In this document: piece after piece, positions 1 to 64,000 of the stretch
Position numbering within the stretch: the first letter of the stretch is position 1
Layout: every line of letters starts with the position of its first letter
IMG/VR virus record: IMGVR_UViG_3300025012_000028
Span: 124,001-188,000 of that record
Direction: 5' to 3' (one strand)
DNA length: 64,000 nucleotides
Translations under genes and position numbers: made by a program
The notes under the pieces: generated by a model
Told to the model about the DNA's origin: nothing
Database searches by the model: none
What the model saw: the letters and a program-made list of their open reading frames with translations, nothing else

Positions 1-22
1 AACCTCCTTGTCATTTTTAGAA

Positions 23-50
23 ATTATAACAGGATTAATTTAAAAGTCAA
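23..50 (-). promoter_or_regulatory. sigma70-type early promoter (TTGACT-16-TATAAT, extended TGn)
   Basis: Minus strand reads TTGACT TTTAAATTAATCCTGT TATAAT, with an AGGAGG RBS at the window edge. Confidence 0.8.
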
Positions 51-87
51 GAACATATAGGTATGGTAGATTGCCGTATAAACCAGA

Positions 88-134
88 AACTAAGAAGAGG
101 ATCAGAACTAAATCCAATCCTCTTCTTAGTTTTT
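88..134. terminator. intrinsic terminator hairpin
   Basis: AACTAAGAAGAGGAT...ATCCTCTTCTTAGTT inverted repeat directly after the stop of 136..1080. Confidence 0.75.
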
Positions 135-135
135 C

Positions 136-1080
136 TTAAAGTTTACCACCCGCCAGTTTAGTAGCTATTTCCAGAGCCTTTTGGTTGGTATTAACATCAG
201 CACCGAACCAGAGAGAATGGAGACGATTATCTTTGGTTCGCCCCTTATCCCAAGTGAGATATTCGGTGATGGCGTTGTATGCGTTCCATGCTGTTCCAGC
301 ACCCAATTCATGACCTTTACCAGTTTCATAAAAGAGTTCGATTTTCTCTATAGTGGAAGACCGCAGTTCTTTTACTTCACCTTCTTCCTCTTTACCCAGA
401 ACGGCAGTGACATACTTTTCCAAATCTTTTTTAAGGATGGATTTGGAAGCGAGAAATTTATATTGTTCCATTGTTGCAATGAAATCCCTGTTTGCCAGAT
501 CCATTACTTCGCGGACCTTTTCCAGTGTGAGTGCTGCACTTTTGGTATGCTTCATTCTGAGAAGCTTACTGGAACTGGAATTGTGAGCAGCAGACAGAGT
601 GTTCCAACAAACGACTCGTTGTGGAGTAAAACCAGAACGAATAGAAAGAGTGCCGTCATGTGAATGAGAAAGAAGGATGCGCGATTCTACTTCATCACCC
701 TTAACCACTTCACCCTTAATCGCGGTTTTGGCTTGAACCCAGATCACCCTACCTTCTTTAAGAGAACCAGCAGTTTCAAATTCAGCAGAACGAGATTCGA
801 TGAATGGTGCAAACCATTGAAATGCTTCATTGTTTTGGAGTATATGGTATCTGTCACCCACGACACCGAAGATTTTGCCGTCCGATTCCCTGCGCGACAC
901 CTTGGCTTTGGGGATCAGAGTTCCATCGGAAAGATATGCATCTTCAAGAGATACCTTCCAATCCAGACCAGCAACCTTCATCATCTCCGAAGGAGAGATG
1001 AAACCATTCTGAATTTTAGTTCCAAGACCGTGCCAAGGGGTTCCACCAACGTAACCAATGGTTTCGATTTCTGCGCTCAT
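136..1080 (-). CDS. DUF932 / TIGR03299-type phage/plasmid protein
   Basis: PWHGLG, AGLDW.V, ETAGSL..G, SHDG, RVVCWNTL and GTAWNAYNA.TEY motifs; GGAG RBS. Confidence 0.85.
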   Translation of the reverse strand: MSAEIETIGYVGGTPWHGLGTKIQNGFISPSEMMKVAGLDWKVSLEDAYLSDGTLIPKAKVSRRESDGKIFGVVGDRYHILQNNEAFQWFAPFIESRSAEFETAGSLKEGRVIWVQAKTAIKGEVVKGDEVESRILLSHSHDGTLSIRSGFTPQRVVCWNTLSAAHNSSSSKLLRMKHTKSAALTLEKVREVMDLANRDFIATMEQYKFLASKSILKKDLEKYVTAVLGKEEEGEVKELRSSTIEKIELFYETGKGHELGAGTAWNAYNAITEYLTWDKGRTKDNRLHSLWFGADVNTNQKALEIATKLAGGKL

Positions 1081-1122
1081 GTCTATCTCCTTTTACTTGG
1101 TGTGTGATTAACTTATGAATAG

Positions 1123-1151
1123 ACTATACCACCAATCTTATTTAAAGTCAA
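1123..1151 (-). promoter_or_regulatory. sigma70-type early promoter
   Basis: TTGACT-17-TATAGT upstream of the DUF932 gene. Confidence 0.8.
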
Positions 1152-1359
1152 GAGTTTTTATTTTAAATTTACTTTCCCCCATACATATTTCGGTTTGACG
1201 ATCTTGTTGTTCCGATCTACCAACTCCCCACGGATATATTCTGCCGTAATCCCATCTTTCTCAAGGAGAATCCTAGTTGGTAGTTCCTCACCATTCGGAT
1301 CACCATCGACTCTCAACAATTCAAATTCAACTCCACCTAAAATAAGTTTACTTATTGGG

Positions 1360-1599
1360 TTATCTCCTATCCTCGATAAGTTTCCTTTCATCCAGACCAT
1401 CAAAACAACTCGGATCACCAAACCTACGTGCAGAGGCTTCTATCTGGTAAGCACATTCTTCACAATACCACTTGTTGGTAGCTTTGTTATAGAAGTGCGC
1501 TGAGTTAGGTTCTTGACAAGCGGTTCTGTTGCAGTTCTCACCTTGCTTCCCTTTGCCCTCAGAAATTCCAATCCAGTTGCCATGTCTATCACGGCTCAT
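1360..1599 (-). CDS. small Cys-rich phage hypothetical protein
   Basis: CNRTAC...YCEECA putative zinc finger; GGAG RBS. Confidence 0.6.
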   Translation of the reverse strand: MSRDRHGNWIGISEGKGKQGENCNRTACQEPNSAHFYNKATNKWYCEECAYQIEASARRFGDPSCFDGLDERKLIEDRR

Positions 1600-2042
1600 T
1601 TAGTTATCTCCTTATAATGGTTTCACTAGCCATTCAATGAAAGCTTTGACTTTTGGAATCTGTTTTGTTTTTATACAGAACTCATTAACACCCCACACGA
1701 TCAATATTACCATACCCCAAATTATAGTACCGAGAAATAAAACAAAATAACAAATAATTCTGAGACGGTTGATTTTTGTTAAATCACCTTCCAATCCCTC
1801 ACACTCATTAAAAAGATAGAAAGAGATACCCACACCACCATAATTCCAAATTCAGTTTCAGACATTTATTCCCTCGTTAATCATCATACCAACCATCATC
1901 ATAGAAGTCAGGAACCAGTGCGGCCCAATTCCTATGACACTGCTGGTAATATTCATTATCCCTCAAATCCGATTCGGAGATGAATTTACGATCAAGAACA
2001 TCTTCATATGCTTGGTGATTGATTTCATCGTTGGTCATTTTA

Positions 2043-4290
2043 TTACTCCTTTATGTTTTGAAGTCTGGTGATAAGATCCTGAATCCCTTTCTGGCAACTC
2101 TCCAATGTGGAAGTGTCAATGTCATTCAACACTTTAATTAATGAATCCGCATATACAGATACACGTTCCACTTCCTCTTCTTCATAATCGCCCTCCCTGA
2201 AGATGATATCAACCAGTTCTTGAGGACATCCTTCATCTTCGGGGAAATCATATGAAGAACTACACACACAACCTTCCCCACGATCATCGAGATATTTTTG
2301 TAGAGCAAGCGCACCTTCTTTAGTGAAAGGAAATCTTTTCTCGTTTTTCTCGTCAATCATGGACGAAGAAACGAACTCCTTTGTTTTGTTATCCATTCCG
2401 AGTTGAATCATAAATCCTTTTAAATCCTCTGTCGATAAGAAGGATGGATCTTAAGTAAGTCTCCTTGTGGGAACATGCCCCGCTTCACAGAGAGGACAAG
2501 TGGATTTGGAATGTATGAAGTCATTATACTTTTCTTCATCTACCCACCCAAGGGGATACCAAGTGAGTGATTCGGGTTTGGGAAACCAGTTTATAATCAT
2601 ACAATTCTAATCTCCTCTCCCCGTTTGGAAGCTTCCAGAATATCCCTCAGACCTTGAGTGAAACATATATCACCACGCTCGGTTCTTTCCAGAAAGTCAA
2701 TTGCTTCAACCAAAGCAGATTCAAAATTGGATTTATACATCTTAACCATTTTTACCTCCCTTTGCAGATGATATGAATGAGTGTGGTGTTATCAGTGCAT
2801 GATTGTTTATCACCATACCCCCAATCAACCATATAAGAATTGCTTTTAAATTCCAACTGAACATTCACAATTTGTTCGTCGGTTATGTCGTTGCTTGTGA
2901 TAATTCTATTAATTTCTCGTTCGATGTCGTAGGTGTTATGGGTCTTTATATCTCCTTCAAAAATCTCTATCATCTAATCACCTCCTCAATTTTTATCTCA
3001 ATGGATTTGTACCACACCGCAATTTCTTTCAAAGTGATGCGCTTAATGAAAAGATTGACCAGAACATAATCAATCGGAATGCAGACCAGAGACACCATCC
3101 AGAATACAATTTTAATTACTTTTTTCATAACCCCTCCGGTTTGACAGGATGATCGACCAAATGATAAGCTTCGTTATTAGACGAACAAACCAAAGAATCG
3201 TCTGTATCAATAAAAACCACTGTTGTGTTGTGATCATTATCAACATCACAAACCTGTAATGAAGCCAACTCACAAATCATTGCTTCTGCTGTTGTAATTT
3301 TATACCTATTCATCGTATCCATAACAGAAAAAACTTGTTTAGCGTTAAGAAGTTTTTCAGCAAGAGTACGATAGATAGAATAAACATCGGATTTATATTC
3401 TGAACTATCGTCACCGAAACAACGATGGTCACAAACCCGCTGAATATATGCCATCCGTTCTTCGCCCGCATTTTTATAAACTTCTTTGTGCGCCCAATAC
3501 TTGGCTACCAGCAGCAACATGGATTCATCTTGGTTGAGTATGATCATTCACATCCTCCTTTATTTGGAAATGGTGATAGAAGCAATGATGGTATAAGTAT
3601 TGTCCTTGGTAGATATTTTAGGTTGTCTACTTCTCTTAACAACATATTGCATCGGCATTGTTCCTGCCCACAACAATTGTAGATCATTGTTGAATTGTCT
3701 AACCATGAGAATTTTCCCACTTTCGCAAACCAATTTATCAATCACTTTATACACATCGGTGTTGTAAACGTTTCTGTAAACAATCACTTCTCTATAATAA
3801 GTGATATATTCATTGTTAGAAAACTGATCCCTCGGATTCACCAACGTATTTTCATCGGGGTTAGATAAATCTAACCCCCTGTAGAGTTCTATATCTCCCA
3901 TTTGATCAGTTCCACCAGTTCGGAAAATTCACCATAAGCGCCAGAGAATGAGTTATCTTTTCTCCACGCCAGATCAAAACACATGTCACGTTTGGGATTA
4001 TTCACCACACCAAACTCTTCGAAAAGACAATCTTTGAAAAGTTGGTGGATACGATCATGTTCTTCACGATATCTCTTCGCTTGCAATTTAAAAGATTTTT
4101 CATCATAATACGACTCGACAAGCGCAGAATGATGAATCTTTTTCAGATCGTCTTTCTCAGACTGTGAAACATCTTTGGCGATTACCGCCCCTCGATAATA
4201 CAGACAATATTTTGTAGCTGCTCCTTTGTTGGGATAAGGTACATTATTTTTAAATGCTCCTTCTGCTTCCAATTCGTAAAAAGTTTTCAT
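2043..4290 (-). CDS. run of small early hypothetical proteins (2043-2411, 2752-2973, 3125-3547, 3560-3901, 3889-4290 and short ORFs between)
   Basis: Tightly packed minus-strand ORFs, most with GGAG/GAGG RBS; no recognisable motifs. Confidence 0.6.
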
Positions 4291-4428
4291 TTCTTCTCTC
4301 CTTTTAAAATGGTAATAATTTCATGTAAGCAAAGTGCAATGTAGAACAAGGGTGCGAAAATTAAAATTGTAGCCCACACAAAAATTATCTGGTACTGGTT
4401 CATATTCTACCTCCCAAATTGATATGTG

Positions 4429-4457
4429 ATACTAACACCATTTTAAATTAAAGTCAA
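4429..4457 (-). promoter_or_regulatory. sigma70-type early promoter
   Basis: TTGACT TTAATTTAAAATGGTGT TAGTAT (17-nt spacer). Confidence 0.7.
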
Positions 4458-5197
4458 GAATTTAATTTGGGTTTGGAATTAACTTTCTCTTCCACCCCAC
4501 GGAAAATTCCATGTTTCTCGCCCTCGATAACTCCCGCTTGGTAAGCATTGGGATCGACATTCACGTTCTGCCCACCACCTTCAAAGCGATCCTTACCATA
4601 TTTTTCGTCCATGTATTTGTTAATGAGGGCATTTTTAATTACCACTAGCGCATTTACCTGTTCGGTTTCCTGTGCTGACATTTTAATTTCATTTTCCACT
4701 TTCAGAATTTTCAGCTTCTCGCACACAGCGTTGACGAAACCCAAGGAGAAATCCTGTTTAGCTCTCTTGCCTTTATGAGTCTTGTTGTACTCATTCGCCT
4801 TGTTCACCAGAATGGAACACATGTAAGCATAAACAAATGTAGATACCGACACATCGGCTCTTTTCCCGATGAAGCGGAGACTGGTTTCAAATTTGATTTT
4901 ATCTTCCCCAACGTTGGTTTTTACCATCATGGTTTTTACCATGAAACTTTCGGCCAGCCAATATGCAATTTGAATTGTATAATTTTCATCTGAGTGTGCC
5001 ACAGCAAAATCAATTTCAATCACTTCTTCATTTGGAGATTTACGAGAAAGATCCGTTTCATCGATGTTGTATTTCAACATCAACTTACGAGCCATGTCCA
5101 TAGCCGAAGCGGATTCTTCTGGGTATGGAGAGCTATTCGCCAGAGCCATTAGGCCCATGATCTGAGATAGGATTTTATTCAGTTTTTCGTTTTGCAT
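4454..5197 (-). CDS. DUF2786-domain protein
   Basis: N-terminal KI..LMALANSS...EES.SAMDMARKLMLKYNI; C-terminal F.LGF...V and AYQAG motifs. Confidence 0.8.
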   Translation of the reverse strand: MQNEKLNKILSQIMGLMALANSSPYPEESASAMDMARKLMLKYNIDETDLSRKSPNEEVIEIDFAVAHSDENYTIQIAYWLAESFMVKTMMVKTNVGEDKIKFETSLRFIGKRADVSVSTFVYAYMCSILVNKANEYNKTHKGKRAKQDFSLGFVNAVCEKLKILKVENEIKMSAQETEQVNALVVIKNALINKYMDEKYGKDRFEGGGQNVNVDPNAYQAGVIEGEKHGIFRGVEEKVNSKPKLNS

Positions 5198-5223
5198 AAC
5201 CCTTCCTCCTTTAATTTAAAAAG

Positions 5224-5251
5224 AGTATATCATAATTTAAATTAAAGTCAA
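5224..5251 (-). promoter_or_regulatory. sigma70-type early promoter
   Basis: TTGACT TTAATTTAAATTATGA TATACT. Confidence 0.75.
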
Positions 5252-5763
5252 GGATTTTCGGTAAATAAAATAGAATTACATACGGCAAGAATTTCAATAA
5301 TAATCTTCTTGTGAGTTTTCGTCAATTTTCTTTTCCGTGAAATATAGTTCACTAATTCAACTGTGTCTTGGACATACTGAAGTTTCGGGTTGTCCGACAC
5401 ATTACTAAGACGATCCACCAATTTCAGAACCAGAGCATAATTAGAAATGCCCAAGAGTTTCTTCTTGAAGTATTCATTCTTACCCAGAAGTTTAATTTGG
5501 TCTTCATCGGAAGTCAATTCGTACACCAAAGAAGCCACCAACGGGGTAAATTCGTTAGCGAGATCCACAAACGAAGTGGCAGTATCCTCAAGGGTGTCAT
5601 GAAGAATAGCAGCACACACCAATTCTTCAATGTGTTTGGAGCGTTTGAAGCTGGTCAGGAGATAGCTGGTATTGATAGGATGGGTGACGTAAGGAAGACC
5701 AGAACCTTTCCGAACCTGATCCTTGTGTTTCTTCTCCGCAAATTTGAGTGCTTTATATATCAT
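5248..5763 (-). CDS. HD-domain small alarmone hydrolase (SpoT/Mesh1-like)
   Basis: A..FA.KKH.DQ.RKGSG.PY.THP, AAILHDTLEDT and LKLVDRLSN motifs; likely start MIYKALK. Confidence 0.85.
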   Translation of the reverse strand: MIYKALKFAEKKHKDQVRKGSGLPYVTHPINTSYLLTSFKRSKHIEELVCAAILHDTLEDTATSFVDLANEFTPLVASLVYELTSDEDQIKLLGKNEYFKKKLLGISNYALVLKLVDRLSNVSDNPKLQYVQDTVELVNYISRKRKLTKTHKKIIIEILAVCNSILFTENP

Positions 5764-5999
5764 AGTCCCACCTTCGGAAAATAAAATCTTTTCACCCAAT
5801 CAATTGCACTCACACACATTTCCCTATCGGGAACATCATTCTTTTTGCCGTGAGATGATTGTTTCCAGTTGACAATATCGTAATACCAATATGTGACTTC
5901 GGTATCATCATAATACCAATATGTGTCTTTGGTATCACGAAAGGAATGAAGAGACTCAACCACTTCCAAAATATCCCCATCCAATTTATAAGAAAGCAT
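5760..5999 (-). CDS. hypothetical protein with an internal 10-aa duplication
   Basis: TYWYYD occurs twice; imperfect 30-nt tandem repeat at 5881-5940. Confidence 0.6.
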   Translation of the reverse strand: MLSYKLDGDILEVVESLHSFRDTKDTYWYYDDTEVTYWYYDIVNWKQSSHGKKNDVPDREMCVSAIDWVKRFYFPKVGL

Positions 6000-6008
6000 T
6001 AGTTTCTC

Positions 6009-6335
6009 CTAATTTTTATTCTTGCTCCAAAATATATCTGCACTCCGCATTGCAGCTTCAATCCTTGCCCTACCAATAGGGTTTGCAGAATGGATATTCC
6101 ATTTGATGGGATCTAGTGTTTGATGATATGCGCGTGATTCGATGTATGCTGCTACATCATAACCAGTCCCACATTTTTCATCACCTAGATCATGATCAAA
6201 ATCTATTTCAGACACAACACCAGTTGAAATATATTCGATGGCCTGTTTAGCTGTCGTGCATCCATACCACCCAACCGGCACATGGCGATCTGGTGTATTG
6301 GGATCGTGTATTTGATCATCTAACCACAGTTTCAT
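6009..6335 (-). CDS. cyclic-phosphate processing receiver-domain protein
   Basis: MKLWLDD..R, DFDHDLG...GYD and IHSANP.G motifs. Confidence 0.8.
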   Translation of the reverse strand: MKLWLDDQIHDPNTPDRHVPVGWYGCTTAKQAIEYISTGVVSEIDFDHDLGDEKCGTGYDVAAYIESRAYHQTLDPIKWNIHSANPIGRARIEAAMRSADIFWSKNKN

Positions 6336-6776
6336 TTTATCTCCTTTTAACATAAACCAGTGGAAGGAAAACCAACAACCACCACCACGAATAAGGAATT
6401 GCTCCCAGATTTTTCATGATGATGAAGAACACAAACGGACCTCCACCAATCCAATTATATGTTGTTTTCATTTATCCTCTCCGCAATCACAAATATCATA
6501 AGAACGTCCACAACCATCGCAGAACATGTCAGGATCGACACCAATTATTTTCACCTGTCCTGATTTATAATCGGCATGAAGATTGTCCCACGGGTGGTTG
6601 TAAGTTTCCCACTCGTCCTCATATACATCCTGATCCCAATCATACGAATCAAACCACCCTTCTTCTTCAATATCGTAGTGGTCAATTGATTCTTCGCTCA
6701 ACCTATCGTTGGTTATTTTACAGGATTCCACAAGTATATCTAAGAGAGTTTTACAAGATTCCATATCTTCCTCCTT

Positions 6777-7109
6777 TTATTTCAAGATAGTCCAACCACG
6801 GCGATCACACATATGGTAAACTTTACCTTCACTGGTATACTCGACAACCACATCACCCACAGACATGGAAGAATGTAGCGAGGGGTATTCGGTTCCGAGT
6901 GGATCATCACCATGAAGTTTTTCAATGTATTTAATGATTTCGATGGGGTGGGCAATATTCAGAATTCGATAAACATCATCGACATCTTCAGCCTTGACGA
7001 TACCAACCGATATAAAATCGTTGGAAGTGAGGAATTCTTCTATGGAATGGACTTTGGGGGAAAAGAAGTCAGAACTCTTCATGTTGTAAACTGCGAGGAA
7101 TTGTTTCAT
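6777..7109 (-). CDS. YodL-like protein
   Basis: LN..HP...HSSMSVGDVVV...CDRRGW; start MKQFLAV after an AGGAG RBS. Confidence 0.65.
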   Translation of the reverse strand: MKQFLAVYNMKSSDFFSPKVHSIEEFLTSNDFISVGIVKAEDVDDVYRILNIAHPIEIIKYIEKLHGDDPLGTEYPSLHSSMSVGDVVVEYTSEGKVYHMCDRRGWTILK

Positions 7110-7141
7110 GGTATCTCTCCTTTGTCGTTGATGGTAAGGAG

Positions 7142-7170
7142 AGAATACCACGATTTTAAATTAAAGTCAA
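7142..7170 (-). promoter_or_regulatory. sigma70-type early promoter
   Basis: TTGACT TTAATTTAAAATCGTGG TATTCT (17-nt spacer). Confidence 0.75.
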
Positions 7171-7184
7171 GGATTTATTTTGAG

Positions 7185-7523
7185 TTATTTACCGAGATAA
7201 TAAACTGTAAGGAGAATTACGGAGGTATGAAGAAACTGATCAAACCCGATGGAGGTAAAGAATTCATGCCTCCTTTCTTTTGCCCATAGATACGAGTTGA
7301 TTCTACTGGTCACACCATCAATGATGATATGGGAAACAAAAGCAATTGCTCCAAATTTCAAATCCAAAAACCAAAAGGGAATAGAATAAACGAAACAATG
7401 GATACCCAACCATTTGAGAGATTTGGATTTGTTGACTGCCATTTCATCTGTTTGCCAAACAAAATCAAAAACCCAATGTGCTAAATTCAAAACCAAAAGT
7501 AGACATAAAAGTTGAGAGGACAT
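7185..7523 (-). CDS. DUF3307 membrane protein
   Basis: AHWVFDFVWQ...MA.NK, H...Y, SHIIID and GFDQFLH motifs. Confidence 0.8.
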   Translation of the reverse strand: MSSQLLCLLLVLNLAHWVFDFVWQTDEMAVNKSKSLKWLGIHCFVYSIPFWFLDLKFGAIAFVSHIIIDGVTSRINSYLWAKERRHEFFTSIGFDQFLHTSVILLTVYYLGK

Positions 7524-7576
7524 TTGTTCTCCTTAAGAATTATAGATTTCCAACCACTTGAAATAGGTTTGGTATA

Positions 7577-7978
7577 TTAAACTCCTACCTGAAAGATTTC
7601 TTCACCCTCAAAATCTTGCCAGATGTTTTTCATATTTTCCAGAATGTTTGTAGGAACATCATGAATATTCCCAAAATCATTACAGCACTTGATAACTGTC
7701 AGATCGTAACCATGTTTCTCTGCCAAATCAACATAACGTTTAAATGCTTTCCTCTTGCTAAAGACACCAGAAATAGTGACATCAATCTTATGATCTACAC
7801 ACTGACACACCAACTCATACATCTTTTCAATTCCTGCCTGAAGTCTCTCAGGAGTCCAAAGGTACTTACCATCGGTGATTAGAAATTGATCCGACTCAAG
7901 GTGGACAGTATTGAAAGTTTTTGCTAATGTACTCTTGCCACTTCCCGGCAACCCTCGTAATATCCGCAGTTTTGGCAT
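7577..7978 (-). CDS. AAA_33-type P-loop (polynucleotide-kinase-like) protein
   Basis: ILRGLPGSGKSTLA Walker A, E.D.F, and NIHDVP C-terminal motif. Confidence 0.8.
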   Translation of the reverse strand: MPKLRILRGLPGSGKSTLAKTFNTVHLESDQFLITDGKYLWTPERLQAGIEKMYELVCQCVDHKIDVTISGVFSKRKAFKRYVDLAEKHGYDLTVIKCCNDFGNIHDVPTNILENMKNIWQDFEGEEIFQVGV

Positions 7979-8457
7979 TTAATATCCTCTCTTTCGTATA
8001 GCTTCTTTGTGATTGGTGCGGATTACATTTTCAAAATAAGAAAAAATTTGCGGATATAAATGGTGACTATTTCTTTCTTGATACCATATAACTGTAATTG
8101 TGTCAAGATAATAATTCCTCATAAACAAATTCGTCTGGATAAAAGTTCTCTTATCCTGTATCTTTTCCAATTCTTTCAATGAAATGCGGTAATCGGAAAA
8201 TAGACTCTGGAATTTGGAGTTGAGATGATTAAAATCCCCTTTAGGTAATTGTTTAAGCAAACACACCAATCGTTTTGCCGCAACGGTAGACCCGTAATTA
8301 TTGAGGTTCATCATCCCTCCTATAGACCGTTTCGTTGATTCGCACAGATTTAAATTCGCCTTTACCAATCAATACAATATCCAAATCTACAGAACAATCG
8401 ACACATATAAAGCTAAGTAAATCATAATCATCAAATTCAAAGAAAACATTTTCGTGT

Positions 8458-9579
8458 TTACACATTTTGGCTCTCCCAGAAGTCTTTGATGGTGTTCACC
8501 AGAATCCCATTAATCTTCTCAAAATTGGCACTGTGGGGAAGTGTGGAAACCTTATATAGATCTTCGAACCTCAACATATATTGGTCACATATACCCATTA
8601 GTTCTTCGTACTTGTACTTACCATTTTTCACATCAAAAACGAATTCACGATCTTCCGGCTTAAGACGAACACTCAGAGTACCGTCCCTTAGAATTTCTTC
8701 ACCTTGAAGGAGCAATCTGAAAACATGACTCATGTGCTTGCTGTCATAACCGAATTTAGCTTCTAGTTCTGCACGTTTGGGATTTCGTTTCTCCATCCAT
8801 TCCTGATACTGTTTCCAATTGCTCATTGCCGCAGCATAGGTTTTCTCTTTGGCAAACACAACCATAACATCCGATTTGAAATGATCTTCACCAACGGCAA
8901 CCACAACATCCAACATATTGTTGAGGTTGTTTGCTACCACCGGGAAAACAAAATCGGAAAAGGCATCTTCCAAAACTTCACGAATATCAAACTCAAAGTA
9001 ATTCCGAAACACTGACTTGGTAATTTCATCAGCGGTTTCGGCCAATACCTCATTGATTGAGAATTTGAGACTTTCCTTGATAACATGTTCGATGCTTCCC
9101 ATCAGTTCCTTAGACATAGAACTAGGGTCAGGAAGTCCATAAGCGGCTCTTGTGGGCTTTTCCAGTATGGGATTCAACAGCCAGTGCCTATGAGATTTAA
9201 CACGCTTCAATTGGGAATATGCGTAACCAGTGTAGGTATGTTTCACCTTCTTAGTAAGGAACATGGATCGGAATTGTTTGAGTGCTTTCCAGTGTTCTGA
9301 TTCATAAATCAAACAGTCTTGGGAAATAAAAAAGAATTCCAAGATGTTGGGATTTCCTTTAATTGCCAAGTCTGTAAATTTTTTAATGTCGAAGATAGTA
9401 CGATCCGGTTCTTTGGAAACCTTCTGTTCAAAGTTATGAAGACCTAGATAATATTCGGGAGGGGAAATAGCAACACCACGATAATCGGTATCACTTTCCG
9501 GTGTCGATAGTCCATAAGCCTGACTACCAATGATGGCTTCAAAAATTATATTCTTTTCCAACCACGTTTCAGGATTCAT
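8458..9579 (-). CDS. RlaP/YcgL-like pol-beta superfamily nucleotidyltransferase
   Basis: GSQAYGLSTPESDTDYRG, GNPNILE, Y.GYAYSQ and GYDSKHMSHVFRLL motifs. Confidence 0.85.
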   Translation of the reverse strand: MNPETWLEKNIIFEAIIGSQAYGLSTPESDTDYRGVAISPPEYYLGLHNFEQKVSKEPDRTIFDIKKFTDLAIKGNPNILEFFFISQDCLIYESEHWKALKQFRSMFLTKKVKHTYTGYAYSQLKRVKSHRHWLLNPILEKPTRAAYGLPDPSSMSKELMGSIEHVIKESLKFSINEVLAETADEITKSVFRNYFEFDIREVLEDAFSDFVFPVVANNLNNMLDVVVAVGEDHFKSDVMVVFAKEKTYAAAMSNWKQYQEWMEKRNPKRAELEAKFGYDSKHMSHVFRLLLQGEEILRDGTLSVRLKPEDREFVFDVKNGKYKYEELMGICDQYMLRFEDLYKVSTLPHSANFEKINGILVNTIKDFWESQNV

Positions 9580-9753
9580 TACTCCCCCTCATAAATTTCT
9601 TTTACGTGTTTATCAATCTCCTTAGAACAGAGATGTTTCAATACGAGCAGTTGTTCTATTGTGGGACAATCTACTGTAACCTCACACTCATCATAGTAGC
9701 GGGAAATCTGAACTAGATTTTCGTAAATATAATTTTTAACTGCACTCATTTAA

Positions 9754-12106
9754 TCAACTCTCCTTGAGACGGTGATCACCATCTTTTCTCCAAAGATTTT
9801 CCGCAGTCACCTTGACAATTTGCAAAGCTTCTGGGTCTTGAGACAATAGTTCACCGAGCAACATACTTTCGGCCACCTGAGTACACAACCTACTCACATG
9901 GTTATTCAGAAAGGCATATGCAGTAAAAGTATTGTAACCCAACAAAGTTATACATGCGTTATGGAATTGAGTGAGGGTATATCGTGTCATATCCCTAAAC
10001 CTCCTTCTGGTTTCGTTTTTCCCAATCAACAAGGTATTTTTTCATGGCGCTGGCAATATCCCTCGATTTGGTTGCTGCATTATCAGAACCACCACGGATA
10101 GCTCCACCTTTACCAAGGAAGAAATAATGTGGTGTGCTACCAACATGAACTACAACCACCACATATTTGCCGGTACGAGAATCAACTACCTTCCCATCAC
10201 GACCGCCATTCTCTCTGGTGTCGGTGAGGTACATCACCATCTTTTCCTGAATTGTGAGGTTCTTATAAGCCTTTTGTTTAGCCATTGATAAGTTCCTCCA
10301 ATTTTTTATCGAGTTCCTGAATCTCTTCCATTAGACGTTCTTTATCGTATTTCAAGCTGGAAATTTTCCTTTCCTTTTCTTTCGCCAGTCTTATCGTTTT
10401 ATTTTCTTCGGATTCAATCCAATAAACAGAATATCCCATTCCATGATGCGATCTGGAATAATTGGAGGGAGGTACATTTACTACAATGGCTTTATTTCCC
10501 TGCTGCCGGATTTTCTTTGCTTCTTCCTTCACTTCTTCTTTATAGTGGGAATAATGACCAGCGAATAAATACCCCGCCTCTCTTGCTTGTTTCTCGTTCA
10601 TATCCTACCTCCAAACTGGAATTAATATCCGATATGAAAGGAGTATAACAGGATTTAAATTAATGTCAAGAATTAATTTTGACCATAAAATATTGAAACC
10701 CCGCTTCCAGAGTTCTTAAAATGATTTCATCATGATAATCGAATTCATCATATTCATAACTACATATTTCATTTTCATGAACTTTTATGGTCAGTTGCTC
10801 TGGATCTATATTTTGAATTTCTATTTCACTATTGTAATATCCATCGTTATGAAGTACATGAGTGAAACCACCACAGAATGCTTCATACTTGAGATTGGTG
10901 AAGAACTTCGTGAATTTATCGTTCCATTCTTTTTTAGTGTAAGTTTTCAACTTTATTCCCCGATATATACTTTCCAGTTGATGTTGGTTAGATTGGACAC
11001 TTCAATATTCAGATCTTTGAAAAACTTCATCTGAAGTATCGTGTGTTTTAAATTGAAAGTTTCGGACTGACAGTTTTCCCCATCGGAGAAATAGAAACCA
11101 GAAAAACCTTCGGTGTGATCCTCATGGACAGTAATCTCTGTAGACCATCTGGTATGATAATACCCACATGCGACACATTGATATCCTACTCCCATCCCAT
11201 CAAGGTCTTCAATTTCAAAATGGGTTCCCCCACACTCATTACACTTAAAAGGTTCTTTCATCATGCGCTCCCGAATCTATATGATTTAAAACAATCATAT
11301 TCTTCATCGACAATAAATCCGAGTTTTTCAAGTTCTTCTCGATCCACATCGGAAACTCTCATAGGATCAATACAAACCTGCATCACATCATGTTCACAAT
11401 GAGTAGGCCATTCAGGATTCCCATACTTCAGAAATATCTGTAATGCTTTAATTAGATCTTCCATAATTAATTTCCCCCATAAATAGAAACGTATTCTTCA
11501 CCTTCTTGCTCAAGCTTCCGAAGATTTAAAAGCAGATCTTTAAGTTTCATATCCATCCCCTATTTGAGTTGTTTAGAATTGATCCTAGAAATGATTCTAT
11601 CAATGAATTCTTCAGACTTGATATATTCATCGATGATTTTTTTACCAGTGTTTTCATGGTTTGCTAGAATATCCCACGTCTGTCTGTGGATAATATCTTT
11701 GAAAGCTTTAATTGTTTTATCATCGTGGTCGTAGTTTGGTTTGAATAATTTATCAAACAGTTCTGCAACACGTCTATCCAATATTTCAATAAATTCACAT
11801 CTTCTGAGCACATGTGACAAATTATTAATATTAACCTTATCGTCGATGCCCAACCAACTAATGAGTTTACATTTAAGCTTTTGTAACATAAAATCTTTCT
11901 CCTTAATTAGATATTAATAAACTTCCAAGAAAATGGGATGCTGTGACAAACATGAAAACTCCCACAATCCCAACAACACAAAAAACTACTTCACTCCAAT
12001 AATTATCATAGAGGTAGTACCAAACAGAAACCACACCCAAAATAATGAGAGTGATAATTAAAGCACCAACCACAATGACAGATGCACCAAGAATAAATTC
12101 TATCAT
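9754..12106 (-). CDS. run of small early hypothetical proteins (e.g. 9995-10285, 10278-10601, 10666-10950, 10953-11264, 11261-11464, 11560-11889, 11903-12106)
   Basis: Contiguous or overlapping minus-strand ORFs; 10953-11264 has CxxC...CxxC; 11903-12106 has two TM segments. Confidence 0.6.
10642..10669 (-). promoter_or_regulatory. sigma70-type early promoter
   Basis: TTGACA TTAATTTAAATCCTGT TATACT. Confidence 0.8.
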
Positions 12107-12262
12107 TTGAACCCCCTTAATTTCTCATAACAATAATACACAACTCATGCATCATATTGGCATCAATCTTGTTGTGCCTAACCCACATGTGTATGGTTTC
12201 CTTACACTCCACATAGGTCTTATCTTTCAGCCGTTCAACATAATCAGCAAGAGTTGGTTTCA

Positions 12263-13486
12263 TTAGTTCTTTCCCTCGTTGAGAATTTCTTTGTACTTGT
12301 GAGCATAAACGTTCTCGACAAAGTTGATAGTGGCATCGTTCCCTCGCTTGAGGATATGTTTGGGAACATTCACATCAGCTTCCTTGAAAGTTCTTTCCAG
12401 ACGATTGATGATACTGAACTGATCGGCATCGAAAGGATAATCACAATCACATGCCCTCACGAAATCCCAAGCATAATATTTGACACGTTTGAAAAACCTA
12501 ATCAGCTTGACAGGTTTCATTTTGGTCAGGTTGTGGATCATGTGGTTGTTCGCCACAACATTGATCAGTTTATTCTCATGCTTCGTGAACCTCATGAAGT
12601 TGAGGTACGGAGTCAGAATCTTGGCGCTCTCGTGTTCATGACCGTAGTGGTGTCGCCCGTTCCGGTAATCCTCAGACTGAGCAGTAACCGCCTTACCGAC
12701 ATCATGGAACAGAACCGCAAGGAAAACCTGATACGAGTAACCTTTCTCCGCGCAGAGGTCGATACTTTTCATTACATGCTCAAATGCCGTATCGTTGACG
12801 TGGTGGGTATGTTCCGGTCCCGCATAGAAATTGGTCAGATCAGCAAGAGGTTTAAAATGATACTTCAGTGCATCAATTTCATGAAGAAATTTGAAGAACA
12901 TAGAAGGATATTTTGAATCCTCGTATACTTTCTTCAGTTCAGCACATACCCTATCAGTAGGAATGTTTACTAGTTTTTCGACGTTCTGTTTCATAAGATC
13001 CATAGTTTCCACGTCACATTTCAAACAGAAACGAGAAATGAACCTTGCGCCTCTGTAAATGCGAAGTGGATCTTCCACAAATGCGACCGGATTTACACAA
13101 CGAAGGATTTTATTTTTAACGTCCTCCGCGCCGTTGAATGGATCTACAATTTCCCCAGACAGGTAATGTTGTGCAATGCTATTGATGGTAAAATCTCTCC
13201 TACCAAGATCAACTTCAATCTGAACACCAGAATGAACTTCAAAGTCTTGATATTTTTCACCAACACATTTTTCAGAACGAGTCAAAGCAATCTCAGATCC
13301 ATCGGTATTGAGATACACCGGAAAACAATCCCCGACCTTGTTAAGAGTAGGAAAGAACTGTTCAAATGATTCTTGAGATGCTTGGACAGTGTAATCTACA
13401 TCTTTAGGTTCAACCCCCATGATAGCATCACGGACACAACCACCAACTTTATAAAGATGAAATTTTTCAGAAATGGTATCGAGCAT
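12263..13486 (-). CDS. cca: CCA-adding tRNA nucleotidyltransferase with HD domain
   Basis: VGGCVRD, DVD, DLGRRDFTINSIA, EDPLRIYRGARF and LFHDVGK motifs; start MLDTISE after AGGAGG. Confidence 0.9.
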   Translation of the reverse strand: MLDTISEKFHLYKVGGCVRDAIMGVEPKDVDYTVQASQESFEQFFPTLNKVGDCFPVYLNTDGSEIALTRSEKCVGEKYQDFEVHSGVQIEVDLGRRDFTINSIAQHYLSGEIVDPFNGAEDVKNKILRCVNPVAFVEDPLRIYRGARFISRFCLKCDVETMDLMKQNVEKLVNIPTDRVCAELKKVYEDSKYPSMFFKFLHEIDALKYHFKPLADLTNFYAGPEHTHHVNDTAFEHVMKSIDLCAEKGYSYQVFLAVLFHDVGKAVTAQSEDYRNGRHHYGHEHESAKILTPYLNFMRFTKHENKLINVVANNHMIHNLTKMKPVKLIRFFKRVKYYAWDFVRACDCDYPFDADQFSIINRLERTFKEADVNVPKHILKRGNDATINFVENVYAHKYKEILNEGKN

Positions 13487-13521
13487 ATTCCCTCCTAAAT
13501 TGAAATTCCCAACTGCCAAAG

Positions 13522-13550
13522 ATTGTAGCACAATTGGGAATTAAAGTCAA
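13522..13550 (-). promoter_or_regulatory. sigma70-type promoter overlapped by a hairpin
   Basis: TTGACT-17-TACAAT; AATTCCCAA...TTGGGAATT inverted repeat at 13504-13542. Confidence 0.7.
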
Positions 13551-13554
13551 TAGT

Positions 13555-13854
13555 TTATTTTGAATTATTTGTCTGGATGTATTTGGCTCTGAAAAAGTAA
13601 GGGACGGAAATCACTGGATATATTTCTCTATCAAACAGATTTGTGAACACAACATAATTCAATTTGTTTTTGTTACATGGCTCACATGCAACACAGAAAT
13701 TATCCTCACCAATCCCATTTCCCAGATCAACCGGGATGATATGGTCCAAACTCGGTTTCCCGACAATTGGTTTCCGGCAATAGAGACAAATCCCATTTTG
13801 TTCTTGGAATTTCTTTTCCCTCATTTCAATTCTAAATTGGTGCGACTCCCTCAT
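13555..13854 (-). CDS. small HNH endonuclease
   Basis: CLYC...SLDHIIP...G.G.DN..ACEPCNKNK. Confidence 0.85.
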   Translation of the reverse strand: MRESHQFRIEMREKKFQEQNGICLYCRKPIVGKPSLDHIIPVDLGNGIGEDNFCVACEPCNKNKLNYVVFTNLFDREIYPVISVPYFFRAKYIQTNNSK

Positions 13855-13855
13855 T

Positions 13856-14089
13856 TTAAAAATGTCTCCATGTTATGGGTGAACCCTTATGAATTGTCAC
13901 GATCACTTTCTTCTTGACCACCATACAATAACCGCTGATATAAACGTAAGTGACCTTCTTGAGTTTTTCTTTCTGTCCTGATTTATAAAATGATTTTAAT
14001 TTATCAATCACTTTAGTATCAGAATATTTTGCCCCTGTCCGTTCACGAAATCTATCAATTACATGGCGAGACACGATTAAATCTTCCAA
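13856..14089 (-). CDS. small basic hypothetical protein (possible RelE/DUF4258-like fold)
   Basis: SRHVIDRFRER...VIVTI; TTG start after AGGAGG. Confidence 0.45.
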   Translation of the reverse strand: MEDLIVSRHVIDRFRERTGAKYSDTKVIDKLKSFYKSGQKEKLKKVTYVYISGYCMVVKKKVIVTIHKGSPITWRHF

Positions 14090-14096
14090 AACAAAA

Positions 14097-14149
14097 AACC
14101 CTCCTAGAAAATATGGTAGGAATATACCACCTTCTAGGAGGGAAGTCAA
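14097..14149 (-). terminator. terminator hairpin ending the late effector array, overlapping a sigma70 promoter
   Basis: CCCTCCTAGAA...TTCTAGGAGGG followed by a U-tract on the minus strand; TTGACT-17-TATATT at 14121-14149. Confidence 0.75.
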
Positions 14150-14167
14150 CAATTATTTTAAGTTTAA

Positions 14168-15220
14168 TTATTTTGTCATAAATTTTACAAAAGCTTCACC
14201 GTCTTCAGACCTATCTTCAGAAAAAGTTAACTTTTTAGGAAACATATCTCTAACATGTTGAAGTAATTCAGACATAATGCCTTGTCTTCTATATTCGGGT
14301 TTGGTATAAATATTTGCTACATGTCCTATTCCTCGTTTATTACTTAATACCTGAATTACCGCTATATGCTGTTCATTTTCATATTTTAAAAATCTATAAC
14401 TTCCATATTTATCTTTTAATACTTTAACTGTAGGTGACAAAATTTCTTCTTTTTCAACACCAACATAAGGATGTTCTTTATTTAGGAAAGAAACTAAAGT
14501 TTCATTACTTCTAATACTCTCAAATATATTATTACTTTCCCCATCAAACATTCCTCGGTTGTCCACATGCTTAATCTGGAACGGGAAAAATGCGACCCAA
14601 TGAGTTCTTCCGTTAGGATGCTTCTTAAACACTCCGTCATATCCTAAAGCTTGATATATTTTCCAATTGAATTCTTTAGGATGATCTGAATAAAAATCAT
14701 TCGCCAAAGAGAATAGACCTTTCACGATATTATCATTCTCAATAACATGAATTTCCGTTGCGGCTCTGATTACTTTTTCTTTGCCTTCCCATTCAACATC
14801 ACCATAATTGGAAAGTGCGTCTGCTAATTCGGGCGAACGTTTAATAAAGAAATTGATTTTATCATATTTCACATTTCCAATCTTATCAGCATCAAGTGGT
14901 TTCTTAATACAAAGATAGACCGGATGAACTGTAGGATTGTCAGACCCGCCTAATTTAGAACCTTTGGTGGATTCCGTCTTTCCTGTATATCCTTCCGCTT
15001 CTGTAATGTCGGTTGTAAAATAAAATCCACTACCAAGCTGATCAGCACCCTGATTAGTAAACTCATATTTAAATTCTTCTATGGCAGTTCCAGATCCATG
15101 ATAGCAAACTAATGGTTGTTTATTTTCGTCAACGACCTTGGAACCCCTAAACCATTTCCTGAACTTAGGGTTCTTGGTGACATCTAATGCTTCAGATAGA
15201 AATTGTTTAAAAGATATCAT
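14168..15220 (-). CDS. leader-tagged putative internal head protein: ART-PolyVal-like ADP-ribosyltransferase plus C-terminal GNAT
   Basis: MISFKQFLSE leader; YHGS...GSGFYFT...PVYL.IKKP...LGYDGV...VAF...QIK; GNAT motif A IYTKPEYRRQGIMSELL. Confidence 0.75.
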   Translation of the reverse strand: MISFKQFLSEALDVTKNPKFRKWFRGSKVVDENKQPLVCYHGSGTAIEEFKYEFTNQGADQLGSGFYFTTDITEAEGYTGKTESTKGSKLGGSDNPTVHPVYLCIKKPLDADKIGNVKYDKINFFIKRSPELADALSNYGDVEWEGKEKVIRAATEIHVIENDNIVKGLFSLANDFYSDHPKEFNWKIYQALGYDGVFKKHPNGRTHWVAFFPFQIKHVDNRGMFDGESNNIFESIRSNETLVSFLNKEHPYVGVEKEEILSPTVKVLKDKYGSYRFLKYENEQHIAVIQVLSNKRGIGHVANIYTKPEYRRQGIMSELLQHVRDMFPKKLTFSEDRSEDGEAFVKFMTK

Positions 15221-16287
15221 TCGAACTCTCCAAAAACATTATCGACAAGATACTTCAGCGTTTTCCAAATACCAGACGAAGTAATACTTTCAAATGCCTT
15301 TTCATCTCTATGTGGATTATTTCTCATTTCTTTGTAGCTAGTCCACACATCTTCGAAGCGTATAAAGAACTCTTGTGGGTTTTCATATACATAATTGTAT
15401 GTCGCACCAGTGAACACTCTCTGTTCCCAAACACTATTATCTTCATAGATATTGAAACTAAGTTTGACATATTTATTTCTTCTATCTTCGTTATAACTTG
15501 CGACTTTTATTTCTTTCATCTCAGGAAGTTGTTCCACTTCTTTATAATAATGCCAATCTCTATCGACATGTCTAAAAGATAAATCTAATGCCGCCTGACA
15601 TCTAGTTTCTGCCCATCGTTCCGATGACCAACCTGATGGTAATTTGTTTCTCATGTGGTTGAGTACATTGACTATTAGATCAATCTTAGGGAAATTGAAA
15701 ATTTTCAATGGAATGTTATAATGGTCACACCAAGATTCGAATACATCAAAATTCATTGGATCATCAAATTGGTTAAACACTTCCACAGCTCCACCTAAAA
15801 TTTCAGGATAAACCGCAACAGCAATTTTACTATACTTGTGTGCGGCATCATAATGTTTATCTATTATAAAATAGAATTTAATTCCTTTGTTTACGTAGGA
15901 GTTCCAGTGTGCTGGTGTGCTTTCTGTAATACACCATTTAGTTCCTGCACCATACTTGCGACTGGCCTCATGACTTCTAATATGATAAACATAAAACTCT
16001 TCATTCTCAAATATTTTGTCTGCATCTTTCGTTTTTACAATTTTTGTTTTGCGCTCAACTTCCTTATCTCTTTTCTTATCCACAAACTGATAGAATGACC
16101 AAAACCCTTTTGGTATCCAATAAGAAATATCTTTTTCACTTCCAGATAATTGATTTTTTGCTTTTAATTCTTTGAACCATTCGATATATTTATCAATATC
16201 TTTATCATTGTAATCCGGATTTCTCCAAACTCGTTTGGCATCGGCAAAGGATTCTACCAACAATATATAGGATTTGAAAGAAATCAT
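15217..16287 (-). CDS. leader-tagged putative internal head protein, PcfJ-like domain
   Basis: MISFKSYILLVE leader; EASRKYGAGTKWCIT...W.SY...FYFI motif. Confidence 0.6.
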   Translation of the reverse strand: MISFKSYILLVESFADAKRVWRNPDYNDKDIDKYIEWFKELKAKNQLSGSEKDISYWIPKGFWSFYQFVDKKRDKEVERKTKIVKTKDADKIFENEEFYVYHIRSHEASRKYGAGTKWCITESTPAHWNSYVNKGIKFYFIIDKHYDAAHKYSKIAVAVYPEILGGAVEVFNQFDDPMNFDVFESWCDHYNIPLKIFNFPKIDLIVNVLNHMRNKLPSGWSSERWAETRCQAALDLSFRHVDRDWHYYKEVEQLPEMKEIKVASYNEDRRNKYVKLSFNIYEDNSVWEQRVFTGATYNYVYENPQEFFIRFEDVWTSYKEMRNNPHRDEKAFESITSSGIWKTLKYLVDNVFGEFE

Positions 16288-16499
16288 TTTATTTCCTTGA
16301 TATTATATGAATCGGGTGTGCGCCTAAAATAACTCTCCACCGATCTTCCTAGTTTCTTTGATAACCCAAAACACATTTTCTTGAATGCTTCATCCTGACT
16401 TGCCGCTTCAGTAGACAGATAATGATTTTCTTTATGGTAGCAGAATGTTCCTTTGAATTTGGATGCTTCCGAAAGATATTGTTTAAATCTAATCATCAC
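16284..16499 (-). CDS. small leader-tagged putative internal head protein
   Basis: MMIRFKQYLSE leader; 71 aa, basic, similar in size to T4 IPI. Confidence 0.65.
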   Translation of the reverse strand: MMIRFKQYLSEASKFKGTFCYHKENHYLSTEAASQDEAFKKMCFGLSKKLGRSVESYFRRTPDSYNIKEIK

Positions 16500-17418
16500 T
16501 TCTCACCTTAGCATCTTTCCATTTGTTAGACAAGAATTCAATTACTTCTTTTGTCGATTTGAGTTTATATCGATGCATTCTCTTCACAAGCTTCTCGACA
16601 CTCATAGATTTAATTTCATCACTTTTATTATTGTGTATATCATTATTTAGAGTTGCTAAAGAGTCACCACGATAGTTATGATAAACTATTTCATATCTTA
16701 AATCATCTGCTTCTGAAGAAAGATCTTTGACTTCATCTTTATCGAATAACTCGACATAGAGATTTATTTTTTCTGGTCTACCACCCATACCACTTTTCAC
16801 TTTTTTCTTATTCAGAAGCATGAATGATTCAAAGTCTTCATAAAAATAAACTGGAATGCTATAAACGTTTGAATAATCAAGTATCTTTTTGTACATTCTA
16901 TTTCTTTCCCATGCATTGTGTTGATCATTCAGAGAAAGTTTTTCAAACGCTTTATAGTCGGAATTAATGAGAAGGTAATTCTTATCTACCATAATATGAA
17001 TTTCTTTGATATATTCATGTGCATTTTCGATTATGGATGTGGGAGAAAAGATTCTGTCCTCATTCTCTTGGTTACGCAACCGCATATCAAGAGATACACT
17101 CGGTCTTCTGAAAGATGGCCCCCAATAATCTACACTCTTACCGGAAAGATTATGAGAAAGTTTCGTACCATCCAACACAAGATTGACCTGTTCGGAATTA
17201 CCAAAGCTTCTAGCATAACCACCATATTTAATTCTACTGGTAGAAAAATAAAATGGTTTAAACTTTTTCCCTTTGTACATCTGATCTGAAGCAGTTCCTA
17301 AATCAGATGCTAATCTAAACTTATCATCTTTAAGAATTGATACTAGTTTATGAACACCAGTATGATGATAGAGAATGGGTGATACACCTTCTATAAGAAA
17401 CTCTTTGAAAGATATCAT
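16489..17418 (-). CDS. leader-tagged putative internal head protein, ART-fold candidate
   Basis: MISFKEFLIE leader; LYHHT...IL, FSTSR and ENEDR (H / STS / ExE arrangement). Confidence 0.55.
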   Translation of the reverse strand: MISFKEFLIEGVSPILYHHTGVHKLVSILKDDKFRLASDLGTASDQMYKGKKFKPFYFSTSRIKYGGYARSFGNSEQVNLVLDGTKLSHNLSGKSVDYWGPSFRRPSVSLDMRLRNQENEDRIFSPTSIIENAHEYIKEIHIMVDKNYLLINSDYKAFEKLSLNDQHNAWERNRMYKKILDYSNVYSIPVYFYEDFESFMLLNKKKVKSGMGGRPEKINLYVELFDKDEVKDLSSEADDLRYEIVYHNYRGDSLATLNNDIHNNKSDEIKSMSVEKLVKRMHRYKLKSTKEVIEFLSNKWKDAKVRSDD

Positions 17419-17693
17419 TTTGGGATGTCCTGTACTTTTATTATTTTTGTAATTTTAGCATATTTTGGATGTACATAATCCAACCTATCAAATAAAACAT
17501 GAGCACGTTTAAGTGTCATTACTTCTGGTTCATCTGTTATATGAATATCATAACCACCCCAACCTATAAATTGTTTAATCCCTTTACGTTTTCCTACATA
17601 AATTACATATTCTTCTCTACCACTATTTCCAATTTTAGTGAGATAATCATCTAATGCTTTATCTTCCTTTATGAATTCTTTAAATGAAATCAT
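17415..17693 (-). CDS. small leader-tagged putative internal head protein
   Basis: MISFKEFIKE leader; ATGA overlaps at both ends. Confidence 0.7.
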   Translation of the reverse strand: MISFKEFIKEDKALDDYLTKIGNSGREEYVIYVGKRKGIKQFIGWGGYDIHITDEPEVMTLKRAHVLFDRLDYVHPKYAKITKIIKVQDIPK

Positions 17694-18508
17694 TTTTTCT
17701 TCCTTATCTTAACTAAAGAATCATCAAACAGAACATAATTCAATTCATTACTACTATCCCCAAAGTATTTAGTTCCGGCGATACCAATAGAAGCAAAATA
17801 CAAAGATGCTTCTTTGGCTGAACCAAATATATGTTTAGCTAGTCCATATATTTGTTCACCACTCTGGTTCCAAAATCTATATGATTCATTTTTTAAAACA
17901 TCATTCAGTGGGATTGACTTTACTTCATCCCCCATATCTTGAAGAATTCCTTTAGGATGAGCCTTCTCAAATAAAGGAATGAGTTTCTTTTTTATTGGTT
18001 CGCTCTGTTCTTTGAGAGATTTATTCCAATGAAGAAATTCATCTTCTGAAGGAATGATATCTACATGATACAATTTACCTTTTGACTTCTTAACTTCTCT
18101 TTGTTGATTGATATTCTGTGCTATTTCATCCATCTTTTTATAATAACCCAAACCATTATCTTTAGTCCACTCTTCTCCATTCAGAGCATCATTCAACATA
18201 CCAGATATAAACTTCTTTGCTTTTTTCAGACCCATAGTATAAATTAAATCTGCTGCTTTTTGTTCAGGTGTTCCAGCTTTAGTTTTAATTCCATTTATTT
18301 CGTAGAACCAAGGAACCGGAGCATCACCAACCTTTTTACCTATATACCATTCAGCAACTTCCTTCTTAGAACTGAAATATAAACCCCACCCATATGCAGC
18401 AGCACCCTCACCACTACCGATATGTTGAAGTTTGAACTCATCAAAATCGTAGGGTGATCCATGATAAGCAATCGGAGATTCAATTAAAAACTTTTTGAAT
18501 GATATCAC
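17690..18508 (-). CDS. leader-tagged putative internal head protein, ART-PolyVal-like domain
   Basis: GTG start MISFKKFLIE; AYHGSP.DFDEF...GSGEGAAAYGWGLYFS...Y, GKLY.V, GIAG.KY and NYVLFDD motifs. Confidence 0.75.
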   Translation of the reverse strand: MISFKKFLIESPIAYHGSPYDFDEFKLQHIGSGEGAAAYGWGLYFSSKKEVAEWYIGKKVGDAPVPWFYEINGIKTKAGTPEQKAADLIYTMGLKKAKKFISGMLNDALNGEEWTKDNGLGYYKKMDEIAQNINQQREVKKSKGKLYHVDIIPSEDEFLHWNKSLKEQSEPIKKKLIPLFEKAHPKGILQDMGDEVKSIPLNDVLKNESYRFWNQSGEQIYGLAKHIFGSAKEASLYFASIGIAGTKYFGDSSNELNYVLFDDSLVKIRKKK

Positions 18509-20090
18509 TCACCCTCCCCATCTGTTTTCCACTGCATAACATCTTTAAAGATAAGATATTCATTATCACTGAACCACCCACTTCTCAACCTAAGATGTTT
18601 GACCTCATTGGCGATTGTGGTTTCAACTGGTTCTTGGTGATATTTATCCTTATCCCCTCCTACAAAACCTTTCTTTTTGAACTTGGTGTTGTCGTGGTAA
18701 ATTTTATCTAAAAGCGCCAACATCTGCTCTGCGCCCTGTGAATATTTTTTCTCGTGCTCATGTCCTTCCCAAGATGCTTTCTCGTCCTCTAGGTAATCCT
18801 CAAGCGTTTTACCGGCATTTGTTTTCATCTGTACATATGACGCTTCAATATATGCTCGATACCACTCTTGATCTGAAAGAGGTTCCCATTTAACCCCATA
18901 AATTTCGGCAAGAGTTGTGATATCAGATTCATAAGATTTGATCAGTTTGATATTATCTAATTTTCTTTTTTCATGTCTTGCGTCTACTTCTTTCGATTCC
19001 ATCTCTTTACGAGAAAATTCAGGAACAAAATCGGTTCTGTCCTTCAGAGTTTTCCAATCTTCACCAATCTCTTTGGCTATATCAATAAATTTAGTTTCGG
19101 CATCCCACGAAAAGTTATAAGGTTCCTTCTCCGAATAGATGTTAACTCTGATTCTATGGTGATCATACTTTTTAGAATATTTGTGGGGCTTCTCACCCAG
19201 ATTAAGATTATCCATATAGGATTGAGGGAAAGAAAATTCTGTATCAATCCTTCTACCTTTCTTAGTCCATGACTTTTCTTTGCTAAATTCTTTGATTTTA
19301 TCTCCAATCTGCATGGCGATCATAGCCGCAAGCTTCCTATGTAACTTAGCTTCATCTTTTGATGTTCCTAAACCACCAGCAGAAAGATATTCGGATTTGG
19401 GATTTAGTTCATAAATGTCTACGATCTTGAAGAACTTCTTATTGAAGAACACGGCTTGCCACGGTTCCCTATCATTGATGATTGCCGACTTTTGGTTTCT
19501 GGCTTCATCAATAAGTCCATCATAGCCCAAGGATTTCCAGAACTGCATTTGTTCTTCGCCAGTTTTTAATTCAGGTTTCACATCATCAAAATATCTATTC
19601 TTCTGAAAATAGAATTCTTCTGGATTTGAAACCTGTGACATTTTAAATAAAGCTTGTTTGTCGTTACATTTATATCTTTTTTAGCTGCTTTGAGATAGTA
19701 ATCATTCAATCCCAACGCTCTAAGAATCCTATCCATGATATGATTCTGCATGGTCTGAAGGTGGAGAATGTTAGGTGAACCAACTAACTCAATAACTCTG
19801 AGGAATCTAGCTCCACGACCATACCAAACGTCTGCGGGATGCTGGCATAAATAAGATAAAGGATAAAGGTAAATTCCTTCTGGGTCTGAGTGGGAGGAGT
19901 CTCGTTGGTGTGGTGATGAAAAATTCTTATTTAAAATATCGGTGTCGGGATTCATTGTAAAATTACACCAATATTGATTTTCAGATGATGTTTTTAATAT
20001 TTTATTCCATTTTTTATAAAATAAATGGAATTGCTTGGGATAGATATCATGAAAATGAATCTCAGTTAAAAAGCTTTTGAAAGAAATCAT
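18505..20090 (-). pseudogene. leader-tagged ART-like gene split by a -1 frameshift (ORFs 19578-20090 and 18505-19641)
   Basis: Leader MISFKSFLTE and PEGIYLYP lie in the 5' ORF; LGYDGLID...EPWQAVFFN lies in the 3' ORF; the second frame opens exactly at the A6 run 19677-19682. Confidence 0.7.
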
Positions 20091-20115
20091 TATTATGCCT
20101 CTGTGTGTTTAAAAT

Positions 20116-20123
20116 TATTTATA
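20116..20123 (-). promoter_or_regulatory. T4-type late promoter TATAAATA
   Basis: Exact consensus about 25 nt upstream of the MISFK start at 20090. Confidence 0.75.
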
Positions 20124-20149
20124 AAATCTATATTGAGGATAAACCAATC

Positions 20150-21079
20150 ATGAAAGATAAAACATATTATATCATTTACGAAACTACAAATTTATTAAAT
20201 GGTAAAAAATATAGGGGAGCGCATAAAACTAAAAATATAAATGATGGGTATATGGGGAGTGGTGTGATAATTAATCAAGCAATTTTGAAATATGGAAAAG
20301 AAAATTTTGAAACAATTCATTTAGCATATGCGTTATCATATGATGATCTTTTTTGGTTAGAAGAATATGTTTTCGTGACTAAAGAATGGGTTGATTTGCC
20401 ACATTCTTATAATTTAAGAGTGGGTGGATGTGGCAAATATTACGAAGAACAAACTAAACAAACATGTTTAGACAAATATGGGGTTGAATTCTATTCCCAA
20501 ACTGAAGAATGTAAACTTAAGAAAATTAACACATGTTTAGAAAAATATGGAGTTGAATTCTATGTTCAAACCGAAGATTTTAAGTTGATAATGAAAAATA
20601 AATACAGCGAAGATAACCCACATCCCTTAACTGGCAGGCCAGTTTTACCAGAAACAAAAGAAAAACTCAGAATCGCAAATTTAGGAAAAGTCACGTCAGA
20701 AGAAACCAAAGCAAAAATAAGCGTAAAATCTTCTGGTAAAAACAACCCTAATTATGGTATTAAACATACAAATGAGACTAAAGAAAAATGTAGCAAAGTA
20801 AATCAAAAATATGAATATAAACTAATTTCACCTAATGGTGAAATTTTCACAACTTTATCATTATTTAATTTTTGTGCCGCAAATGAACTGGATAGAAATG
20901 CATTTAGAAATATTCTTAGGGTTGGTAGAACGACCGTAGAATGTCCCAAAAATGTTACACAATGTAGTAAGTTAAGATTTAATACTACTGGATGGTCGAT
21001 AGAAGAAATGGAGATTATCCCAACTTCACCCAAAGCAAAGTATCCAAGAGAGAAATCATCAATTCCACTCCGTTGGTAA
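20150..21079 (+). mobile_element. GIY-YIG (Seg-like) homing endonuclease with NUMOD3 repeats
   Basis: YIIYETTNLLNGKKYRGAH...DGYMGSG...AILKYGKENF...E...YNL.VGG; ETKEKL / ETKAKIS / G.NNPNYG repeats; likely ATG at 20150 after GAGG. Confidence 0.85.
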
Positions 21080-21652
21080 ATTCCAAACTTCTATTTTATC
21101 TTTTGGTTTAACTACTTTCGAATTGGTGATCAGTTTCATATTGAATAGAACAACCATTCTTTCTCCCCACCCAAATGCGTTATCAACAATTGAATAGTCC
21201 ACACCATGTTGCACTAAGAACCGTCTCAAATTGTTACTGTCGGATGGTTTGATTGCTTCATAGTTGACCATTATGTTTATGAAGATGACTGCGCTAATTC
21301 TATCTTTGTAATTATATTTTGATGCTGCCACTAAAACTTCTTTCCGTTTAGATTTGATACAGTAATATTTCACAAAATCATCGATGGCATGAAAAGGAAT
21401 TGAGGCTTCTTTAGCATCCACACCCTTTTGAATTGTGACAAGATATAACTTCCTACTTCCCTTTTTATATTTCTCTACCACATTATATGAAGTAGTCAGA
21501 TATAAACCGGGAGCAAATTGGAATCTACCTTTCTTCTGAATATAATTTTCATCGGGACCATAATCTAAATTGCCCCCATGCCAGAAAGAAAGAGTATTGG
21601 GTTCTGTAGATGGGGAAATGAGATCTTCGAAGATGGTTTTATATGATATCAT
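21059..21652 (-). CDS. leader-tagged putative internal head protein, ART-like domain
   Basis: MISYKTIFE leader; FWHGG...GRFQFAPGLYLTT...KLYLV...GVDYSIV...VVLFN. Confidence 0.65.
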   Translation of the reverse strand: MISYKTIFEDLISPSTEPNTLSFWHGGNLDYGPDENYIQKKGRFQFAPGLYLTTSYNVVEKYKKGSRKLYLVTIQKGVDAKEASIPFHAIDDFVKYYCIKSKRKEVLVAASKYNYKDRISAVIFINIMVNYEAIKPSDSNNLRRFLVQHGVDYSIVDNAFGWGERMVVLFNMKLITNSKVVKPKDKIEVWNLPTEWN

Positions 21653-22236
21653 TCGGTTTCCTCGTTACAAAACTTTACCCAATCTTCAACACTGTTCAAA
21701 TGTTCTTTAAGCTCATATAAATCATTTATCACAAAAACCCATTGTCGCATACCGATACAATAACAGAGATGTCTACAGAGATATTGTGCTCTATTATAAC
21801 TATCAAGAGCCATATGAGATTTACCATAATCTTTGAGTCTCTGATATAATGCACGTCTGAAATCATTTTCAGTGGGATATTTTTCTAAGAACTTCTCTCT
21901 GTTCTCACTCCTGTTGATTCTATAATCATAATTATTGGAAATGTTTTCTTCCATCTCACGTTCAAACCCATAACTGTCCGTGAGATACTTCAGAACTTTA
22001 TTGACTTTATCCTTACAATATTCATAACCATGTGTATCCCACATGATTCTTTGAAATGCTCGGTTAATAATATCCCCTGCGTGTTCGACTACTGGATTAA
22101 GGACACCACCACCCATCAACATCTGAACCTTTAACATTAAATCTTCGGGTTCACCACGTTGATCTAAAGCTATCTGTATGCTTTTGGCTTTAAAAGAATC
22201 ATCTGATTCAGACAAATATTCCCTAAAAGAAATCAC
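21649..22236 (-). CDS. leader-tagged putative internal head protein, unknown helical domain
   Basis: GTG start MISFREYLSE; 4-nt overlaps on both sides. Confidence 0.7.
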   Translation of the reverse strand: MISFREYLSESDDSFKAKSIQIALDQRGEPEDLMLKVQMLMGGGVLNPVVEHAGDIINRAFQRIMWDTHGYEYCKDKVNKVLKYLTDSYGFEREMEENISNNYDYRINRSENREKFLEKYPTENDFRRALYQRLKDYGKSHMALDSYNRAQYLCRHLCYCIGMRQWVFVINDLYELKEHLNSVEDWVKFCNEETE

Positions 22237-22913
22237 GCTGCCTCCAAATAACCCGGTTTAGTATACTTAGCCAGAGCCGGATTCTGATCATCTACAATAA
22301 TTTCATCTAATACATTCAATTCGTCTGGATCGTGCCACGGATCGATACACACTATCATACCATCAGAAGGACGCTCCATGAAATTCCCAACGTGAATATC
22401 CAGCCTACCGAATTCTCTTCCCTCTTCCATCTTTAACATTGCGTTTCTGAGACTCGGACCTTGAGGAAACATATCTTTATTCTTCTCTGCTCTTCTACCA
22501 ACCCGACCCACGAACCATTCATCCTGTACATCCATAATTACTTGATCAACGAATGTCTCATTACCTTCCGACATAGGTTCAAGCTTTTCTAATTTGACCA
22601 ACTTAATCAATTCGTCTTTACGGGAACGTCTATGGAAAGCAGGAATGGTTTTCATTCGCCCCAACACTCTAGGAAAATGGGGATTGTTTCTGTTCTCGGA
22701 TTTGAGAATATATCTAAGGAAGGATTCATAAGACTGATCTAAAGTCCAAACCTTGATCACATAGTTCTTACTTGGTATTTCAAAAACCTGTGAGTGAGCA
22801 CCACTACCCACTTCTCTCCACTTAAGTTTCTTGAAAAGATTTTTGAGGGAATTGGCACCATAGAATTTCTTCACATTGTATAACTCTAATAAAAATTGTT
22901 TGAAAGAAATCAT
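22233..22913 (-). CDS. leader-tagged protein-kinase-like enzyme
   Basis: MISFKQFLLE leader; VGSGAHSQVF glycine loop, VIK lysine, LEKL, DIHVGNFM catalytic loop, CIDP metal-binding motif. Confidence 0.8.
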   Translation of the reverse strand: MISFKQFLLELYNVKKFYGANSLKNLFKKLKWREVGSGAHSQVFEIPSKNYVIKVWTLDQSYESFLRYILKSENRNNPHFPRVLGRMKTIPAFHRRSRKDELIKLVKLEKLEPMSEGNETFVDQVIMDVQDEWFVGRVGRRAEKNKDMFPQGPSLRNAMLKMEEGREFGRLDIHVGNFMERPSDGMIVCIDPWHDPDELNVLDEIIVDDQNPALAKYTKPGYLEAA

Positions 22914-22940
22914 AGGTTTGTCCTTTGAGATAATTTCTTT

Positions 22941-22948
22941 TATTTATA
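22941..22948 (-). promoter_or_regulatory. T4-type late promoter TATAAATA
   Basis: Exact consensus about 27 nt upstream of the first array gene. Confidence 0.8.
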
Positions 22949-22950
22949 TA

Positions 22951-22986
22951 AAACAAAAGGATGAAGCTTTCACTTCATCCTTTTGT
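22951..22986 (-). terminator. intrinsic terminator
   Basis: ACAAAAGGATGAAG...CTTCATCCTTTTGT hairpin after 22987..23562. Confidence 0.8.
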
Positions 22987-23562
22987 CTATTTAGCGTTAT
23001 ATACTACACAACTTCGGGTTTCTTGAGGGTAGACCGGACAAGTTTTATCTGCTTTCAAACATGTATAACAAAGAGATTTCAGTTCGTACTCAACAAAATT
23101 TTTAGCGATGTTTTTCAGTTCAAACAAACCTTTTGTATTGTCTACATAATAATCATAGTTGTAATTAGCAACTCGATCATCCGATACATTTCCTAAAACT
23201 CTTTCACCAAATCTCTCTACCAACATTGTCTTTGCGTCTGGATACCAAGATTTGAATTTATCTATCTCTTCTGGTTCCCGAATATGAACAAAAATATGGT
23301 GTGTTTTTGGAAGTACATCTATAAACTCCACTAGATAACTTATAGGACCATTATAGAATTCAGTCGAAAGTTTCTTTAGTTCAGATAAAAACAATCTACC
23401 ATGTTCATCTTTAACAGAATCCCATCCCAATAACTCTGCGGCTTCTTTAACTCTATCTACTGATGAAAGGTTATTGACCATACCAAAATCAAATTCTTCC
23501 TGAACATATTCTATGAATTGATCTTTCCCAGACCCGCCCTGTCCATTTATGATGATGATCAT
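22987..23562 (-). CDS. deoxynucleoside monophosphate kinase-like P-loop protein
   Basis: INGQGGSGKD Walker A, GWD..KD..GR.FL, HIREPEEI and YDYYVDN motifs; next to dUTPase. Confidence 0.7.
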   Translation of the reverse strand: MIIIINGQGGSGKDQFIEYVQEEFDFGMVNNLSSVDRVKEAAELLGWDSVKDEHGRLFLSELKKLSTEFYNGPISYLVEFIDVLPKTHHIFVHIREPEEIDKFKSWYPDAKTMLVERFGERVLGNVSDDRVANYNYDYYVDNTKGLFELKNIAKNFVEYELKSLCYTCLKADKTCPVYPQETRSCVVYNAK

Positions 23563-24006
23563 TTACACCCCCGAATGACCATGACCACCAGCACCACGTT
23601 CCGATTCGGAGAGTTCGTCCGATTCGATAAATTTAATTGTAGGTTTGGGGAGAATAATCATCTGAGCCATTCTATCACCAACCTGATATTCTTTGCCCCT
23701 GTGAGCGTCAAATTTGGGCTTGAAGCGCACTGTCACGTTTCCTCGATACCCAGAGTCGATCACACCAGAAGTTGAGAAAATAAGGTCATATTTAGAGACA
23801 GAACTTCTAGGCCAGATCTTACCAAAGTAACCTTCGGGAATTTCAAATGCTAGATCGGTTGTATATTCGATATAATCTGAAGTCTCATTAATATCAGCAG
23901 CGACCAAATCAAAACATGCATCATCATGTTTTGCGTACTCAGGAATTACAGCTTTATCAGACAACCTTTTGATCTTCACCACCAACGCTTTTTTGCAATT
24001 ACACAT
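23563..24006 (-). CDS. dut: trimeric dUTPase
   Basis: ACFDL, PRSS, GVIDSGYRG, GDRMAQ and RGAGGHGHSG motifs. Confidence 0.92.
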   Translation of the reverse strand: MCNCKKALVVKIKRLSDKAVIPEYAKHDDACFDLVAADINETSDYIEYTTDLAFEIPEGYFGKIWPRSSVSKYDLIFSTSGVIDSGYRGNVTVRFKPKFDAHRGKEYQVGDRMAQMIILPKPTIKFIESDELSESERGAGGHGHSGV

Positions 24007-24021
24007 TCAATTCTTCTCCTT

Positions 24022-24651
24022 TTAGTTTCTGAACCACACAATATGTTTATCATCCAGAACATGAGTCTTAACTACATTCGACCCATGCCAATCACCCATA
24101 TCATCCACATCCTCATTTTTATGTTGTCTTAGATCAAAGCCGGTTCCATCTTCTTTTTTGATCATGATACAACCCTGATCCAACATCAACCTATCAATGA
24201 TTGCTGCTTGACCATAATAGTAAATCTTCCTACCAACTTCAGATTCAGGATCGAAGTAATTAAAAGGGTGCTCACTCATTTCAAAGGTACGATACTGCGC
24301 TTTGGAAAAGGCATAAGCTATATCTCCAAATCCAAATTCATCGACCTGCCTGTTATTCAGAAAGATTTCAACGTATCCAGTTTTCCTAATATCCCAATCG
24401 TCCCATTTATATTTGAGAGTATTTCCTTGTTTAATTCGAATATCCCATGCTGCTCGATTGGTTCCCTTATCGATGAACGGAATCCAATCTACTGATACTT
24501 CTTCATCTTCATCCTCACGCCCAACATATTTGAGCCACCACGTTTCGGGACAACCATTCCATTTGCCCAATTCATGTAAATGTTCTGGACGATCCCAAAC
24601 ACCAGTGAGTCGCCCATTCACCACAATATCAAAAATTTTTCTTTCTTTCAA
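24022..24651 (-). CDS. hypothetical protein
   Basis: 209-aa ORF with GGAGG RBS. Confidence 0.65.
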   Translation of the reverse strand: MKERKIFDIVVNGRLTGVWDRPEHLHELGKWNGCPETWWLKYVGREDEDEEVSVDWIPFIDKGTNRAAWDIRIKQGNTLKYKWDDWDIRKTGYVEIFLNNRQVDEFGFGDIAYAFSKAQYRTFEMSEHPFNYFDPESEVGRKIYYYGQAAIIDRLMLDQGCIMIKKEDGTGFDLRQHKNEDVDDMGDWHGSNVVKTHVLDDKHIVWFRN

Positions 24652-24823
24652 TTTATTTCCTCCACATTTTCATAAATAATTTCGATAAAATCATCAAAGG
24701 TGATTTCATCACAGTGCATTTCAATCTTATCTGTAAGATAAATTGTATAAGGTTTTTCCAAATGTTCTGAGTAGCTGTACTTAAAAATGGGAGCACCGTT
24801 GGGAGCATACAAAACAAAATCGT

Positions 24824-25593
24824 TCATGTGTTTTCTCCGTTGTGAAAGTTATAGATAGCGTCTGCCAATTTGTCTGGATTGATAATATCCTCATCAAAAC
24901 TCCATCCTTTCCAACCTCCAACTAAACAATAATCCCTTCGAAAATCGTTCCACCAATTTTGTTTCTGAGCAAATTTCCAAAGTTTACCAAAATTTTCCCA
25001 CGTTGAAAAATTCATTTTGTAAAATGAAGGTGTATATGAAACTTCAAACCCACACCTCAAACACACGTATTTATCATACCGTTCTTGAAAAGTTGGTCCT
25101 TCGTGTGAATATTCGTCGTGCCAACATTCACCCACCAATTCTGTTAAGAATTTATCTCTATCAGACTTTTCAGACATGGCTTCTCCTTCAAGAAATTGAA
25201 AACCTTATTAGCAAATTTATCTGGATCAATCTCTTTAAGAAAAAGAGATTGATATTTTATACAAACTGGATTTAAACCAAGAGCGGTATATGGTTTTTCT
25301 TTGTCCTGATCTAATATTGCTCCGATAACATGATGGTCTTGTTGCTTCAGCCAATTGAGTAGTTTAAAGAAACCATCCGGTGTGGAGAAATCATTCTTCT
25401 GTCTAAATTGAACATTGTTTTTATCATCCCAAGGGTGAATATGATAACTGTATTCCCCACACTTGCAGATATGAACAATTTCATTATCGTGATATGGTAT
25501 GGAATGATCCGATTCGTGCCAGCAATCACCAATCAACCTAGTCAGAAATTTCTCTCTTTCAACATTGGAATAAAGTTCACTGTCTGGAATCAT
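24824..25593 (-). CDS. two tandem paralogous hypothetical proteins (24824-25177 and 25144-25593)
   Basis: Shared R.KFLT.L.G.CWH, CxxCG/CxCG, FST...F.KL and I.PDK.A....NF motifs. Confidence 0.7.
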
Positions 25594-26390
25594 TTCAACT
25601 TACCTCCTTTTAATTTGCAATTATTGCCATGCCACCTTAAATAATTTGTCTTATTACTTTCTTTGTTGCAAAACTCACATATAAATTTTTTCCCAATTAC
25701 ATTTGTAAAATTTTGATTTTCTCTTAGTATTTTATATATCTTACTAAGTTTAAGATTAAATTTTTCTGATATTATTTCTGCACATATATTTTTATTTTTC
25801 ATATCGACAATTTCATCTATAATTAGCTGTGGTACATATATAGTTTTAGAAGTTCTTAAAAAATTAAGAACTTCTTCTGTATGTTTTTTGCCATAAAAAG
25901 GATTCAATTTCCCTTTTTTGCCGTACATAGAGTTTTTAACTCCACTGTTATCTTCTGATTGTTTTTTTCTAAAATCATCTGATCTTTTTTTGCCTATATG
26001 TAAAACTCCTTTATAATTAGGATTCTTTTCACCTTTCATATTATCAGATAATATTTTTATGTGAGAAGGTGCAAGTAGTTTACCTTTTTTGAGATCGGAC
26101 ACCAATTTGGAGTGTTCCGTTTTTATCCATTCGTATGTTCTATTTGTATATTTTTTCTTATTACAATACATCATCATATTTGCTGCAAATATTAAAGAAG
26201 GTGTTTTGTGACTTTTGGCTAATAATAAGTGTGCTATAAAATGTTCTCTGGCCTTCAATCTAACTATATTTTCTTTTGTATTTGTACCACCCATACATTT
26301 TGGTATAATGTGATGCCTTTCTCCATATCCTATAAACGTTTTTGTTTTACGAGTCTCTATAAGTTGATTATAAATTTTCAGATAGTTCAT
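25590..26390 (-). mobile_element. HNH (Mob-like) homing endonuclease with NUMOD3 repeats
   Basis: MNYLKIY..LI...ERHHIIPKCMGG...EN...L.AREHFIAH.LL; GEKNPNY and NPFYGKKHTEE repeats; RWHGNNCK tail. Confidence 0.88.
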
Positions 26391-26430
26391 AACTACATTC
26401 CCCTTTTTGTGGTTGATGTAGTTATTTATA
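26389..26430 (-). promoter_or_regulatory. late promoter plus RBS-sequestering hairpin of the HNH gene
   Basis: TATAAATA at 26423-26430; perfect 10-bp stem ATAACTACAT/ATGTAGTTAT enclosing the RBS and reaching the start codon. Confidence 0.75.
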
Positions 26431-26431
26431 A

Positions 26432-26827
26432 TCATTTTTTCACCCCTCTATTTTCAAAGAAAAAAATGATGTATTGCATTTCTTCTTTTGAAATAAGTTC
26501 GTGGTACATCTTGGCTGTTGTTTGGTTTACCTGAAAATGCTCCATCAGGTATTGTATTTCCTGTTCTTTCTTGGGTTTGGTACAATTCCAAGGGATATAC
26601 TTTCCCTTGCCCTTGTTGTCAATCTCAGGCAAACCATGATACAAACAATCATAATGCATACGATCATCCATTGGTTTGCTTAATTCACACGCAAGGAAAA
26701 CCAATGACTGGTCGTTACTCATAATCTTACCCATCATCCATTGTGAATAACCTGACAACTCTTCATTGGAAAGGTGCGGCTTCTTGGTAAAACACATCTT
26801 CATTACATCGAATGGTGAAAGTGACAT
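26432..26827 (-). CDS. 62: clamp loader small subunit (gp62-like)
   Basis: SPFD....F..K, Y..WM....S, MHYD.LY..L and YL.EHF.VN...A..Y pattern; close to gp44/gp45. Confidence 0.7.
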   Translation of the reverse strand: MSLSPFDVMKMCFTKKPHLSNEELSGYSQWMMGKIMSNDQSLVFLACELSKPMDDRMHYDCLYHGLPEIDNKGKGKYIPWNCTKPKKEQEIQYLMEHFQVNQTTAKMYHELISKEEMQYIIFFFENRGVKK

Positions 26828-27402
26828 TATTCATCCCCAAATATGATGGTACTGATTTGACTTCTAATAATGATTTGATTTTGGTTTTTTCTACCACTGT
26901 CCTCAAAACTTAATTTAAAAGTGGCGGGTCCAGTTGGATTGTAGAACCATTCAAAAAACTTTTGAAATGATTCCTTATCAGGACTATTCCAATAATATCT
27001 CTTACCACCCACCATATCCACAATCAAATAGAAAGAAACCTTTTCTTCAACAGGTTCGGTTTCTTTTGTCTCTTTTCTCCACCAATACATTCAAGCCTCC
27101 AAATAATACAATTTATTTTTCAACCACCGATTTTCTTCTTCGTAGAATTTTATTTCTTTATGAGTATCGTCTATTTTTTGTTCTAAATCATAATTTTTAT
27201 CGGTAAGGGTTCTTATGTCATATTCCGTCCATTTTAGTTCTTCTTCTACATCTTCTTTATTTCCCAAACACCAATTTAAAAGCTGATGAATAATTTCGTA
27301 TGGGTCTTCGTCCCGGTATCTCCCACAATTCCAACGGTGTTCAAACTCTATGATAGTGTTTCCTATAATTTCCATAATTTCTCCTCGACAATAATTCATC
27401 AT
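26827..27402 (-). CDS. two hypothetical proteins (26827-27090, 27091-27402)
   Basis: Coupled ORFs; TAGACC-17-TATGAT promoter-like site upstream. Confidence 0.55.
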
Positions 27403-27436
27403 ACCGCAATTTTTGATGGTGGTCTATTTTTATTTT

Positions 27437-27444
27437 TATAAATA
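27437..27444 (+). promoter_or_regulatory. T4-type late promoter TATAAATA
   Basis: Exact consensus upstream of the plus-strand membrane gene. Confidence 0.7.
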
Positions 27445-27492
27445 AAGTTGATGAATGACAATTCATCCCTATCCCACTCCCAAGAGGTCCAC

Positions 27493-27984
27493 ATGGAAAA
27501 TGATGAATTGTTCCAAATTAAAACTGATATAGCAGACCTGAGAGCTAATGTGAATACAATCAAATCTGACATTTCAGAGATGAAACATAGTGTTTCAGGT
27601 GCTATGGAAAAGATATCCGATTCGTCGGTTCGAATGGCAACAGTTTTGGAAAAGTTAAATCATAACATTGAAGAACATAAAATCATTCATAAACGCATCG
27701 ATGATCAAAAAATTAATATAGAATATATTGAAGATGATGTAGAAACTCTCAAAACTACATGTAAAATTTGTCAAGAAACCACAAAGATCAGATCACAGAC
27801 TGAGCAAAATTCCCCTTGGACACTAGCAAAAAATAAAGCCATTGAGTATCTAACCATCGGTATTGTTTTGTTAATTTTCTTTATTATGTATATTAATTTG
27901 GATCGCTTCGTTAAGAGTTATTTTCCGGTTGCTGATTTACCGGAACAGACAGATGTGAATCAACACCACAAACCTAAAAGGTAA
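27493..27984 (+). CDS. late coiled-coil protein with a C-terminal TM helix (holin/XhlA-like candidate)
   Basis: Heptad coiled coil, HKRIDD, TM segment YLTIGIVLLIFFIMYI; ATG at 27493 after GAGG. Confidence 0.5.
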   Translation: MENDELFQIKTDIADLRANVNTIKSDISEMKHSVSGAMEKISDSSVRMATVLEKLNHNIEEHKIIHKRIDDQKINIEYIEDDVETLKTTCKICQETTKIRSQTEQNSPWTLAKNKAIEYLTIGIVLLIFFIMYINLDRFVKSYFPVADLPEQTDVNQHHKPKR

Positions 27985-28021
27985 GAAAGCTGGTTAGAAT
28001 TTTCTAACCAGCTTTTCTTTT
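27984..28021. terminator. bidirectional intrinsic terminator
   Basis: AAAGCTGGTTAGAA...TTCTAACCAGCTTT between convergent genes. Confidence 0.8.
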
Positions 28022-28987
28022 TTATCTCCACTTCGCCTCTTTCATCAGAGTGACGGCACAACATACACACGCCAATTCTTTATCATTACTCATTCCTGCT
28101 TTCCACTGCCAATCCCCGATGGTCAGAATAACGTCTGGTTTGGACTCATCTTTCAGATGTGGTTCTATCACATGATAAAGAACAGAAAAGAAGTTCATGA
28201 AATCCACTTCAGAAATAATCTTCCTGACACTATTGAACTTCTTGTTCTTCATCTCTTCAACTAGATCCTCTATCTTGGACGAATCGGAAGCGGAAAGAAT
28301 CTTTTCGTCCACACACCCATTCATCTTGACCAACATCTGAAGCTTGTTCAGAGTTTTGCGGAAATCAGGATAGTGTTTCTGAACGAACTCAGCCAGTACC
28401 TTCTTTTCGTATGGTACTTTCTCGTTGTCCAGAATCCAACACAACCTTTTGAAGTAAGCTTTCATCATGCTTACAGATTCTTCTGTTGCGAAATTGAAAT
28501 TGATATGTCTACCACAACGAGACTGTAAAGCTTCATTGATCCTAGAAACGTTATTGGTAGTGAAGATAAACCGACAGTTCTTCTCCGCAACTTCAATCAG
28601 AGATTTCAGAGCGTTCTGAGCACCAGCACCATTGACATTATCAGTAAGACATTCGGCCTCATCTAAAATTACAACTTTCTTAGCTTGTTCCAAAGAAAAA
28701 GTTGTGGCAAACTGCTCAACCTGATTCCTAATAACTTCGATTTTATTATCTTTGGATGCGTTAATGTAAAGATATTCCGCCCCCACATCACTACACAGAG
28801 CGCGAGCTACAGATGTTTTACCCCTTCCCGCCGTACCGGAAAGTAGCATGTTATCTATCTCACCGGACGCCACCATATCCAGAAAGTATTTCTTTTCCTT
28901 TTCGGGAAGAATCAGATCCTTTACAGTCATGGGCTGATATTTATATTCCCACAAAGAAGAAGTTCCAATTGATTGCATTTCACTCAT
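28022..28987 (-). CDS. 44: clamp loader large subunit (gp44-like AAA+)
   Basis: LWEYKYQP, GTAGRGKT, INAS, ILDEAE, NCRFIFTTN, LQSRC and YPDFRKTLN motifs. Confidence 0.92.
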   Translation of the reverse strand: MSEMQSIGTSSLWEYKYQPMTVKDLILPEKEKKYFLDMVASGEIDNMLLSGTAGRGKTSVARALCSDVGAEYLYINASKDNKIEVIRNQVEQFATTFSLEQAKKVVILDEAECLTDNVNGAGAQNALKSLIEVAEKNCRFIFTTNNVSRINEALQSRCGRHINFNFATEESVSMMKAYFKRLCWILDNEKVPYEKKVLAEFVQKHYPDFRKTLNKLQMLVKMNGCVDEKILSASDSSKIEDLVEEMKNKKFNSVRKIISEVDFMNFFSVLYHVIEPHLKDESKPDVILTIGDWQWKAGMSNDKELACVCCAVTLMKEAKWR

Positions 28988-29412
28988 TATTCAGCACCCT
29001 CTTCCATAATTCTCTTCCTAGTCTCGGTCCACTCGACAATCTCGATGCCGTTGACACAAACAATACTATTATCTGGACCCATCAGACCCAAACAGTATTC
29101 TCCCTCTTTCATATCGGTTCCGTAAAATTCCCAACCGGTAGGATATCCGTGTTTATCGAAGGTTCCAATTTTAGAAATTTTCATGAATTAATAATCTCCC
29201 TCACCTTTTTAAAAGTTGGTAAATCACACATTTTGTTCCACTCTTCAGGAGTAGTGCAACAAAGATACATTTCATATTCCCACTTCCTCAGATATTCCTT
29301 CTGCGCTTCCAAGGAAAGCATTTCAAATTCCCACGATGAAAGATATTCAAAGGATGTGGGTTCGTCGGGGAAGTGAACGAATCTCACTTCCCCGCCAATT
29401 GATCTGACTTCT

Positions 29413-30147
29413 CTAAACACTTTGAGCACCAATGAAGTATTTCAGATCGACATTAGCAGCTTCCCACTTGGTAATACCCTGAGAGCAAACCTGAACCCTG
29501 AAATCATCGTTAATCAGTTTGAGTTCTTCGACCTTAACCGCCATTACTTTGGGAAGTTCATTCTTGGTGATATCTTCCGATTTAATTTCCAGTTCCCAGT
29601 TGTTGGTGTTACCTTCAAGTTCATTGCCAGCAGTCACACGAATGGTATCGGGAGTAGTTTCGAAGAACACAAATTTAGCAGGAAGGATGTTTGCCATCTT
29701 CAGGAGCATAGCAAGCTTCTCAGCAGAGAAAACAAAATCAAGTTCGCTGGTAGCCTTGTCGAAATTGTTTTCAATGCGGTAACGACCACTGGCCTGATCG
29801 AAAGGATCGATGGTATTGCCTTTGACTACCTGAAAGTATTTCAGCATTTCAATTGGGGAAAGGCCATACCTCACCTTAGAATTTCCTTCGCTGACAGTGA
29901 GGAATTTATCCTGAACTTCAATGAAGGGCGTCTTATAAGCTTTGTGGATGGACAGGAGACTTGAGATTTCATAGATACCAAAACGTTCAAATTCGAAAGT
30001 TTCCTTGGGGCGATAGATCGCAACAAGAGAATCCGCATTAGACCTAACATAGAATTTGTCTTTGTCGAGGATTACGTTCTGGTGAACTGTACTGAAATTC
30101 TGAAGAATGGACACGTCGGTACTGCTGAATTGAAATTTACTTCCCAT
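29413..30147 (-). CDS. 45: sliding clamp (gp45-like)
   Basis: ILQNFSTVHQNV, FGIYEISSLL and C-terminal LKYFIG; upstream of gp44. Confidence 0.8.
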   Translation of the reverse strand: MGSKFQFSSTDVSILQNFSTVHQNVILDKDKFYVRSNADSLVAIYRPKETFEFERFGIYEISSLLSIHKAYKTPFIEVQDKFLTVSEGNSKVRYGLSPIEMLKYFQVVKGNTIDPFDQASGRYRIENNFDKATSELDFVFSAEKLAMLLKMANILPAKFVFFETTPDTIRVTAGNELEGNTNNWELEIKSEDITKNELPKVMAVKVEELKLINDDFRVQVCSQGITKWEAANVDLKYFIGAQSV

Positions 30148-31452
30148 TAATTAGTTCCTTCTTTCCTTAATTTAGTTTGTGAATTCATCCTACAAGGGAA
30201 TTCTTTATTTGTCTAATAATTTATTCACGCCGGAAAAACATTTTAAAATCTTTGTTGGCGGTTCGGATTTCTTCAACATCTTCCTCTTCATGTTCGTCAC
30301 AATGAACCCACACCCATTTATATCCAATGAGAGTTTTCTCACAACCACAAGGCAAAACTTCAGTTTCCATTAATACCAAAACTCCTTTTTACTTGATCTT
30401 CGTTTTTATTGATGTACCTGAGATGATTTTTCATTTGCTCCATCACTTCATTCCTATCAGAATATTCAACATCTGAACGGCTCATTATCCACGGACCATA
30501 CGAAACTCGAACAGTCCATAAAAGTTTACCATTTGCAGGTTCTACAAACCACGCACTGAAAGTCTTCATTCGTATTCCTCTCTTGTTAGTATTTGTTGAC
30601 ACTCACTGCAAAACCCCCAGATACGGAAAACATCTCTCTCGTTCTTATCCCTGAAATCTTCCACACGAATATCTTCCAGACATCTAGAGCAATATTCCTG
30701 TGTTCCAAAATCACTTTCTATTTCACTCACCGCTTTCTCCCAAAATAATAATTCAATTCTAATATCTGTTTACCCAAAGTATTAGGTGTCTTTCCTAATC
30801 CTTTACATGCCCAACACACTTCAGACACTTCCACCGATATACCGATCTTTGAAAGTAAGAAGCCTTCACCTTTACATTTCTCACATGTTTCTGTGATAAA
30901 TTGATTTTCCATTTTCATATCATCTCACCGATCATATAATTTGGAATTATTTCTATATCCCTGACAAACCCACCAACATTAATTTCGGGTAATTGTTGAC
31001 TATATTTGAATGCTTCGGATTTTGAATCTATTTTGAAAATAATATTATCTCTTGCCTGTTTTGTTTCTAAACTTTTAAATTCAAATCTCCCATCTATCTT
31101 ACATAAAACAAACGTCTCATTTAACCACTTATACCCAAGAGCAAACCACTTATCATAACGCAAATCTTTGATGAATGAGCCAACGGTTCTTCCACGTTTA
31201 TGCATTGAATGACTCCATTACATTTCAATTTTGGGTTGGTTTGCATTGCGCTGAACAGACTTATTATAAGCCTTGATAACCTTCCTGCTCCTTGCCTTGG
31301 CAATACGTATTGCCTTGCCCCTAGAACAGCTATTCTCGACCATCAGACGTGATATAATATCATCGAATCTGGTCTTTTGTTGATCCAAAAATTGCTGTTC
31401 ATCATCATTTGAAATCATTGAATGTGCTGGTGCTTCCGTCATATCATCTCCT

Positions 31453-31881
31453 TTATTTTCCGGTGTATTTTATTTCATGAACTTTCACACCACAATTCTT
31501 GGCACGTTTAACCATATCATTACTTCCCGGTGTACCAGTTTTACTCTTCCTGATATCGTTGATGATAATGGCATGAGTCGATTTTTCTGCCATCACTTGG
31601 TTTCTATTGAAACCAGCAAGGCAATTATATTCTTTTCCATTGCGAGTTTTGATCTTACAGATAGGAACAGTGAGGTCATTCCAATCGGCGGGGTTCTCAT
31701 CGACTTTGAAATTATTTTCTATTGCCCAACGGAAAGCGATATCATCGACACCTTCCGGTGCCATTCCATCAACAATACATTCGATAAGATTTCTCTTGGG
31801 GAGGATTAACTTGTTGAGGGTTCTGTAAATAAAACCAACATCAGTAATCGACCTACTACCAGCAATCAACAGGCGAATCAT
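31453..31881 (-). CDS. YspA/SLOG-family protein
   Basis: LLIAGSRSI, DGMA.EGVD..A..WA, PADW, AGFNRN..MA and PGSNDM motifs. Confidence 0.8.
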   Translation of the reverse strand: MIRLLIAGSRSITDVGFIYRTLNKLILPKRNLIECIVDGMAPEGVDDIAFRWAIENNFKVDENPADWNDLTVPICKIKTRNGKEYNCLAGFNRNQVMAEKSTHAIIINDIRKSKTGTPGSNDMVKRAKNCGVKVHEIKYTGK

Positions 31882-31907
31882 TGTAAATCCTCATAACTCA
31901 ATTTATT

Positions 31908-33211
31908 TCAAATAAAAAACTTGTTGCTGATTTCTACCGTGACTTTCTTGGGTCTGCCACGTTTCTTCTTTTCACCCGGAATATCGGTGGTAGGTTTCAC
32001 CACATTTTCTTCTGGTAGTTTTGCTTTCCTACCACGTTTTGATATTTCCTTTTTAATCATCCTAGCAGTCTTTTTGTCTTCGCGCAATTTCTTTTTTTCA
32101 GTTTTTAATAATTCTTTTTCTGCTTTCTTCTGATCCTTGATTTTCTTCTTATTAAGTTTCTCCAATTCCAAAACTTTCTTTTCAGTTTCGCGCTCTTTTT
32201 TAGAGAGTGCCTTTTGTTTGCGCACAATAGAATCAGGAAGTGGGAACAGAGGAACCCCGTATTTCTCTAGATAAAAATCCGGAATGGGTTCTTCTTGAAG
32301 TCGTTCATAATTTTTGGTATAGGTCGAACATTTGATTTTATCACAGGTTGGACAAGAGAAGATACACACCACATGCGGAACCCTCGCTGATTTCAAATCA
32401 CAAAAAACGTACATCTATTTCTCCTGAGTAATCTTCAAAGAATCACTGAACATTCCAGTCAACTTATAAACATAATTCTTGCGTTTCCATCCGTTTGCGA
32501 ATTCCCTGATGATTCTTCTATTTATTGTACAATCATCATCCCAAAAATAATCTTCCTTATATTCACCAGAACATACTGGACATTCCTTATGAATATAATC
32601 ACTGAAGATGGTCAGTTTGTAAAGCTTACCCGTACCACCACAACATTTGCAGGATGGTTTTAATTTCTTAAACCAGTTGAACACAATAACTCCTAACTTT
32701 TCGAAAAAGTATGAACAATCTTTGTAAATTTGATATTGCGTGATTCAATTATCCCATCGATATATTTAATAGCTGCTTCTTCTGTGCTAAAACAAACTTC
32801 GCCCAGACAATCCATACATACGCAGGTATACCAACTTTTCCAGAACAGAAACCATTTATATTGAGGGACAAATGAAATCGTTTCCCCATTTCTCTTATGT
32901 TCTATAATTCTATATTTCATTTACACAACCCCCAAATAATTTAATAAACGCTCTGCCACGTTATCAGCATCCATTTTATAAAGCTTTCTTATACCCATGC
33001 CACTCACAATAAAATTTCCACAACCCTCAAATGCGGTCATGGTACAGGCAATACCTTCACCATCATCAATGGTCATTCGTGATCCATTGAATACCCGATG
33101 TTGTACTGTCACCACAAGTCCCTTATCCCGCAAGATTTCAGCAACCCGATCAAATATAGGTTCGAAGGTCCAATATCGAATATGTGCTGGTCTGAGAGGC
33201 CAACGAGACAT
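31908..33211 (-). CDS. hypothetical proteins (31908-32414 Cys-rich and lysine-rich with an AT-hook-like KKRGRPKK; 32415-32684; 32693-32920; 32921-33211)
   Basis: Coupled ORFs; RGRP motif in the first. Confidence 0.55.
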
Positions 33212-33214
33212 ATA

Positions 33215-33505
33215 TTATCCTTCCACCACGAAGATTTTTCTTGCGGCACGAATTTCTTTAACCCTATTTACATCGAAGGAACGATATTGTTTTTTACTCA
33301 TTTCAAATACCGTCACAATGTTATCAGGAGATGCAGCTTTGTTCTTGGAAGGATTTTGGACCAGATGTTTATAAACTCCCCTGCGGCAATTCATCTTGCG
33401 TTCCGAACCGTCCTTTTTCTCAAAATGTACAGAAAAAATAGCACTCTTGGGGATCATACACAGGATCATCTCAACTTCTTCTTTCGAAATGGATATTTTT
33501 CTCAT
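33215..33505 (-). CDS. SH3-like beta-barrel phage protein
   Basis: FSVHFEKKDGSERKM...VFEM.K.QYRSF pattern. Confidence 0.6.
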   Translation of the reverse strand: MRKISISKEEVEMILCMIPKSAIFSVHFEKKDGSERKMNCRRGVYKHLVQNPSKNKAASPDNIVTVFEMSKKQYRSFDVNRVKEIRAARKIFVVEG

Positions 33506-33543
33506 AAAAATTCCTCCTAGAGTATGATTCGAAATCTAGGAGG

Positions 33544-33572
33544 AATTTACCACGGAATTAATTATTTGTCAA
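33544..33572 (-). promoter_or_regulatory. sigma70 promoter overlapping an RBS-containing hairpin
   Basis: TTGACA-17-TAAATT; AAATTCCTCCTAGA...TCTAGGAGGAATTT stem at 33508-33548. Confidence 0.7.
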
Positions 33573-33588
33573 GAAATAATTTTCGAAA

Positions 33589-33682
33589 TATAAATAGAAG
33601 TGGCAAGTAAGATTTTTTAGCGGGAACTAAAAAATCGGTCAACGGAGAGTGTGTTGATTGTCCTTGCTCATTCTATTTATCT
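33589..33682 (+). promoter_or_regulatory. late promoter plus multi-stem structured leader
   Basis: TATAAATA at 33589-33596; an outer stem closing two inner hairpins. Confidence 0.6.
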
Positions 33683-33694
33683 TCAAGGAGAGTC

Positions 33695-34576
33695 ATGTCT
33701 AGAAAACTCACAAATGAAATCATCGATGAACGTCTACTAGGAAGAAAAATTATCAGAATTGGTGACTATAAAACTGCATTAACCAAAATATCATGGAAAT
33801 GTTTGAAGGATGGTTATGTTTGGAACGCAACACCACACGATATAAATTCAGGATATGGATGTCCTGCTTGTGCCAATAAAATACCAATTACGAATGAAAC
33901 AATAGACATCAAATTACAAAACAGATCTATTGTCCGAATTGGCGATTGTATTGGACAGAACAATAAAATTTTATTCTGTTGTCAAATATGTGATTATCAA
34001 TGGGTCACAACACCGAAAAGTATTTTACATGGAAATGGTTGTCCTGAGTGTTCGGGTAAAGTACCATTAACAAATGAAAGAATCGATAATAAATTATCAA
34101 ATAGACCAATAAAAAGAATTGGTAATTGTACCGAGGGCAATAAAATTAATATAGAATGGCAATGTCTTATAGAAACTTGTGGTTCTATATGGAAAGCTTC
34201 GCCGGGTAGTGTATTGAACAATTTCAGAGGATGTCCACATTGTAGGTACAAAAATGAAAAACGTATATATGACTATTTAAGAGAACAGTATTCCCAATTA
34301 AATATTACTCCTCAATATAGAATACATATAAACAACAAACTTTTTGTGATAGATTTCAACCTCAATGATATATTCATTGAATATCATGGCATTCAACATT
34401 ACGAACCAGTTGAATATTTTGGTGGAAAGAAATCTTTTATCAAACAAATTAAACGAGATTACTTACTGAGGGAATATTGTAGTGAAAATAAAATCAAACT
34501 TATAGAAATACCTCATTGGTTTACGAACGATGAACAATATGAATTGTTACAATTTTCGTTAAAAACTTCGACATGA
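33695..34576 (+). mobile_element. zinc-ribbon repeat plus PD-(D/E)xK/Vsr-like homing-type endonuclease
   Basis: Three C...W...GCPxC repeats; NEKRI, IDF, FIEYHGIQHY, RD...REYC and LIEIP motifs. Confidence 0.8.
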
Positions 34577-35721
34577 TTCCTAGTAGGCCCATATGAAACC
34601 ATAGCAATGTTTTTATTCTTGATAAATTCTCTCACATTTTGGGAAATAATTTGGCCTTCATCAATATATTTTATTGTTTCATCTTCCAATTGATCAACAC
34701 AAGTCATACAAACTTTGTGGATTATACAAACACCTTTGTTGTTGTTTTCAAATAAATCTTTTCTGATAGCTTTTCTAATCAAATCAAGGTTTAAAAAACT
34801 AAACCTTAAAGTTCCTTGCCATTGATTGGGAATGTTGGTGGCATCGATGATATTGCAATAGGGTTTATCTACCAATTCCATTGGCAATGGTCCGTTACCG
34901 TGTCGAGTAGTATAAGTTCGCATAACATAGGTAACTTCAATTTCTTTTATATCCATTTCAACACTCAATTCTATTATATTATTCAACCCCGTCTTGGATC
35001 TTGTGACATACGGAAAGAATTCGTTATTTTCATCAAGAAGTAACCCTTGAGCACCTTCGAAAATAACGTTTTTATATCTTTCACTTATATCTTTAGCAGA
35101 CGATAAAATGATTATTCCTTTAAAGAATTCTAAATCTTTAATATACCGATTGATCATATTTTCATTTTCCATCAGTGATTTATAATTATCTGGAATAGTT
35201 TGAATTTCCAACTTTTGGATTCGTTTATATGCATATTGTTTGATTTTTTTAAGTTCTTCATATTCGGAAGTTAAATTAAAAATTAGTCCATTTATGTCGT
35301 GTCGTTCGATAGTTTCCGAAATGCCCATTCCACAGGAACCATGACGATTACCGCCACGCATATCTTCCATCATTTGGTTGAGGATCATGTCATATGGAGT
35401 GGTCACTTTACAAGAAGGATCGACATACACAATGGGTTTAACCCCCTTGGAAACAAGTTCCTCATACTCCTGTCGGAAAATGATGGGATTGACAATGAAA
35501 TGTTTGGAAAGGAAAGTGGGCGAACCATTGAAGCTACCGCTTCCAAAATGGTGGAATACATGGCGAACTCCTTCAGGTGTCACTACGGTATGTCCTGCCT
35601 GTGCTCCACCGTTAAAACGTACCACCACGGCTTCCTCGTTGTACTTTGCAGAAAGGTAATCGACCTGTTTCCCTTTTGCACAATCCCCAAACCCCGAACC
35701 TATGACAGCAAATCCTTTCAT
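34513..35721 (-). CDS. divergent adenylosuccinate synthetase-like ligase
   Basis: GFGDCAKG, RFNGGAQAGHTV, HGSCGMGI, FEGAQG.LLD, PYVTRS.TG and TRHGNGP motifs. Confidence 0.85.
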   Translation of the reverse strand: MKGFAVIGSGFGDCAKGKQVDYLSAKYNEEAVVVRFNGGAQAGHTVVTPEGVRHVFHHFGSGSFNGSPTFLSKHFIVNPIIFRQEYEELVSKGVKPIVYVDPSCKVTTPYDMILNQMMEDMRGGNRHGSCGMGISETIERHDINGLIFNLTSEYEELKKIKQYAYKRIQKLEIQTIPDNYKSLMENENMINRYIKDLEFFKGIIILSSAKDISERYKNVIFEGAQGLLLDENNEFFPYVTRSKTGLNNIIELSVEMDIKEIEVTYVMRTYTTRHGNGPLPMELVDKPYCNIIDATNIPNQWQGTLRFSFLNLDLIRKAIRKDLFENNNKGVCIIHKVCMTCVDQLEDETIKYIDEGQIISQNVREFIKNKNIAMVSYGPTRNHVEVFNENCNNSYCSSFVNQ

Positions 35722-36656
35722 ACTCAACCCTCCATTGTTTTTAATAGATTTTCAATATTCCACGAATGTCTGTGTGAACCCTGTTTTAGTGTAGCGCGGA
35801 TCATCACCCTCTTTAACGATGATCCTTTCCTAATTTTTGTGGCACGAAACCGCATCCACTTCCACAGATAAAAACGAATTATCCCAACTTTAAATGGAGT
35901 GCCGATACCTCCAAAATAATCGAATACTCGACCACCACTGCGATGAAGGTAATAATCGTATTTCATTATTTCAACCTATTCATAAATGCCTGAAGTGCTG
36001 TCTTCAAATTAGCAGTTTCAAAAGAAACATCGGGCGCTTCGATTAAGAAAATTTCTTCTGTGATACTGTTTTTATTTTCTCTTTTATGAACGGCAGTTAT
36101 ACTAACCCTATATGTTTCTTCCATCTTTATTCCTCCATTAAAAATTTAGATTTTTCTAACCATTTGTTAATTTGATGCTCGGTGAACGCTATTGGGAGTT
36201 TACCTTTCCTATAATATTTTTTAAGATGATCTGGAACAACCCAACCTTTATTATCTTCTCTTGCTGGAACCCAATACTCGGTTCTGTGATCGGGTAATGG
36301 TTTACAAGAAAAACCCATAAAATAAACCCTTGGGTGGTACTTCACGGCCCATTTACAATAGGCATCCACACCACCTTTCTTGTGGTCTATCACACCTATC
36401 AGGCGATAGACAACATCACCATAATAATCTGAATGGTGGATTTCTGTTTTCATTTTATTATCCCTCCGCAATTCGTTCAAAGTTCATCATATCAAATTTC
36501 ATTTTGCGTCTACCCATTCTACCCAGACGTTTCAGATCTTTTTTGGGAGGAGCACAACAGGAACATTTCCACCCACCAATCCCAATACAAAGATATTTCT
36601 CCCTCATACGTCTGGTGATCAAGATTGGTGATTTCATAATTCCTCCTCAGATAAAT

Positions 36657-36701
36657 TAAAAGCCTGAATAAACTTATATCATTTATTCAGGCTTTTGTCA
36701 A
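36657..36701 (-). terminator. terminator overlapping a sigma70-like promoter
   Basis: AAAAGCCTGAATAA...TTATTCAGGCTTTT; TTGACA at 36696-36701 on the minus strand. Confidence 0.7.
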
Positions 36702-36719
36702 GATTTATTTCTTATTAAT

Positions 36720-37643
36720 TTAGAACGTCACGATACCACCAGCAACGGTTCCATTTGCCGCAAGGTCTTTGATCGCCTTGGAAACTACCACACCAGTCGT
36801 TCCATCCCACGAAGCAACCACGTCTGCAACATCGGCGCCCTCGGTTGCCTGAATGATGGACACGATAACCTCAGACATCTTGCTTGCATCAGCAAGAGGA
36901 ATTGCGTTCTGACCGAGAATTTTGCTCCACGAATCACGAACCCTGACACCATGACTCATCATGTAGTTGCCCTGTTCCACCATCAGATGGAACACATGAT
37001 ACTTCCTCGATACCATCATCAACAGTTCTTCAGCAGAGAAAGCATCTTTTTCGGGTCGATACCCAAGATATTTCTCAATCAATCCTGCTTTAATGGGAGG
37101 AGGTACACATTCATCACCGGCAGTGAAGAGATAACCTTTTTTTCCACGCTTTTCAAAGCAGTCGATGGAAGTGTGCATTGCTGCGAAGTACCAAGGAAAA
37201 GTGTACGATTCCGATGAGTTACCACCGCCCCGACCTTCCAGATAAATCTTTTGAAGCTGTTCAGCAATGCGAATGTCTGCTTCAAACTGAGTCACAGACA
37301 GCGGAGCGACTTCGTACATCTCTGCATCACCGATTCCCATGAACATGATGTGCGGATCGGAAATTGGTTTGCGGTCATAAATTTCCGTTGCCAGAGTATT
37401 ACAACCTTCACGGATCATCATACGCGCAAGAGAACCCATTGAACCGGTCTGATCGATGCCAACAATCAGTGCCGTACTGTTGGGGTTATCTGCGCTATCC
37501 CTCGATTCCCTAACTGTGACACCCTTGGGATCGAGTTCATTTACCAGAGTTTTTGTTGTAAAAAGTCCGGCATCCGAAACACCTTTAACATTTGTGGAAC
37601 TATAGGAGTCCCAACTGCTCCTGCTCCATGCACCAGATCCCAT
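36720..37643 (-). CDS. vWA-domain protein
   Basis: RESRDS, MIDAS-like IDQTGSMG, GIGD, QFEAD, EGRGGGN..ESY and KGYLFT.GDE motifs. Confidence 0.85.
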   Translation of the reverse strand: MGSGAWSRSSWDSYSSTNVKGVSDAGLFTTKTLVNELDPKGVTVRESRDSADNPNSTALIVGIDQTGSMGSLARMMIREGCNTLATEIYDRKPISDPHIMFMGIGDAEMYEVAPLSVTQFEADIRIAEQLQKIYLEGRGGGNSSESYTFPWYFAAMHTSIDCFEKRGKKGYLFTAGDECVPPPIKAGLIEKYLGYRPEKDAFSAEELLMMVSRKYHVFHLMVEQGNYMMSHGVRVRDSWSKILGQNAIPLADASKMSEVIVSIIQATEGADVADVVASWDGTTGVVVSKAIKDLAANGTVAGGIVTF

Positions 37644-38298
37644 TTTCTTTCTCCTTTTTAGTTAATAGTTCATAGTAAACTTCATGAATTTTTGTTGCTA
37701 CTTTATCAACATCACTCAATTCTCTATTGGAGAAACGCATTACAAACCACCCCAAAGATAATAAATATTCATCTCTAATTTTATCCAACTCAATATTATG
37801 AGATAAATTACCACTCCCATAATGATCAAGTTCAATATTTAATTTTACATCGGGGAAATAAAAATCCAAAATATAATACTTACGGCCATAATAAATCCGT
37901 TTGCTCCATTTTGGATTCATCATTTGAAAGATGCGATTTTGCCACAAAACTTCTTCATAATACGTTCTGCCATTATGTGTTTTTCGGTGGTCATTTATTT
38001 CTTTTAAATTATTGATGGCATGTGTCGAATATTTTTCTTTATTTTCTGGTTTAGCATTCGATATATCTCTAGCAATATCTCGTTTGATTACCAATTCTGG
38101 ATCGTTATTGACCCTTGTGATATTTCGAATTGAATATTCAATTTGTTTCTGTGATTTATTTCTTAACAATAATCGTTCTTTGGATAATTGTTTAATTAGT
38201 GAATTGTTTTTATTCCTCCAAATAGCCGCACATGATGTGCTACAATATTTTCTATTTGGAGGAATAGATTTACCACAACCATTTTCACAAAACTTCAT
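37600..38298 (-). mobile_element. DUF559/Vsr-like endonuclease with N-terminal Cys cluster
   Basis: CENGC...KYCSTSC; EEVLW, YILDFY...NIELD...H...D..RDEYL...GWFVMRF.N. Confidence 0.8.
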
Positions 38299-38388
38299 TT
38301 ACGCTACTTCTTCGGTTTTTTCGGTTGCTTCGACTTCAACAACTTCTTCGGCAACATACTCTTCGATTTTCAGTGCGGGTGCGCCCAT
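38299..38388 (-). CDS. 29-aa acidic peptide MGAPALKIEEYVAEEVVEVEATEKTEEVA (not in ORF track)
   Basis: Strong AAAGGAG RBS; fills the gap exactly, with its TAA abutting the next ATG. Confidence 0.6.
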   Translation of the reverse strand: MGAPALKIEEYVAEEVVEVEATEKTEEVA

Positions 38389-38404
38389 GTCGTTTCTCCT
38401 TTCG

Positions 38405-38788
38405 TTAGAGTGAGTTAAGATGAATTGCTACAGACGGTAATGAAATGAAACTGTTACCACCATTATTCTGAACCATCTTTGCTACTTTGGTCATAGCTTT
38501 GAATTTATGAGAACCAATTTCAAACCCCAAGAAACAGAAAATAGTTTTTTCAGGACGTTTGTTGCTATCATCAACAACTTCCGCCACGGAATAGATATTA
38601 TCTTCTTCCGAAGTGATTACATAAAGGCAATAATCACATTCTTTGCGCTGCTTAAGTTCTTCCTCGTAAGCAGCGTCATTCCACGTTCCTTCAGGAAGTT
38701 GTGGGTTGAAATAATCAATACACAACATCTGAATTAATTCGTCCCGCCATATGGATTTGCCACACGTCCCACCCAGAAAAACTTTCAT
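38405..38788 (-). CDS. nucleoside 2-deoxyribosyltransferase-like protein
   Basis: MKVFLGGTC...WRD.LI...DYFNP...EE...R..CD..LYVIT...YSVAEVVDDS. Confidence 0.75.
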   Translation of the reverse strand: MKVFLGGTCGKSIWRDELIQMLCIDYFNPQLPEGTWNDAAYEEELKQRKECDYCLYVITSEEDNIYSVAEVVDDSNKRPEKTIFCFLGFEIGSHKFKAMTKVAKMVQNNGGNSFISLPSVAIHLNSL

Positions 38789-39114
38789 TGGTTTCTCTCC
38801 CGTTCATAATTTCTTTCCAATATTTCCATACGTGCTAAATGATACAGTTCTGCTCTTATTTTGTCAATATCTTTATCAAGTTTATTGATTAATTGTTTTT
38901 TAAACTTCTCACATAGAGCCGCAAACTTCTTGCAGCATTAGACATTGATAAACATCCACCACTAACTTCTTCTACAAAAAGAGTGGAATTAACCACAAAC
39001 CTTTTACCTCTCCAATTGAATCGGATGCTACTCGGATATAATTTAAGATCGCTGATAGTATTAGATTCGGGTAACTTGCTGTACACCGTTTCAATAATTT
39101 CTGCTAATGTTTTC

Positions 39115-40131
39115 TCACTCATACACATCCTCCCATTTCAAATCAAGATGGATAAATTTTCTCTCACCATAACTCTCTTTTAGAATTTTGGTGTGCCAAG
39201 TTTCATATTCCTTGAACGGATCATCCCCCGCACCATATTCCAACCAGTTTTGGAAAGCTTTGGGAGCCTTGGCCTTCTCCAACAGTTTGCGCCCAAGTGC
39301 CTTAACAAATTCACCATCGGTGGTGCAGCTTGCCAGCTTGGATGCCCTGACAGTAGGAGGAACCGAATTATAAAGGTGTGATGGAACAGCAATCATCTTC
39401 TCACCGATATTGGTGGTGAACCACCACCCACCTAGAATTGCGACAGAGTGATATTCGGGAGAAATGAAAATTGTTTCCAGAGAAATACTGTTATTAACTA
39501 TACCATTAAATTTGAAATAACACAACAGATTATTTAATCTACTTTGCATCCACGCCACGTGTTTGTCCCACGCCACTGGATAACCTTTGGAATTGTAATG
39601 ATCATATACATCCTTTAATAGAAGTTGATCGGGTGTTTTGCTCACCACGATAACGAACCTGCTATCTTTACATTTGAAGTTTTTCTTAATGGTGGGAAGG
39701 TATCTGCTGAACTCCTTTTTCATATCTTCGTTTGCATACTTAAAGGATTTCACATTTCGTAAGTAATTCTCATAGAACTTAATATGATCCTTATCCAGAA
39801 CATATGCTATGACAGTTTTGGAAATGTACATCTCCCCCAATTCGAATTTATGTTTCTTCCTGAAACCAATTCGATAGGTGGTATTGTGTTCATCGGTGAC
39901 GTAGACCACAAAAGGAATTTCCCATTTCCCCTGTTCGATCAGTTCAACCGACTTGGTGTACATGTCCTTAATGTGAACAAAAACATCGTTGGCATTGGAT
40001 TCTTTATAACGATCAGGATGAAATTTCATGCTGAGAGTTTTGAATTCACTTTTAGCCACATCAATATCATTGCTGAAAATCTCACAGGGATTGACAATTT
40101 TTAATAGTTCGTTGGCTGTGAAATCTTTCAT
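39115..40131 (-). CDS. J-domain plus degenerate kinase-like protein
   Basis: FK.LSMKFHPDR J-domain motif; FELGEMY, HVAWM..RL.NL.CY, GIVNN.I...TIFISPEYHS...LGGWWF. Confidence 0.75.
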   Translation of the reverse strand: MKDFTANELLKIVNPCEIFSNDIDVAKSEFKTLSMKFHPDRYKESNANDVFVHIKDMYTKSVELIEQGKWEIPFVVYVTDEHNTTYRIGFRKKHKFELGEMYISKTVIAYVLDKDHIKFYENYLRNVKSFKYANEDMKKEFSRYLPTIKKNFKCKDSRFVIVVSKTPDQLLLKDVYDHYNSKGYPVAWDKHVAWMQSRLNNLLCYFKFNGIVNNSISLETIFISPEYHSVAILGGWWFTTNIGEKMIAVPSHLYNSVPPTVRASKLASCTTDGEFVKALGRKLLEKAKAPKAFQNWLEYGAGDDPFKEYETWHTKILKESYGERKFIHLDLKWEDVYE

Positions 40132-40349
40132 TTAACTTGTCCTATATTGGATTTGGTTTTCTTCAAACACTTTAATCGCAGCTTCGAAATAATATTCCTG
40201 ATCGAAGAGAAATATGAATTCTGAATATCCTATGTCCACCACATTCCTGATTAATGGTTCGATCTTCCAGAAAACTTCAGCAGTCTCTTCCCACGAATCG
40301 TTCACATAAACAAGCTGAATGATCCATGTTTTAAAAACAGGCCATTCCA

Positions 40350-40811
40350 TTAGGCAAGCCTCTTGGATTTGATTAAATCAATGAGTTTATATTCTGGAGA
40401 CTCGGGTGGAAAATAGTATTGGGAATGAATATTACTATTTTCATCTATTTCTGAAATATTAAAGTAGTACCCATCATCAAATTTAACTGCATTAAAATAT
40501 CTTTCTGGAACAATCACCCCACAACAAGTAATAATCCCACCAAGAGAATCTTCATCTTCGTGGAACTTATCAAAGGGTAGATCCATAGAAGGGCATATTT
40601 CCCAAAGAAGATTAAATATATCCTCAATATCTTTTCGATTGCCCCCATTGAGGATGATGATAGTTTTATCATGTCCTGCCCAACGATTATATCTTTTGCT
40701 TCTCGCACATTTCTGAGATAGATCACCCACAAGATGTGCCGTTTGTAGGCCATGTTGAAGCGGCGAAAGATAAAAAATTACAAATGAATAAAGCCTGAGT
40801 TCTTCTTCCAT
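40350..40811 (-). CDS. Pth2-like (peptidyl-tRNA hydrolase-like) phage protein
   Basis: YLSPLQHGLQTAH, W...DKTIIILNGG and FHEDEDSLGG..T motifs. Confidence 0.6.
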   Translation of the reverse strand: MEEELRLYSFVIFYLSPLQHGLQTAHLVGDLSQKCARSKRYNRWAGHDKTIIILNGGNRKDIEDIFNLLWEICPSMDLPFDKFHEDEDSLGGIITCCGVIVPERYFNAVKFDDGYYFNISEIDENSNIHSQYYFPPESPEYKLIDLIKSKRLA

Positions 40812-40830
40812 TTAATTTTCCTCCCAAAAT

Positions 40831-40874
40831 AAAAAACGTATCCGAACTTTACATCCGAATACGTTTTTTGTCAA
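40831..40874 (-). terminator. terminator ending the second leader-tagged cluster, overlapping a sigma70 promoter
   Basis: AAAAAACGTAT...ATACGTTTTTT stem; TTGACA-17-TAAAGT. Confidence 0.7.
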
Positions 40875-40892
40875 TATATTTTTAGATTAATT

Positions 40893-42629
40893 TTAATTAA
40901 CCATATACCCAAATCCAGATTCATCTTTTAAAAAGTTCCTTGCGTCCAATTGTTCCCAACCGTCGAACCCGTAGTACGGCTGACTCGTTTTTATTTCAAA
41001 TCCAATTCCATTTTCCAATTCAAAATCGGAATCAGTTAATAACAACATCACAGTTTTGAAATTCGTATATACTTTCATTGGTGCCTGATTCCATTTATTA
41101 TCTACATCATTAATAAATGCCTCATCTTCTAGGTCGTTATATGTTTCCCCTCCAATTGTTATATCAAAACTTTTCAGCCCACCGTCTAAAGCAGACATCA
41201 TTTCGTTATATCTGCCACCTTCAATACCTCTCTCCGCTGCCCATCTACATTGAGTATAAAGATCATCTCCCTCATCTTCCAAAAACTGGAACATATCATC
41301 TTCCCAATTTTCTTCATCCTCGTCCGGATATTCTTTTCTAATATACTCTTCAACTTTCTTTTCGTCCAACATTTCATAACATTCTCTTATAGTATCATCA
41401 CTCACTTCTATATCTGGGTCCGAATCTTGGTCTACTATCCATTTGGTTGTATCGTCACCATAATTTTCAACTAGGTCTTCTAAATCTCTGGCTTCATATA
41501 TGACTGCAAATTCTTTCTTTTCATCCCACTCTAAAGAATGAAGATCTTTCGAAATCCAGAGTTCATTCATTCTCTGCATAAATGAATCGGTTTTTCCTAC
41601 TTTCTTATAATAATCCATCAAACCCATCAACTCGGGTCGTTGTTCAAATAAATCTTCTTTAAATTCATCTGACAAATCTTCGGTACTAAAATCCGAATCT
41701 TGTCCATAAGAGGAACGTTCTATCCCTTTGATATAATAACTTTCGGTTCCCTTGGTTGATGTTACTTCTTTATGGAGCAGCAAATCCAGAATGTACTTGT
41801 GGTACTTCTCAACGGGTTTGGTATTTTGTTTGCCCTTCATTTGATATAAGATATGATCATCACTACCCATCTCAAAAGTCAGATGGGGTTCCCATAACCA
41901 CGTAGACGGTTCAGATTTGCGTTTGTTGAGGTATCGGAGGGAAAGTAAGGTACTACCATGACTTCCAGTTCCGCAGTGTCCCATTGCCCTACTCTCGTTG
42001 CTACAGTAGTTGGTGTTGAGGTCTACCCAATACCAACCGTTCCCATACTCGATTATAGGAAAACATCTTTTGTCTGGATAACCTTCTTCATGATCCAATG
42101 GTTGTTTGATATACTGAACTGTTCCATCTAACTCTGATGCCCATTCCTTTTCAATCTTTTCCATATCGGCAAACACTTCTTCGGGGAATTTACCGGTAGG
42201 ATTATAATCATCAATCTCTTTTAAGTGAAGATCCAGAAAGTGTTTATATTGAGTCAATGTTTTTCTAGGTAGAAAATCATTTTGCATTTTACTATCTAAT
42301 ATGTCGGGTCTATCCGCCAGATTAAATTTTTTACATTCGCTTTGTAAAAGTTTTTTGTAATATTGTTTTATGTTCTGTTCAGCAACTTTATCATCTAGAG
42401 TTAAATTGTCTAGTGTCCATGCCATATATATCTGCATTAATTTATTATACCAAATAATTCTAAAATTCTTTTTTAAATACTCTGGCGATTGAAGAACATA
42501 AGATCTATAATATGTGTCGATTACCGGAGTAACTTTACCCAATTCCAAAACTTTGGTAAACATCTGCGAATAATCATATGCCTCAAGCAGCAGAGGAGCA
42601 TGTAAAAAGGTTTTAAAAGAAATCATCAT
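40893..42629 (-). CDS. leader-tagged putative internal head protein, PcfJ-like domain plus acidic C-terminus
   Basis: MMISFKTFLHAPLLLE leader; ESRAMGHCG...LLSLR...PHLTFE...QMKGKQN.KP..KY motif. Confidence 0.7.
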   Translation of the reverse strand: MMISFKTFLHAPLLLEAYDYSQMFTKVLELGKVTPVIDTYYRSYVLQSPEYLKKNFRIIWYNKLMQIYMAWTLDNLTLDDKVAEQNIKQYYKKLLQSECKKFNLADRPDILDSKMQNDFLPRKTLTQYKHFLDLHLKEIDDYNPTGKFPEEVFADMEKIEKEWASELDGTVQYIKQPLDHEEGYPDKRCFPIIEYGNGWYWVDLNTNYCSNESRAMGHCGTGSHGSTLLSLRYLNKRKSEPSTWLWEPHLTFEMGSDDHILYQMKGKQNTKPVEKYHKYILDLLLHKEVTSTKGTESYYIKGIERSSYGQDSDFSTEDLSDEFKEDLFEQRPELMGLMDYYKKVGKTDSFMQRMNELWISKDLHSLEWDEKKEFAVIYEARDLEDLVENYGDDTTKWIVDQDSDPDIEVSDDTIRECYEMLDEKKVEEYIRKEYPDEDEENWEDDMFQFLEDEGDDLYTQCRWAAERGIEGGRYNEMMSALDGGLKSFDITIGGETYNDLEDEAFINDVDNKWNQAPMKVYTNFKTVMLLLTDSDFELENGIGFEIKTSQPYYGFDGWEQLDARNFLKDESGFGYMVN

Positions 42630-43010
42630 TTACCTCAACGTCCCAAGTTTAATAAAATCACCCGAATCTAACAGTTCGTGTACTCCGGTTCCATATTTCA
42701 TCCCAGAATGTTTAACTGCATATTGACTTCCAGATTCCTCTTCACCTATAGTTTTTGTAAGATACATAGGGGAATCAAATTTAATATTCCAACTATAACC
42801 AGTCACCTGATAAACTTTACCAGTCTTATTTGATTTGAATCTATCACCCACTCCCAAGCGCCATCCTTGGTATGCCTCAATCTTTTCCATCATGTCTTTC
42901 ACACCAAGCTTAATATCATCCCTCAATTTCTTATGAAACTCCCTTTCGGGTCTGGTGATAAGAGGAATGGGTTCTTTATCTTCGGTGATAAATTCTTTGA
43001 ATGAAATCAT
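42630..43010 (-). CDS. leader-tagged putative internal head protein
   Basis: MISFKEFITE leader. Confidence 0.7.
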   Translation of the reverse strand: MISFKEFITEDKEPIPLITRPEREFHKKLRDDIKLGVKDMMEKIEAYQGWRLGVGDRFKSNKTGKVYQVTGYSWNIKFDSPMYLTKTIGEEESGSQYAVKHSGMKYGTGVHELLDSGDFIKLGTLR

Positions 43011-43036
43011 GGAGTTATCCTATATGAATTTTTTAT

Positions 43037-43065
43037 TTGACAATTACGGATTTCGGAGTTAAAAT
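43037..43065 (+). promoter_or_regulatory. antisense sigma70 promoter
   Basis: TTGACA-17-TAAAAT on the plus strand, with no plus-strand ORF downstream. Confidence 0.6.
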
Positions 43066-43124
43066 AATCTTGTCCGTTAGGACATAGACATCTACTGCCT
43101 TTTATTATAGGACAATGGACAATC

Positions 43125-43556
43125 CTAGAAATCATCATCTTCATCGGGAGGAATGACTTCTACAACATCATATTTCTCACCAATATATTTATTTGAATAT
43201 AAAAAGTCCTTCATATCTTCTACATCGACCCAACCTAATTTAAGATTGGTGGAAGTCAGAGTTATAATGCAGCTATACTTTTTAAATTTCTTCATTTCTC
43301 CAACAAAGTTAATTTCCAAACACAGAGGTTTTTCTAATTCAAATTTCCGCGCAACATCTGTATGTAGAATGGTATCCCCGAAACCATAAACAATTTCACC
43401 ATCCACAACAACTACTCTCATGATATCCCAACTCTTAACAACCTCTATGGATTTGATTTCATCAAAGGTGGGATTTTCGAATATAAGTTGTTCCTCACGC
43501 TTATACATGTAGGAATCTTTATAATTTTCGGATAAAAATTTTTTGAATGATATCAA
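43125..43556 (-). CDS. leader-tagged putative internal head protein
   Basis: TTG start MISFKKFLSE. Confidence 0.65.
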   Translation of the reverse strand: MISFKKFLSENYKDSYMYKREEQLIFENPTFDEIKSIEVVKSWDIMRVVVVDGEIVYGFGDTILHTDVARKFELEKPLCLEINFVGEMKKFKKYSCIITLTSTNLKLGWVDVEDMKDFLYSNKYIGEKYDVVEVIPPDEDDDF

Positions 43557-43559
43557 TGG

Positions 43560-43715
43560 TTAGTTCCTCGAATGGTTATGTTTACCGTTAGAATGATAAT
43601 CATTATTAAGGAGTCGTCTCAGTGCAAGATCAAAACGTCTAGCAAGTAAAAAATCACACTCAGATATCGACTTGGCCTTTTCTCTTCTCAATCCTTCGAT
43701 GATTAGTTGTTTCAT
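43560..43715 (-). CDS. 51-aa hypothetical protein (not in ORF track)
   Basis: MKQLIIEGLRRE...HSRN* fills the gap between the tailspike and the leader-tagged cluster. Confidence 0.4.
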   Translation of the reverse strand: MKQLIIEGLRREKAKSISECDFLLARRFDLALRRLLNNDYHSNGKHNHSRN

Positions 43716-43769
43716 AACACAATAACCTAAGATGGTAATAACAAAATTATCATGTCAGTGGTGCTACTT

Positions 43770-46700
43770 TTATACTAGTGTTAATGTGGTACTCCGCACT
43801 GTGCCGTCCGAACCCTTGACTTTTACCGTCAAGGTAGTGTTGTCGGTCAACTCGAAAGTCATTTCCCCGTTTACTGTTGGTGTTGCCGACGTGAGGGGAA
43901 AAGCTGAAACGTAATCCGTTGTAGGGGTGTAGGCTGCTGTACCAAGGTTTGATGATTTCACCAGCCCGTTTATTATAAACGTCGAATAAACCCCACCGTC
44001 ATTAGTGAGTAGATAACCATCGCCGGTCCCTTGATCTTGTTCATACTGGTTAATGATAGTTGCCATCATGATGATGCCATCATGAACTGAGACCAAGGAG
44101 CCAGAGCCGAACACTGTGGACCCACTTAGACCCGCCCCCGGTGTGGCTTCTCGTGCCTGAAAGATTGTGCCGACTGCATTGGACGTAGAAACATACCCGA
44201 CTTGAAGCGGCGTAAAATCAGCATCGGTGTTATTTAGTATCTTATACCACCCTCCGACCTCAATATTCGTCAAGTTCGTATAAGAAATCGGCGTGCTGGC
44301 GAAAATGGCCCTCGATTGCCGTCCAATTCCCTGTTTTGATCTCAGATCGTCACCATTGACCCTGAGATTAAGCATATAATAGTTACCAAGAACCACACCG
44401 TAACGAACTGCTGGTGTGCCGGAAACATACCCCCCATTGCCATCTACTGTCATATCGAGAGTGCTGGCATACATTCCATAACTAGAGTTGCCCAACCGGA
44501 ATCCGTGTGAACCGTTCTCTTGTGCTTCTATTGTACCTTGGTGGTTCGCTCCGGTGAGAATTACCGCACCTTCAAAGTCATTAGCAGCAGTACCGAAATA
44601 TGGAACAATATCGACAGATGAACCTGTGGTGGAGATGTTGAGCCGTCTAGAAAGAAAAACTTTGATGTCGGAATACTGAATATTCTTGTTTGCGAATCTC
44701 GCCGCCAAACCCCAGTGCATTGCACCGCCAATCTGGATTTTCGACAATTTGCTATCGTTGGCCTTGCCGAGGTCCAGCCCCGAACCATCGACCCGCTGAA
44801 CAATCAGCCCCTCAATTACTAGGTTGCTAGCGTACCCTTCATCGTTACTAACAACCACGCCGTGACCACCACTCAACAGATGCGCTCCAGTGCCGGAATC
44901 GCGGATATCGTCGGCTGCGAACTCCTCGCGTAGGCCGTACACGCCTCCAGCGGCCCCCGATCTGTGTCCCGCGAAGAATTCAACTCTGGTGTCGGAAAGC
45001 GTCCGGGAATAAGTGTTGTCCACACCTTGGGCAATGTATATGCCGCTCCCCACCGAGAACAACCCCCCACCAGCCTGACCATCGACCGTAAGCCCATGGA
45101 TAGACCCGTACGCGCCGGTCCAGCGAATGACATAAAGCAAGGCGTCAGCGGCGTCATCTCCGGAAGGTTTGAATCGTATCTTACTGGACGCTGAACCATC
45201 CCCGATGAGATGCACTTTTGATTTCAACTCAACATCACGCCACCACGTAACCCCGCGCGGGACAAAAACGGAGCCGCCGTTTAGCGCGGCTTGCACATCA
45301 ATCGCGGCTTGCGCGGCTGCCGAATCGTCCGAGCCGTCATATTTCGCGCCGAACCATTTAACGTTGACCGCCCCGGTGTAATCCCTCAGCCATGCAGCCG
45401 AACCGTCGCCGCCTGTCGGCACAATGACGGTGCCGTTGTTGTCGGTGTAGGTGCCCGGTGAAGCACCTGAAACCCAACGGAAATGACCTCCCCCACCATC
45501 TCCTGCCGAAGTGTGATTCTCAAGGTATATAGATGGCACAGTGCCGTTCGTGATGCCTCGTAACGCCGTGAGGTTTGTCACGACCAAGCCATCCATAGCA
45601 TCTTGCACCGCCTTGACCGCTGCCGAGTTCGCCGCCGTGGTTGTGGAGTTAGAAGTAGTGGAGGATGAAAGCTCCGATGTTGATACAATATCCCCGAACT
45701 TTAAACCACCCACAACTTTCGATGGGTCGAAATTGTGTGGACCCACAAGTACCGGTTCTAGTGCTGCCGCCACATCAACTTCAGTAGTAGGAGGATATGT
45801 CTCTGAGTTAATTTTTCGGAAGGATAAGATTGTAGTTCGTGAAGCATTACCATCTATCAAAAGATGTTGTGCATCGGGCGCTGCCGCAGCACCTATGGTG
45901 TCCTGTCTTGACATTCCCGAAATAATACTGTTACCTTCCCCACCTGAAATACGGTAGCTCCTGCCGGGAAACTCAGCAGACCTGTTAATGTTGGCTTCCA
46001 CACCGGACCCACTCAGAGTTACGGCGTTAGCACCGTCCAACCAAAAACCTAGTCCGGCCTGTTCGATATATGTGCCGTTTATATTGACTGTAGTTGGACC
46101 ATATAGATAGACCCCAAGGATAATATCTCGTACACTAGAACTAATAAAAGTATGACCGTCACCACCATCTATAAATATTCCGGCATAACCACCTTGAAAA
46201 ATTTTGACCTGATCATAGGTACAAAATGCACCAGTACCCACATAAAGTGATATATCATTGAGGTAACGTAGATGAACATTACGTACAGTCAAATTAGTAA
46301 GTATTTCTTGGGAGCTAACATGAATATCAATACCTTTATTCCCCGTGCCGACCCATTGACCCGGACCATCTATCCCAAAATTGGATAGATATACCCAATC
46401 TGTATCGACACCTAACAATGCTGGACCATCAAAGTCAGCCTTGATAAGTCCTGAGTCCAATGGTGACACACCGAAAATACGATGTCCGTCGCGCAGTGTA
46501 AGGGGTGCTGATATTTTACACCATGCCGGAAGTAGTATACTAGTTTCTGAGTCAAGTACAGCCTGTATTGCAGCTCTATCATCCGTTATACCGTCACATA
46601 CAGCGCCTCTTGTTTTAACATTGACCGCATGTGTGTCTATCTGATCCTGCACCGCCTTGGTTAAAGAGTTAATTGAAGTTTTAACCGAATTACCATTTTG

Positions 46701-46772
46701 AACAATAGGTACTTTTTCTAAACCAGATAGTGGTATCGTAGCTTCATTAAATTCAGATATTTTCTTTGCCAT
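43770..46772 (-). CDS. tailspike/depolymerase with two pectate-lyase-like beta-helix modules
   Basis: KKISE N-terminus; VNVK.RGA..DG.TDD..AIQA and VNVKWFGAKYDG.DD..A.QAA; tail-fibre repeat between them. Confidence 0.85.
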   Translation of the reverse strand: MAKKISEFNEATIPLSGLEKVPIVQNGNSVKTSINSLTKAVQDQIDTHAVNVKTRGAVCDGITDDRAAIQAVLDSETSILLPAWCKISAPLTLRDGHRIFGVSPLDSGLIKADFDGPALLGVDTDWVYLSNFGIDGPGQWVGTGNKGIDIHVSSQEILTNLTVRNVHLRYLNDISLYVGTGAFCTYDQVKIFQGGYAGIFIDGGDGHTFISSSVRDIILGVYLYGPTTVNINGTYIEQAGLGFWLDGANAVTLSGSGVEANINRSAEFPGRSYRISGGEGNSIISGMSRQDTIGAAAAPDAQHLLIDGNASRTTILSFRKINSETYPPTTEVDVAAALEPVLVGPHNFDPSKVVGGLKFGDIVSTSELSSSTTSNSTTTAANSAAVKAVQDAMDGLVVTNLTALRGITNGTVPSIYLENHTSAGDGGGGHFRWVSGASPGTYTDNNGTVIVPTGGDGSAAWLRDYTGAVNVKWFGAKYDGSDDSAAAQAAIDVQAALNGGSVFVPRGVTWWRDVELKSKVHLIGDGSASSKIRFKPSGDDAADALLYVIRWTGAYGSIHGLTVDGQAGGGLFSVGSGIYIAQGVDNTYSRTLSDTRVEFFAGHRSGAAGGVYGLREEFAADDIRDSGTGAHLLSGGHGVVVSNDEGYASNLVIEGLIVQRVDGSGLDLGKANDSKLSKIQIGGAMHWGLAARFANKNIQYSDIKVFLSRRLNISTTGSSVDIVPYFGTAANDFEGAVILTGANHQGTIEAQENGSHGFRLGNSSYGMYASTLDMTVDGNGGYVSGTPAVRYGVVLGNYYMLNLRVNGDDLRSKQGIGRQSRAIFASTPISYTNLTNIEVGGWYKILNNTDADFTPLQVGYVSTSNAVGTIFQAREATPGAGLSGSTVFGSGSLVSVHDGIIMMATIINQYEQDQGTGDGYLLTNDGGVYSTFIINGLVKSSNLGTAAYTPTTDYVSAFPLTSATPTVNGEMTFELTDNTTLTVKVKGSDGTVRSTTLTLV

Positions 46773-47372
46773 TTAGATAAACCCCTTTGAAGCAATAAAA
46801 TATGCGTCCGTCAAATCCCATCTACCACTACTCATAGAGTATTTAGAAAATTCATTTTGAATGTTTTCAGGAAGCTTACAAAAAGTTCTAAATTTTATGT
46901 TGGTAGATAAGATCAAATCAATATTATCTTTAGAAAATTGTAGTTTATCTTTTCTAGTCATTTCTTTATAACCGGCCTTTTCTTTGAGAGAAAGCAATTC
47001 TTTTTTTGTAAGACCTAACTCTTTATTCTCTACCTTGGAAAATAGTGGTGACCGCCATTCCATCACTTTAAAAACCTTCAAAGGTATAGTGGGAAAATCT
47101 TGTTTAATTTTGATACGCAAATACCAGTTCTGCCCCGCAATAAGATCCTTTTCGCCGGAAGGAGAATCATATGATAAATCTTCTAACGTCAACATATCCG
47201 GTTTGCAAAATGAAATGAAACTACAAATTTCATTTATATTATGAATTAATAGTGCTTCATCATTCAAATCTTTAGATGATGATTGAATGAGTTTATAATC
47301 AAACAAATTTTTATCTTCTAATAAACAAAGTCCAGAAGATCGTAATGACAAATCTATACCTAAAATCCTCAT
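46773..47372 (-). CDS. RuvC-like Holliday junction resolvase
   Basis: MRILGIDLSLRSSG, LEDLSY, W and DLTDAY.IA motifs. Confidence 0.8.
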   Translation of the reverse strand: MRILGIDLSLRSSGLCLLEDKNLFDYKLIQSSSKDLNDEALLIHNINEICSFISFCKPDMLTLEDLSYDSPSGEKDLIAGQNWYLRIKIKQDFPTIPLKVFKVMEWRSPLFSKVENKELGLTKKELLSLKEKAGYKEMTRKDKLQFSKDNIDLILSTNIKFRTFCKLPENIQNEFSKYSMSSGRWDLTDAYFIASKGFI

Positions 47373-47926
47373 ACTCTTATGTCTACCATATTAAGTTTTA
47401 TTTCCGTATCTACTTCTTCTGATAATACTTGATCAATCATATTGCATCTTACTGCCCATTTACTTTGTACATATGAGAAAATTGATCCGATCATTTCTTT
47501 AAATTCAACAAAAGATAGTTGTTGTGTATTATTATCTGCATCACGTATACTCATAATTTGATCTGGATTTAATTGCCAAACCATCAAAAGTTTTACCCAA
47601 TCTATTTGTGCTTCATTTGTAATATCTATATTAAATGTTTTGTTTGTAGATAATTCAATTTGTAACTTATAAAGTAATGAATCGATATAATTGGTTTTAA
47701 TGTTGACCACTTTTTTATTTTTTAAAATATTTAAAGGAACCGGACTGGGGATAAATGGTTCTTTAACTCCGTTCTTAAATATCCATTTACCTTGTTCAGA
47801 AATAAATGATCCCCAATCTTCATCAGATATATTTATTGCTTCTATTGGAATGTTCGTTGGATCATGTGTATCATCTGAAAAAAAAGCTTGTGGATGACCA
47901 TCTTCATCAAAAATACCAAATTTCAT
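47369..47926 (-). CDS. tail fibre assembly/chaperone-like protein (DUF4376-like C-terminus)
   Basis: AFF.D..H...IP..AI.IS.EDW and IRDADN....L motifs; directly after the fibre gene. Confidence 0.65.
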   Translation of the reverse strand: MKFGIFDEDGHPQAFFSDDTHDPTNIPIEAINISDEDWGSFISEQGKWIFKNGVKEPFIPSPVPLNILKNKKVVNIKTNYIDSLLYKLQIELSTNKTFNIDITNEAQIDWVKLLMVWQLNPDQIMSIRDADNNTQQLSFVEFKEMIGSIFSYVQSKWAVRCNMIDQVLSEEVDTEIKLNMVDIRV

Positions 47927-47935
47927 AAAAACTCC

Positions 47936-49081
47936 TTAATACCCTATCGCAAATATTGTTGCCCATGAATTTACTGTATCATTACCAGCAATTGATTGTC
48001 TTGTCACAACCACAGAACTTGTTGTGGGGGTTCCAATTATCTGGAATACAACGTCTCCACCTACTGTATATGAAGCTATCGAAGTTCCTACTATTGCAGT
48101 CAGACAAGCATTAGGAAAGGCAATAGGAAATGTGATTGTCTGTGCTGCCGATTCGCCCCCAGGTGTTACCTCCGCTGAAACACACCACTGTAATATAACA
48201 CCGCTTGGAAGTTTCTGGTAACCAAAATTACCCACAACATCTTTCTGAAAATCTGTCAAATCGAGTGCATCAGATACCATTTGAAAATCTGAGATTGGTT
48301 TGCCATTAAAAAAATTAGCATCCAATCCAGATCCCACACCATCAACACTTTTAATTTTTGTCAATAATGATGTTGGTGTATCAGCCAAAGCAATAGGAAC
48401 CCAACTTGAACCATCACCAGTTATTTTCCACGAATATATGCCGATAGGATCATAAAATGAATCATGAGAATACTTGACATTCTCTAAAAAGAAATGTTTA
48501 TCCAATATATCAAATAATTCTAAACTTCCTTTTGATAACGAAAGTTTTTTGATTGTAATTTCATTATCACCACTATAATTATTTTTAATCTTAAATGAAA
48601 TATTGGAAAAGACTTCTGAGGTTTTAAATAAGAAATAATTATCGTATGATGTAATTAAATCAGTGGGTGTAAAAGAAGTAGATAGAATACTGTTGTTAGA
48701 TAAATTTATAAACCCAGAAGAGTTGGTAAGTTCAAATCCACAATTTTGTGATGCTTCTATACTTACAACAAGAAGATAAGTTGTAGATGGTTCTAACTTG
48801 TCTGTAATATCCTGTGAAATATATTGGTTTGTTGTTCCTGAAATAAAATTTACCACAGAATAATATCCATCGATGTCAATATCAACAGAACCTGTGTCCG
48901 CTGCCACACTCCACCCAAAAGGTAGTGTATTACCATTTAAAAAGAATTTAAGTTTAGAGTTGATTAATAAATTTTGTAAAGAAGTTTTAGCCAAACCAGT
49001 AACTATTTGATTTAGATTATTTTTCAATCCAATTAATGATGTGGTCTGTGTGGATAAATAATTCTCATTTATTTTTGACAT
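47936..49081 (-). CDS. tail fibre protein with gp53-like C-terminal domain
   Basis: VDG.GSGLDA, GYQKLPSGVILQW, TFPIAFPNAC and FAIGY motifs. Confidence 0.8.
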   Translation of the reverse strand: MSKINENYLSTQTTSLIGLKNNLNQIVTGLAKTSLQNLLINSKLKFFLNGNTLPFGWSVAADTGSVDIDIDGYYSVVNFISGTTNQYISQDITDKLEPSTTYLLVVSIEASQNCGFELTNSSGFINLSNNSILSTSFTPTDLITSYDNYFLFKTSEVFSNISFKIKNNYSGDNEITIKKLSLSKGSLELFDILDKHFFLENVKYSHDSFYDPIGIYSWKITGDGSSWVPIALADTPTSLLTKIKSVDGVGSGLDANFFNGKPISDFQMVSDALDLTDFQKDVVGNFGYQKLPSGVILQWCVSAEVTPGGESAAQTITFPIAFPNACLTAIVGTSIASYTVGGDVVFQIIGTPTTSSVVVTRQSIAGNDTVNSWATIFAIGY

Positions 49082-49091
49082 ATAATCCCCA

Positions 49092-50981
49092 TTAAATTAT
49101 TAATGTAAATGATTCAACTGATGTAATGAATTTACGGTATAATGGTTGTTTGTTGGATAAATAAACAACTGTACCCAAATCCCATTGATGTGTAATAGGA
49201 TTAAACAATCTATGTTCTATATCTTCTACATATGATATATCAGTACAGGTGATTACTTCATTATCTATATTTAGATATTTAGGTTCGTGACATATTGCTA
49301 TCTGTCTATATATCCCATCATAAATATCAAACAATTCGGAACTTTTGCCAAGTTGTACATCAACCATTATAGAAGTCATATCAAATTTTAAGGCATCTTC
49401 ATAAGAAGAACAAAGAGCAAATTCGATTGATATATTGGTTGTTGATGGTTCATGTAACATCACTTGTGGGTTAATTCTTGTGTCTGTGGTGGAAGGTATA
49501 ATATCTATAGTTCCTAATGGTTTATCGACTCCAATATACATATTATTGTAGTCGATGGATGTGATTGTAAAGTAAGAAGATAAAGGGTAATATGTATTAC
49601 TGGTTGTTTGTTTTCTAAACCTAATTTTATCTCCCACAATAAAATCGACAGACCATAAATATAGACGCTTATCAGTGGAAAGATAAGGCGCACCATTTGG
49701 TTTTGGTCGGATATTGCCATACCTAATAATTCCTGAAGAGTTGAGAATATCGATGGTGTGAATCTTTTTGGATGTGGTAGTAAAACCATAATCTTCAATA
49801 TACTTTCGTTTTTCTTCTGAACTTCTTATCTCCCTCACAAACGAGAAGTTAGTATATAAACTTCCATCTGTTGATGGATACTCTTTCTGTAACCGAATTA
49901 AGTTTTTTATATCGAAAAGACTAGCTTCAATATTACCATGTCTCAAATATGAATTGGATAGGGATGGTGGAACAGCATCAGATACCGACGAAAAGTCATG
50001 AATTTTTTCATTGAAAATGGCTAAAGTATTATTGGGCGACTCGTAAGTTATTTTTAATGTAGCTTCTTGTGCCACAAAATCTTTGAAAGTGAAAATAATA
50101 TATCTGATACCTTTCGAATCCACATTAAAGATATTATTGTTTATGTGTTTTAAATATAAATTAGGTGAAATTTGTAAGTTGTTGGAATCGGCCAAATAAA
50201 AATAAAACCCAGAAGAGCTATTAGAAATATTAACATATTCCAAATATTCATTATTAATCTTAGTAGTATTGATTGTCTCATCCAAACCAACTGTTCCAAA
50301 TCCATTGTCAGACAATCCTTTGATCACCACTTCTCCCAATAAAGAAGTATACTTCACCAAATTTAAAACCTTCAAAGTATCAAACCTAGAAGAATGATTT
50401 GAGTCTGGGGGCGAACTCAATACTAACTTTACATTTTCTGTATATGAAATATAATCTTCAGGTATTTCTTTAATCTTCACCATATTAGAAATTATGGGGT
50501 GAAGAGGATAAGTATCATTCTGATCCACAAAAATATAATATTTATTTCCATTTTCATTATTCAAAAACTCTGAATGGTTATATGGTAAACCTTTTATCGA
50601 ACACCAACTATTATTCATATGAATTAGTGTTAGATTGACATCCTCTAATTCTTCAATAGAAGAATAATTATTCATATTTGAATTAAAATCGGATGTGGTA
50701 GATATTGTTTTATATATTCGGATCTTCGTAAATGATTGGGATATATCATAACCACTACAATTCTTATCTACAAATAACCCATCAGTTTCGATTCCTGAAG
50801 CTAAAATGTCTGTGATGCTATCGACATTGGGTGGTAAAGAAATATTAATCAAAGCACAACTACCCCAAGCTTCTTCTGAACGTAGAAACGCAAGATAAAA
50901 ATTTTCCTTTTCGAATTCTTTGAAAAGTAACTTAGTATTAGAATTTATATGCGATCCAGAAATTTGATTATAGTTATTCAT
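49092..50981 (-). CDS. baseplate wedge protein (gp8-like)
   Basis: YLAFLRSEEAW, YRQIAI..EP and GTVVYLSNKQP.YR....E.F..I gp8-type termini. Confidence 0.6.
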   Translation of the reverse strand: MNNYNQISGSHINSNTKLLFKEFEKENFYLAFLRSEEAWGSCALINISLPPNVDSITDILASGIETDGLFVDKNCSGYDISQSFTKIRIYKTISTTSDFNSNMNNYSSIEELEDVNLTLIHMNNSWCSIKGLPYNHSEFLNNENGNKYYIFVDQNDTYPLHPIISNMVKIKEIPEDYISYTENVKLVLSSPPDSNHSSRFDTLKVLNLVKYTSLLGEVVIKGLSDNGFGTVGLDETINTTKINNEYLEYVNISNSSSGFYFYLADSNNLQISPNLYLKHINNNIFNVDSKGIRYIIFTFKDFVAQEATLKITYESPNNTLAIFNEKIHDFSSVSDAVPPSLSNSYLRHGNIEASLFDIKNLIRLQKEYPSTDGSLYTNFSFVREIRSSEEKRKYIEDYGFTTTSKKIHTIDILNSSGIIRYGNIRPKPNGAPYLSTDKRLYLWSVDFIVGDKIRFRKQTTSNTYYPLSSYFTITSIDYNNMYIGVDKPLGTIDIIPSTTDTRINPQVMLHEPSTTNISIEFALCSSYEDALKFDMTSIMVDVQLGKSSELFDIYDGIYRQIAICHEPKYLNIDNEVITCTDISYVEDIEHRLFNPITHQWDLGTVVYLSNKQPLYRKFITSVESFTLII

Positions 50982-51011
50982 TTAAACCTCAATATAAATA
51001 TACTTTATTGT

Positions 51012-51054
51012 TATTTATAACAAAAAAACCTCCCATATCAATGGGAGGTTTTTT
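51012..51054 (-). promoter_or_regulatory. terminator followed by late promoter TATAAATA
   Basis: AAAAAACCTCCCAT...ATGGGAGGTTTTTT hairpin; TATAAATA at 51012-51019. Confidence 0.75.
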
Positions 51055-51074
51055 GAATTGTGGGGTTTTACAAA

Positions 51075-53402
51075 TTAAACCAATGTACCTTCTGATGTAA
51101 AAACAGGAGCTACATAGGACACGACACCACCAATAACGGTGTTGGTTGCGGTAGTATCTACAGTCACATTAGTTCCGGATATAGAGACTACTTTTTTTGA
51201 TGTGGTTCCTCCAATCCCCGCTACAGTGATGAAGTTTCCAACAACAATACCGGATGTACTATCTACCACGATCACATTGCTTCCTGCTGTGGTATTTCCT
51301 GTGGTATTTCCTGAGTTCAATGTTCCGGCAGTTCCAGCAGCAGTACATGTCCATGCGCGTATTTGCCCCACTAAGGCGGGAGTTCGTACCACTCTATCAT
51401 TAATTTTCCATGTGCCAGTAGTAGGAATTGCTGATTGATAAACTGTCCGATATGCATTGGTAACTATAGTCGCATGACTTCCGCTGATAGATGATGCGAT
51501 ATTATTCAGTATGTAACTCTTACCAATACAATATATCACATCACTATAATTGCCTTTTAGAACATTATTGGTGATGATTGCGGTGGCATTAACGTCACCG
51601 CCCACTAACATAGAATATGAGTCATATGAATTGTTGGTGATTGTGTTACCATCAAATATTGACGTACCCGTCAAAGATGGGTTCAATACTACGGCACTAT
51701 TGCCCCCATCAAAATGCGCCCCCATCACAGAACTATGCTCTGCATAAGCAATATATAGAGTACGCTCGGTGTTTTTGAAGATACCACCTTGGATCTTGAT
51801 ATATGCGTTGGCCGATAATGATCTAAATCCGTTTCGCACTGTTGAGTTTAGACCTACCTGTAAATTATGGAACTCCAACTTTTTATAGGTAGAATCGCTT
51901 TCTATCAACACCCCATATTCTGCATTATCCACTCTGACATTTGATATTATCACGTTCTGTGTGGGGTAACCAACAAAGTAGAGTCCCTCTGTTCCTTTAC
52001 CGACATAGACAGTCGGGGGGTCGGGTGGTACTGATGCGGGTGGAATAATTACTGTGGTGTCTGTGTAACCACTCCCACCATCATCGACAATGTAATTAAC
52101 CACTTTATCACTTTCATCGCCCGTACCAAGCACAGCATGTATCTGTGCGATTCTTCCACCCGCTCCGTAAATGCGAACATTCGGCGCGGTAACATAACCC
52201 TCTCCTAACGTTACGGGCGTCACGGCAGTGACAGCATCACCTATTACCGTGGCAATTGCTGTAGCACCCGATCCACCACCATCATTTGCTAGGTAGCCAG
52301 AAATCCGCACGTTGTCGATAAAACCAACCACATTACCCGAAAACCGAATACCATGTGTCGAGGTTGCTAACGTGTTTCGCATCCAACAATTGTTGATATT
52401 AAAGGTAGTTGTTTGGTAAGTGGTTGGGTCCATACCACCCACACTCATACAATCCCTATAATGAGATCCATCAAATTTACATTCACTGATATTACAGTTT
52501 CTTGATTCCCACAAATAAATATTGGATCTAGGAGTACGTCCGAAATAACAGCGAGAAACATAAACATCGTTAGACATTGATGTAATGAACCCATACCCAA
52601 CTCCAATGTCACCGGGAAGGTCTTTGATGATCATATCTACCATTTTAAATCCATCTACTTTGTAGATATGAACTCCGGTCGTACCATTTGTTGTGGTAAC
52701 TTCGGATATATTACCATCAATTGTTATTCCATATATGGCAATATTTTTGGTGAACGACGATGGATCAGTATTTTCGTCCCAACTAATTGTGGTATCATTT
52801 CCTAAGAAGTACCTAGTAGTAGTATAACTCCCCGCCTCAAGTTTGAGTGTTGCACCATAACCCATGATGGTGGTATTATCATATATGCGCAACAGATCAC
52901 CACTGACAGTATAGGTTTTTCCTGATGTAAACTCCACTGTCTGTCCTGCTCCTGCCTTTAGTGCCTGAATTATTGCGGGGGCATCGTTAGTACCCTCACC
53001 TTTGGCACCAAACCACCCAACTTTAACTGTACCTTTTAATCCAGTTATATACCCTGTACCATCAAATTTTTGTTCGTCAGTCCATTTTGATGTACTGCCA
53101 CCATAAAAAATGCTATGTGATCCATGAATTATCTTTGCTCCATTGAATGGAAGTAACTCGATGTTAGATTCAATTGATAGAGGAGCAGTAATTGGTAAAT
53201 CTGTTTCATATACCAATGCAACTTTGGTTGTAGTTCCTATAGCACTGACTGCTGCGACTAAAGAACCATATTGAGCAACATTTACCCAAGGGTGAAGATC
53301 CTTCAATTTGGTATGGACGTTATCACCATCTTGAACTAACGGCAAAAGTTCTTCGCCAGTTAAGGAGGTCACGTTAGTAGTTTCTGAAATCTTCTTAGAC
53401 AT
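51075..53402 (-). CDS. tailspike (beta-helix depolymerase)
   Basis: MSKKISE N-terminus; V.WFGAKG.G..DA.AI.QA; beta-helix repeats; PTTGTW...D.V C-terminus. Confidence 0.85.
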   Translation of the reverse strand: MSKKISETTNVTSLTGEELLPLVQDGDNVHTKLKDLHPWVNVAQYGSLVAAVSAIGTTTKVALVYETDLPITAPLSIESNIELLPFNGAKIIHGSHSIFYGGSTSKWTDEQKFDGTGYITGLKGTVKVGWFGAKGEGTNDAPAIIQALKAGAGQTVEFTSGKTYTVSGDLLRIYDNTTIMGYGATLKLEAGSYTTTRYFLGNDTTISWDENTDPSSFTKNIAIYGITIDGNISEVTTTNGTTGVHIYKVDGFKMVDMIIKDLPGDIGVGYGFITSMSNDVYVSRCYFGRTPRSNIYLWESRNCNISECKFDGSHYRDCMSVGGMDPTTYQTTTFNINNCWMRNTLATSTHGIRFSGNVVGFIDNVRISGYLANDGGGSGATAIATVIGDAVTAVTPVTLGEGYVTAPNVRIYGAGGRIAQIHAVLGTGDESDKVVNYIVDDGGSGYTDTTVIIPPASVPPDPPTVYVGKGTEGLYFVGYPTQNVIISNVRVDNAEYGVLIESDSTYKKLEFHNLQVGLNSTVRNGFRSLSANAYIKIQGGIFKNTERTLYIAYAEHSSVMGAHFDGGNSAVVLNPSLTGTSIFDGNTITNNSYDSYSMLVGGDVNATAIITNNVLKGNYSDVIYCIGKSYILNNIASSISGSHATIVTNAYRTVYQSAIPTTGTWKINDRVVRTPALVGQIRAWTCTAAGTAGTLNSGNTTGNTTAGSNVIVVDSTSGIVVGNFITVAGIGGTTSKKVVSISGTNVTVDTTATNTVIGGVVSYVAPVFTSEGTLV

Positions 53403-53426
53403 TATCAATCCCTCTTAAAATATACT

Positions 53427-55178
53427 TTAGGTTTCATCTTCTAATATTATTTCGCCTGATTCTGTTGTCATCACATCACCATCTTCGGTTAAACATACAC
53501 TTTGGAGAAAGGAGAAATCAGTTTCCAACATTAATTCTTCACCACTTATTTCAAAAATAAACGATCCATCATTTTCAGTTAACAAATAATTTTCAGACAC
53601 AAACTCTTTTTGTATTGTATGAACAAAATCATTATTTATCAATGTGACCGAAAGAATGAACTCACCGGACAATAAAGATAAAGGAACTTCTGAGAAAAAG
53701 AGTGGATCGTTAGTCTGAAGTTCTTGAAACACATTTCCCGTATTTTTATTTATGATCTTAAATAAATATTGTAATGCTACACCAGTCAGTAAATATTCCA
53801 TACTGATATAATACATGTTTTCATTTTTGTTCATTATTTGAACTTTAAATTTACTAGGTATATCTAGCAAAGATAATAGTTCAATATCATTATAATCATA
53901 TTCAGTACTATAAATAGAAGGTTTGAAATTGATTCTATTATGTGTTTCAAAATCCCCCACAGCAGCACCTTCATAATAATAAGGAACTGCTGTGGTTGTG
54001 CTAAGATTCTTATCCAGATATGAAACTGGATATTCTATCAATTGACCGATATTAGATTTGATGATGCTTTGTTCGTGTATCAGACCCATGATATTAATGT
54101 TGGGTAATATGGTAGAGGTATCAATGAAAATATATTCATCTCTCCACGAAACTGGATGGACAATATGCTTTATGTATTTTGTCCAATAAAACTTTGGTAG
54201 GTTGGATGTGATTCGGTATGTGAAATTCTTTTCACCTTCTTCCACTAAATAAAAATATCCACCCATTGCTTCACAAAACAGCCCGAATAAATTTTGTATG
54301 CCTACCAATACACCTTGTATAGAAGAGTGAAGCAGTTTGTGGTTATTAAATAAAAGTTTTTTTATTTCAATCACCAAATCTTGATTTGATGCTTGTTCTT
54401 CTAAAACAGTTATATAATTCTGATATCCATCCAAATATTGAGATATATATAAAGTCTCAAATTGTTTTGTAATATTTTCTTGGATTAATATTGGAGGTTC
54501 TATTTTTCCTTGGTGGTTGAGAGTGGGAGAAAATTGATAATTAAATTTATTTCCATTGAATATATCAGAAAAATTTTTCCGTTTGAATATGGGATTGATT
54601 GGGGCATTTGGAAAATTTATAACGAGTGACGTTTGATTTTCAGTGACAAAATCAAACGTCACTATATTTCGTTCATCGGACCACCCAAACATAATGTTAA
54701 AGTCGATATGAACCGAATAAATGGTTTGGTATTCGAAAATTGTTTTGGAGGAAACCCCACCCTTTGGCCCACTCAATAAAGAAATATTTACAACACCACC
54801 CTCTATTTCGTTACATTGAAAAAGTAATTGAGTAGAATCTTTAATATTCTGTGGTATAAGTGTTTCTGTTTTTTTTCTATAAAGTTGAACTGCTAAATTT
54901 TCATTTTCACCTTCATATGAATAGAGAGTCTTATTTTTATTATTGGTTAAAATAAACTGACTTAAAATGTCAGTTATGTTTGTAAATGTAGATAATATAT
55001 AATTAACATCACCATATTGAGCTTCAAAGTATTGTGATTCTGCATCGTTCAAAAAAATGGAGAAAGAAAAATAATCTTCAACCAACAAATCTTTCGACAA
55101 GTCATTGTTAATTATTATTGTAAATTCTCTAAGGTTGTTTAAACTATCATATAAAGTAATCGGTACAGATATTGACAT
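53427..55178 (-). CDS. baseplate-associated protein (gp7-like position)
   Basis: K.IVHP.SW motif; C-terminal LLTENDG / LTEDG / TTESGEIILE repeats; located in the wedge module. Confidence 0.5.
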   Translation of the reverse strand: MSISVPITLYDSLNNLREFTIIINNDLSKDLLVEDYFSFSIFLNDAESQYFEAQYGDVNYILSTFTNITDILSQFILTNNKNKTLYSYEGENENLAVQLYRKKTETLIPQNIKDSTQLLFQCNEIEGGVVNISLLSGPKGGVSSKTIFEYQTIYSVHIDFNIMFGWSDERNIVTFDFVTENQTSLVINFPNAPINPIFKRKNFSDIFNGNKFNYQFSPTLNHQGKIEPPILIQENITKQFETLYISQYLDGYQNYITVLEEQASNQDLVIEIKKLLFNNHKLLHSSIQGVLVGIQNLFGLFCEAMGGYFYLVEEGEKNFTYRITSNLPKFYWTKYIKHIVHPVSWRDEYIFIDTSTILPNINIMGLIHEQSIIKSNIGQLIEYPVSYLDKNLSTTTAVPYYYEGAAVGDFETHNRINFKPSIYSTEYDYNDIELLSLLDIPSKFKVQIMNKNENMYYISMEYLLTGVALQYLFKIINKNTGNVFQELQTNDPLFFSEVPLSLLSGEFILSVTLINNDFVHTIQKEFVSENYLLTENDGSFIFEISGEELMLETDFSFLQSVCLTEDGDVMTTESGEIILEDET

Positions 55179-55186
55179 AATTACCT

Positions 55187-55954
55187 TTAAATATCAGATT
55201 CCAGCATCTCAAGAAATGTTTTAGTTAGGTTGGGCATAAAATTATATTCTTCAAAATATTTTGGTTTGAACATATTCTTGTAAAATAAAGATGGATAATA
55301 ATGATTGTCATTTAATAATATCGTTGTGGATGACTCTACTATCATATTATTTATGATGAAAGGAAACTCAGAAGTTACGATACAATCACGCATTTCAACT
55401 TTAACTCCACTAATGACCACATCGAATAAAGGTGTCTCTTCATCATATAAAAAAATCTGTGACAAATTAAAATATGACCCACCATTGAGAAATTTATATA
55501 GTATTTCATACTCTTCTTGAGAAACCACGATTGGTATATTGTTCTGTGTATAAAAAGAAAATATTTGGTTATTATAATAATCGATCTTTATAATTTTCCC
55601 TTCCATCTTTTCTATTATTATTTGATCTGCCTCCTCCAAACCACTTTCATCTAATGAAATTGATGAGAATTTATAATAATTAAATTTGCGCCATGTTATA
55701 TTATCCAAGGAATAATAAAATGATACATCACCTACAAAATTGGACGAATACTCTAAATCAACAAACCGAATGGTTGAGGGTGCAGAAAGAAATAAAGTTA
55801 GATCGATATTTCTTACAACGGGTTCCGTGATAATTAGTTCTATTTCATCACGGAACCCATATTCACCTTCAATATTATCAACTTCGGTCATGTCCGCTGA
55901 GTATGTGGTGCAGTTTAATTTATTCTTTTGATTATAAACTAAATTAAGGATCAT
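55187..55954 (-). CDS. hypothetical baseplate-module protein
   Basis: Coupled to the gp6-like gene. Confidence 0.55.
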   Translation of the reverse strand: MILNLVYNQKNKLNCTTYSADMTEVDNIEGEYGFRDEIELIITEPVVRNIDLTLFLSAPSTIRFVDLEYSSNFVGDVSFYYSLDNITWRKFNYYKFSSISLDESGLEEADQIIIEKMEGKIIKIDYYNNQIFSFYTQNNIPIVVSQEEYEILYKFLNGGSYFNLSQIFLYDEETPLFDVVISGVKVEMRDCIVTSEFPFIINNMIVESSTTILLNDNHYYPSLFYKNMFKPKYFEEYNFMPNLTKTFLEMLESDI

Positions 55955-58900
55955 TATATTGTTTCCACTTCTCTAACATTGGTGATGATAAATTGATTGA
56001 ATTTAGTATCGAACTCTGTTTTGTCTGTTTTAAACCGTATAATATCCATTTGTATATCGCTTGAGTTGTAATTCTCATATTTGAAAATATCACTCAATGG
56101 TGTGATGCCTCTACTCTCTGTGATATCATCCAATCTCTCATTGATCTTGGGAAATAAATTCAACACTCCATTGTAGTAGTCTAATTCACCTATAGAAACA
56201 TTGTGATGTACATCTTCCACATATATCACCATCACGTTATCTGTTTTTTGATCTACCTTTAGGTCTGCATTAAAACCTTCATTATTGATTTCTATTTTAT
56301 TTAGTTGATAAACATTTGCTGGTTTTGCTTTGACCCAATTGGTTCCAGTATAAATTAAGAGGTCTTTATGTTTGAAAAGTTTATTACCATTATATAATGG
56401 TACAGATAACCTAGAATCGTTATTGAAGTTTCCCGAATCAACCACTTCAACCATATCTCCAACGTTTGCCGTCTGTGCATCAGCAATTGGTGTTAAACCC
56501 AATACTGAGAATTTTTTCCATAAATCATCACCACCGATATATATAATTTGTTCACCCGAATTATATTGTGTGGTATTTGTTTGTCCATTGAAGTTTTTGT
56601 TTGGTGCTACATCGGATGATATTATTTCAAATACATCACCCATCTCAATATTAATAGGAAATTCTGAATTAGAATTTACAACATCAATGTTATTCTCATA
56701 TATATCATCATCGAAAATTTTCCATTTGTCAGATCCAATATAAATTATATAGTCTCCACCATTGAGAAGGTTGTCTGATGGTGGATTAACAAACTTCGAA
56801 AGTTGATCTGTGATATCAATATCTGCGACGATTTTGAAAATTTGATAATAGTATGGTGTTTCGGGTAATGATTCAATGTCTGAAGTTGGTTCGGCATGAA
56901 CATAAACACGATCATAATTGAAGTATTCTTGGACCGATCCGACCTTGAATGATGCACCAGTACCAGTACCAACATAAGCCTCTATTTCTAATTCTTGATT
57001 TGATAAAAACCCATATGCCGAATATAAAACCAACACGGAACTCACTTTACCAGTAGTTTCCAATGAGTTTACATTGAATGATGCACCAGTACCAGCACCA
57101 ATATAGGATTGGACAGTCAACAATTCGTTAGTCGAAAATCCATAATCGGAAGTAGAAATTGCAATTGAATTGATACCGGCATTTCCAACAGAACCTACTT
57201 TAAAAGTTGCACCAGTACCAGTACCACCATATGTCTCCACAGTTAAAACTTCATTTATTAAGAAATTATAATCGGAAGAAGATATTGAGATGCTAGCAAT
57301 TCCAAAACCCCCGTTCACTGTTATATTTCCAGATATCAAATCACCATTCAAGTTTTTAAGAACAATATTTTCTCCATTAATATACCCCTCACCATCTGTC
57401 ATCAATGTGATTGATGTACACTTATATGTGACGTTAATGGTTCCAGCTACCACATCATTGTCCGTATTCTTTAATATAATAGATTCGTTTGCAACATATC
57501 CACTACCTTTGAGATTGATGTTGATTCCATTACATTTGTATGATGCTGTAATGAGTCCAGATGTCAAATTCCCCGAAGCATTTTTAAACTCAATATTTTC
57601 GCCCGAAATATAACCAGTTCCACCAGTCACCACTTCTATTTCGGAACATTTAATTCCTATTAAATCGTTAATATTTTCAACCAGATACCAACCAACTCCA
57701 ACTAACTTGTTCTCATCGTTGTTATAGATCATCAGGTCGCCATTAAAAACTTTCTTGCTTGTGATCGATTCCCAAGTCAGATCATTCTTTATGCGATATA
57801 AATTATCGATTTTGTTGGTTTCTAATGATGGATAAGTCACCGAAACACCTTCAACATCATGTATTTGATCGACTATCACCTTCACCAACATATCATTTTC
57901 TAATTTTTTTGGTAGAAGTTGGCTAGAGTCTACAGTTTTAGCGACAAAATTGACTGTCGTGGTGTCCATAATTTCTTCATTATATACAACATAATCCGAA
58001 CCACTAGTAAATATATCACCCTGCTCAAAGTTGGTATTGAGTAGATTAAGATTTAAACAAGATACAGTTCTTTTTATTTGACATTTGGTCAACCCATCTT
58101 CCCCAACAAACCCAAAATCATTTGGAAAATAATTGATACCATGAACTCTATCATATACGAAATCGGTAAATAAGTAATAATCGCCCTCTTCATTCTGTGA
58201 AAAATCTATATTATTAAAATTGGAAGAGTCAATATACCCCCTGAACTTTTCAATAGAATTTATTTCTAAAACTGCCACAATTTTATTATTCAGTTTGATG
58301 TTGGAATAAATCGCATTTACATTTTCAAAAGACCAATTTGTAATCTTTGAACTCATATTTACAACATCATAATTTCCCGATGTGATTGAGACATTAAACA
58401 AATCATTCCTACTATCAATCAAGAGTTGTGATGTATATGTGTTAGTTAACAACTCCAACGAATAACTATTTACAGAATTGGTGATAATTTTAAAAGGACT
58501 TTTATCGTTTTCATTACCATAAAATTGGTATTTGGTTTCATCTATACCGAAATAAAATAAAAGATCTTCCTTCTGTATCGAAGTAATAGTGGGTGAACCA
58601 TCAACAACTTTTAAGGTCGCCACTTCTTTATCTATAATTATACCACCAATTTCATATGAAAAAACTATTTTTCTATTGATCACTGAACCTTCAGCAACTT
58701 CGACCACTTTGACCACAACATTTCTTTTGAAAGAATCTTGATAATTATAAGTTTTAAAATAAAGAGAGTCGGAAACCAAAACCAAATCTATGATTTTAAC
58801 ATTTTTTATATCCCTATTATAAATATTTCTATGTAAAGAAGGGTTTATAAGGCCACCCGACCCCGAAAATAAAGAACAGTCAGAAGGTGCGATATTCGTT

Positions 58901-60681
58901 TGAAGATAATTCAACAAAACCAGTTTTGAAATGTACTGATCAATAAAAATTTCTGATAAGGAATCGGTGGTTTTATTTAAAATATTCCAATCTTCTGTGG
59001 GGAGTAGTTCAGTTTTAATAATGTCTATATTAGTTTTGATAAAATTGGTCGATTCGACAAAATTCCCTGTAGTGTCCCTCACATCAACAACCGGAAGATA
59101 TAAAGCATTAGTAGTGTTTGTAATTCCCGAAACTGTATTATTGTTGATGATGAATGAATGAACAAACTTAAGCTTATAAGATTTGATTGATTCTAAATCG
59201 TTGATATCGGAAATTGTAGATTCTCTGAAAGGAATCTGTAAAGCATTATATTTGCCGTCGTAATAATCTTTTAATAATTTCTTAACTTGTATTTTTATTT
59301 TATTTTTGGTTGTAGTTGTTAAGTCCTTATCAATCTCAATGGTTGGAATAACATCAACCATGAGATAATTAGGATTCCAAAAGTGACGTTTGGTGGCTGT
59401 TACAACTCTCGATTTGATTTTGGCAATTATCTCATTCTTTATATTGGATGATATATAAATATTATTATCATTCAAGAATTCAGATATATTGAATGTTGGA
59501 GTTAGACAGAAATATATATTACCTAACTTAGAGTCATCTGGAAATAGTTCATCCCCACCGATGACAGAATAAGAACCAACACCATCCGTATTGGAAAGTT
59601 CAAATAGATAATCATAAGTTTTAGTTATACTTCCACCAGACGCATATACTTTCGGTGCGCTGAATTTAATGCTATCTAAGGATTCAACATCAGATCCTCC
59701 TGAAGATTTGTTATATATATTTTGATATAAAGTAGTTTCGAAGTTATTAATATTGAAGTTGTTTCCTATTGACAACTTACTCACATCATAATAAACGTAA
59801 GTATTCGGTAAACCATCTTTGGTTAAAGATGGTGGAAGTGATGTTAAGTTCTCATTGTTTGCAGCATAACCTTTCGTTTCGAAGTATTCACATATAATGA
59901 CGTCTGTATCTGAGGGTACAGTCGCATTCACATTGGAATTACCAAATACAATCCTTGGAAAACCTTCTAAGGTAATATCTTCCTCAAGATAAAAAATCTT
60001 TGAAGAAAATATTTCATTGAAGTTTTTAATTAAAGACCATTTATAATCCAACAATTCGTTGATGCGATAAGGCTGTTCTAATAAGTTATATTCTGCCAGT
60101 TTTGACATCGGTACTACGAAGAGAGAGAAATTTTCCTCATCCACATTTTTATTGTTAATGAGGAATGAAAAATTAGATTCTCCTGTTGGATAAGTAATAT
60201 TATACTGAAATGATCCTTGGGATAGAAGGTATTCACCCTCCAACTCCGTAGGATTACCATTGTACTTAAGTTCAATGGGTTGCATATTGAAGTATATGTT
60301 TCCAAAACTACCTTGGAAGGGCGAACGAGAATAGATGATCAACTTACTATTCTCGTTGAAGTTACTTCCATTGTAGACCAGTTTCCCGCTGAATTTTGCA
60401 GAGTAAGGACGTTTGGGTGTATAGTTAAGTTCCTTAGCCTTGGAAACCCCATTCTTTCGAATCTCCGTCGAATCCAGAAAGATGTTATTCGCCAAAAGAG
60501 AAGTATTAAACCCCTCGATCATGGCGATATACGACATACTATCAATAAAATAACTTAGGTTACTAGAACTAAAATCGAATTGACCACCATTTAGCGTGGA
60601 GTCGGACGATTTCTGGTTAAAGTATTCGATTGTCTGTTTTTTAATGTCCTGAAATTTTAAAAGATTGAGCGCCAATTTCAT
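55954..60681 (-). CDS. 6: baseplate wedge gp6-like protein, greatly extended (1575 aa)
   Basis: LKFQDIK, FDF.SSNLS...D..SY, FLDS...R....S.AK.LNYTP, FGN, GGSD.ES.DSIK..AP and T..DY motifs. Confidence 0.85.
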   Translation of the reverse strand: MKLALNLLKFQDIKKQTIEYFNQKSSDSTLNGGQFDFSSSNLSYFIDSMSYIAMIEGFNTSLLANNIFLDSTEIRKNGVSKAKELNYTPKRPYSAKFSGKLVYNGSNFNENSKLIIYSRSPFQGSFGNIYFNMQPIELKYNGNPTELEGEYLLSQGSFQYNITYPTGESNFSFLINNKNVDEENFSLFVVPMSKLAEYNLLEQPYRINELLDYKWSLIKNFNEIFSSKIFYLEEDITLEGFPRIVFGNSNVNATVPSDTDVIICEYFETKGYAANNENLTSLPPSLTKDGLPNTYVYYDVSKLSIGNNFNINNFETTLYQNIYNKSSGGSDVESLDSIKFSAPKVYASGGSITKTYDYLFELSNTDGVGSYSVIGGDELFPDDSKLGNIYFCLTPTFNISEFLNDNNIYISSNIKNEIIAKIKSRVVTATKRHFWNPNYLMVDVIPTIEIDKDLTTTTKNKIKIQVKKLLKDYYDGKYNALQIPFRESTISDINDLESIKSYKLKFVHSFIINNNTVSGITNTTNALYLPVVDVRDTTGNFVESTNFIKTNIDIIKTELLPTEDWNILNKTTDSLSEIFIDQYISKLVLLNYLQTNIAPSDCSLFSGSGGLINPSLHRNIYNRDIKNVKIIDLVLVSDSLYFKTYNYQDSFKRNVVVKVVEVAEGSVINRKIVFSYEIGGIIIDKEVATLKVVDGSPTITSIQKEDLLFYFGIDETKYQFYGNENDKSPFKIITNSVNSYSLELLTNTYTSQLLIDSRNDLFNVSITSGNYDVVNMSSKITNWSFENVNAIYSNIKLNNKIVAVLEINSIEKFRGYIDSSNFNNIDFSQNEEGDYYLFTDFVYDRVHGINYFPNDFGFVGEDGLTKCQIKRTVSCLNLNLLNTNFEQGDIFTSGSDYVVYNEEIMDTTTVNFVAKTVDSSQLLPKKLENDMLVKVIVDQIHDVEGVSVTYPSLETNKIDNLYRIKNDLTWESITSKKVFNGDLMIYNNDENKLVGVGWYLVENINDLIGIKCSEIEVVTGGTGYISGENIEFKNASGNLTSGLITASYKCNGININLKGSGYVANESIILKNTDNDVVAGTINVTYKCTSITLMTDGEGYINGENIVLKNLNGDLISGNITVNGGFGIASISISSSDYNFLINEVLTVETYGGTGTGATFKVGSVGNAGINSIAISTSDYGFSTNELLTVQSYIGAGTGASFNVNSLETTGKVSSVLVLYSAYGFLSNQELEIEAYVGTGTGASFKVGSVQEYFNYDRVYVHAEPTSDIESLPETPYYYQIFKIVADIDITDQLSKFVNPPSDNLLNGGDYIIYIGSDKWKIFDDDIYENNIDVVNSNSEFPINIEMGDVFEIISSDVAPNKNFNGQTNTTQYNSGEQIIYIGGDDLWKKFSVLGLTPIADAQTANVGDMVEVVDSGNFNNDSRLSVPLYNGNKLFKHKDLLIYTGTNWVKAKPANVYQLNKIEINNEGFNADLKVDQKTDNVMVIYVEDVHHNVSIGELDYYNGVLNLFPKINERLDDITESRGITPLSDIFKYENYNSSDIQMDIIRFKTDKTEFDTKFNQFIITNVREVETI

Positions 60682-60716
60682 GTGGAGGTTACCTTATTTT
60701 GGTTGTTTGTATTTAT

Positions 60717-62819
60717 TTATACTGTAGTTCCTGATCCATCTTTCCAGACTGTACCATTCCATACTATGAGTTTATTTAATGTAGTATCAAAATGTTGTTG
60801 AAATGATGTTGGGTATATTGGTCGGTAATTTGTGGACGATGCGGGCAATATCATTTGGTTGTAACCAATTAAGGTTGTGTCGGACACAAGTTTAATTCGT
60901 CCATGACTTTCATTTATAAGACTGTTATTTACGCCATCAACATCCCTAATATGAATTTCATATGCTCCACCAACAATTTTATATGAATTATCTTTAAATA
61001 TACTACCCACAGCTTTTTCGGTATCTATGACCCTAGTTACATTTTTTACATCAAAAATATTATTGGTCACTTTCATATTAATTACTGTCAAGTGATTGGG
61101 GTGTGATCCGGTGATTGAAATACCTCTAGCATATATGAGATTGTCAGTAGTATATTCGTTCAAAATGCAGCTAAAAATATTATTGGATATAATTGTATTG
61201 ATGCCATTATAATTTAAAATTCCGCCCAGTCGAAACACATTATTGGAAATGATTGTATTTTTTGCACTATATATCTGAATACAATACTGTTCAGTATTTG
61301 AGACCGGATCAGAATTTGGTGTTGGTTCATTACTAAAATAGAGTATATTATTTGAGATGGTTGTATTATGTTCTATTGTGTTTTCATCCAATCCAGTAGC
61401 ATCCCATTCTGCTTGTGTTGGTACATATTTCCAACTTCCATAACTAAATGAACTGTATGATGTAGAATCAATACCAGTAAGGGAAAAATTATTGGAATCA
61501 ATAACTAATATCACCGCACTTGCCCCATTAATTTGTGTCATACCCCAATTTGCGCTTGTGGTAATTTTTACGGTCTGACCAGTGGTGCGCCCATGACCCG
61601 TACTGTTTACGACCGCAGGGTTGGCGTTGGTAATGTTTTGAATGGTTGCGGTTGGTTGAAGTGGTTCGTCCCACAATTTATTGACAAATATATTAGCCAC
61701 TTTATTATCGTAAATAATATTATTTGAAATTGTAACATGACCTACCATATCATTTGGATAATCGTAAGACTCGCCAGCATTAATACCATAGTAATTGTCA
61801 TGTATATGAGCACCAGTTATAGATAAGTTAAGTGCTCCTTGATGTACCCCAATACCAGAGTCGTGTATATTGTGGTGCCAGTGACCACCAATTATAGTAA
61901 TTCCTATAACTTTACCTGAGTGCAATCCTTTCTTGCCGTTATGGTGTGAGTGAACATTTATAAAAGAACAACCATCAGCACCAATAGGAACACCACACCC
62001 ATTTCCAGTTATATTACGACACTCAACATTTTCGAGAGTACCGTTATCTGCAAGAAAGGAGACGCCATAATTGGCGTTGGCATTCCACAGCCAACTGCTA
62101 TTGGTTCCGCCTGTTTCGGTCCAGTTACCATCAGCAGTCAGGCCGGATACTGTTGAACCTACCGCAGTTACAGAAATGACAGTAAAAGCAGAAGATGTAG
62201 CATCAAAAGGTAAACCTGTTATCGTACTAGTACCAGTTTTGATTGGTGCATAGTCCATAATTTTGATTATTGTATTTCCTGCACCAACTCCTTTTAAATT
62301 GACCCCCTCTTTATTGAGTGACACTTCATCCGAAATAATGTAAGTTTTACCCCTCAAAAGGACTTCACCCCGAACTACAGATTGAATTGCTTTATTAATC
62401 TCTATTTGGTCCGATACACCATCTATTCCCCACCACTCAGGTCGTGCCTCACTCAAATTCTGAATCAAACCCAATCCTTTGAAACAATCATCAGAACCCT
62501 TAAATAATCCATTAATAGTCACATCGTTACTATTATTTAAAGCCCCACCAGCCATATATATATCTGCGTTTAATGTGGTCGGCACAACTGTCCATTCTTT
62601 ATAGATAAAGAGAGTTTTATTTGAGGCTAGAGCAACGCTATCTGCCTCACTTAACGTTTCAAATTCTAAATCACTTATCCACCCTACTCGACCATCCAAC
62701 AGTACAATTTTATCATATAAATATAAAAAGTTTTCATCCATCTCATCCATCGTCAGCGGAATTAATGATTTAGTTATATCATCTTCTATTCTGTCGGTTG
62801 ATCTAGTTCTTAATGTCAT
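60717..62819 (-). CDS. tailspike (beta-helix) with an inserted FCCH-like beta domain
   Basis: PLT.DEMDENF N-terminus; PEWWG.DG..D...I.KAI; ITNANPAVV...HG.TTG..VKI insert; FDTTLNK.I.WNG..W.D C-terminus. Confidence 0.8.
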   Translation of the reverse strand: MTLRTRSTDRIEDDITKSLIPLTMDEMDENFLYLYDKIVLLDGRVGWISDLEFETLSEADSVALASNKTLFIYKEWTVVPTTLNADIYMAGGALNNSNDVTINGLFKGSDDCFKGLGLIQNLSEARPEWWGIDGVSDQIEINKAIQSVVRGEVLLRGKTYIISDEVSLNKEGVNLKGVGAGNTIIKIMDYAPIKTGTSTITGLPFDATSSAFTVISVTAVGSTVSGLTADGNWTETGGTNSSWLWNANANYGVSFLADNGTLENVECRNITGNGCGVPIGADGCSFINVHSHHNGKKGLHSGKVIGITIIGGHWHHNIHDSGIGVHQGALNLSITGAHIHDNYYGINAGESYDYPNDMVGHVTISNNIIYDNKVANIFVNKLWDEPLQPTATIQNITNANPAVVNSTGHGRTTGQTVKITTSANWGMTQINGASAVILVIDSNNFSLTGIDSTSYSSFSYGSWKYVPTQAEWDATGLDENTIEHNTTISNNILYFSNEPTPNSDPVSNTEQYCIQIYSAKNTIISNNVFRLGGILNYNGINTIISNNIFSCILNEYTTDNLIYARGISITGSHPNHLTVINMKVTNNIFDVKNVTRVIDTEKAVGSIFKDNSYKIVGGAYEIHIRDVDGVNNSLINESHGRIKLVSDTTLIGYNQMILPASSTNYRPIYPTSFQQHFDTTLNKLIVWNGTVWKDGSGTTV

Positions 62820-62828
62820 TTTTTACTC

Positions 62829-63212
62829 CTATCTAATACTTTTAAAATCTATAACCATTTCTTGATTAGAGTTTGTAAAATTAATTTCAAAATTCAAATA
62901 AATGATATATGTTTGTAGATCTTCATCACCAATTACTTGAACTTGTATATTATTTATTCTGGGTTCATATCTTTTTAGTCCCATTTCGATATCTATCTTC
63001 ATCATTGCTGCACTCAAATCATCAATAGGATCAAATAGATAACGATCCAAATCCAAACCTATTTCTGGGTTCATGGGAACTGTGAATGGTTGGGTTTGAA
63101 AAAGATTCATGATAGATTCTTTTACTGTTTGTTCGTTAGTGAGCATGGGAATATCTTTAGTTCCCAATAAATCTCTACCCTTCTTAGAAATGTCATAGTA
63201 ATAAATTGTCAT
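62829..63212 (-). CDS. 25: baseplate wedge gp25-like protein
   Basis: YYDI, VKESIMNL..T......MNPE.G..L..YLFDP and RYEPRI motifs. Confidence 0.88.
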   Translation of the reverse strand: MTIYYYDISKKGRDLLGTKDIPMLTNEQTVKESIMNLFQTQPFTVPMNPEIGLDLDRYLFDPIDDLSAAMMKIDIEMGLKRYEPRINNIQVQVIGDEDLQTYIIYLNFEINFTNSNQEMVIDFKSIR

Positions 63213-63236
63213 ATCGAACCTTATTTTAGTTTCTCT

Positions 63237-63277
63237 TATTTATAAAAAGAAAAGCCCCCAAGATTTTCTTGGGGGCC
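63237..63277 (-). promoter_or_regulatory. terminator after SSB followed by late promoter TATAAATA
   Basis: GCCCCCAAG...CTTGGGGGC hairpin with U-tract; TATAAATA at 63237-63244. Confidence 0.8.
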
Positions 63278-63305
63278 AATTGCATTGCAAGGAGGTTCGG
63301 ATTTG

Positions 63306-64000
63306 TTATTTGATTGCGTGTTTGAAGAATTCATCATCTTCATCTTCGGCTGAAGATGAAGTGCTGGTTGAAGTTTCAGGAGCAGCTTCAGAAGAAGTAG
63401 CCGTAGAATCAGAACCAAAATCAGGAATCTGATCATCTTCGCCGGAACCGAAGAAGTTATCAAGTCCCTCTCCGGTTTCGGGTTCTTCAGGTTCGCCACC
63501 ACCCTCTTCTTCACGTTCTTCAATGGACATACCAAACACATGACCAACGAGAGCAATCACTTCATCGTTGGTAGGATATTTGGTTGGATCGATAAATTCA
63601 TCCAGCAGAACTGATTTATCCATGACCGCATCAATTTTAGCTTCATCACCACCCATAAACGCTTTCTGGGGCATGAATCTAGATTCTGCATAGGAAGGGA
63701 TAGACGTACCATTATCGAACTTTCCATTCTCCTTAGACGTAAGGAAGAAGTCTGCACCATCAAACAGATCGCAAGGAACGAATTCGATGAAATCCGGTGC
63801 TTCTTTATCCTTGTCGGTGGGGAACATTTTCTGTTTGTACTTGGCGATTACAGGTGCCATATCATAAAGAAAAGTTTTACCTTCATCATCGGGACGATCA
63901 GAATGTTTGATTACGTGAAGGTTGCAAACAAAATGCTCTTTCCTGCAAAGCTTCTTACCTTCTTTTTTGTCGGACTCAAAAGCGGATTCGTGATATTCCC
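63306..64000 (-). CDS. 32: single-stranded DNA-binding protein gp32-like (5' end outside window)
   Basis: The frame is open to the window edge: RKEHFVCNLHVIKH...PDDEGKTFLY, DLFDGADF, SY.ES.F, acidic tail ending DDEFF. Confidence 0.85.
   Translation of the reverse strand, partial: EYHESAFESDKKEGKKLCRKEHFVCNLHVIKHSDRPDDEGKTFLYDMAPVIAKYKQKMFPTDKDKEAPDFIEFVPCDLFDGADFFLTSKENGKFDNGTSIPSYAESRFMPQKAFMGGDEAKIDAVMDKSVLLDEFIDPTKYPTNDEVIALVGHVFGMSIEEREEEGGGEPEEPETGEGLDNFFGSGEDDQIPDFGSDSTATSSEAAPETSTSTSSSAEDEDDEFFKHAIK

Follow-up and report, generated by a model that had tools for sequence, protein, structure and literature searches.

The closest described counterparts of the locus reported here are the internal proteins of phage T4, in which unrelated bodies stand behind one N-terminal tag of 10–19 residues: IPII and IPIII begin MKTYQEFIAE, and IPI begins MKTFKEF (NC_000866). 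Mutational work on this capsid targeting sequence (CTS) has assigned targeting to residues 4 and 7 and processing to residues 8 and 10 (summarised in PMC9026906), and the prohead protease gp21 is reported to cleave with the specificity I/LxE (PMC12991175). T4 Alt, an ADP-ribosyltransferase (ART), is also a late protein that gp21 processes; it is carried in the head and injected, and it sheds a 7-residue N-terminal propeptide and a C-terminal one. In the giant phages phiKZ and SPN3US, an S77-related protease akin to gp21 processes many head-internal proteins, cutting behind a Glu, and these proteins are ejected into the host; the short cleavage motif there also ends in Glu but differs (S/A/G-x-E for the phiKZ-type prohead protease), no single short N-terminal tag is conserved among the propeptides, and neither genome is of the T4 type. 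Finally, polyvalent proteins of phages and conjugative elements, a class predicted to be injected, combine an ART-PolyVal, GNAT and kinase repertoire in one giant polypeptide (Iyer et al. 2017, PMC5512222).

We analysed a 64,000-nucleotide stretch of DNA (the window) from an uncultured groundwater T4 relative with a T4-like genome. All ten minus-strand genes that the initial annotation had described within 14168–22913 were recovered, with a shared leader of consensus M-I-S-F-K-x-[FY]-[LI]-x-E (Table 1). Every array leader closes in [LI]-x-E, as first claimed, with Glu as residue 9, 10 or 12. Scanning all six frames of the window gave 13 leader ORFs; 200 composition-preserving shuffles gave 0.02 on average and never more than 1. 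The bodies, originally said to diverge completely, do so for the most part: all-against-all BLASTP confines similarity to residues 1–10/16, the sole pair with related bodies being c05 and c10, both ART-PolyVal. The leaders differ from one another in their synonymous codons (ATA/ATT, TCT/TCA, TTT/TTC, CTA/CTT/TTA/TTG, GAA/GAG), the start codons include TTG besides the ATG and GTG already noted, and the DNA upstream of the leader starts showed no conservation when compared across genes; the leader is thus selected at the protein level.

Table 1. Leader genes and associated features, in window coordinates unless a locus is named. Gene starts are given for the ten array genes.
Feature	Position	Strand	Gene start	Description and evidence
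dNMP kinase	22987..23562	-		T4 gene 1 homologue; phrog_139 E 1.3e-9; immediately upstream of array
Intrinsic-terminator hairpin	22955..22984	-		-23.1 kcal/mol, z -7.8, U-rich tail; ends upstream dUTPase/dNMP-kinase unit
TATAAATA	22941..22948	-		T4-type late-promoter motif; 27 nt upstream of c01 start, after 22955-22984 hairpin
c01	22233..22913	-	22913	226 aa; leader MISFKQFLLE; protein-kinase-like body; phrog_15752
c02	21649..22236	-	22236	195 aa; GTG start; leader MISFREYLSE
c03	21059..21652	-	21652	197 aa; leader MISYKTIFE, Glu at residue 9
Homing endonuclease	20105..21079	+		GIY-YIG/NUMOD3; Pfam NUMOD3 2e-10, DUF7487 8e-10
Second TATAAATA	20116..20123	-		25 nt upstream of c04 start; restarts array after endonuclease
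c04, N-terminal piece	19578..20090	-	20090	170 aa; leader MISFKSFLTE; ends in frame change
c04, C-terminal piece	18505..19641	-		378-aa ORF; no leader or ribosome-binding site of its own
c05	17690..18508	-	18508	272 aa; GTG start; leader MISFKKFLIE; ART-PolyVal (Pfam PF18760)
c06	17415..17693	-	17693	92 aa; leader MISFKEFIKE
c07	16489..17418	-	17418	309 aa; leader MISFKEFLIE; DarT/Tpt1-like ART fold and helical C-terminal domain (AF2, Foldseek)
c08	16284..16496	-	16496	70 aa; leader MIRFKQYLSE
c09	15217..16287	-	16287	356 aa; 12-residue leader MISFKSYILLVE; conserved 200-aa N-terminal domain
c10	14168..15220	-	15220	350 aa; leader MISFKQFLSE; ART-PolyVal and C-terminal GNAT acetyltransferase (Pfam)
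Intrinsic terminator	14099..14142	-		-25.9 kcal/mol, z -5.7, then UUUUUU; closes array
c11	43125..43556	-		143 aa; TTG start; leader (M)ISFKKFLSE
c12	42630..43010	-		126 aa; leader MISFKEFITE
c13	40893..42626	-		577 aa; 15-residue leader MISFKTFLHAPLLLE; acidic body
Two leader genes	L140:14684-15586 and L140:15589-16509			Beyond the window, same genome

The proposal that the leader is capsid-targeting-like is borne out by its position pattern, which agrees with the T4 CTS at the functionally important positions (aromatic residues 4 and 7, L/I at 8, Glu at 10), although the overall consensus is MISFK.[FY]L.E here and MKT[YF] in T4. The same genome encodes homologues of gp21 (Peptidase_S77, E 2.5e-16), gp22 (T4_CASP, 4e-20) and gp23 (Gp23, 3e-91), in a head-gene part joined by a walk in which overlaps between loci were 100% identical. 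In alignment, counterparts of T4 gp21 H85 and S140, the catalytic His and Ser (PMC12991175), are conserved in the phage's S77 homologue. Core proteins share only about 26–40% identity with those of T4 or other cultured phages. The late-promoter motif TATAAATA lies 24–32 nt upstream of c01, c04 and three virion-gene starts (50981, 60681, 63212). In T4 the gene order is 1-57A-57B-ipI; the array here lies directly downstream of the dNMP-kinase gene, which makes it positionally equivalent to the T4 ipI locus. Since one tag stands on at least 15 otherwise unrelated proteins, several of them predicted host-modifying enzymes, the phage probably packs them in its head for injection with its DNA. We therefore favour, as a likely reading, that the leader is a T4-type CTS and that the tagged proteins are packaged, cleaved and injected as effectors.

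The elements first seen to bound the array are real, with a hairpin and TATAAATA upstream and a hairpin and U-run downstream; between them, the homing endonuclease breaks the array on the opposite strand. Most array junctions are 4-nt ATGA/GTGA overlaps, suggesting translational coupling. One of the ten genes is not intact in this assembly: c04, seventh in the initial listing, is split into two pieces, and is carried as an intact 528-aa ORF in other samples (L129:4609-6195, L130:7261-8847). A nonsense allele of c08 is present in other samples. Some cassettes may therefore be decaying in parts of the population, and both lesions were counted against the effector reading. The range 14168–22913 holds the ten genes but not the whole leader set, which comprises at least 15 genes in the genome: ten in the array, three (c11–c13) in a second cluster at 40893–43556 directly after tail-fibre genes, and two paralogues (p300 and p306) that a genome-wide scan located within the head gene module, beside the capsid-vertex gene. 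The second cluster has no exact TATAAATA of its own, which was likewise counted against the effector reading, as were the 577-aa cargo and the number of cargo species (at least 15), which raise the question of whether the head could hold them all, and in how many copies. A further point on that side is the acidity of several cargoes (pI 4.5–6.4), unlike the basic T4 internal proteins; basic proteins make up eight of the 13 in the window.

Scanning related phages extended the leader well beyond this genome. MISFK-type leaders occur on about 199 ORFs, in 97 body families and 120 other viral contigs; over these 199 ORFs, F4 is kept in 195, F/Y7 in 185, L/I8 in 169 and E10 in 176. Core genes of the leader-bearing contigs are only 25–47% identical, yet the peptide is conserved. 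One array (L020) holds both MKTFKQFI.E and MISFKQFI.E forms, and MKTFKQFI.E-type forms in other contigs bridge the T4 CTS and the MISFK leader. Elsewhere, leader genes lie directly upstream of gp21 (L009, L044) or of the portal gene (L020), and downstream of gp23 (L012).

Turning to the cargo, the ART and GNAT calls of the initial annotation are confirmed by Pfam: c05 matches ART-PolyVal (PF18760, E 1.1e-7; 33.2 bits, above the cut-off of 31.2), and c10 matches PF18760 (3.2e-19) and PF00583 (2.7e-7). Protein c10 is the sole cargo joining two effector domains. A third ART fold is found in c07, whose AF2 model has a pLDDT of 91.5; residues 1–10 have a pLDDT of 56, rising above 90 afterwards, so that the model shows a flexible leader in front of the folded body. 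Among PDB folds, the c07 N-terminal domain most resembles DarT, the toxin of DarTG that ADP-ribosylates DNA, and Tpt1. Foldseek gives a probability of 1.0, with E only about 1e-2 and TM 0.27–0.42, and a sequence-level search of the PDB has no match. Unlike these proteins, c07 has an extra helical C-terminal domain, and no DarG-like partner was found. Its family is very large (1415 representatives at E≤1e-3), with H18, S59, Y98, E118, E120 and R122 invariant; the invariant His, Ser and Glu-x-Glu fit an ART active site. Relatives of c07 are embedded in 1086–2566-aa polyvalent proteins with NUDIX, ART-PolyVal, GNAT, LysM and PcfJ domains, which confirms the suggested link to that class. The window ARTs are ART-PolyVal (H-Y-E type) or DarT/Tpt1-like, whereas T4 Alt belongs to the R-S-E Alt/VIP2 clade; an Alt-type ART (Pfam ADPrib_exo_Tox) with a MISFK-type leader occurs in another contig.

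Two further assignments of the initial annotation are less secure. The kinase call for c01 has a match to phrog_15752 (T7 0.7-type kinase, E 4.2e-6) and, on direct reading, a Gly-rich loop, VIK and D-I-H-x-x-N motifs, but no match in Pfam or the PDB; c01 is at best a tentative kinase candidate. Protein c09, called PcfJ-like, has BFVD matches that include a PA5oct 'structural protein' and a viral 'PcfJ like protein' (Foldseek E 6e-4 for the latter, the one match behind that name), but none in Pfam or among PDB folds; it has 21 homologues besides the phage's own copy, most with the same leader type. The kinase and ART activities of the cargo are predicted from family or fold only.

Head targeting could also be real while the proteins mainly work inside the capsid, as core or scaffold accessories or as DNA-condensing or pressure-modulating proteins. 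T4 IPII and IPIII, abundant and DNA-associated with no clear effector role, offer a precedent, and the position of p300 and p306 within the head gene module and the basic majority of window proteins point the same way. We nevertheless consider this unlikely: enzyme domains characteristic of injected host-modifiers occur on at least four cargoes (two ART-PolyVal, a GNAT and a DarT-like ART), the relatives of these domains are polyvalent-protein modules, and T4 Alt and IPI are injected and active in the host. More doubtful still is that the leader is another kind of N-terminal signal, either an inhibitory propeptide or degron silencing toxic enzymes in the producing cell or a tail or baseplate address. 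Potentially toxic ART folds are among the cargo, the second cluster follows the tail-fibre genes, and the short N-terminal extensions ending in h-x-E that occur in many unrelated lineages of the c07 family would also fit a general zymogen design. Yet agreement with the T4 CTS goes beyond the cleavage residues and includes residues 4 and 7, to which experiments assign targeting; ten flexible residues before the fold are unlikely to block an active site, and a zymogen function would come on top of head targeting without excluding it.

Conservation at the level of nucleic acid, as a translation-initiation or regulatory RNA element or as microhomology for cassette shuffling, is very improbable. 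The junction overlaps and the homing endonucleases in and near the array might be taken to favour it, and modular shuffling via short conserved motifs is known from T4-like phages (PMC2839356, PMC4122927). However, amino acids are kept while synonymous sites vary freely, F/Y and K/R swaps use different codons, three start codons occur, the conserved stretch runs precisely from the start codon to Glu10, and the peptide outlasts the divergence of core genes across contigs. We give almost no credence to chance, or to a single paralogous family with bodies diverged beyond recognition: despite the tandem arrangement and the true paralogy of c05 and c10 in their ART domain, the bodies span 70 to 577 aa with differing folds and Pfam families, the c07, c09 and DUF6267-like families each have homologues of their own elsewhere, including a cyanophage P-HM1 member of the DUF6267-like family without the leader, and the shuffles yield almost no leader ORFs.

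In the favoured reading of packaged and injected effectors, the array would be transcribed late from TATAAATA promoters, and the roughly 10-residue tag would bind each protein to a gp22-type scaffolding core during prohead assembly. The gp21-type S77 protease would then cleave behind the Glu that closes the leader's [LI]-x-E, leaving mature proteins in the head with the DNA until they enter the host at infection, where two ART-PolyVal proteins (one with GNAT), the DarT/Tpt1-like ART fold, the kinase-like protein and several others may act as first-wave host-modifying or counter-defence effectors. We infer packaging, cleavage at Glu, injection and action in the host. Delivery with the DNA is predicted for polyvalent proteins too; unlike those, the domains here are separate genes, each with its own tag. 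The predictions of the initial annotation that could be tested computationally all held, and its interpretation is supported. Its claim of novelty went too far, as diverse T-even internal proteins with only the CTS in common have been described since the 1990s (PMC3012670, PMC9026906). The tag mechanism is already known from T4; what is new is its scale, the enzymatic nature of the cargo and how widely the leader occurs. Where T4 has three tagged genes for small basic proteins, this phage has at least 15, with cargo reaching 577 aa and in large part enzymatic (three ART folds, one GNAT and a kinase-like protein): an enlarged, enzyme-rich version of the T4 internal-protein system.

The leader array comprises ten minus-strand genes (c01–c10, numbered in transcription order), all of which had been listed in the initial annotation and all of which were present in an ORF listing of positions 13000–24500, the first starting at 22913 and the last ending at 14168. 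Scanned in all six frames, the window returned 13 ORFs that begin with the leader M-I-S-F-K-x-[FY]-[LI]-x-E, namely the same ten and three more (c11–c13) that form a second cluster, compared with a mean of 0.02 and a maximum of 1 in 200 composition-preserving shuffles. With two paralogues found outside the window (p300 and p306), the approximately 137 kb examined of the 214.5-kb genome carry 15 leader genes; the second Gp23-like gene beside p300 and p306 probably encodes a vertex protein. The [LI]-x-E ending proposed for the leader occurs in all 15, at residue 9, 10, 12 or 15. Position 4 is Phe or Tyr in every leader and position 7 in 14, the exception being c03, which has Ile. As had been described for the array, the bodies diverge after the leader: in all-against-all BLASTP comparisons similarity ends past residues 10–16, except that the ART (ADP-ribosyltransferase) domains of c05 and c10 are alike.

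Features of the leader-gene loci and of associated genes
Feature	Location	Strand	Remarks
Leader array c01–c10	14168–22913	-	ten leader genes
c04	18505–20090	-	leader gene
c06	17415–17693	-	leader gene, 92 aa
c08	16284–16496	-	leader gene, 70 aa
c11	43125–43556	-	leader gene, TTG start
c12	42630–43010	-	leader gene
c13	40893–42626	-	15-residue leader MISFKTFLHAPLLLE
p300	outside window, same genome		leader MITFKSFLTEA; paralogue of p306; adjoins second Gp23-like gene
p306	outside window, same genome		leader MISFKQYLTEA; paralogue of p300; adjoins second Gp23-like gene
Prohead protease, Peptidase_S77	L142:13719–14405		PF03420, E 2.5e-16
gp22-type scaffold	same genome as window		T4_CASP, E 4e-20
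Gp23 major capsid protein	same genome as window		E 3e-91; Pfam domain from residue 63
dNMP kinase	22987–23562		adjoins array
dUTPase	23563–24006		adjoins array
PurZ-like adenylosuccinate synthetase	34513–35727	-	phrog_1211, E 5e-68
Tail-spike-like gene	43770–46772	-	1000 aa, beta-helix/pectate lyase
Endonuclease-type gene	13555–13854		
GIY-YIG/NUMOD3 homing endonuclease	20105–21079	+	splits array
Endonuclease-type gene	25590–26435		
Endonuclease-type gene	37600–38298		
Seven leader genes, T4-like contig L020 (IMGVR_UViG_3300025288_000189)	3442–9422		amid sheath, tube and portal genes
DUF6267-like gene, environmental contig	L066:1049–2290		next to gp41/uvsX
DUF6267-like gene, Stenotrophomonas phage DLP_6	L146:20001–21236		starts MMKFTQFLAE
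DUF6267-like gene, cyanophage P-HM1	L144:19977–21182		start without leader
Leader genes, Dickeya phage vB_DsoM_JA13 (L001, MH460460)	starts at 11425, 12025, 12705, 13156, 18388, 19435, 20377, 22161		own leader type

The array was said to be a bounded block, and this holds at both ends: on the upstream side stands a strong hairpin that has a U-tail, after which comes TATAAATA, the T4 late-promoter motif, and a second hairpin with a U-run lies 3' of c10. Of these two hairpins, an automatic terminator scan overlooked the upstream one and detected just the inner stem of the other, but both were confirmed when folded explicitly. Gene junctions within the array are mostly 4-nt overlaps (ATGA or GTGA), and a second TATAAATA lies 25 nt before c04. 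The minus strand of the window carries the motif seven times, five of them 24–32 nt upstream of a start codon; these five precede c01 and c04 (25–27 nt upstream) and three virion genes with the same range of spacing. Cluster 2 (c11–c13) contains no exact TATAAATA, and scans of both clusters for sigma-70-type promoters gave hits at shuffle level only. Four endonuclease-type genes (types HNH, GIY-YIG/NUMOD3, homing-endonuclease phrog and DUF559) occur within 25 kb, two of which flank or interrupt the array and might aid cassette turnover. Directly upstream of the second cluster is the tail-spike-like gene, whose interior (2-kb window 44001–46000) has a GC content of 0.52 against approximately 0.35 in the rest of the window; it was probably acquired recently by horizontal transfer. 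The PurZ-like homolog encoded between the two clusters suggests that the phage DNA may contain 2-aminoadenine in place of adenine.

Turning to the phage itself, the window encodes homologs of the gp44 clamp loader, the gp45 clamp and a gp25-type baseplate wedge, with gp32 and gp33 homologs just beyond its high end. The nearest cultured homologs of gp44 are approximately 40% identical (pelagiphage Mosig, Pseudomonas phage pf16 and cyanophages). When the array was compared by megablast with 50,697 phage records, no match appeared; tblastn of a 700-aa baseplate protein and p306 against cultured phages likewise gave none, and no close cultured relative was found in these searches. A genome walk along overlapping contigs, joined by exact protein matches and with all overlaps 100% identical in DNA, reached a T4-order morphogenesis module (gp13, gp14, gp15, terminase, sheath, two tube proteins and portal). 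Among the head genes recovered, the S77 homolog matches the T4 prohead protease gp21 (BLASTP E 1e-12) and retains the counterparts of H85 and S140, mutation of which inactivates gp21 according to a 2026 preprint that also restates its I/LxE specificity (PMC12991175). In the Gp23 homolog L-x-E occurs at residues 44 and 52, and the late start of its Pfam domain leaves room for a T4-like propeptide.

The leader resembles the capsid targeting sequence (CTS) of the T4 internal proteins, of which IPII and IPIII start MKTYQEFIAE and IPI starts MKTFKEF and is cut further on (genes from NC_000866). In the experiments of Mullaney and Black, as reviewed by Kuhn and Thomas (PMC9026906), the first 10 residues were enough for encapsidation, with targeting mainly through residues 4 and 7 and processing through residues 8 and 10. 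These key positions of the T4 CTS (4, 7, 8 and 10) are the most conserved in the present leader, as aromatic, aromatic, Leu/Ile and Glu, respectively. The T4 ipI locus follows gene 1, 57A and 57B; here the array follows the dNMP-kinase gene (phrog_139). Together, the match to T4 in motif, protease, scaffold, promoter motif and locus is strong.

Several of the cargo assignments made in the initial annotation were supported by Pfam: c05 contains an ART-PolyVal domain (PF18760, E 1e-7), and c10 contains both ART-PolyVal (E 3e-19) and a GNAT domain (E 3e-7). None of the other leader proteins yielded more than one recognized effector-type domain, and several yielded none; polyvalent proteins, by contrast, carry 2–15 disparate effector domains on one polypeptide (Iyer et al. 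2017, PMC5512222), and c10 alone has two. The proposed link to such proteins is borne out by PF18760 in c05 and c10 and by c07, the family of which is very large (1415 representative sequences, E ≤ 1e-3) and occurs either as stand-alone proteins of approximately 300 aa or embedded in proteins of 1086–2566 aa. Its domain lies inside P0035, P0062, P0081, P0153 and P0056, and four of these (P0035, P0062, P0153 and P0056) also carry ART-PolyVal, NUDIX, GNAT, LysM or PcfJ domains; by the definition of Iyer et al., the large c07-containing proteins are polyvalent.

In the AlphaFold model of c07, which is confident overall (pLDDT 91.5), the leader precedes the fold as a tail of low confidence. Its best PDB fold matches are DarT and Tpt1, with a Foldseek probability of 1.0 but E values of approximately 1e-2 and TM-scores of 0.27–0.42, which are low since the alignment is confined to the N-terminal domain. 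The invariant residues of the family (H18, S59, E118 and E120) comprise a His, a Ser and a Glu-x-Glu that would fit an ART site. The family profile found no match among PDB sequences, and hhalign revealed no relationship to c10. We also considered c03 as a further ART from motifs seen by eye; this was unsupported, and hhalign of the c07 profile revealed no relationship to c03. Among c07-family members with short N-terminal extensions (≤16 residues; P0026–P0175), 78 of 100 extensions end in [LIVMF]-x-E right before the conserved body and differ between lineages (MKLQELFE, MRAHEFLTE and others), which hints at a wider class of putative protease-removed head-targeting tags. The small leader genes c06 and c08 directly follow the ART-fold genes c05 and c07, and their products could be co-packaged partners or inhibitors of the preceding proteins.

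The initial annotation also named a kinase and PcfJ-like domains. The putative kinase c01 matches phrog_15752 (E 4.2e-6) and has a Gly-rich loop, a catalytic Lys and D-x-H-x-x-N motifs, but nothing was found in Pfam or PDB; only two homologs were detected, too few for a model, and this weak evidence suggests at most a kinase-like protein. For c09, the candidate PcfJ-like protein, neither PF14284 nor any other Pfam family matched (E ≤ 0.1), and the one supporting result is a BFVD fold match (E 6.3e-4) to a protein annotated "PcfJ like"; a "structural protein" of phage PA5oct is also among its BFVD matches. None of the c09 homologs is annotated as PcfJ, one having only PF12799, and there was no match to PDB folds. 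Most of the 21 c09 homologs (the phage's own copy not counted) carry the same type of leader. Searches returned no body identity for c02, c03, c04, c06, c08, c11, c12, c13, p300 or p306.

We propose, as did the initial annotation, that the leader genes are best explained as encoding CTS-tagged proteins that are packaged in the head and co-delivered with the DNA. The tagged proteins would be recruited to the scaffolding core and trimmed after the leader Glu by the gp21-type protease; they would then stay in the head until delivered with the DNA. Action inside the capsid only, or a leader that serves as another kind of propeptide, would each be a variant of this explanation rather than a true alternative. 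As had been noted for the array, synonymous codons vary (ATA/ATT, TCT/TCA, TTT/TTC, four Leu codons and GAA/GAG at conserved residues). Since conserved residues use different codons and the leader genes have three different start codons, selection acts at the peptide level, and the DNA 5' of the start codons shows no conservation. An RNA- or DNA-level element and a set of diverged paralogues are contradicted by the codon data and the differing folds of the bodies.

The window covers positions 124001–188000 of the 214,553-bp contig IMGVR_UViG_3300025012_000028, and metagenomes are the sole source of the phage. Near-identical contigs occur in several groundwater metagenomes and, apart from variants of c04 and c08, are approximately 99.9–100% identical. 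The window assembly breaks c04 into a 170-aa piece with the leader and a 378-aa piece without a ribosome-binding site; the frameshift is shared by contigs L128 and L131, and L129 and L130 have one intact 528-aa gene. Searches with c04 accordingly used the two separate pieces and the naturally intact copy. A nonsense allele of c08 (window position 16349) is present in at least one other contig (L132), which argues against an essential immunity role for c08; the c08 copies of L130 and L131 differ by one base each, position unmapped. From these variants, individual leader cassettes look dispensable.

Beyond this genome, an exact degenerate-DNA search of IMG/VR for the leader returned at least 120 loci, and among the matches listed the leader stands at an ORF start in 112 of 120. 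A relaxed scan of these 120 loci (1.0 Mb) found at least 199 leader ORFs in 108 loci, with F4 in 195, K5 in 186 and E10 in 176. Ile, Lys or Leu occupies position 2 and Ser or Thr position 3, a composition that grades into the T4 form. Recognizable T4-like core genes are present in 34 of the 120 loci listed, and 13% of the leader ORFs in this set have TATAAATA in the 80 nt before them, compared with 1% of random windows. The leader ORFs of the listed loci fall into at least 97 BLAST body families, and Pfam matches for 42 representative bodies include Alt-type ART (ADPrib_exo_Tox), ART-PolyVal, GNAT, amidoligase, HNH, LysM, HEAT repeats, DUF6267 and others.

The positions of some of these genes also involve the head module. 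A 115-aa leader gene lies immediately 5' of gp21 in two loci (L009 and L044), the place of prohead-core genes 67 and 68 in T4, and another follows gp23 in L012. In L020, MKTFKQFI.E and MISFKQFI.E forms are intermixed, and one leader gene with TATAAATA upstream immediately precedes the portal gene. A DUF6267-like family encoded next to gp41/uvsX accounts for 24 of the 199 leader ORFs listed. Its leader-bearing members occur in environmental T4-like contigs, Phage C48C1 and Methylophilales phage Melnitz, the latter two matching from residue 1; the DLP_6 protein starts with a related sequence and the P-HM1 homolog has no leader. This presence and absence of the leader within one family indicates that the tag is a module open to gain and loss. 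Neither the initial 50 kb of Pseudomonas phage pf16 nor a 41-kb stretch of cyanophage P-HM1 contained leader ORFs, and the idea that all distant T4-like phages use the leader was dropped on this basis. In the non-T4 jumbo phage JA13, at least eight genes share a different leader, M-x-[ILVT]-[LVE]-[IVF]-S-[LI]-S, and one of them is a homolog of c10 (ART-PolyVal), which suggests that cargo of this class bears different N-terminal tags in different lineages.

The principle of tagged internal proteins is already published, and the leader string was in none of the papers searched. What appears to be new is how many tagged genes a single genome carries, the enzymatic cargo of polyvalent-protein type on separately tagged cassettes, the near-identical tag over a large body of uncultured T4-like phages, and the prospect of compiling candidate injected proteins purely from sequence. 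Taken jointly, these observations could mean that M-[IK]-[ST]-F-K-x-[FY]-[LI]-x-E is a near-universal address label in a broad section of the T4 superfamily, most of it uncultured; that a giant polyvalent protein and many tagged cassettes are interchangeable means of delivering one first-strike arsenal; and that cassettes turn over by gain, loss and exchange at a hyperplastic locus with the help of homing endonucleases. We regard this broader reading as possible, a little short of an even chance.

Proteins injected with phage DNA work before any phage gene expression and are therefore prime candidates for counter-defense and host take-over; to our knowledge, few are known outside T4, P1, N4 and phiKZ-like phages. 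If the broader reading is true, the whole head-packaged, injected "effectorome" could be read straight from sequence, with hundreds of body families that include nucleic-acid-type ARTs, kinases, acetyltransferases and many unknown folds. A 10-residue tag recognizable by eye, paired with a conserved protease, would turn the discovery of injected proteins into a sequence search, and the leader could extend the T4 CTS packaging toolbox if functional in T4 itself. The finding would also connect the T4 CTS system with polyvalent proteins, the same domains being deliverable as separate tagged cassettes.

What the first reader, a model, noticed from the sequence alone, without database searches (positions are those of the whole stretch)
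15217..22236. The leader's first codons double as the upstream gene's stop codon, giving a self-punctuating cassette design
Seen: seven junctions are 4-nt (A/G)TGA overlaps (15217-20, 16284-87, 17415-18, 17690-93, 18505-08, 21649-52, 22233-36). The conserved Met-Ile start (RTG ATH) itself supplies the TGA that ends the previous gene. Inference: the ~30-nt leader serves as packaging tag, translational coupler and short homology block, so cargo genes could be gained, lost or swapped by leader-to-leader recombination without breaking the operon. This recalls the polymorphic T-even IPI locus, here with larger enzymatic cargo.
Basis: partly seen in the sequence, partly recalled or inferred. Interest (0 to 1): 0.8.

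Follow-up and report, generated by a model that had tools for sequence, protein, structure and literature searches.

The report
Leader-tagged phage effector gene array
A distant T4-like giant phage carries two late operons of ten genes that all begin with the same ten-residue T4-type capsid-targeting leader, and because that leader starts RTG-AT it also supplies the stop codon of the gene in front. This is a compact variant of the known T4 internal-protein system, not a new kind of element.

Summary
All seven listed junctions are RTGA overlaps. An eighth junction (16489-16496) ends the upstream gene in a TAG made by leader codons 2-3.

The leader M-I-S-F-K-x-F-L-x-E matches the T4 capsid-targeting sequence (MKTYQEFIAE, MKTFKEF) at the positions known to matter: 4, 7, 8 and 10. 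Both operon heads carry the T4 late-promoter motif TATAAATA. The cargo includes at least three ADP-ribosyltransferase-fold proteins, a GNAT domain and a kinase-like protein. The best reading is head-packaged, injected host-takeover proteins.

The "self-punctuating" overlap is mostly ordinary compaction:
- 18-21% of other junctions also overlap by 4 nt.
- Among genes that start NTGA, leader genes overlap only slightly more often (43% vs 37%, p=0.21; window alone 7/10 vs 11/37, p=0.03).

Leader-to-leader recombination is not shown in this phage. Near-identical strains have the same gene order, and the leaders share at most 16 nt of exact identity. Other T4-like metagenomic contigs do show it: one clean cassette indel with its crossover in the leader, other mosaic boundaries at leaders, and copy-number variation in arrays.

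Verdict: a new variant of a known kind, moderately interesting.

The parts
22941..22948 (-). TATAAATA, T4-type late-promoter-like motif 27 nt upstream of the first leader gene (head of operon 1)
22233..22913 (-). Leader gene 1 (226 aa, MISFKQFLLE). The cargo is protein-kinase-like (phrog_15752, T7 gp0.7-type host-shutoff kinase, E=4e-6).
21649..22236 (-). Leader gene 2 (195 aa, GTG start, MISFREYLSE), cargo unknown. Its GTGA overlaps the stop of gene 1.
21059..21652 (-). Leader gene 3 (197 aa, MISYKTIFE). The cargo is ART-PolyVal-like and AcrIF11-like ADP-ribosyltransferase fold. ATGA overlap with gene 2. Last gene of operon 1.
20105..21079 (+). Opposite-strand GIY-YIG/NUMOD3 homing-endonuclease-like ORF that splits the cluster into two operons. 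Its 3' end overlaps the 3' end of gene 3 by 21 nt.
20116..20123 (-). TATAAATA late-promoter-like motif 25 nt upstream of leader gene 4 (head of operon 2)
18505..20090 (-). Leader gene 4 (MISFKSFLTE). In this window it is split into a 170-aa ORF (19578-20090) and a 358-aa ORF (18505-19581) by an A6 run at 19677-19682. A near-identical contig (L126) has A7 and one intact 528-aa gene. There is a weak lead to an ART-PolyVal fold.
17690..18508 (-). Leader gene 5 (272 aa, GTG start, MISFKKFLIE), cargo ART-PolyVal ADP-ribosyltransferase. GTGA overlap.
17415..17693 (-). Leader gene 6 (92 aa, MISFKEFIKE), cargo unknown. ATGA overlap.
16489..17418 (-). Leader gene 7 (309 aa, MISFKEFLIE). The cargo is DarT/PARP/Arr-like by language-model features, which is a lead only. 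ATGA overlap at its start. Its own stop is the TAG inside the next leader.
16284..16496 (-). Leader gene 8 (70 aa, MIRFKQYLSE). Its codons 2-3 (ATT AGA) create the TAG that ends gene 7, an 8-nt overlap.
15217..16287 (-). Leader gene 9 (356 aa, MISFKSYILLVE). The cargo belongs to a widespread phage family with the motif ASCKYGAGTKWCI, whose members mostly carry leader-like N-termini. ATGA overlap.
14168..15220 (-). Leader gene 10 (350 aa, MISFKQFLSE), cargo ART-PolyVal plus a GNAT acetyltransferase domain. ATGA overlap. Last gene of operon 2.
14115..14131 (-). Terminator-like hairpin plus T-rich tail just after the last leader gene
40893..43556 (-). Second group of three leader genes next to tail-fibre-like genes: 43125-43556 (TTG start, LISFKKFLSE), 42630-43010 (MISFKEFITE) and 40893-42626 (MISFKTFLHAPLLLE). 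Their junctions do not overlap: a 3-nt gap, a 114-nt spacer, and TAA directly followed by ATG.

Best explanation
The window is part of a 214.5-kb metagenomic contig (IMGVR_UViG_3300025012_000028) from a distant member of the T4 superfamily. Positions 14168-22913 hold two late-transcribed minus-strand operons, 22913 to 21059 and 20090 to 14168. They are separated by an opposite-strand homing-endonuclease-like gene.

The two operons encode ten proteins. Each begins with a 9-15-residue propeptide, M-I-S-F-K-x-F-L-x-E. I read this as a variant of the T4 capsid-targeting sequence. Inferred steps:
1. The aromatic residues at positions 4 and 7 dock the protein onto the scaffolding core of the prohead.
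2. A gp21-type prohead protease cuts after the (L/I)-x-E.
3. The mature cargo stays in the head and is ejected with the DNA.

The cargo includes several ADP-ribosyltransferase-fold proteins, a GNAT domain and a kinase-like protein. These are host-takeover or anti-defence activities that benefit from arriving ready-made, as T4 Alt and IPI-III do.

Because the peptide fixes the first bases as RTG-AT(H), every leader carries a TGA in the +1 frame. Tightly packed upstream genes end there in 7 of 8 internal junctions, and the eighth ends in a TAG within the leader. Each start has its own SD in the upstream gene's tail, so the arrangement permits coupled translation.

Shown: the overlaps, the peptide conservation with varying synonymous sites, the match to the T4 CTS, the late-promoter motifs, the cargo domains and the T4-like affinity.

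Inferred: packaging, cleavage, ejection and coupling.

The overlap is best seen as ordinary operon compaction made easy by the leader. A useful by-product is that cassette boundaries coincide with leader starts, so duplication, loss or exchange at leaders leaves all frames and stops intact.
For: Leader and junctions. Conservation is at the peptide level: 67% nt identity in the first 30 nt against 27% in the next 30, with varying synonymous sites and codon identity of 0.59 against 0.43 expected.

T4 leaders read from NC_000866 are ipII/ipIII MKTYQEFIAE and ipI MKTFKEF. In T4, residues 4 and 7 govern targeting and residues 8 and 10 govern processing (PMC9026906). MKTF/MKSF-type and MISF-type leaders occur together in the same contigs.

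Late promoters: TATAAATA lies 25-27 nt upstream of both operon heads and 30-32 nt upstream of two large ORFs in the tail-fibre-like region. In other contigs it precedes 21/142 leader genes against 30/1790 other ORFs (p=6e-12).

T4 affinity:
- Gp44 clamp loader with Gp44_lid, and weak gp45 and gp32 hits.
- The best gp44 relatives are a pelagimyophage, Pseudomonas phage pf16 and T4-like cyanophages.
- 58 of about 120 leader-bearing loci carry gp41, uvsX, gp43 or gp61 homologues or homologues of neighbouring P-HM2 cyanophage genes.

Cargo: ART-PolyVal twice, plus GNAT and a kinase-like protein. A third ART-PolyVal-like protein scores 0.95 with TM 0.79. Across 104 leader proteins from other contigs the cargo includes Acb1, ADPrib_exo_Tox, RNA ligase, polynucleotide kinase and zeta-toxin-like kinases.

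The leader is portable. The same 400-aa family carries it in metagenomic contigs and lacks it in cyanophage P-HM2.

SD motifs.
Against: - No virion proteome, N-terminal mapping or transcript data exist for this phage.
- The prohead protease, scaffold and late sigma factor were not seen. They would lie outside the 64-kb window.
- Some leader-tagged cargo in other contigs are metabolic-looking enzymes (cytidylyltransferase, deoxyribonucleotidase), which are not obvious head cargo.
- TATAAATA is only modestly enriched in the window as a whole: 16 sites against 7.3 expected, with 1 of 100 shuffles reaching 16.
- The three leader genes at 40893-43556 do not overlap their upstream genes.
- Overlap use is not significantly above that of other NTGA-start genes.
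Confidence: 0.65

Rival explanations
1. Ordinary compaction only. The RTGA overlaps are the commonest overlap type in dense phage operons and have no role beyond saving space and allowing coupling. The leader plays no part in recombination.
For: - 4-nt overlaps occur at 18-21% of non-leader junctions.
- Among genes starting NTGA the rates are 37% for non-leader and 43% for leader genes, p=0.21.
- Leaders in the window share only microhomology.
- Twenty near-identical contigs show the same gene order.
- Five indels between related contigs lie at non-leader boundaries.
Against: - In the window all 8 internal junctions end the upstream ORF within the first 8 nt of the leader, and 7/10 against 11/37 gives p=0.03.
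- L040 and L088 differ by exactly one cassette, with the crossover in the leader.
- The leader is the best conserved 30-nt block among tandem paralogues: 0.77 against about 0.5.
Confidence: 0.35
2. The array grew mainly by tandem duplication and divergence of a leader-plus-ART gene in place, not by import or swapping of foreign cassettes. The shared leader and the shared junction type are then inherited together. This does not exclude the best explanation.
For: - Three to five of the ten cargo proteins have an ADP-ribosyltransferase-like fold.
- Related arrays in other contigs hold 1-4 tandem copies of family A and 1-3 of family B, with 4-nt overlaps.
Against: - The kinase-like, GNAT, 356-aa, 195-aa, 92-aa and 70-aa cargo show no relation to the ARTs.
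- The same cargo family occurs with and without the leader in different phages.
- The 356-aa family has different neighbours in relative L135.

Leader fusion to unrelated genes must therefore also occur.
Confidence: 0.4
3. The leader is not a capsid-targeting signal. It is some other N-terminal tag, such as a translation-enhancing A/U-rich start region, a degron, or a handle for a phage chaperone.
For: - A/U-rich wobble choices at codons 2, 3 and 5.
- Metabolic-type cargo in other contigs.
- No direct packaging evidence.
Against: - Amino acids are conserved while synonymous sites vary.
- The leader matches the T4 CTS position by position, including the protease site.
- T4-type MKTF leaders occur in the same contigs.
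- Leader genes are strongly associated with the late-promoter motif.
Confidence: 0.12

Closest known systems
T-even internal protein loci (IPI, IPII, IPIII and more than 30 variants) with the capsid-targeting sequence
   Same: - A 10-residue N-terminal leader with the same key positions.
- Otherwise unrelated mature proteins.
- Hyperplastic, polymorphic loci.
- Proposed anti-defence roles. Ip1-3 all inhibit GmrSD enzymes (PMC12373910; PMC3012670; PMC2839356).
   Different: - T4 IP genes are small, basic, non-enzymatic proteins. Each has its own promoter, RBS and intergenic spacer.
- Here there are ten genes of up to 528 aa in two overlapping operons, with enzyme-like cargo and no intergenic DNA.
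- T4 ipII and ipIII leaders are identical at DNA level for about 32 nt. Here exact runs reach at most 16 nt.
T4 Alt, the packaged ADP-ribosyltransferase
   Same: An ADP-ribosyltransferase that is made late, carries a gp21-cleaved propeptide, is packaged at about 40 copies and is injected to modify host RNA polymerase (PMC5694885, and my own knowledge of T4).
   Different: The cargo here is of the ART-PolyVal type and occurs in several copies, one of them fused to GNAT. No sequence similarity to Alt was tested.
PeSL cassettes and IP-locus flanking repeats (Arbiol 2010, Comeau 2014, Repoila 1994)
   Same: Short repeated elements at gene boundaries serve as recombination sites that shuffle non-essential ORFs in T4-like hyperplastic regions (PMC2839356, PMC4122927).
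   Different: PeSLs are intergenic elements of about 100 bp made of a promoter and a stem-loop. Here the only repeated element is the coding leader itself, and there are no intergenic promoters or terminators.
Polyvalent proteins of phages and conjugative elements (Iyer et al. 2017, from my own knowledge)
   Same: They share the ART-PolyVal domain and the idea of effectors delivered together with the DNA.
   Different: Polyvalent proteins are single giant multidomain polypeptides. Here each effector is a separate ORF with its own targeting leader.
Ejection or inner-body proteins of giant phages (phiKZ, SPN3US)
   Same: Many head-internal proteins are processed by a T4-related prohead protease.
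   Different: Those propeptides are mostly longer than 100 residues and the cleavage motif differs (PMC5694885). Here the leaders are T4-like short ones.

Membership tests
T4-type CTS-tagged internal (ejected) head proteins | N-terminal leader of about 10 residues with targeting determinants at positions 4 (aromatic) and 7 (Phe) | tested here: met
   12 of 13 window leaders have F/Y at position 4 and F/Y at position 7. The exception is MISYKTIFE, with Y4 and I7. T4 has Y4/F4 and F7. The roles of these positions come from PMC9026906.
T4-type CTS-tagged internal (ejected) head proteins | gp21-type processing site (L/I)-x-E at the end of the leader | tested here: met
   All 13 leaders have [LI]-x-E ending between residue 9 and 15. 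Ten of them have it at residues 8-10.
T4-type CTS-tagged internal (ejected) head proteins | Mature parts share nothing but the leader | tested here: met
   All-against-all BLASTP of the cargo gives only one weak pair, the two ART-PolyVal proteins at E=3e-5. Fold-level leads suggest 3-5 distant ART paralogues.
T4-type CTS-tagged internal (ejected) head proteins | The genome encodes a gp21-type prohead protease and a scaffolding core | not tested
   The head genes are not in the 64-kb window and the rest of the contig could not be fetched in full. T4-superfamily affinity is supported by gp44, gp45-like and gp32-like genes. gp21 is a core gene of that superfamily (PMC9026906).
T4-type CTS-tagged internal (ejected) head proteins | Synthesis at the time of head assembly (late promoter) | tested here: met
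   TATAAATA lies 25-27 nt upstream of both operon heads. The motif is enriched before leader genes in other contigs. This is a consensus match only, not transcript data.
T4-type CTS-tagged internal (ejected) head proteins | Physical presence in virions, removal of the leader, and ejection into the host | not testable with these tools
   Needs virion proteomics or an infection assay.
PeSL-type or IP-locus intergenic shuffling cassettes | Repeated intergenic promoter plus stem-loop elements flanking each ORF | tested here: not met
   The junctions overlap, so there is no intergenic DNA. Promoter-like and terminator-like sites are not above the shuffle expectation (51 against 41.7±6.6, and 4 against 5.1).
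Polyvalent proteins | Many effector domains fused in one very large polypeptide | tested here: not met
   There are ten separate ORFs of 70-528 aa, each with its own start and leader. Only the ART-PolyVal domain is shared.

The most novel reading that the evidence does not exclude
In a large branch of environmental T4-like phages, the 30-nt sequence that encodes the capsid-targeting peptide is itself the recombination site of an integrase-free, integron-like cassette system. Arrays of injected effectors would then expand, contract and exchange by leader-to-leader crossover. Because the leader also carries the stop for the gene in front, every recombinant stays correctly terminated and translationally coupled. 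If so, the leader is also a sequence handle for finding injected anti-defence proteins in metagenomes.
Probability: 0.25. Interest if true: 0.75.

Novelty: new variant of a known kind. Interest (0 to 1): 0.55.

Why it matters
If the MISFK leader is a working capsid-targeting signal, a simple sequence motif marks proteins that phages inject ahead of gene expression. The tagged cargo includes Acb1, several ADP-ribosyltransferase families, kinases, RNA repair enzymes and many unknowns. That would give a direct route to new host-takeover and anti-defence effectors.

It would also show that T4's small IP system has, in other branches, grown into operons of enzymes. In those operons the coding leader doubles as punctuation and possibly as a shuffling site.

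Tried and rejected
- Megablast of the cluster against 50,697 phage records: no match.
The proposed test for reads joining two leaders, and read laying, could therefore not be run.
- The search for related loci with the two flanking genes found only the window's own contig and one 39% relative without leaders.
- Contexts of CCA-enzyme relatives: L131 and L136 have no leader genes, and P0018's contig had no DNA available. L135 has four leader genes, but it is too diverged (47%) to map breakpoints.
- The Dickeya phage JA13 hit that seemed to align from residue 1 has no leader. The similarity lies upstream of the annotated start.
- The first 50 kb of Pseudomonas phage pf16, a close gp44 relative, has no leader genes. 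The rest was not fetched.
- Repoila et al. 1994 (PMC395341) is not held. Its content is cited through later papers.
- A literature search for 'MISFK' found nothing relevant.
- Gene conversion among the window's leaders was considered and set aside. Synonymous sites differ, and codon identity is only modestly above expectation.
- The A6 run was considered as a programmed frameshift site and left open. A -1 shift there would reproduce the 528-aa protein exactly, but an assembly error or a real polymorphism is simpler.

Full report
**1. What is there**

The window is positions 124001-188000 of IMGVR_UViG_3300025012_000028, a 214,553-nt viral contig. It has no near match among 50,697 deposited phage genomes.

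Between 14168 and 22913 the minus strand carries ten genes whose products all start M-I-S-F-K-x-F-L-x-E or a close variant. Three more such genes lie at 40893-43556 beside tail-fibre-like genes.

One of the ten genes is split in this window into 170-aa and 358-aa ORFs by an A6 run at 19677-19682. A near-identical groundwater contig (L126) has A7 and an intact 528-aa gene. An opposite-strand GIY-YIG/NUMOD3 homing-endonuclease-like ORF (20105-21079) divides the cluster into two operons.

**2. The observation**

All seven reported junctions are RTGA overlaps, five ATGA and two GTGA. The eighth internal junction (16489-16496, ATGATTAG) also ends the upstream gene inside the leader. Its stop is a TAG created by codons 2-3 of an atypical MIRFK leader. 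So all 8 internal junctions take their stop from the first 8 nt of the next leader.

The two genes without an upstream partner (starts at 22913 and 20090) each sit 25-27 nt downstream of TATAAATA. A terminator-like hairpin follows the last gene. The three leader genes in the second group do not overlap their upstream genes.

**3. Is it more than chance?**

| Comparison | Leader junctions | Other junctions | p |
|---|---|---|---|
| Window, all co-directional junctions | 7/10 | 11/60 | 0.002 |
| About 120 other viral contigs | 46/126 | 170/822 | 1.5e-4 |
| All loci, genes starting NTGA only | 53/123 (43%) | 181/491 (37%) | 0.21 |
| Window, genes starting NTGA only | 7/10 | 11/37 | 0.03 |

These genomes overlap genes often. 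Once the comparison is limited to genes whose start already reads NTGA, most of the excess disappears. The leader therefore raises the overlap frequency mainly by always providing the TGA: 90% of leader starts are NTGA against 56% of other starts.

Ile2 is part of the peptide motif. It is kept where nothing overlaps. In related leaders it is replaced by Lys, as in T4, which still gives TGA, or by Leu, which gives no TGA.

**4. What the leader is**

Conservation is at the peptide level:
- The first 30 nt are 67% identical among the 13 leaders, against 27% for the next 30 nt.
- Synonymous positions vary (ATT/ATA, TCT/TCA, TTC/TTT).
- In-register exact runs are mostly 5-9 nt, with a maximum of 16.
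- Codon identity is 0.59 against 0.43 expected from codon usage.

T4's own leaders, read from NC_000866, are MKTYQEFIAE (ipII, ipIII) and MKTFKEF... (ipI). In T4 the first 10 residues suffice for packaging. Residues 4 and 7 govern targeting, and residues 8 and 10 govern cleavage by the prohead protease (PMC9026906). The window's leaders have F/Y at 4, F/Y at 7 in twelve of thirteen, and L/I at 8 with E at 10 in ten of thirteen. All 13 have (L/I)-x-E by residue 15.

In other contigs MKTF/MKSF-type and MISF-type leaders occur side by side.

The phage is T4-like:
- It has a Gp44 clamp loader, with weak gp45 and gp32 hits.
- Its best gp44 relatives are pelagimyophage Mosig, Pseudomonas phage pf16 and T4-like cyanophages.

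**5. Independent support for packaging**

On the coding strand, 6 of the 7 TATAAATA sites lie 24-32 nt upstream of the start of an ORF of at least 127 aa. These include both leader operons and the 629-aa and 1575-aa ORFs of the tail-fibre-like region. None of the nine sites on the other strand has a convincing such relation. TATAAATA is the T4 late-promoter consensus (my own knowledge).

In about 120 other contigs the motif lies within 60 nt upstream of 21/142 leader genes against 30/1790 other ORFs (p=6e-12). Genes for early-acting activities that are transcribed late are what one expects of injected proteins such as T4 Alt.

**6. Cargo**

| Gene | Cargo | Support |
|---|---|---|
| 14168-15220 | ART-PolyVal plus GNAT | Pfam |
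| 17690-18508 | ART-PolyVal | Pfam |
| 21059-21652 | ART-PolyVal/AcrIF11-like | score 0.95, TM 0.79 |
| 16489-17418 | DarT/PARP-like | score 0.90, lead only |
| 528-aa gene (18505-20090) | ART-PolyVal | score 0.87, lead only |
| 22233-22913 | T7 gp0.7-type kinase family | E=4e-6 |
| 15217-16287 | widespread phage family, mostly with leader-like N-termini | homologue search |

At BLASTP level the cargo proteins are unrelated, apart from the two ART-PolyVal proteins.

**7. The leader is widespread and portable**

It sits on very diverse ORFs. Of those loci, 58 hold gp41, uvsX, gp43 or gp61 homologues or homologues of neighbouring P-HM2 cyanophage genes.

A census of 104 non-redundant leader proteins found DUF6267, DUF6321, zeta-toxin/AAA_33 kinases, amidoligase, Acb1, ADPrib_exo_Tox, RNA ligase, GNAT, cytidylyltransferase and polynucleotide kinase. 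One 400-aa family carries the leader in metagenomic contigs and lacks it in cyanophage P-HM2, where the protein starts at the residue that follows the leader elsewhere.

**8. Recombination at leaders**

In this phage there is no evidence either way. Twenty contigs carrying the identical flanking gene show the same gene order, and two of them (L125, L126) match the cluster base for base apart from the A6/A7 indel. A 47% relative (L135) has four leader genes upstream of the same CCA enzyme, and only one cargo family is shared. This shows plasticity but not breakpoints.

Pairs of closely related contigs elsewhere are more informative:
- L040 and L088 differ by exactly one 512-nt cassette. The upstream flank continues into one leader and the downstream sequence follows from the next leader. 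The upstream gene ends in the leader's TGA in both forms.
- L056 and L077 have a cassette replacement bounded by gene and leader starts. They also have a chimeric gene whose left breakpoint is the 3' edge of the leader.
- L010 and L084 have a deletion that starts exactly at a leader start.
- Homologous arrays behind a conserved flank hold 1-4 copies of family A and 1-3 of family B, in differing order.
- Among four tandem paralogues the leader is the best conserved 30-nt block, 0.77 against about 0.5.
- Against this, five other indels in the same set lie at ordinary gene boundaries, and some are homing-endonuclease-like insertions. The sample is also centred on leader genes.

**9. Comparison with what is known**

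T-even IP loci are the direct precedent. They have a conserved leader, unrelated mature proteins and polymorphic loci with more than 30 variants. Shuffling through conserved flanking blocks has been proposed for them (PMC3012670; PMC2839356; PMC4122927), and Ip1-3 are all GmrSD inhibitors (PMC12373910). T4 recombines readily at 6-10-bp microhomologies (PMC9391042), so leader runs of up to 16 nt are not too short in principle.

What differs here:
- The genes form operons with overlapping junctions and no intergenic repeats.
- The cargo is large and enzyme-like, dominated by ART folds.
- The leader variant is MISFK.
- The scale is 13 genes in 64 kb.

**10. Verdict**

The packaging-tag reading is well supported by analogy. 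Translational coupling is plausible but ordinary. The "self-punctuating" stop is real, but it is mostly a consequence of a fixed NTGA start in a compact genome. Leader-mediated cassette exchange is undemonstrated in this phage and has some comparative support elsewhere. This is a new variant of a known kind.

Noticed in passing
window 19677-19682 (minus strand A6); L126:3396-4982: A homopolymer difference, A6 in the window and L125 against A7 in L126, splits a 528-aa leader gene into 170 + 358 aa. A -1 shift on the A run would restore exactly the L126 protein. This could be an assembly error, a real polymorphism or slippage.
   Followed up: partly
window 20105-21079 (+): A GIY-YIG/NUMOD3 homing-endonuclease-like ORF lies on the opposite strand inside the cluster. 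It converges on and overlaps gene 21059-21652 by 21 nt. The late-promoter motif of the second operon lies within its 5' end. Such genes promote exchange of flanking markers in T4.
   Followed up: partly
window 44001-46000, within ORF 43770-46772: A GC-rich stretch (52% against about 36% elsewhere) inside a 1000-aa tail-fibre-like ORF with an EPS-depolymerase-type PHROG hit. It may be a recently acquired receptor-binding or depolymerase module.
   Followed up: no
window 1-13900: Downstream of the cluster lies a group of RNA and nucleotide genes: a CCA-adding enzyme (12263-13531), an RlaP-type nucleotidyltransferase (8458-9579), HD-domain proteins, an AAA_33 kinase, DUF2786/DUF7168 and DUF932. 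An HNH ORF sits at 13555-13854.
   Followed up: no
L127, L128, L129 (ENA groundwater contigs): Three independent assemblies of the same phage break at or just beyond the 3' end of the leader cluster. This could reflect strain variation there, or chance.
   Followed up: no
L077:4961, 11258, 12204; L056:11565; L033:5352; L047:3394: T4-style MKTF/MKSF/MKTY leaders, such as MKTFQEFINE, occur in the same metagenomic contigs as MISFK leaders. This links the two leader variants.
   Followed up: partly
L133 (Prochlorococcus phage P-HM2) 8986-10206: The cyanophage homologue of a 400-aa family starts MSKNTHLEHLED with no leader, whereas metagenomic homologues read MISFKEFLKEDKNTHMEHLED. The leader is a clean N-terminal add-on.
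   Followed up: yes
context of P0018 (no DNA held): A 42% CCA-enzyme relative has a reverse transcriptase (RVT_1) next to a Gad2-family gene and a Prok-E2_D gene. This is a defence-like module on a phage-like contig.
   Followed up: no
window 25590-26435 and 37600-38298: Two further ORFs that may be mobile endonucleases. The 281-aa ORF has an H-N-H-like N-terminus and repeated NUMOD-like motifs. The 232-aa ORF has a DUF559 domain. The window appears rich in such genes.
   Followed up: no

What the first reader, a model, noticed from the sequence alone, without database searches (positions are those of the whole stretch)
14168..21652. Up to five distinct ADP-ribosyltransferase-fold proteins in one late operon
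Seen: H-G-x...G-x-Y-(F/L)...G-x-D-G...V-x-F-type motifs in 14168-15220, 17690-18508, 21059-21652 and (partially) the split gene 18505-20090, plus an H / STS / ExE pattern in 16489-17418. Known: T4 packages one ART (Alt) that modifies host RNA polymerase, and ART-PolyVal domains occur in conflict proteins. Inference: a diversified panel hitting different host targets (RNAP, defence proteins, nucleic acids or NAD+).
Basis: inference. Interest (0 to 1): 0.75.

Follow-up and report, generated by a model that had tools for sequence, protein, structure and literature searches.

The report
Capsid-targeted ADP-ribosyltransferase array in phage
An uncultured T4-like groundwater phage encodes four intact and one frameshifted ADP-ribosyltransferase-fold protein side by side, each starting with the short tag that T4 uses to load proteins into its head, so they are probably injected with the DNA to modify host molecules at once.

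Summary
The window lies in a 214.5-kb T4-like phage contig from groundwater.

Evidence for an ADP-ribosyltransferase (ART) fold in each of the five genes:
- 14168-15220: Pfam ART-PolyVal (3e-19), fused to a GNAT acetyltransferase.
- 17690-18508: ART-PolyVal, just above the cut-off.
- 21059-21652: a family in which 45 of 58 members hit DUF3990 and 44 of 58 hit ART-PolyVal.
- 16489-17418: a confident model (pLDDT 90.5) whose best PDB matches are Tpt1 and DarT (Z 10.4 and 8.7). The H, STS and ExE residues are family-conserved.
- Split gene: evidence is by structure only and weaker.

The split gene changes frame inside a run of six A at 19677-19682. Natural intact homologues of 513-555 aa exist.

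All eleven minus-strand genes in 14168-22913, and 19 ORFs genome-wide, begin with M-I-S-F-K-x-F-L-x-E. This matches position for position the capsid targeting sequence of T4 internal proteins. The genome has a gp21-type prohead protease. TATAAATA late-promoter motifs precede both gene units.

The best reading is a set of head-packaged, ejected effector enzymes. It extends the known T4 Alt and polyvalent-protein theme. Targets and catalysis are untested.

The parts
22941..22948 (-). TATAAATA, a T4-type late-promoter-like motif 27 nt upstream of the first leader gene
   Evidence: The same motif lies 29-62 nt upstream of the gp21-like protease, scaffold-like and 536-aa head-region genes.
22233..22913 (-). 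Leader protein of 226 aa. It has kinase-like motifs by eye only; function unknown.
   Evidence: A homologue with a leader lies in the relative contig L009 at 14500-15171.
21649..22236 (-). Leader protein of 195 aa, no family found
21059..21652 (-). ART-fold protein of 197 aa, DUF3990/ART-PolyVal-like, with H25-G-G, Y51 and a GWGE motif
   Evidence: Homologue family A1: 45 of 58 members hit DUF3990 and 44 of 58 hit ART-PolyVal. The window protein itself is below Pfam reporting.
20105..21079 (+). Homing-endonuclease-like gene (NUMOD3; GIY-YIG-like N-terminus by eye) that interrupts the array on the opposite strand
20116..20123 (-). Second TATAAATA late-promoter-like motif, 25 nt upstream of the split gene
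19578..20090 (-). N-terminal piece (170 aa ORF) of the split gene. It carries the leader and the HSDPxGxYxYP / WYGRGA motifs.
19677..19682 (-). Run of six A on the coding strand where the reading frame changes. The frames on either side each match the intact homologues.
   Evidence: The run length differs by one letter in a contig from another sample.
18505..19641 (-). C-terminal piece (378 aa ORF) of the split gene. It holds the GYDG and INDREPWQ motifs, a middle alpha/beta domain and a helical tail.
17690..18508 (-). ART-PolyVal protein of 272 aa with a GTG start. The Pfam match spans residues 14-156.
17415..17693 (-). Leader protein of 92 aa, unknown
16816..17397 (-). DarT/DUF2971/Tpt1-like ART-fold domain (residues 8-201) of the 309-aa protein at 16489-17418. 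It has H18, S59-T-S-R62 and E118-x-E120-D-R122. Residues 214-309 form a helical C-terminal domain.
   Evidence: AF2 pLDDT 90.5. PDB matches are and AFDB matches.
16284..16496 (-). Leader protein of 70 aa, unknown. A homologue lies in L009 at 14280-14498.
15217..16287 (-). Leader protein of 356 aa. It matches only PHROGs of unknown function.
14558..15130 (-). ART-PolyVal domain (residues 31-221) of the 350-aa protein at 14168-15220
   Evidence: Pfam 3.2e-19, 70.5 bits
14237..14419 (-). GNAT acetyltransferase domain (residues 268-328) fused to the ART-PolyVal domain
   Evidence: Pfam Acetyltransf_1 2.7e-07; PHROG acetyltransferase
40893..43556 (-). Second cluster of three leader-bearing ORFs in the window (577, 126 and 143 aa), no family found

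Best explanation
The region is part of a set of head-packaged, ejected effector proteins of a T4-like phage.

Proposed sequence of events:
1. Each gene is transcribed late, from TATAAATA-type promoters.
2. Each protein starts with a roughly 10-residue capsid targeting sequence, M-I-S-F-K-x-F-L-x-E. This is the counterpart of T4 IPII/IPIII MKTYQEFIAE and IPI MKTFKEF.
3. By analogy with T4, the tag binds the scaffolding core of the prohead.
4. The gp21-type prohead protease cuts it off after the Glu.
5. The mature enzymes then sit inside the head and are ejected with the DNA. They act before any phage gene is expressed.

Five of the eleven genes in this stretch encode ADP-ribosyltransferase-fold domains from at least three lineages:
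- two ART-PolyVal proteins, one of them fused to a GNAT;
- one DUF3990/ART-PolyVal-like protein;
- one DarT/DUF2971-like protein with an H / STS / ExE set;
- one ART-PolyVal-like-by-structure protein, frameshifted in this contig.

The inferred activity is use of host NAD+ to ADP-ribosylate different host macromolecules. The GNAT would use acetyl-CoA. The DarT/Tpt1-like protein may act on nucleic acid.

Shown: the ORFs, the leaders, the family and fold assignments, the protease gene, the promoter motifs, and conserved synteny in a relative.

Inferred: packaging, cleavage, ejection, catalysis and targets.
For: Leader:
- 19 ORFs genome-wide start M-I-[S/R/T/P]-F-K. Position 4 is aromatic in 19 of 19. 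Position 7 is F or Y in 18 of 19. Position 8 is L or I in 18 of 19. Position 10 is E in 16 of 19.
- Synonymous codon variation shows selection on the peptide.
- T4 IPII/IPIII/IPI N-termini were read from NC_000866.
- The literature places CTS targeting at residues 4 and 7 and processing at residues 8 and 10, and describes the IPs as diverse proteins that share only the CTS (PMC9026906; PMC3012670).
- The leader is disordered or low-confidence in both AF2 models.

Protease and promoters:
- A Peptidase_S77 (gp21) homologue lies at genome 67984-68367, about 41% identical to cyanophage gp21.
- TATAAATA precedes both units and also the head genes.

ART assignments.

Relatives:
- Contig L009 has the same array with leaders, including an intact version of the split gene.
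- Homologues in other phages carry their own CTS-like leaders ending in L-x-E.

Prior work: ARTs are often virion-packaged in myoviruses (PMC9503650).
Against: - There is no virion proteome, no culture and no known host. Packaging and cleavage rest on analogy.
- Three leaders place the Glu at position 9, 12 or 15 rather than 10.
- The window's 21059-21652 protein itself gets no Pfam hit.
- The split-gene family has no sequence-level link to ARTs. Its structural matches are weak (Z 4.6-6.6) and it lacks the canonical beta-1 His.
- The 16489 family gets no Pfam ART hit in any of 54 members.
- ART folds also occur in NADases, NAD+ phosphorylases and RNA 2'-phosphotransferases, so the chemistry is not fixed by fold.
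Confidence: 0.68

Rival explanations
1. The proteins are late-expressed cytoplasmic enzymes that are not packaged. The shared N-terminus would serve another purpose, such as a translation-initiation or stability element, or a recombination handle for gene shuffling.
For: - Packaging is not shown.
- Genes overlap by ATGA/GTGA, so 5' coding sequence could matter for translational coupling.
- The shared 30 nt could promote cassette exchange.
Against: - Conservation is at the amino-acid level, with synonymous variation.
- The pattern matches the experimentally mapped T4 CTS position by position.
- Homologues in other phages carry different but CTS-like leaders ending in L-x-E.
- A gp21-type protease is present.
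Confidence: 0.12
2. Some of the ART-fold domains do not ADP-ribosylate macromolecules. They might be NAD+ glycohydrolases or phosphorylases (RES/MbcT-like) that deplete or reshape NAD+ pools. They might be Tpt1/KptA-like RNA 2'-phosphotransferases used in RNA repair, or non-catalytic binding modules.
For: - The N-domain of P0191 matches NatT, MbcT and RES as well as PARP and DT, and it lacks the canonical His.
- The best Z for the 16489 model is to the NAD+ lobe of yeast Tpt1.
- Its homologue in Vibrio phage 6E35.1a lies next to rnlB.
Against: - No member of the 16489 family hits the Pfam Tpt1 family.
- Only the NAD+ lobe is matched, and the matches to DarT are longer.
- An ExE motif at the start of the strand at residues 120-125 is typical of transferases.
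- ART-PolyVal relatives include AcrIF11, recalled from memory as a protein ADP-ribosyltransferase.
Confidence: 0.25
3. The split gene is only an assembly or sequencing artefact, and the phage really has an intact gene.
For: - The break is in a homopolymer run.
- A contig from a third sample has the run one letter longer and is otherwise identical over 1,471 bases.
- Intact homologues exist.
Against: - Contigs from the runs of two samples, at depth 24 and 31, carry exactly the window's form. They may be the source data of this contig, so they are not fully independent.
- The 358-aa C-piece protein was called on 7 contigs.
- The variant contig has only depth 5.
- The data fit a real length polymorphism in the population at least as well.
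Confidence: 0.25
4. The motif matches are chance, and the proteins are unrelated to ADP-ribosyltransferases.
For: For three of the five window proteins no Pfam hit is reported.
Against: - Two Pfam hits are above the gathering score.
- Family-level hits for the 21059 family.
- The top 33 structure matches of the 16489 model are all ART-superfamily.
- ART-PolyVal, DUF3990 and RES matches to the P0191 N-domain appear in three libraries.
Confidence: 0.03

Closest known systems
T4 Alt (head-packaged ADP-ribosyltransferase)
   Same: A phage ART made late, incorporated into the prohead core, trimmed by gp21 and ejected with the DNA to modify host proteins (PMC9026906; PMC9503650). It has the same inferred logic and the same type of protease.
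   Different: - Alt belongs to the R-S-E (Alt/VIP2) clade. None of the five here shows the beta-1 Arg; they have His, or no His at all.
- T4 packages one ART. This phage has four intact and one broken side by side, plus a sixth ART-like domain elsewhere in the genome.
- The leaders resemble the IP-type CTS rather than Alt's 7-residue propeptide.
T4 internal proteins IPI/IPII/IPIII and their capsid targeting sequence
   Same: - A ten-residue N-terminal tag with an aromatic residue at 4, Phe at 7, an aliphatic residue at 8 and Glu at 10.
- Otherwise unrelated proteins that share only the tag.
- Clustered, variable loci.
   Different: - T4 IPs are small basic proteins (about 8-20 kDa), and IPI is a restriction inhibitor. 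Here the tagged proteins are mostly enzymes of 200-800 aa, including ARTs and GNATs.
- There are 19 of them.
ART-PolyVal domain of polyvalent proteins (Pfam PF18760; Iyer et al. 2017, PMC5512222)
   Same: - Two proteins match the model above its cut-off.
- The split-gene family also occurs inside proteins of 1,100-2,555 aa. Four of six such proteins scanned carry NUDIX, GNAT or nucleotidyltransferase domains.
- The predicted role, virion-delivered early effectors, is the same.
   Different: Here the domains are separate small genes, each with its own targeting tag. They are not fused into one giant polypeptide, so this is an unbundled version of the polyvalent idea.
DarT (DUF4433), DUF2971 and the NAD+ lobe of Tpt1/KptA
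   Same: The 16489-17418 model matches them at Z 8.2-10.4 over 112-152 residues. AFDB neighbours are named DarT, DUF4433 and DUF2971. The His-x-Thr at beta-1 resembles what I recall of DarT.
   Different: - There is no sequence-level match.
- It has an STS-R and ExE-D-R set not recalled for DarT.
- It has no antitoxin partner.
- It has an extra helical C-terminal domain.
- It lacks the RNA-binding lobe of Tpt1.
AcrIF11 (6KYF) and cyanophage A4 pre-ejectosome protein (9K3A chain B)
   Same: These are the two best Foldseek PDB matches of the split-gene family's N-domain (probability 0.89-0.97). One is a phage protein whose Pfam family is named an ADP-ribosyltransferase. The other is a virion ejection protein.
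   Different: The scores are weak (Z 4.6 and 6.6) and there is no sequence similarity. The family has its own invariant H-x-D...Y...E-P-x-Q set.

Membership tests
Pfam ART-PolyVal (PF18760) | Score at or above the curated gathering cut-off (31.2 bits) | tested here: met
   14168-15220 scores 70.5 bits and 17690-18508 scores 33.2 bits. The Atlas feature search for 17690 also points to ART-PolyVal clusters.
Pfam ART-PolyVal / DUF3990 (for 21059-21652) | Sequence match to the family models | tested here: inconclusive
   The window protein itself has no hit at E<=1. Of 58 homologues at 43-63% identity, 45 hit DUF3990 (best 1.4e-08) and 44 hit ART-PolyVal (best 3.7e-05). Membership is inferred through the family.
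Pfam ART-PolyVal / DUF3990 (for the split gene family) | Sequence match to the family models | tested here: not met
   No Pfam hit for four intact homologues. hhalign against the 21059 family found nothing. Only structural similarity was found.
ADP-ribosyltransferase superfamily fold | Split beta-sheet NAD+-binding core recognised by structure comparison | tested here: met
   16489-17418: pLDDT 90.5, and the top 33 VIA rows are all ART-superfamily, with Z up to 10.4. P0191 N-domain: consistent but weak, with Z 4.6-6.6 and TM by hit up to 0.65 to an ART-PolyVal cluster.
ADP-ribosyltransferase superfamily | Catalytic residues lining the NAD+ pocket (H-Y-E or R-S-E) and NAD+ turnover | not testable with these tools
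   Conserved H/Y/E or H/STS/ExE sets exist in the alignments. No residue-level superposition or assay was possible. The split-gene family lacks the beta-1 His.
DarT (PF14487 / DUF4433) | Sequence membership, and pairing with a DarG-type antitoxin | tested here: not met
   No Pfam DarT hit in 54 family members. The genome has no Macro domain, though a NADAR gene lies far away at genome 43490-43924.
Tpt1/KptA RNA 2'-phosphotransferase | Two-lobed enzyme with an N-terminal RNA-binding lobe; match to the Pfam Tpt1 family | tested here: not met
   Only the NAD+ lobe (chain residues 103-230 of 7yw4) aligns. No Pfam hit.
T4 Alt/ModA/ModB (R-S-E clade) | Arg in beta-1, STS, ExE | tested here: not met
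   16489-17418 has STS and ExE, but His rather than Arg at beta-1. No Pfam hit to the R-S-E families appeared in the scans at E<=1 and E<=0.1.
T4-type internal (CTS-bearing) head proteins | N-terminal 10-residue tag with targeting residues 4 and 7 and processing residues 8 and 10 (aliphatic, Glu) | tested here: met
   compared with PMC9026906. 16 of 19 leaders have Glu at position 10.
T4-type internal (CTS-bearing) head proteins | A gp21-type prohead protease in the same genome, and late expression | tested here: met
   Peptidase_S77 scores 60.2 bits against a cut-off of 27. TATAAATA lies upstream of both units and of the head genes. Promoter activity itself was not tested.
T4-type internal (CTS-bearing) head proteins | Physical presence in the virion, cleavage of the tag, and ejection | not testable with these tools
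   The phage is uncultured, from a groundwater metagenome. No proteome is available.

The most novel reading that the evidence does not exclude
The MISFK leader defines a complete injected proteome of about 19 proteins. It is an unbundled polyvalent protein.

Within it, the two DarT/DUF2971-like enzymes (16489-17418 and the 801-aa protein at genome 86165-88570) would be delivered with the genome. They would ADP-ribosylate host nucleic acid, or defence nucleic acids, within seconds of infection. The phage's NADAR enzyme would erase collateral marks on phage DNA.

The A-run in the split gene would act as an on/off switch that varies the effector set within the phage population.
Probability: 0.12. 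Interest if true: 0.85.

Novelty: new variant of a known kind. Interest (0 to 1): 0.62.

Why it matters
**What is already known.** Head-packaged ARTs are known from T4 Alt. Comparative genomics predicts them to be common in myoviruses.

**What is new here.**
- A simple, readable sequence tag marks which proteins a T4-like phage probably loads into its head.
- One phage uses that tag on four intact, one broken and one further ART-fold enzyme from at least three lineages, plus GNATs and others.
- That turns the question of what this phage injects into a list that virion proteomics can check.

**Two widespread families worth characterising.**
- The H/STS/ExE DarT-like family has no Pfam model.
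- The HxD-Y-EPxQ family has 317 clusters at 50% identity. It has no Pfam model and also occurs inside polyvalent proteins.
- Both are candidates for new host-takeover or counter-defence activities.

Tried and rejected
- **Near-identical DNA search in GenBank phages:** no match.
- **The search for related loci with the ART-GNAT protein in viral contigs:** nothing confirmed.
- **PDB sequence searches** with 16489, 21059, 22233 and profiles A1, A3 and A5: only noise.
- **hhalign** of the 16489 family and the split-gene family against the 21059 family: no relation. These are not close paralogues.
- **NCBIfam:** no useful hits.
- **tblastn** of 21059 and P0191 against GenBank phages: no match.
- **Sigma-70 promoter and terminator scans:** at chance level.
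- **tRNA scan** to explain the GC-rich stretch: none found. That stretch is a beta-helix tail-fibre-like gene.
- **Tpt1 membership for 16489-17418:** considered and rejected. Only the NAD+ lobe matches and there is no Pfam hit.
- **The split gene:** I folded the natural intact homologue P0191 instead.


Full report
**Context**

The window is bases 124001-188000 of a single 214,553-bp viral contig. It has 36.5% GC and CheckV estimates about 90% completeness. The sequencing runs that hold it are groundwater metagenomes. The contig encodes a gp21-type prohead protease (Pfam Peptidase_S77, 60.2 bits against a cut-off of 27). That protease is about 41% identical to gp21 of T4-like cyanophages. The phage is therefore a distant, uncultured member of the T4-like myoviruses. 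Nothing near-identical exists in GenBank phages.

**The observation**

The motif pattern it described is present, as set out in the observation check.

The region 14168-22913 holds eleven tightly packed minus-strand genes, many with ATGA or GTGA start/stop overlaps. It is not one operon. A plus-strand gene at 20105-21079 (NUMOD3 motif, with a GIY-YIG-like N-terminus by eye) splits it into 22913->21059 and 20090->14168.

Each unit is preceded by TATAAATA, at 22941-22948 and 20116-20123. The same octamer lies 29-62 nt upstream of the protease, scaffold-like and 536-aa head-region genes, and upstream of two other leader genes elsewhere in the genome. TATAAATA is the T4 late-promoter consensus by established knowledge. 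"Late" is therefore plausible, though promoter activity is untested. Sigma-70-like and terminator-like sites are at chance level.

Every one of the eleven genes begins with the same leader. Genome-wide, 19 ORFs begin M-I-[S/R/T/P]-F-K-x-[F/Y]-[L/I]-x-E.

- Outside the leader the proteins are mutually unrelated, except the two ART-PolyVal proteins.
- Codons vary synonymously, so the peptide is what is conserved.
- I read the T4 internal proteins from NC_000866. IPII and IPIII start MKTYQEFIAE-A and IPI starts MKTFKEF.
- The review of T4 head assembly states that the first 10 residues of IPIII are the capsid targeting sequence. Targeting depends on residues 4 and 7. Processing by gp21 depends on residues 8 and 10 (PMC9026906).
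- The same literature describes the internal proteins as diverse, sharing only the CTS (PMC3012670).
- The leader here has F or Y at position 4 (19 of 19), F or Y at 7 (18 of 19), L or I at 8 (18 of 19) and E at 10 (16 of 19).
- In both AF2 models the leader is a low-confidence N-terminal appendage.

I therefore read the leader as this phage's CTS, and the 19 proteins as candidate head-packaged, ejected proteins. This is an inference by analogy. No proteome exists.

**The five ART candidates**

*1. 14168-15220 (350 aa).* Pfam ART-PolyVal at 3.2e-19 over residues 31-221, plus a GNAT domain over residues 268-328 (confirmed on the genome).

*2. 17690-18508 (272 aa).* ART-PolyVal at 33.2 bits against a cut-off of 31.2. 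The protein-language-model search agrees, with a score of 0.90 and 192 shared features to ART-PolyVal clusters.

*3. 21059-21652 (197 aa).*
- It has no Pfam hit itself.
- It belongs to a well-conserved family, with 134 proteins at E<=0.01.
- H25-G-G and Y51 are invariant, and the GWGE motif is part of the family consensus.
- 45 of 58 members hit DUF3990, 44 hit ART-PolyVal and 7 hit PARP.

*4. 16489-17418 (309 aa).*
- No Pfam hit appears in any of 54 family members, and there is no profile link to family 3.
- With the family alignment, AF2 gives pLDDT 90.5 and pTM 0.86.
- Foldseek's top 30 PDB matches are all ART-superfamily: DarT, Tpt1/KptA, pierisin and CC0527.
- VIA-align gives Z 10.4 to the NAD+ lobe of yeast Tpt1 (112 residues, rmsd 2.5).
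- It gives Z 8.2-8.7 to DarT over 141-152 residues of model residues 8-201.
- AFDB neighbours are named DUF2971, DarT and DUF4433.
The ExE sits at the start of the strand at residues 120-125.

*5. The split gene.*
- The 170-aa N piece carries the leader. The 378-aa C piece overlaps it in another frame.
- Intact natural homologues of 513-555 aa exist. P0191 is 56% identical to the C piece and has the same MISFK leader.
- An exhaustive profile search finds 317 cluster representatives. Some lie inside proteins of 1,100-2,555 aa. Four of six such proteins scanned carry NUDIX, GNAT or nucleotidyltransferase domains.
- No Pfam or profile link to ARTs exists.
- The AF2 model of P0191 has pLDDT 87.8.
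- Its N-domain (about residues 33-230) matches the following at Z 4.6-6.6: a cyanophage A4 pre-ejectosome protein, AcrIF11, NatT, ParT, MbcT, RES, PARP1/2 and diphtheria-toxin-like proteins.
- In AFDB it matches ART-PolyVal-like, DUF3990 and RES clusters.
- In the ESM Atlas it matches an ART-PolyVal cluster at TM 0.65 by hit over 151 residues.
- The fold call is consistent across libraries but individually weak.
- The family lacks the beta-1 His. It has its own invariant H62, D64, Y71, Y75, E203, P204 and Q206.

**A sixth ART-like domain**

One lies outside the window. The 801-aa leader protein at genome 86165-88570 has an N-terminal domain homologous to family 4 (hhalign probability 97.8%, E 7.8e-13).

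**The break in the split gene**

The reading frame changes inside a run of six A on the coding strand, at 19677-19682. The frame before the run and the frame after it each match the intact homologues up to that point. Contigs from three groundwater samples were laid on the stretch.
- Contigs from the runs of two samples, at depths 24 and 31, are identical to the window.
- One contig, at depth 5, has that run one letter longer and has no other difference over 1,471 bases.

This fits a length polymorphism of the run in the phage population, or a homopolymer error in one assembly. Raw reads would decide. I left the gene as it is and worked with its pieces and with natural intact homologues.

**Relatives**

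A 17-kb contig from another data set (L009) has the same arrangement downstream of the same conserved 165-aa gene, the homologue of window 22987-23562. All of the following carry CTS-like leaders:
- the intact P0191;
- a homologue of 16489-17418;
- a Pol-beta-type protein;
- a GP88-family protein;
- a 171-aa DarT-like protein (hhalign probability 98.4% to family 4);
- a homologue of the 70-aa protein;
- a homologue of the 226-aa protein.

Homologues in other phages carry lineage-specific leaders that end in L-x-E. One example is MKKFNEFAKE in Vibrio phage 6E35.1a. Families 3 and 5 have no match in 50,697 GenBank phage records.

**Mechanism**

The most likely mechanism is late synthesis and CTS-mediated incorporation into the prohead core. 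The gp21-type protease then removes the tag, and the enzymes are ejected with the DNA. They would then immediately modify host targets using NAD+, and acetyl-CoA for the GNATs.

The diversity of ART lineages argues for different targets. The DarT/Tpt1-like fold of family 4 makes a nucleic-acid target a reasonable guess. All of this is inferred.

The rivals are these:
- there is no packaging;
- the chemistry is NADase or phosphotransferase rather than transfer to macromolecules;
- the frameshift is an artefact.

Each is listed in the Rival explanations section with its refuting experiment.

**Comparison with what is known**

T4 Alt is the precedent for a packaged ART. Iyer et al. argued from genomic context that ARTs are frequently virion-packaged in myoviruses. 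They also found that ART domains are the commonest modifying enzymes in polyvalent proteins (PMC9503650; PMC5512222). In the passages I searched, that work does not mention CTS-type leaders as the packaging signal for ARTs.

The differences here are as follows:
- the separate-gene, tag-per-protein organisation;
- the number and diversity of ART-fold genes in one phage;
- two large families without a Pfam model;
- the run-length variation in one of them.

I rate this as a new variant of a known kind, of moderate to good interest.

Noticed in passing
window 43770-46772 (-): A 1000-aa protein with pectate-lyase-like beta-helix and phage tail-fibre repeat matches lies in a stretch of about 52% GC, in a genome of 36.5% GC. 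This suggests a recently acquired receptor-binding or depolymerase gene.
   Followed up: partly
window 20105-21079 (+): A NUMOD3 homing-endonuclease-like gene (GIY-YIG-like N-terminus by eye) sits on the opposite strand inside the leader-gene array. Its 5' end overlaps the TATAAATA of the downstream unit, and it lies next to the frameshifted gene. The relative contig L009 has no such insert.
   Followed up: partly
genome 43490-43924 (+), outside the window (locus L011): A NADAR-domain gene (E 4e-52). No Macro domain was found in the genome. NADAR enzymes remove ADP-ribose conjugates, so it may relate to the ART set or to host DarT-type defence.
   Followed up: no
genome 86165-88570 (-), outside the window (L007:3366-5771): An 801-aa leader protein. 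Its N-terminal domain is homologous to the 16489-17418 family (probability 97.8%). Its C-terminus weakly matches Lcl_C. It is preceded by TATAAATA.
   Followed up: partly
window 22233-22913 (-): The first gene of the array has protein-kinase-like motifs by eye: a Gly-rich loop GSGAHSQV, then VIKV, DIHVGNFM and IDP. Pfam, NCBIfam and PDB give no hit. A leader-bearing homologue exists in L009.
   Followed up: partly
window 40893-43556 (-), and genome 59011-59789, 82935-84760, 198126-199412: Further leader-bearing ORFs, including a small GNAT at genome 59011-59424. The ORF at 198126-199412 has a leader, MIRFKEFIAEA, nearly identical to T4 IPIII.
   Followed up: partly
window 12263-13531 (-) and 13555-13854 (-): A CCA-adding-enzyme-like nucleotidyltransferase with an HD domain, and a small HNH endonuclease, lie just downstream of the array. 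A dUTPase lies at 23563-24006.
   Followed up: no
genome 203418-203684 (-), outside the window (L002): A second, weak Peptidase_S77-like match (22.8 bits, below the cut-off) in a 140-aa frame.
   Followed up: no
L010 (Vibrio phage 6E35.1a, MW824377.1) 6001-6594: A cultured T4-like vibriophage has a 198-aa member of the 16489 family. It has its own CTS-like start, MKKFNEFAKE, and lies directly after rnlB. It is annotated as hypothetical. It could serve as an experimental entry point.
   Followed up: partly

What the first reader, a model, noticed from the sequence alone, without database searches (positions are those of the whole stretch)
22233..22913. Protein kinase carrying a capsid-targeting-like leader
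Seen: complete kinase motifs (GSGAHSQV, VIK, DIHVGN, IDP) behind MISFKQFLLE, as the first gene after the late promoter. Known: T7 gp0.7 is an early-expressed kinase that phosphorylates host proteins. Inference: a pre-made, injected kinase could disable defences before any phage gene expression, which would be an unusual delivery mode.
Basis: partly seen in the sequence, partly recalled or inferred. Interest (0 to 1): 0.7.

Follow-up and report, generated by a model that had tools for sequence, protein, structure and literature searches.

The report
Phage kinase with a capsid-packaging leader
A distant relative of phage T4 encodes a T7-type protein kinase that begins with the ten-residue tag T4 uses to load proteins into its head, so the enzyme is probably made late, packed into the virion and injected ready-made into the next host, which has not been described for a phage kinase.

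Summary

**Kinase.** It is a true homologue of the T7 gp0.7 kinase domain. A family profile matches T7 gp0.7 at hhalign probability 98.2%, E 4e-14. The catalytic Lys, the D-x-H-x-x-N loop and the T7K-type "DP" motif are conserved. The AF2 model (pLDDT 93.5) finds only kinases.

**Leader.** MISFKQFLLE is one of 18 copies in this 214.5-kb genome of M-I-S-F-K-x-[FY]-[LI]-x-E. The copies sit on mostly unrelated proteins, including ADP-ribosyltransferase and acetyltransferase domains, and use different codons. The motif matches the mapped determinants of the T4 capsid targeting sequence (ipII/ipIII MKTYQEFIAE): residues 4 and 7 for targeting, 8 and 10 for cleavage.

**Phage background.** The genome encodes a gp21-type prohead protease, a gp23-type capsid protein and a gp55 homologue. 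It also has TATAAATA late promoters, one of them 35 nt upstream of this gene and just after a strong terminator hairpin.

**Relatives.** Related metagenomic phages repeat the leader-plus-kinase arrangement.

**Not shown.** Packaging, cleavage at Glu10, ejection, kinase activity and any anti-defence role are inferred.

**Verdict.** A new variant combining two known mechanisms, of moderately high interest.

The parts
22233..22913 (-). Gene for a 226-aa T7 gp0.7-type protein kinase domain with an N-terminal CTS-like leader
   Evidence: ORF. PHROG 15752 E 4e-6. hhalign against T7 gp0.7: probability 98.2%, E 4e-14. AF2 model pLDDT 93.5. Foldseek top hits are all kinases.
22884..22913 (-). Ten codons of the leader MISFKQFLLE. 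Predicted cleavage is after Glu10 (L-L-E|L).
   Evidence: One of 18 genes with M-I-S-F-K-x-[FY]-[LI]-x-E. T4 ipII/ipIII begin MKTYQEFIAE. T4 CTS determinants are at residues 4, 7, 8 and 10 (PMC9026906).
22785..22808 (-). Glycine-rich loop GSGAHSQV (residues 36-43)
   Evidence: G38 is 79/80 conserved and V43 67/80. Aligns with T7 gp0.7 GNGHFSAA.
22752..22754 (-). Lys54 of VIKV (ATP-binding lysine)
   Evidence: K in 76/80 sequences. Aligns with VIKV of T7 gp0.7.
22383..22400 (-). Catalytic loop DIHVGN (Asp172...Asn177)
   Evidence: D172 and N177 are invariant in 80 sequences. Aligns with DMHSGN of T7 gp0.7.
22338..22346 (-). IDP (Asp191-Pro192), the T7K-type 'DP' replacement of the DFG motif
   Evidence: D191 invariant, P192 77/80. 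Aligns with TDPV of T7 gp0.7. The DPV motif is described in PMC13645617.
22941..22948 (-). TATAAATA, T4-type late-promoter-like element 35 nt upstream of the ATG
   Evidence: 45% of such sites lie 15-70 nt upstream of gene starts against 8% for permuted 8-mers. A gp55 homologue is present.
22951..22988 (-). Terminator-like hairpin (17-bp stem) followed by a U-run, between the dNMP-kinase-like gene and the promoter
   Evidence: Fold: dG -23.7 kcal/mol, z -6.0, 0 of 200 shuffles as stable.
22921..22925 (-). Shine-Dalgarno-like AAGGA, 7 nt upstream of the ATG
   Evidence: Read directly from the sequence.
21649..22236 (-). Next gene in the same transcription unit. Leader (V/M)ISFREYLSE, 195 aa, no family match.
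21059..21652 (-). Third gene of the unit. Leader MISYKTIFED (Asp at position 10), with an ART-PolyVal/AcrIF11-like fold as a lead only.
   Evidence: A homologue follows the kinase homologue in the related contig L009.
14168..20090 (-). Further array of leader-bearing cargo genes behind a second TATAAATA at 20123:
- 19578-20090
- 17690-18508 (ART-PolyVal)
- 17415-17693
- 16489-17418
- 16284-16496
- 14168-15220 (ART-PolyVal + GNAT)
42630..43556 (-). Two more leader-bearing genes (42630-43010 and 43125-43556) next to the tail-fibre region

Best explanation
The gene encodes a minimal kinase, a T7 gp0.7 (T7K)-family Ser/Thr(/Tyr) protein kinase domain without the T7 shut-off domain. Its first ten residues are a T4-type capsid targeting sequence.

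Proposed mechanism:
1. The gene is transcribed late from a gp55-type TATAAATA promoter, as the first gene of an operon of similarly tagged proteins.
2. The leader (aromatic residues at positions 4 and 7) docks the precursor onto the scaffolding core of the prohead.
3. The gp21-type prohead protease cuts after Glu10 (L-x-E).
4. The roughly 25-kDa mature kinase stays in the head with the DNA.
5. It is ejected into the next host together with ADP-ribosyltransferase and acetyltransferase cargo.
6. There it phosphorylates host proteins before any phage gene is expressed. By analogy with T7K, this would blunt host defence or take over host functions.

Shown here: kinase homology and intact catalytic residues; a shared peptide-level conserved leader on unrelated proteins; T4-type protease, capsid protein and late-promoter machinery; recurrence of the arrangement in related phages.

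Inferred: packaging, cleavage, ejection, enzymatic activity, substrates and purpose.
For: **Kinase**
- PHROG 15752 (T7 gp0.7-type kinase), E 4e-6.
- The family has 1721 representative clusters at E<=1e-3.
- The 80-sequence profile matches T7 gp0.7 at probability 98.2%, E 4e-14. The G-loop, VIKV, D-x-H-x-G-N and DP motifs all align.
- D172, N177 and D191 are invariant.
- The AF2 model has pLDDT 93.5 and pTM 0.88.
- The 50 listed of the 80 PDB Foldseek matches at E<=1e-3 are kinase-fold proteins, nearly all protein kinases.
- Top BFVD matches include annotated kinases of T7-like phages, E 1e-9 to 1e-7.
- Relatives P0004 and P0006 carry precomputed PF27024 Phage_T7_kinase hits.

**Leader**
- 18 genes share M-I-S-F-K-x-[FY]-[LI]-x-E.
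- Conserved positions use varied codons: Ile ATT/ATC/ATA, Ser TCA/TCT/TCC, Leu six codons.
- Only 3 of 153 pairs of mature parts are similar.
- T4 ipII and ipIII start MKTYQEFIAE.
- In T4, residues 4 and 7 determine targeting and residues 8 and 10 determine processing; gp21 cuts after L/I-x-E (PMC9026906).

**Phage machinery**
- Peptidase_S77 prohead protease, 60.2 bits against a cut-off of 27; its relatives all carry PF03420.
- gp23-type capsid protein. The T4 L-T-E|A maturation site aligns with Y-L-M-E|D here.
- gp55 homologue.
- TATAAATA is enriched upstream of genes.

**Cargo logic**
- Other leader proteins are ART-PolyVal + GNAT (70.5 bits), ART-PolyVal (33.2 bits) and an ART-like protein. 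These are the same classes as T4 Alt and the predicted injected effectors of PMC5512222.

**Recurrence**
- Close homologues keep the leader: MVSFKSFITE, MKRFKNFLNE, MISFKSFLSE.
- In the T4-like contig L009 the kinase homologue is again the first gene after a TATAAATA site, with leader-tagged genes behind it.
- More than 118 IMG/VR stretches carry the exact leader pattern.
- 2 of 183 leader ORFs there are kinases. One of them (L125) sits inside a leader-gene array.
Against: - No experimental data exist for this phage. There is no cultured relative, so presence in virions and cleavage are untested.
- The L-x-E-L part of the leader coincides with a segment that leaderless relatives also have (they start M-[KR]-L-x-E-L-x-G-V-K-K). 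Part of the resemblance to a cleavage site is therefore native to the kinase family. Glu10 also lies inside a predicted helix, residues 4-17.
- The protease-kinase complex prediction gave no answer.
- Pfam-A as held here gives no hit, and PDB sequence matches are marginal.
- A late-made, possibly promiscuous kinase would also be active in the producing cell, and it is unknown how that is tolerated. The position of the T7K inhibitory autophosphorylation serine (Ser216) is His194 here.
Confidence: 0.6

Rival explanations
1. The protein is a late cytoplasmic kinase that is not packaged. It acts in the producing cell late in infection, for example on host or phage proteins during assembly or lysis. 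On this reading the shared N-terminal decapeptide serves another purpose, such as a translation-initiation context, regulated stability, or targeting to an assembly site without encapsidation.
For: - The late-promoter context only shows late synthesis.
- Part of the leader (L-x-E-L) is native to leaderless relatives.
- No direct evidence of packaging exists, and the complex prediction was uninformative.
Against: - The decapeptide is conserved at the peptide level with varied codons on about 15 unrelated proteins. This argues against a nucleotide-level initiation signal.
- It matches the four mapped T4 CTS determinant positions (PMC9026906).
- It co-occurs with a gp21-type protease.
- Its other carriers are ART and GNAT enzymes of the kind known or predicted to be injected (PMC5512222).
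Confidence: 0.17
2. The protein is packaged but does not act as a host-directed protein kinase. It could be a pseudokinase or ATP-binding structural internal protein, or it could phosphorylate co-packaged phage proteins or DNA-associated components rather than host targets.
For: - Internal proteins of T4 (IPII, IPIII) have no known enzymatic role (PMC9026906).
- One close homologue (P0003) has a degenerate glycine loop, GTRSVFASV.
Against: - The catalytic Asp, Asn and Asp are invariant, and the Lys is 95% conserved, across 80 diverse relatives. This indicates selection for catalysis.
- The T7K family is a demonstrated hyperactive protein kinase (PMC13645617).
Confidence: 0.1
3. The protein is a small-molecule kinase of the protein-kinase-like superfamily (of the aminoglycoside, choline or sugar kinase type) rather than a protein kinase.
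For: The best PDB sequence matches of the family profile include spectinomycin phosphotransferase (E 0.0085) and choline kinase (E 0.046) over the catalytic loop. One aminoglycoside phosphotransferase appears among the Foldseek hits (rank 49).
Against: - These matches are marginal and cover only the catalytic loop.
- The profile match to T7 gp0.7 is far stronger, E 4e-14 over 162 columns.
- Structural neighbours are overwhelmingly protein kinases and annotated phage protein kinases.
Confidence: 0.05

Closest known systems
T7 gp0.7 protein kinase (T7K) and its phage homologues (PHROG 15752; Pfam PF27024 Phage_T7_kinase)
   Same: The kinase domains are homologous (hhalign 98.2%, E 4e-14). The same motifs are present: G-x-G loop, VIKV lysine, D-x-H-x-G-N catalytic loop, and the family-specific D-P-[VW] in place of DFG. 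The fold is the same.
   Different: - It has no C-terminal shut-off/DNA-binding domain, being 226 aa against 359.
- Identity is only about 17%.
- It sits in a T4-like myovirus-type genome rather than Autographiviridae.
- It lies behind a late-type promoter instead of being an early gene.
- It carries a CTS-like propeptide.
- The position of the T7K inhibitory Ser216 is His194.
T4 internal proteins IPI/IPII/IPIII and Alt (CTS-bearing, gp21-processed, injected head proteins)
   Same: - The N-terminal leader is ten residues, with aromatic residues at 4 and 7, Leu/Ile at 8 and Glu at 10 (T4 MKTYQEFIAE against MISFKQFLLE).
- The genome encodes a gp21-family protease and a gp23-family capsid protein.
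- The leader is shared by unrelated, rapidly diversifying cargo arranged in arrays.
- The cargo includes ADP-ribosyltransferases, like Alt.
   Different: - The mature part is a protein kinase, a cargo not reported for T4-type CTS proteins (literature searches).
- The leader consensus differs (M-I-S-F-K against M-K-T-Y-Q).
- The set is much larger: 18 genes against a handful in T4.
Kinase-PolyVal (PF18762) domains of polyvalent proteins (Iyer et al. 2017, PMC5512222)
   Same: Both are a phage-borne kinase domain predicted to be delivered into the host with the DNA. Both are compact kinases lacking much of the canonical C-lobe. Both co-occur with ART-PolyVal and GNAT domains.
   Different: - This protein does not match PF18762. 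Only 1 of 80 relatives touches it, at E 0.008.
- It is a single-domain protein, not part of a giant multidomain polypeptide.
- The predicted delivery is by CTS and prohead protease rather than by fusion to virion or MuF-type modules.
Ejection proteins of phiKZ/SPN3US-like giant phages
   Same: Many head-internal proteins are processed after Glu by a gp21-homologous protease and then ejected (PMC5694885, PMC9026906).
   Different: Their propeptides are mostly longer than 100 residues with S/A-x-E sites. Here the leader is a T4-like decapeptide with L/I-x-E. No kinase cargo is reported there.

Membership tests
T7 gp0.7-type phage protein kinase (PHROG 15752 / PF27024 Phage_T7_kinase) | Significant sequence/profile similarity to the family's kinase domain | tested here: met
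   PHROG 15752 E 4.2e-6 over residues 21-192. The 80-sequence profile against T7 gp0.7 gives probability 98.2%, E 4.1e-14, 162 columns.
T7 gp0.7-type phage protein kinase (PHROG 15752 / PF27024 Phage_T7_kinase) | Score above Pfam's gathering threshold for PF27024 | not testable with these tools
   PF27024 is not in the Pfam copy held by the tools. The only evidence is precomputed hits on relatives, 'faint' for P0004 and 'weak' for P0006.
T7 gp0.7-type phage protein kinase (PHROG 15752 / PF27024 Phage_T7_kinase) | Catalytic residues: glycine loop, ATP-binding Lys, catalytic D-x-H-x-x-N, and a D-P-x motif replacing DFG | tested here: met
   G36/G38, K54, D172, N177 and D191-P192 are present and conserved. 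Each aligns with the T7 residues, including TDPV at 212-215 (PMC13645617).
T7 gp0.7-type phage protein kinase (PHROG 15752 / PF27024 Phage_T7_kinase) | Protein-kinase-like bilobal fold | tested here: met
   AF2 pLDDT 93.5. Foldseek against PDB gives 80 matches at E<=1e-3; the 50 listed are kinase-fold proteins, nearly all protein kinases, at probability 0.97-1.00. BFVD top hits include annotated T7-like phage kinases. VIA-align Z reaches 8.6, which is only middling.
T7 gp0.7-type phage protein kinase (PHROG 15752 / PF27024 Phage_T7_kinase) | C-terminal shut-off (SO) domain and early expression, as in the T7K architecture of Autographiviridae | tested here: not met
   The protein ends 30 residues after the DP motif. 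It lies behind a late-type TATAAATA promoter. Jumbophage and prophage relatives also lack the SO domain (PMC13645617), so this excludes the T7K architecture but not the kinase-domain family.
T7 gp0.7-type phage protein kinase (PHROG 15752 / PF27024 Phage_T7_kinase) | Protein kinase activity | not testable with these tools
   This needs a biochemical assay.
T4-type CTS-bearing, gp21-processed internal head (ejection) proteins | N-terminal propeptide of about 10 residues, with targeting determinants at positions 4 and 7 and processing determinants L/I at 8 and Glu at 10 | tested here: met
   MISFKQFLLE has F4, F7, L8 and E10. T4 MKTYQEFIAE has Y4, F7, I8 and E10. The determinant positions come from PMC9026906.
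T4-type CTS-bearing, gp21-processed internal head (ejection) proteins | The same leader is shared by several unrelated proteins of the phage | tested here: met
   18 genes carry it. Only 3 of 153 pairs of mature parts are similar. Conserved positions show synonymous codon variation.
T4-type CTS-bearing, gp21-processed internal head (ejection) proteins | The phage encodes a gp21-family (Peptidase_S77) prohead protease and a T4-type head module | tested here: met
   PF03420 scores 60.2 bits against a cut-off of 27. The gp23 homologue covers 94% at about 30% identity. The T4 gp23 L-T-E|A site aligns with L-M-E|D.
T4-type CTS-bearing, gp21-processed internal head (ejection) proteins | Physical presence of the processed protein in the virion and ejection into the host | not testable with these tools
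   This needs virion mass spectrometry or infection assays. The protease-kinase complex prediction gave no answer.
Kinase-PolyVal (PF18762) of polyvalent proteins | Match to PF18762, and membership of a multidomain polyvalent polypeptide | tested here: not met
   There is no Pfam match for this protein at E<=1. One of 80 relatives matches at E 0.0082. The protein has a single domain of 226 aa.

The most novel reading that the evidence does not exclude
A widespread, uncultured branch of T4-like phages loads its heads with a large arsenal of ready-made host-modifying enzymes. This genome has at least 18 tagged genes. All are addressed by one decapeptide tag and include a T7K-type, possibly hyperpromiscuous, protein kinase. 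That would be the first phage kinase delivered pre-made, able to phosphorylate and disarm host defences at time zero, before any phage transcription.
Probability: 0.4. Interest if true: 0.75.

Novelty: new variant of a known kind. Interest (0 to 1): 0.6.

Why it matters
- **Timing of anti-defence.** T7K was recently shown to disarm many bacterial defence systems by mass phosphorylation (PMC13645617), but it must first be expressed. A pre-packaged version would act before abortive-infection or nuclease systems can respond. That would extend the short list of known injected phage enzymes (Alt, IPI, N4 vRNAP, Dar proteins) with a kinase.
- **A portable tag.** The decapeptide tag found here occurs in more than 118 viral contigs. 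It gives a simple sequence handle for cataloguing candidate ejection proteins in uncultured T4-like phages. It may also offer an alternative CTS for protein-packaging applications of T4-type capsids.
- **Family size.** The T7K kinase family appears far larger in metagenomes (1721 clusters at 50% identity) than the roughly 220 members reported.

Tried and rejected
- **Pfam-A scan** of the protein and six neighbours: nothing for the kinase.
- **PDB sequence search** with the 3-sequence profile: only a chance TFIIS hit. With the 80-sequence profile: marginal APH, EGFR and choline-kinase hits.
- **Megablast, blastn and tblastn against 50,697 phage records:** no match for the region or the kinase. 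There is no cultured close relative and no published virion proteome to consult.
- **Word-index homologue search:** only two relatives. The first AF2 model built from them was poor, pLDDT 54. The exhaustive representative search fixed this.
- **Direct BLASTP to T7 gp0.7:** not significant. The 3-sequence hhalign gave probability 17%. Only the 80-sequence profile gave a firm link.
- **PF27024** could not be run because it is not in the library.
- **Kinase-PolyVal membership:** rejected.
- **Protease-kinase complex prediction:** no answer, neither for nor against.
- **'MKLxEL' as another phage group's leader:** I checked whether the start of distant relatives is a leader of that kind. In the contigs examined it is confined to kinase paralogues, so it is a family-intrinsic N-terminus.
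- **tRNA scan of the window:** none found.
- **Literature searches** for a CTS-tagged or virion-packaged phage kinase: none found.
Full report
**The observation**

Window 22233-22913 is a minus-strand ORF of 226 aa with an ATG start and no upstream in-frame start. It begins MISFKQFLLE and contains these motifs:
- GSGAHSQV, residues 36-43
- VIK with Lys54
- DIHVGN, residues 172-177
- IDP, residues 190-192

Upstream on the coding strand, in order, lie:
- the stop of a dNMP-kinase-like gene (22987-23562; PHROG 139);
- a 17-bp hairpin with a U-run (22951-22988; dG -23.7 kcal/mol, z -6.0);
- TATAAATA at 22948-22941;
- an AAGGA ribosome-binding site;
- the ATG.

The description is accurate, apart from not saying that the gene is on the minus strand.

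**The genome**

The window is bases 124001-188000 of a single 214,553-bp viral record with GC 36.5%. It has no close cultured relative. It is nevertheless a member of the T4 superfamily:
- Its 536-aa capsid protein matches gp23 of T4-like phages of Acinetobacter, Aeromonas, Vibrio, Pelagibacter and cyanobacteria at about 30% identity over 94% of its length.
- A Peptidase_S77 (T4 gp21) prohead protease lies two genes upstream of it, scoring 60.2 bits against a cut-off of 27. All 38 of its relatives carry PF03420.
- A scaffold-like gene and a portal-sized gene lie in T4 order.
- A homologue of the T4 late sigma factor gp55 is present, E 2.6e-8.
- TATAAATA, the T4 late-promoter core, lies 15-70 nt upstream of a same-strand gene start in 31 of 69 occurrences. 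The figure is 8% for the 55 permuted 8-mers. The genes served include the protease and tail genes.

**Is it a kinase?**

Pfam-A as held here finds nothing. PHROGs gives the T7 gp0.7 kinase family at E 4e-6.

An exhaustive profile search found 1721 representative clusters at E<=1e-3. In an alignment of 80 single-domain members, D59, E109, L111, D172, N177 and D191 are invariant. G38, K54, R181 and P192 are at least 90% conserved.

That profile matches T7 gp0.7 itself, taken from NC_001604, with hhalign probability 98.2% and E 4.1e-14. The motif-by-motif alignment is:
- GSGAHSQV ~ GNGHFSAA
- VIKV ~ VIKV
- NPHFPRV ~ RPGIPNV
- DIHVGNFM ~ DMHSGNIM
- CIDPW ~ ITDPV

The last of these is the "DPV" replacement of DFG that a 2026 study identified as the hallmark of T7K homologues (PMC13645617).

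With the deep alignment, AF2 gives pLDDT 93.5 and pTM 0.88. Foldseek finds 80 PDB matches at E<=1e-3. The 50 listed are kinase-fold proteins, nearly all protein kinases: PknB, CK2, MEK1, NleH1 and others. In BFVD the top hits are uncharacterised phage proteins and annotated protein kinases of T7-like phages, at E 1e-9 to 1e-7 and TM 0.5-0.57. VIA-align Z values reach 8.6, which alone would be only middling.

Two relatives carry precomputed Phage_T7_kinase (PF27024) hits. That family is not in the tool's Pfam copy.

Differences from T7K:
- There is no shut-off/DNA-binding domain.
- The position of the inhibitory autophosphorylation serine (T7K Ser216) is His194, and that position is variable across the family.

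I conclude that this is a T7K-family kinase domain with an intact catalytic apparatus. Activity itself is untested.

**Is the leader real, and what is it?**

Eighteen genes of this genome, eleven of them in the window and all on the minus strand, begin M-I-S-F-K-x-[FY]-[LI]-x-E. Conservation stops abruptly after Glu10.

The conserved residues are encoded by varied synonymous codons: three Ile codons, three Ser codons, both Phe codons and six Leu codons. Selection therefore acts on the peptide, not on a DNA repeat. Only 3 of 153 pairs of mature parts show any similarity.

T4 ipII and ipIII both begin MKTYQEFIAE, as a pattern search of NC_000866 and its annotation confirm. In T4 the first ten residues of IPIII suffice for encapsidation:
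- Residues 4 and 7 carry the targeting information.
- Residues 8 and 10 carry the processing information.
- gp21 cuts after L/I-x-E.
- Asp at position 10 blocks cleavage but not targeting (PMC9026906; see also PMC3012670, PMC5694885).

The leader here has Phe4, Phe7, Leu8 and Glu10. One copy (C1:198126-199412) reads MIRFKEFIAE.

The protease specificity is probably conserved as well. The T4 gp23 maturation site L-T-E|A aligns with Y-L-M-E|D in this phage's capsid protein.

**What else carries the tag?**

- Window 14168-15220 is ART-PolyVal (70.5 bits against a cut-off of 31.2) plus a GNAT acetyltransferase.
- Window 17690-18508 is ART-PolyVal, 33.2 bits.
- Window 21059-21652, two genes downstream of the kinase, has ART-PolyVal/AcrIF11-like neighbours in the ESM Atlas. 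These are leads only.

These are the enzyme classes of T4 Alt and of the "polyvalent proteins" predicted to enter the host with the DNA (PMC5512222). The tagged genes form arrays behind late promoters: 22913-21059 behind the site at 22948, and 20090-14168 behind the site at 20123.

**Recurrence elsewhere**

- The closest homologues keep the leader: MVSFKSFITE, MKRFKNFLNE, MISFKSFLSE, MITFKQFLSE.
- In a 133-kb T4-like metagenomic contig (L009, which has gp23 and the T4 scaffold protein), the kinase homologue is again the first gene behind a TATAAATA site. Leader-tagged genes follow it, including the homologue of 21059-21652.
In those loci I found 183 leader-type ORFs, up to nine per locus. Two are kinase-family members, and one (L125) sits in the middle of a leader-gene array.

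**A caveat found on the way**

Most distant relatives lack "MISFK" and start M-[KR]-L-x-E-L-x-G-V-K-K. This start aligns with residues 6-16 of the query. The L-x-E-L of the leader is therefore also a native feature of the kinase family's first helix. The tag may have arisen simply by adding about five residues.

Glu10 lies within predicted helix 4-17, and the first ten residues have pLDDT of only 62. This weakens the argument that L-x-E here is purely a cleavage site. It does not affect the match of the full decapeptide to the genome-wide consensus.

A protease-kinase complex prediction gave no answer.

**Mechanism and rivals**

Best explanation (confidence 0.6): late synthesis, CTS-mediated docking to the prohead core, cleavage after Glu10 by the gp21-type protease, storage with the DNA, ejection, and phosphorylation of host proteins before phage gene expression. 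An anti-defence or take-over role is inferred by analogy with T7K.

Rivals:
- A late cytoplasmic kinase whose tag has another role (0.17).
- A packaged but non-host-directed or non-catalytic protein (0.1).
- A small-molecule kinase (0.05). This rests only on marginal APH and choline-kinase matches.

**Comparison and novelty**

It works like T4 Alt or IPI in its delivery and like T7K in its chemistry. It passes the testable membership features of both the T7K kinase-domain family and the T4-type CTS cargo class. It fails Kinase-PolyVal.

Injected phage enzymes and injected-kinase predictions already exist, so this is not categorically new. Three full-text searches found no report of a CTS-tagged or virion-packaged phage kinase, and the T7K survey does not mention T4-like phages. 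I rate it a new variant of a known kind, with interest 0.6.

Noticed in passing
G000:C1:110832-114303 (outside the window, about 10-13 kb upstream of its start): Four consecutive minus-strand genes (710, 188, 165 and 88 aa) start with a second ten-residue leader type, M-[SNK]-I-[LF]-x-[SK]-I-L-x-E (MSILHKILEE, MKILNKILSE, MNIFDSILKE, MSILESILNE). They lie behind a TATAAATA site at C1:114334. This may be a second class of I-L-x-E-terminated propeptide. The 188-aa protein scores 24.3 bits on YscJ_FliF against a cut-off of 24.4.
   Followed up: partly
window 21059-21652 (-): This leader-tagged protein has Asp instead of Glu at position 10 (MISYKTIFED). In T4, Asp10 blocks processing but still allows targeting (PMC9026906). 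ESM Atlas neighbours point to an ART-PolyVal/AcrIF11-like ADP-ribosyltransferase fold. Its homologue in L009 has Glu-Glu at positions 9-10.
   Followed up: partly
window 14168-15220 (-) and 17690-18508 (-): These are leader-tagged ADP-ribosyltransferases. The first is ART-PolyVal at 70.5 bits fused to a GNAT acetyltransferase. The second is ART-PolyVal at 33.2 bits with a GTG start.
   Followed up: partly
window 20105-21079 (+): A plus-strand gene with NUMOD3 (40.9 bits) and DUF7487 matches interrupts the minus-strand array of leader genes. By eye it has a GIY-YIG-like N-terminus, so it is likely a homing endonuclease. A similar DUF7487 protein neighbours kinase homologues in L009 and L018.
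   Followed up: partly
window 34513-35727 (-): An adenylosuccinate-synthetase homologue (Pfam 163 bits) whose best PHROG is the PurZ-type enzyme. This could indicate 2-aminoadenine (Z-base) DNA, but that was not tested.
   Followed up: no
G000:C1:203418-203684 (outside the window): A weak second Peptidase_S77-like fragment or paralogue, 22.8-24 bits and below the cut-off. It recalls the diverged protease paralogue reported in SPN3US-like phages (PMC5694885).
   Followed up: no
T4 NC_000866: 18966-19130 (gene 61.1), locus L142: The 54-aa hypothetical T4 protein gp61.1 starts MKTFKEFIKE, which is a CTS-like decapeptide. It is 8/10 identical to the start of window gene 17415-17693, MISFKEFIKE.
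   Followed up: no
Proteins P0006, P0012, P0014, P0016, P0019, P0030; locus L018: Some metagenomic relatives are long proteins (about 800 to 1769 aa) with three to five tandem copies of this kinase domain. Their role is unknown.
   Followed up: no
window 12263-13531 (-) and 8458-9579 (-): A phage-encoded tRNA nucleotidyltransferase (CCA-adding type, PHROG 2244, E 9e-86) and a second nucleotidyltransferase (PHROG 388). ARAGORN found no tRNA gene in the window.
   Followed up: no
locus L010 (ena:ERZ27313204 k141_398871): In one contig the kinase-containing phage segment abuts ordinary bacterial genes (CrcB, RuvX, prephenate dehydrogenase, NAD kinase). This could be a chimeric assembly or an unexpected junction.
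   Followed up: no
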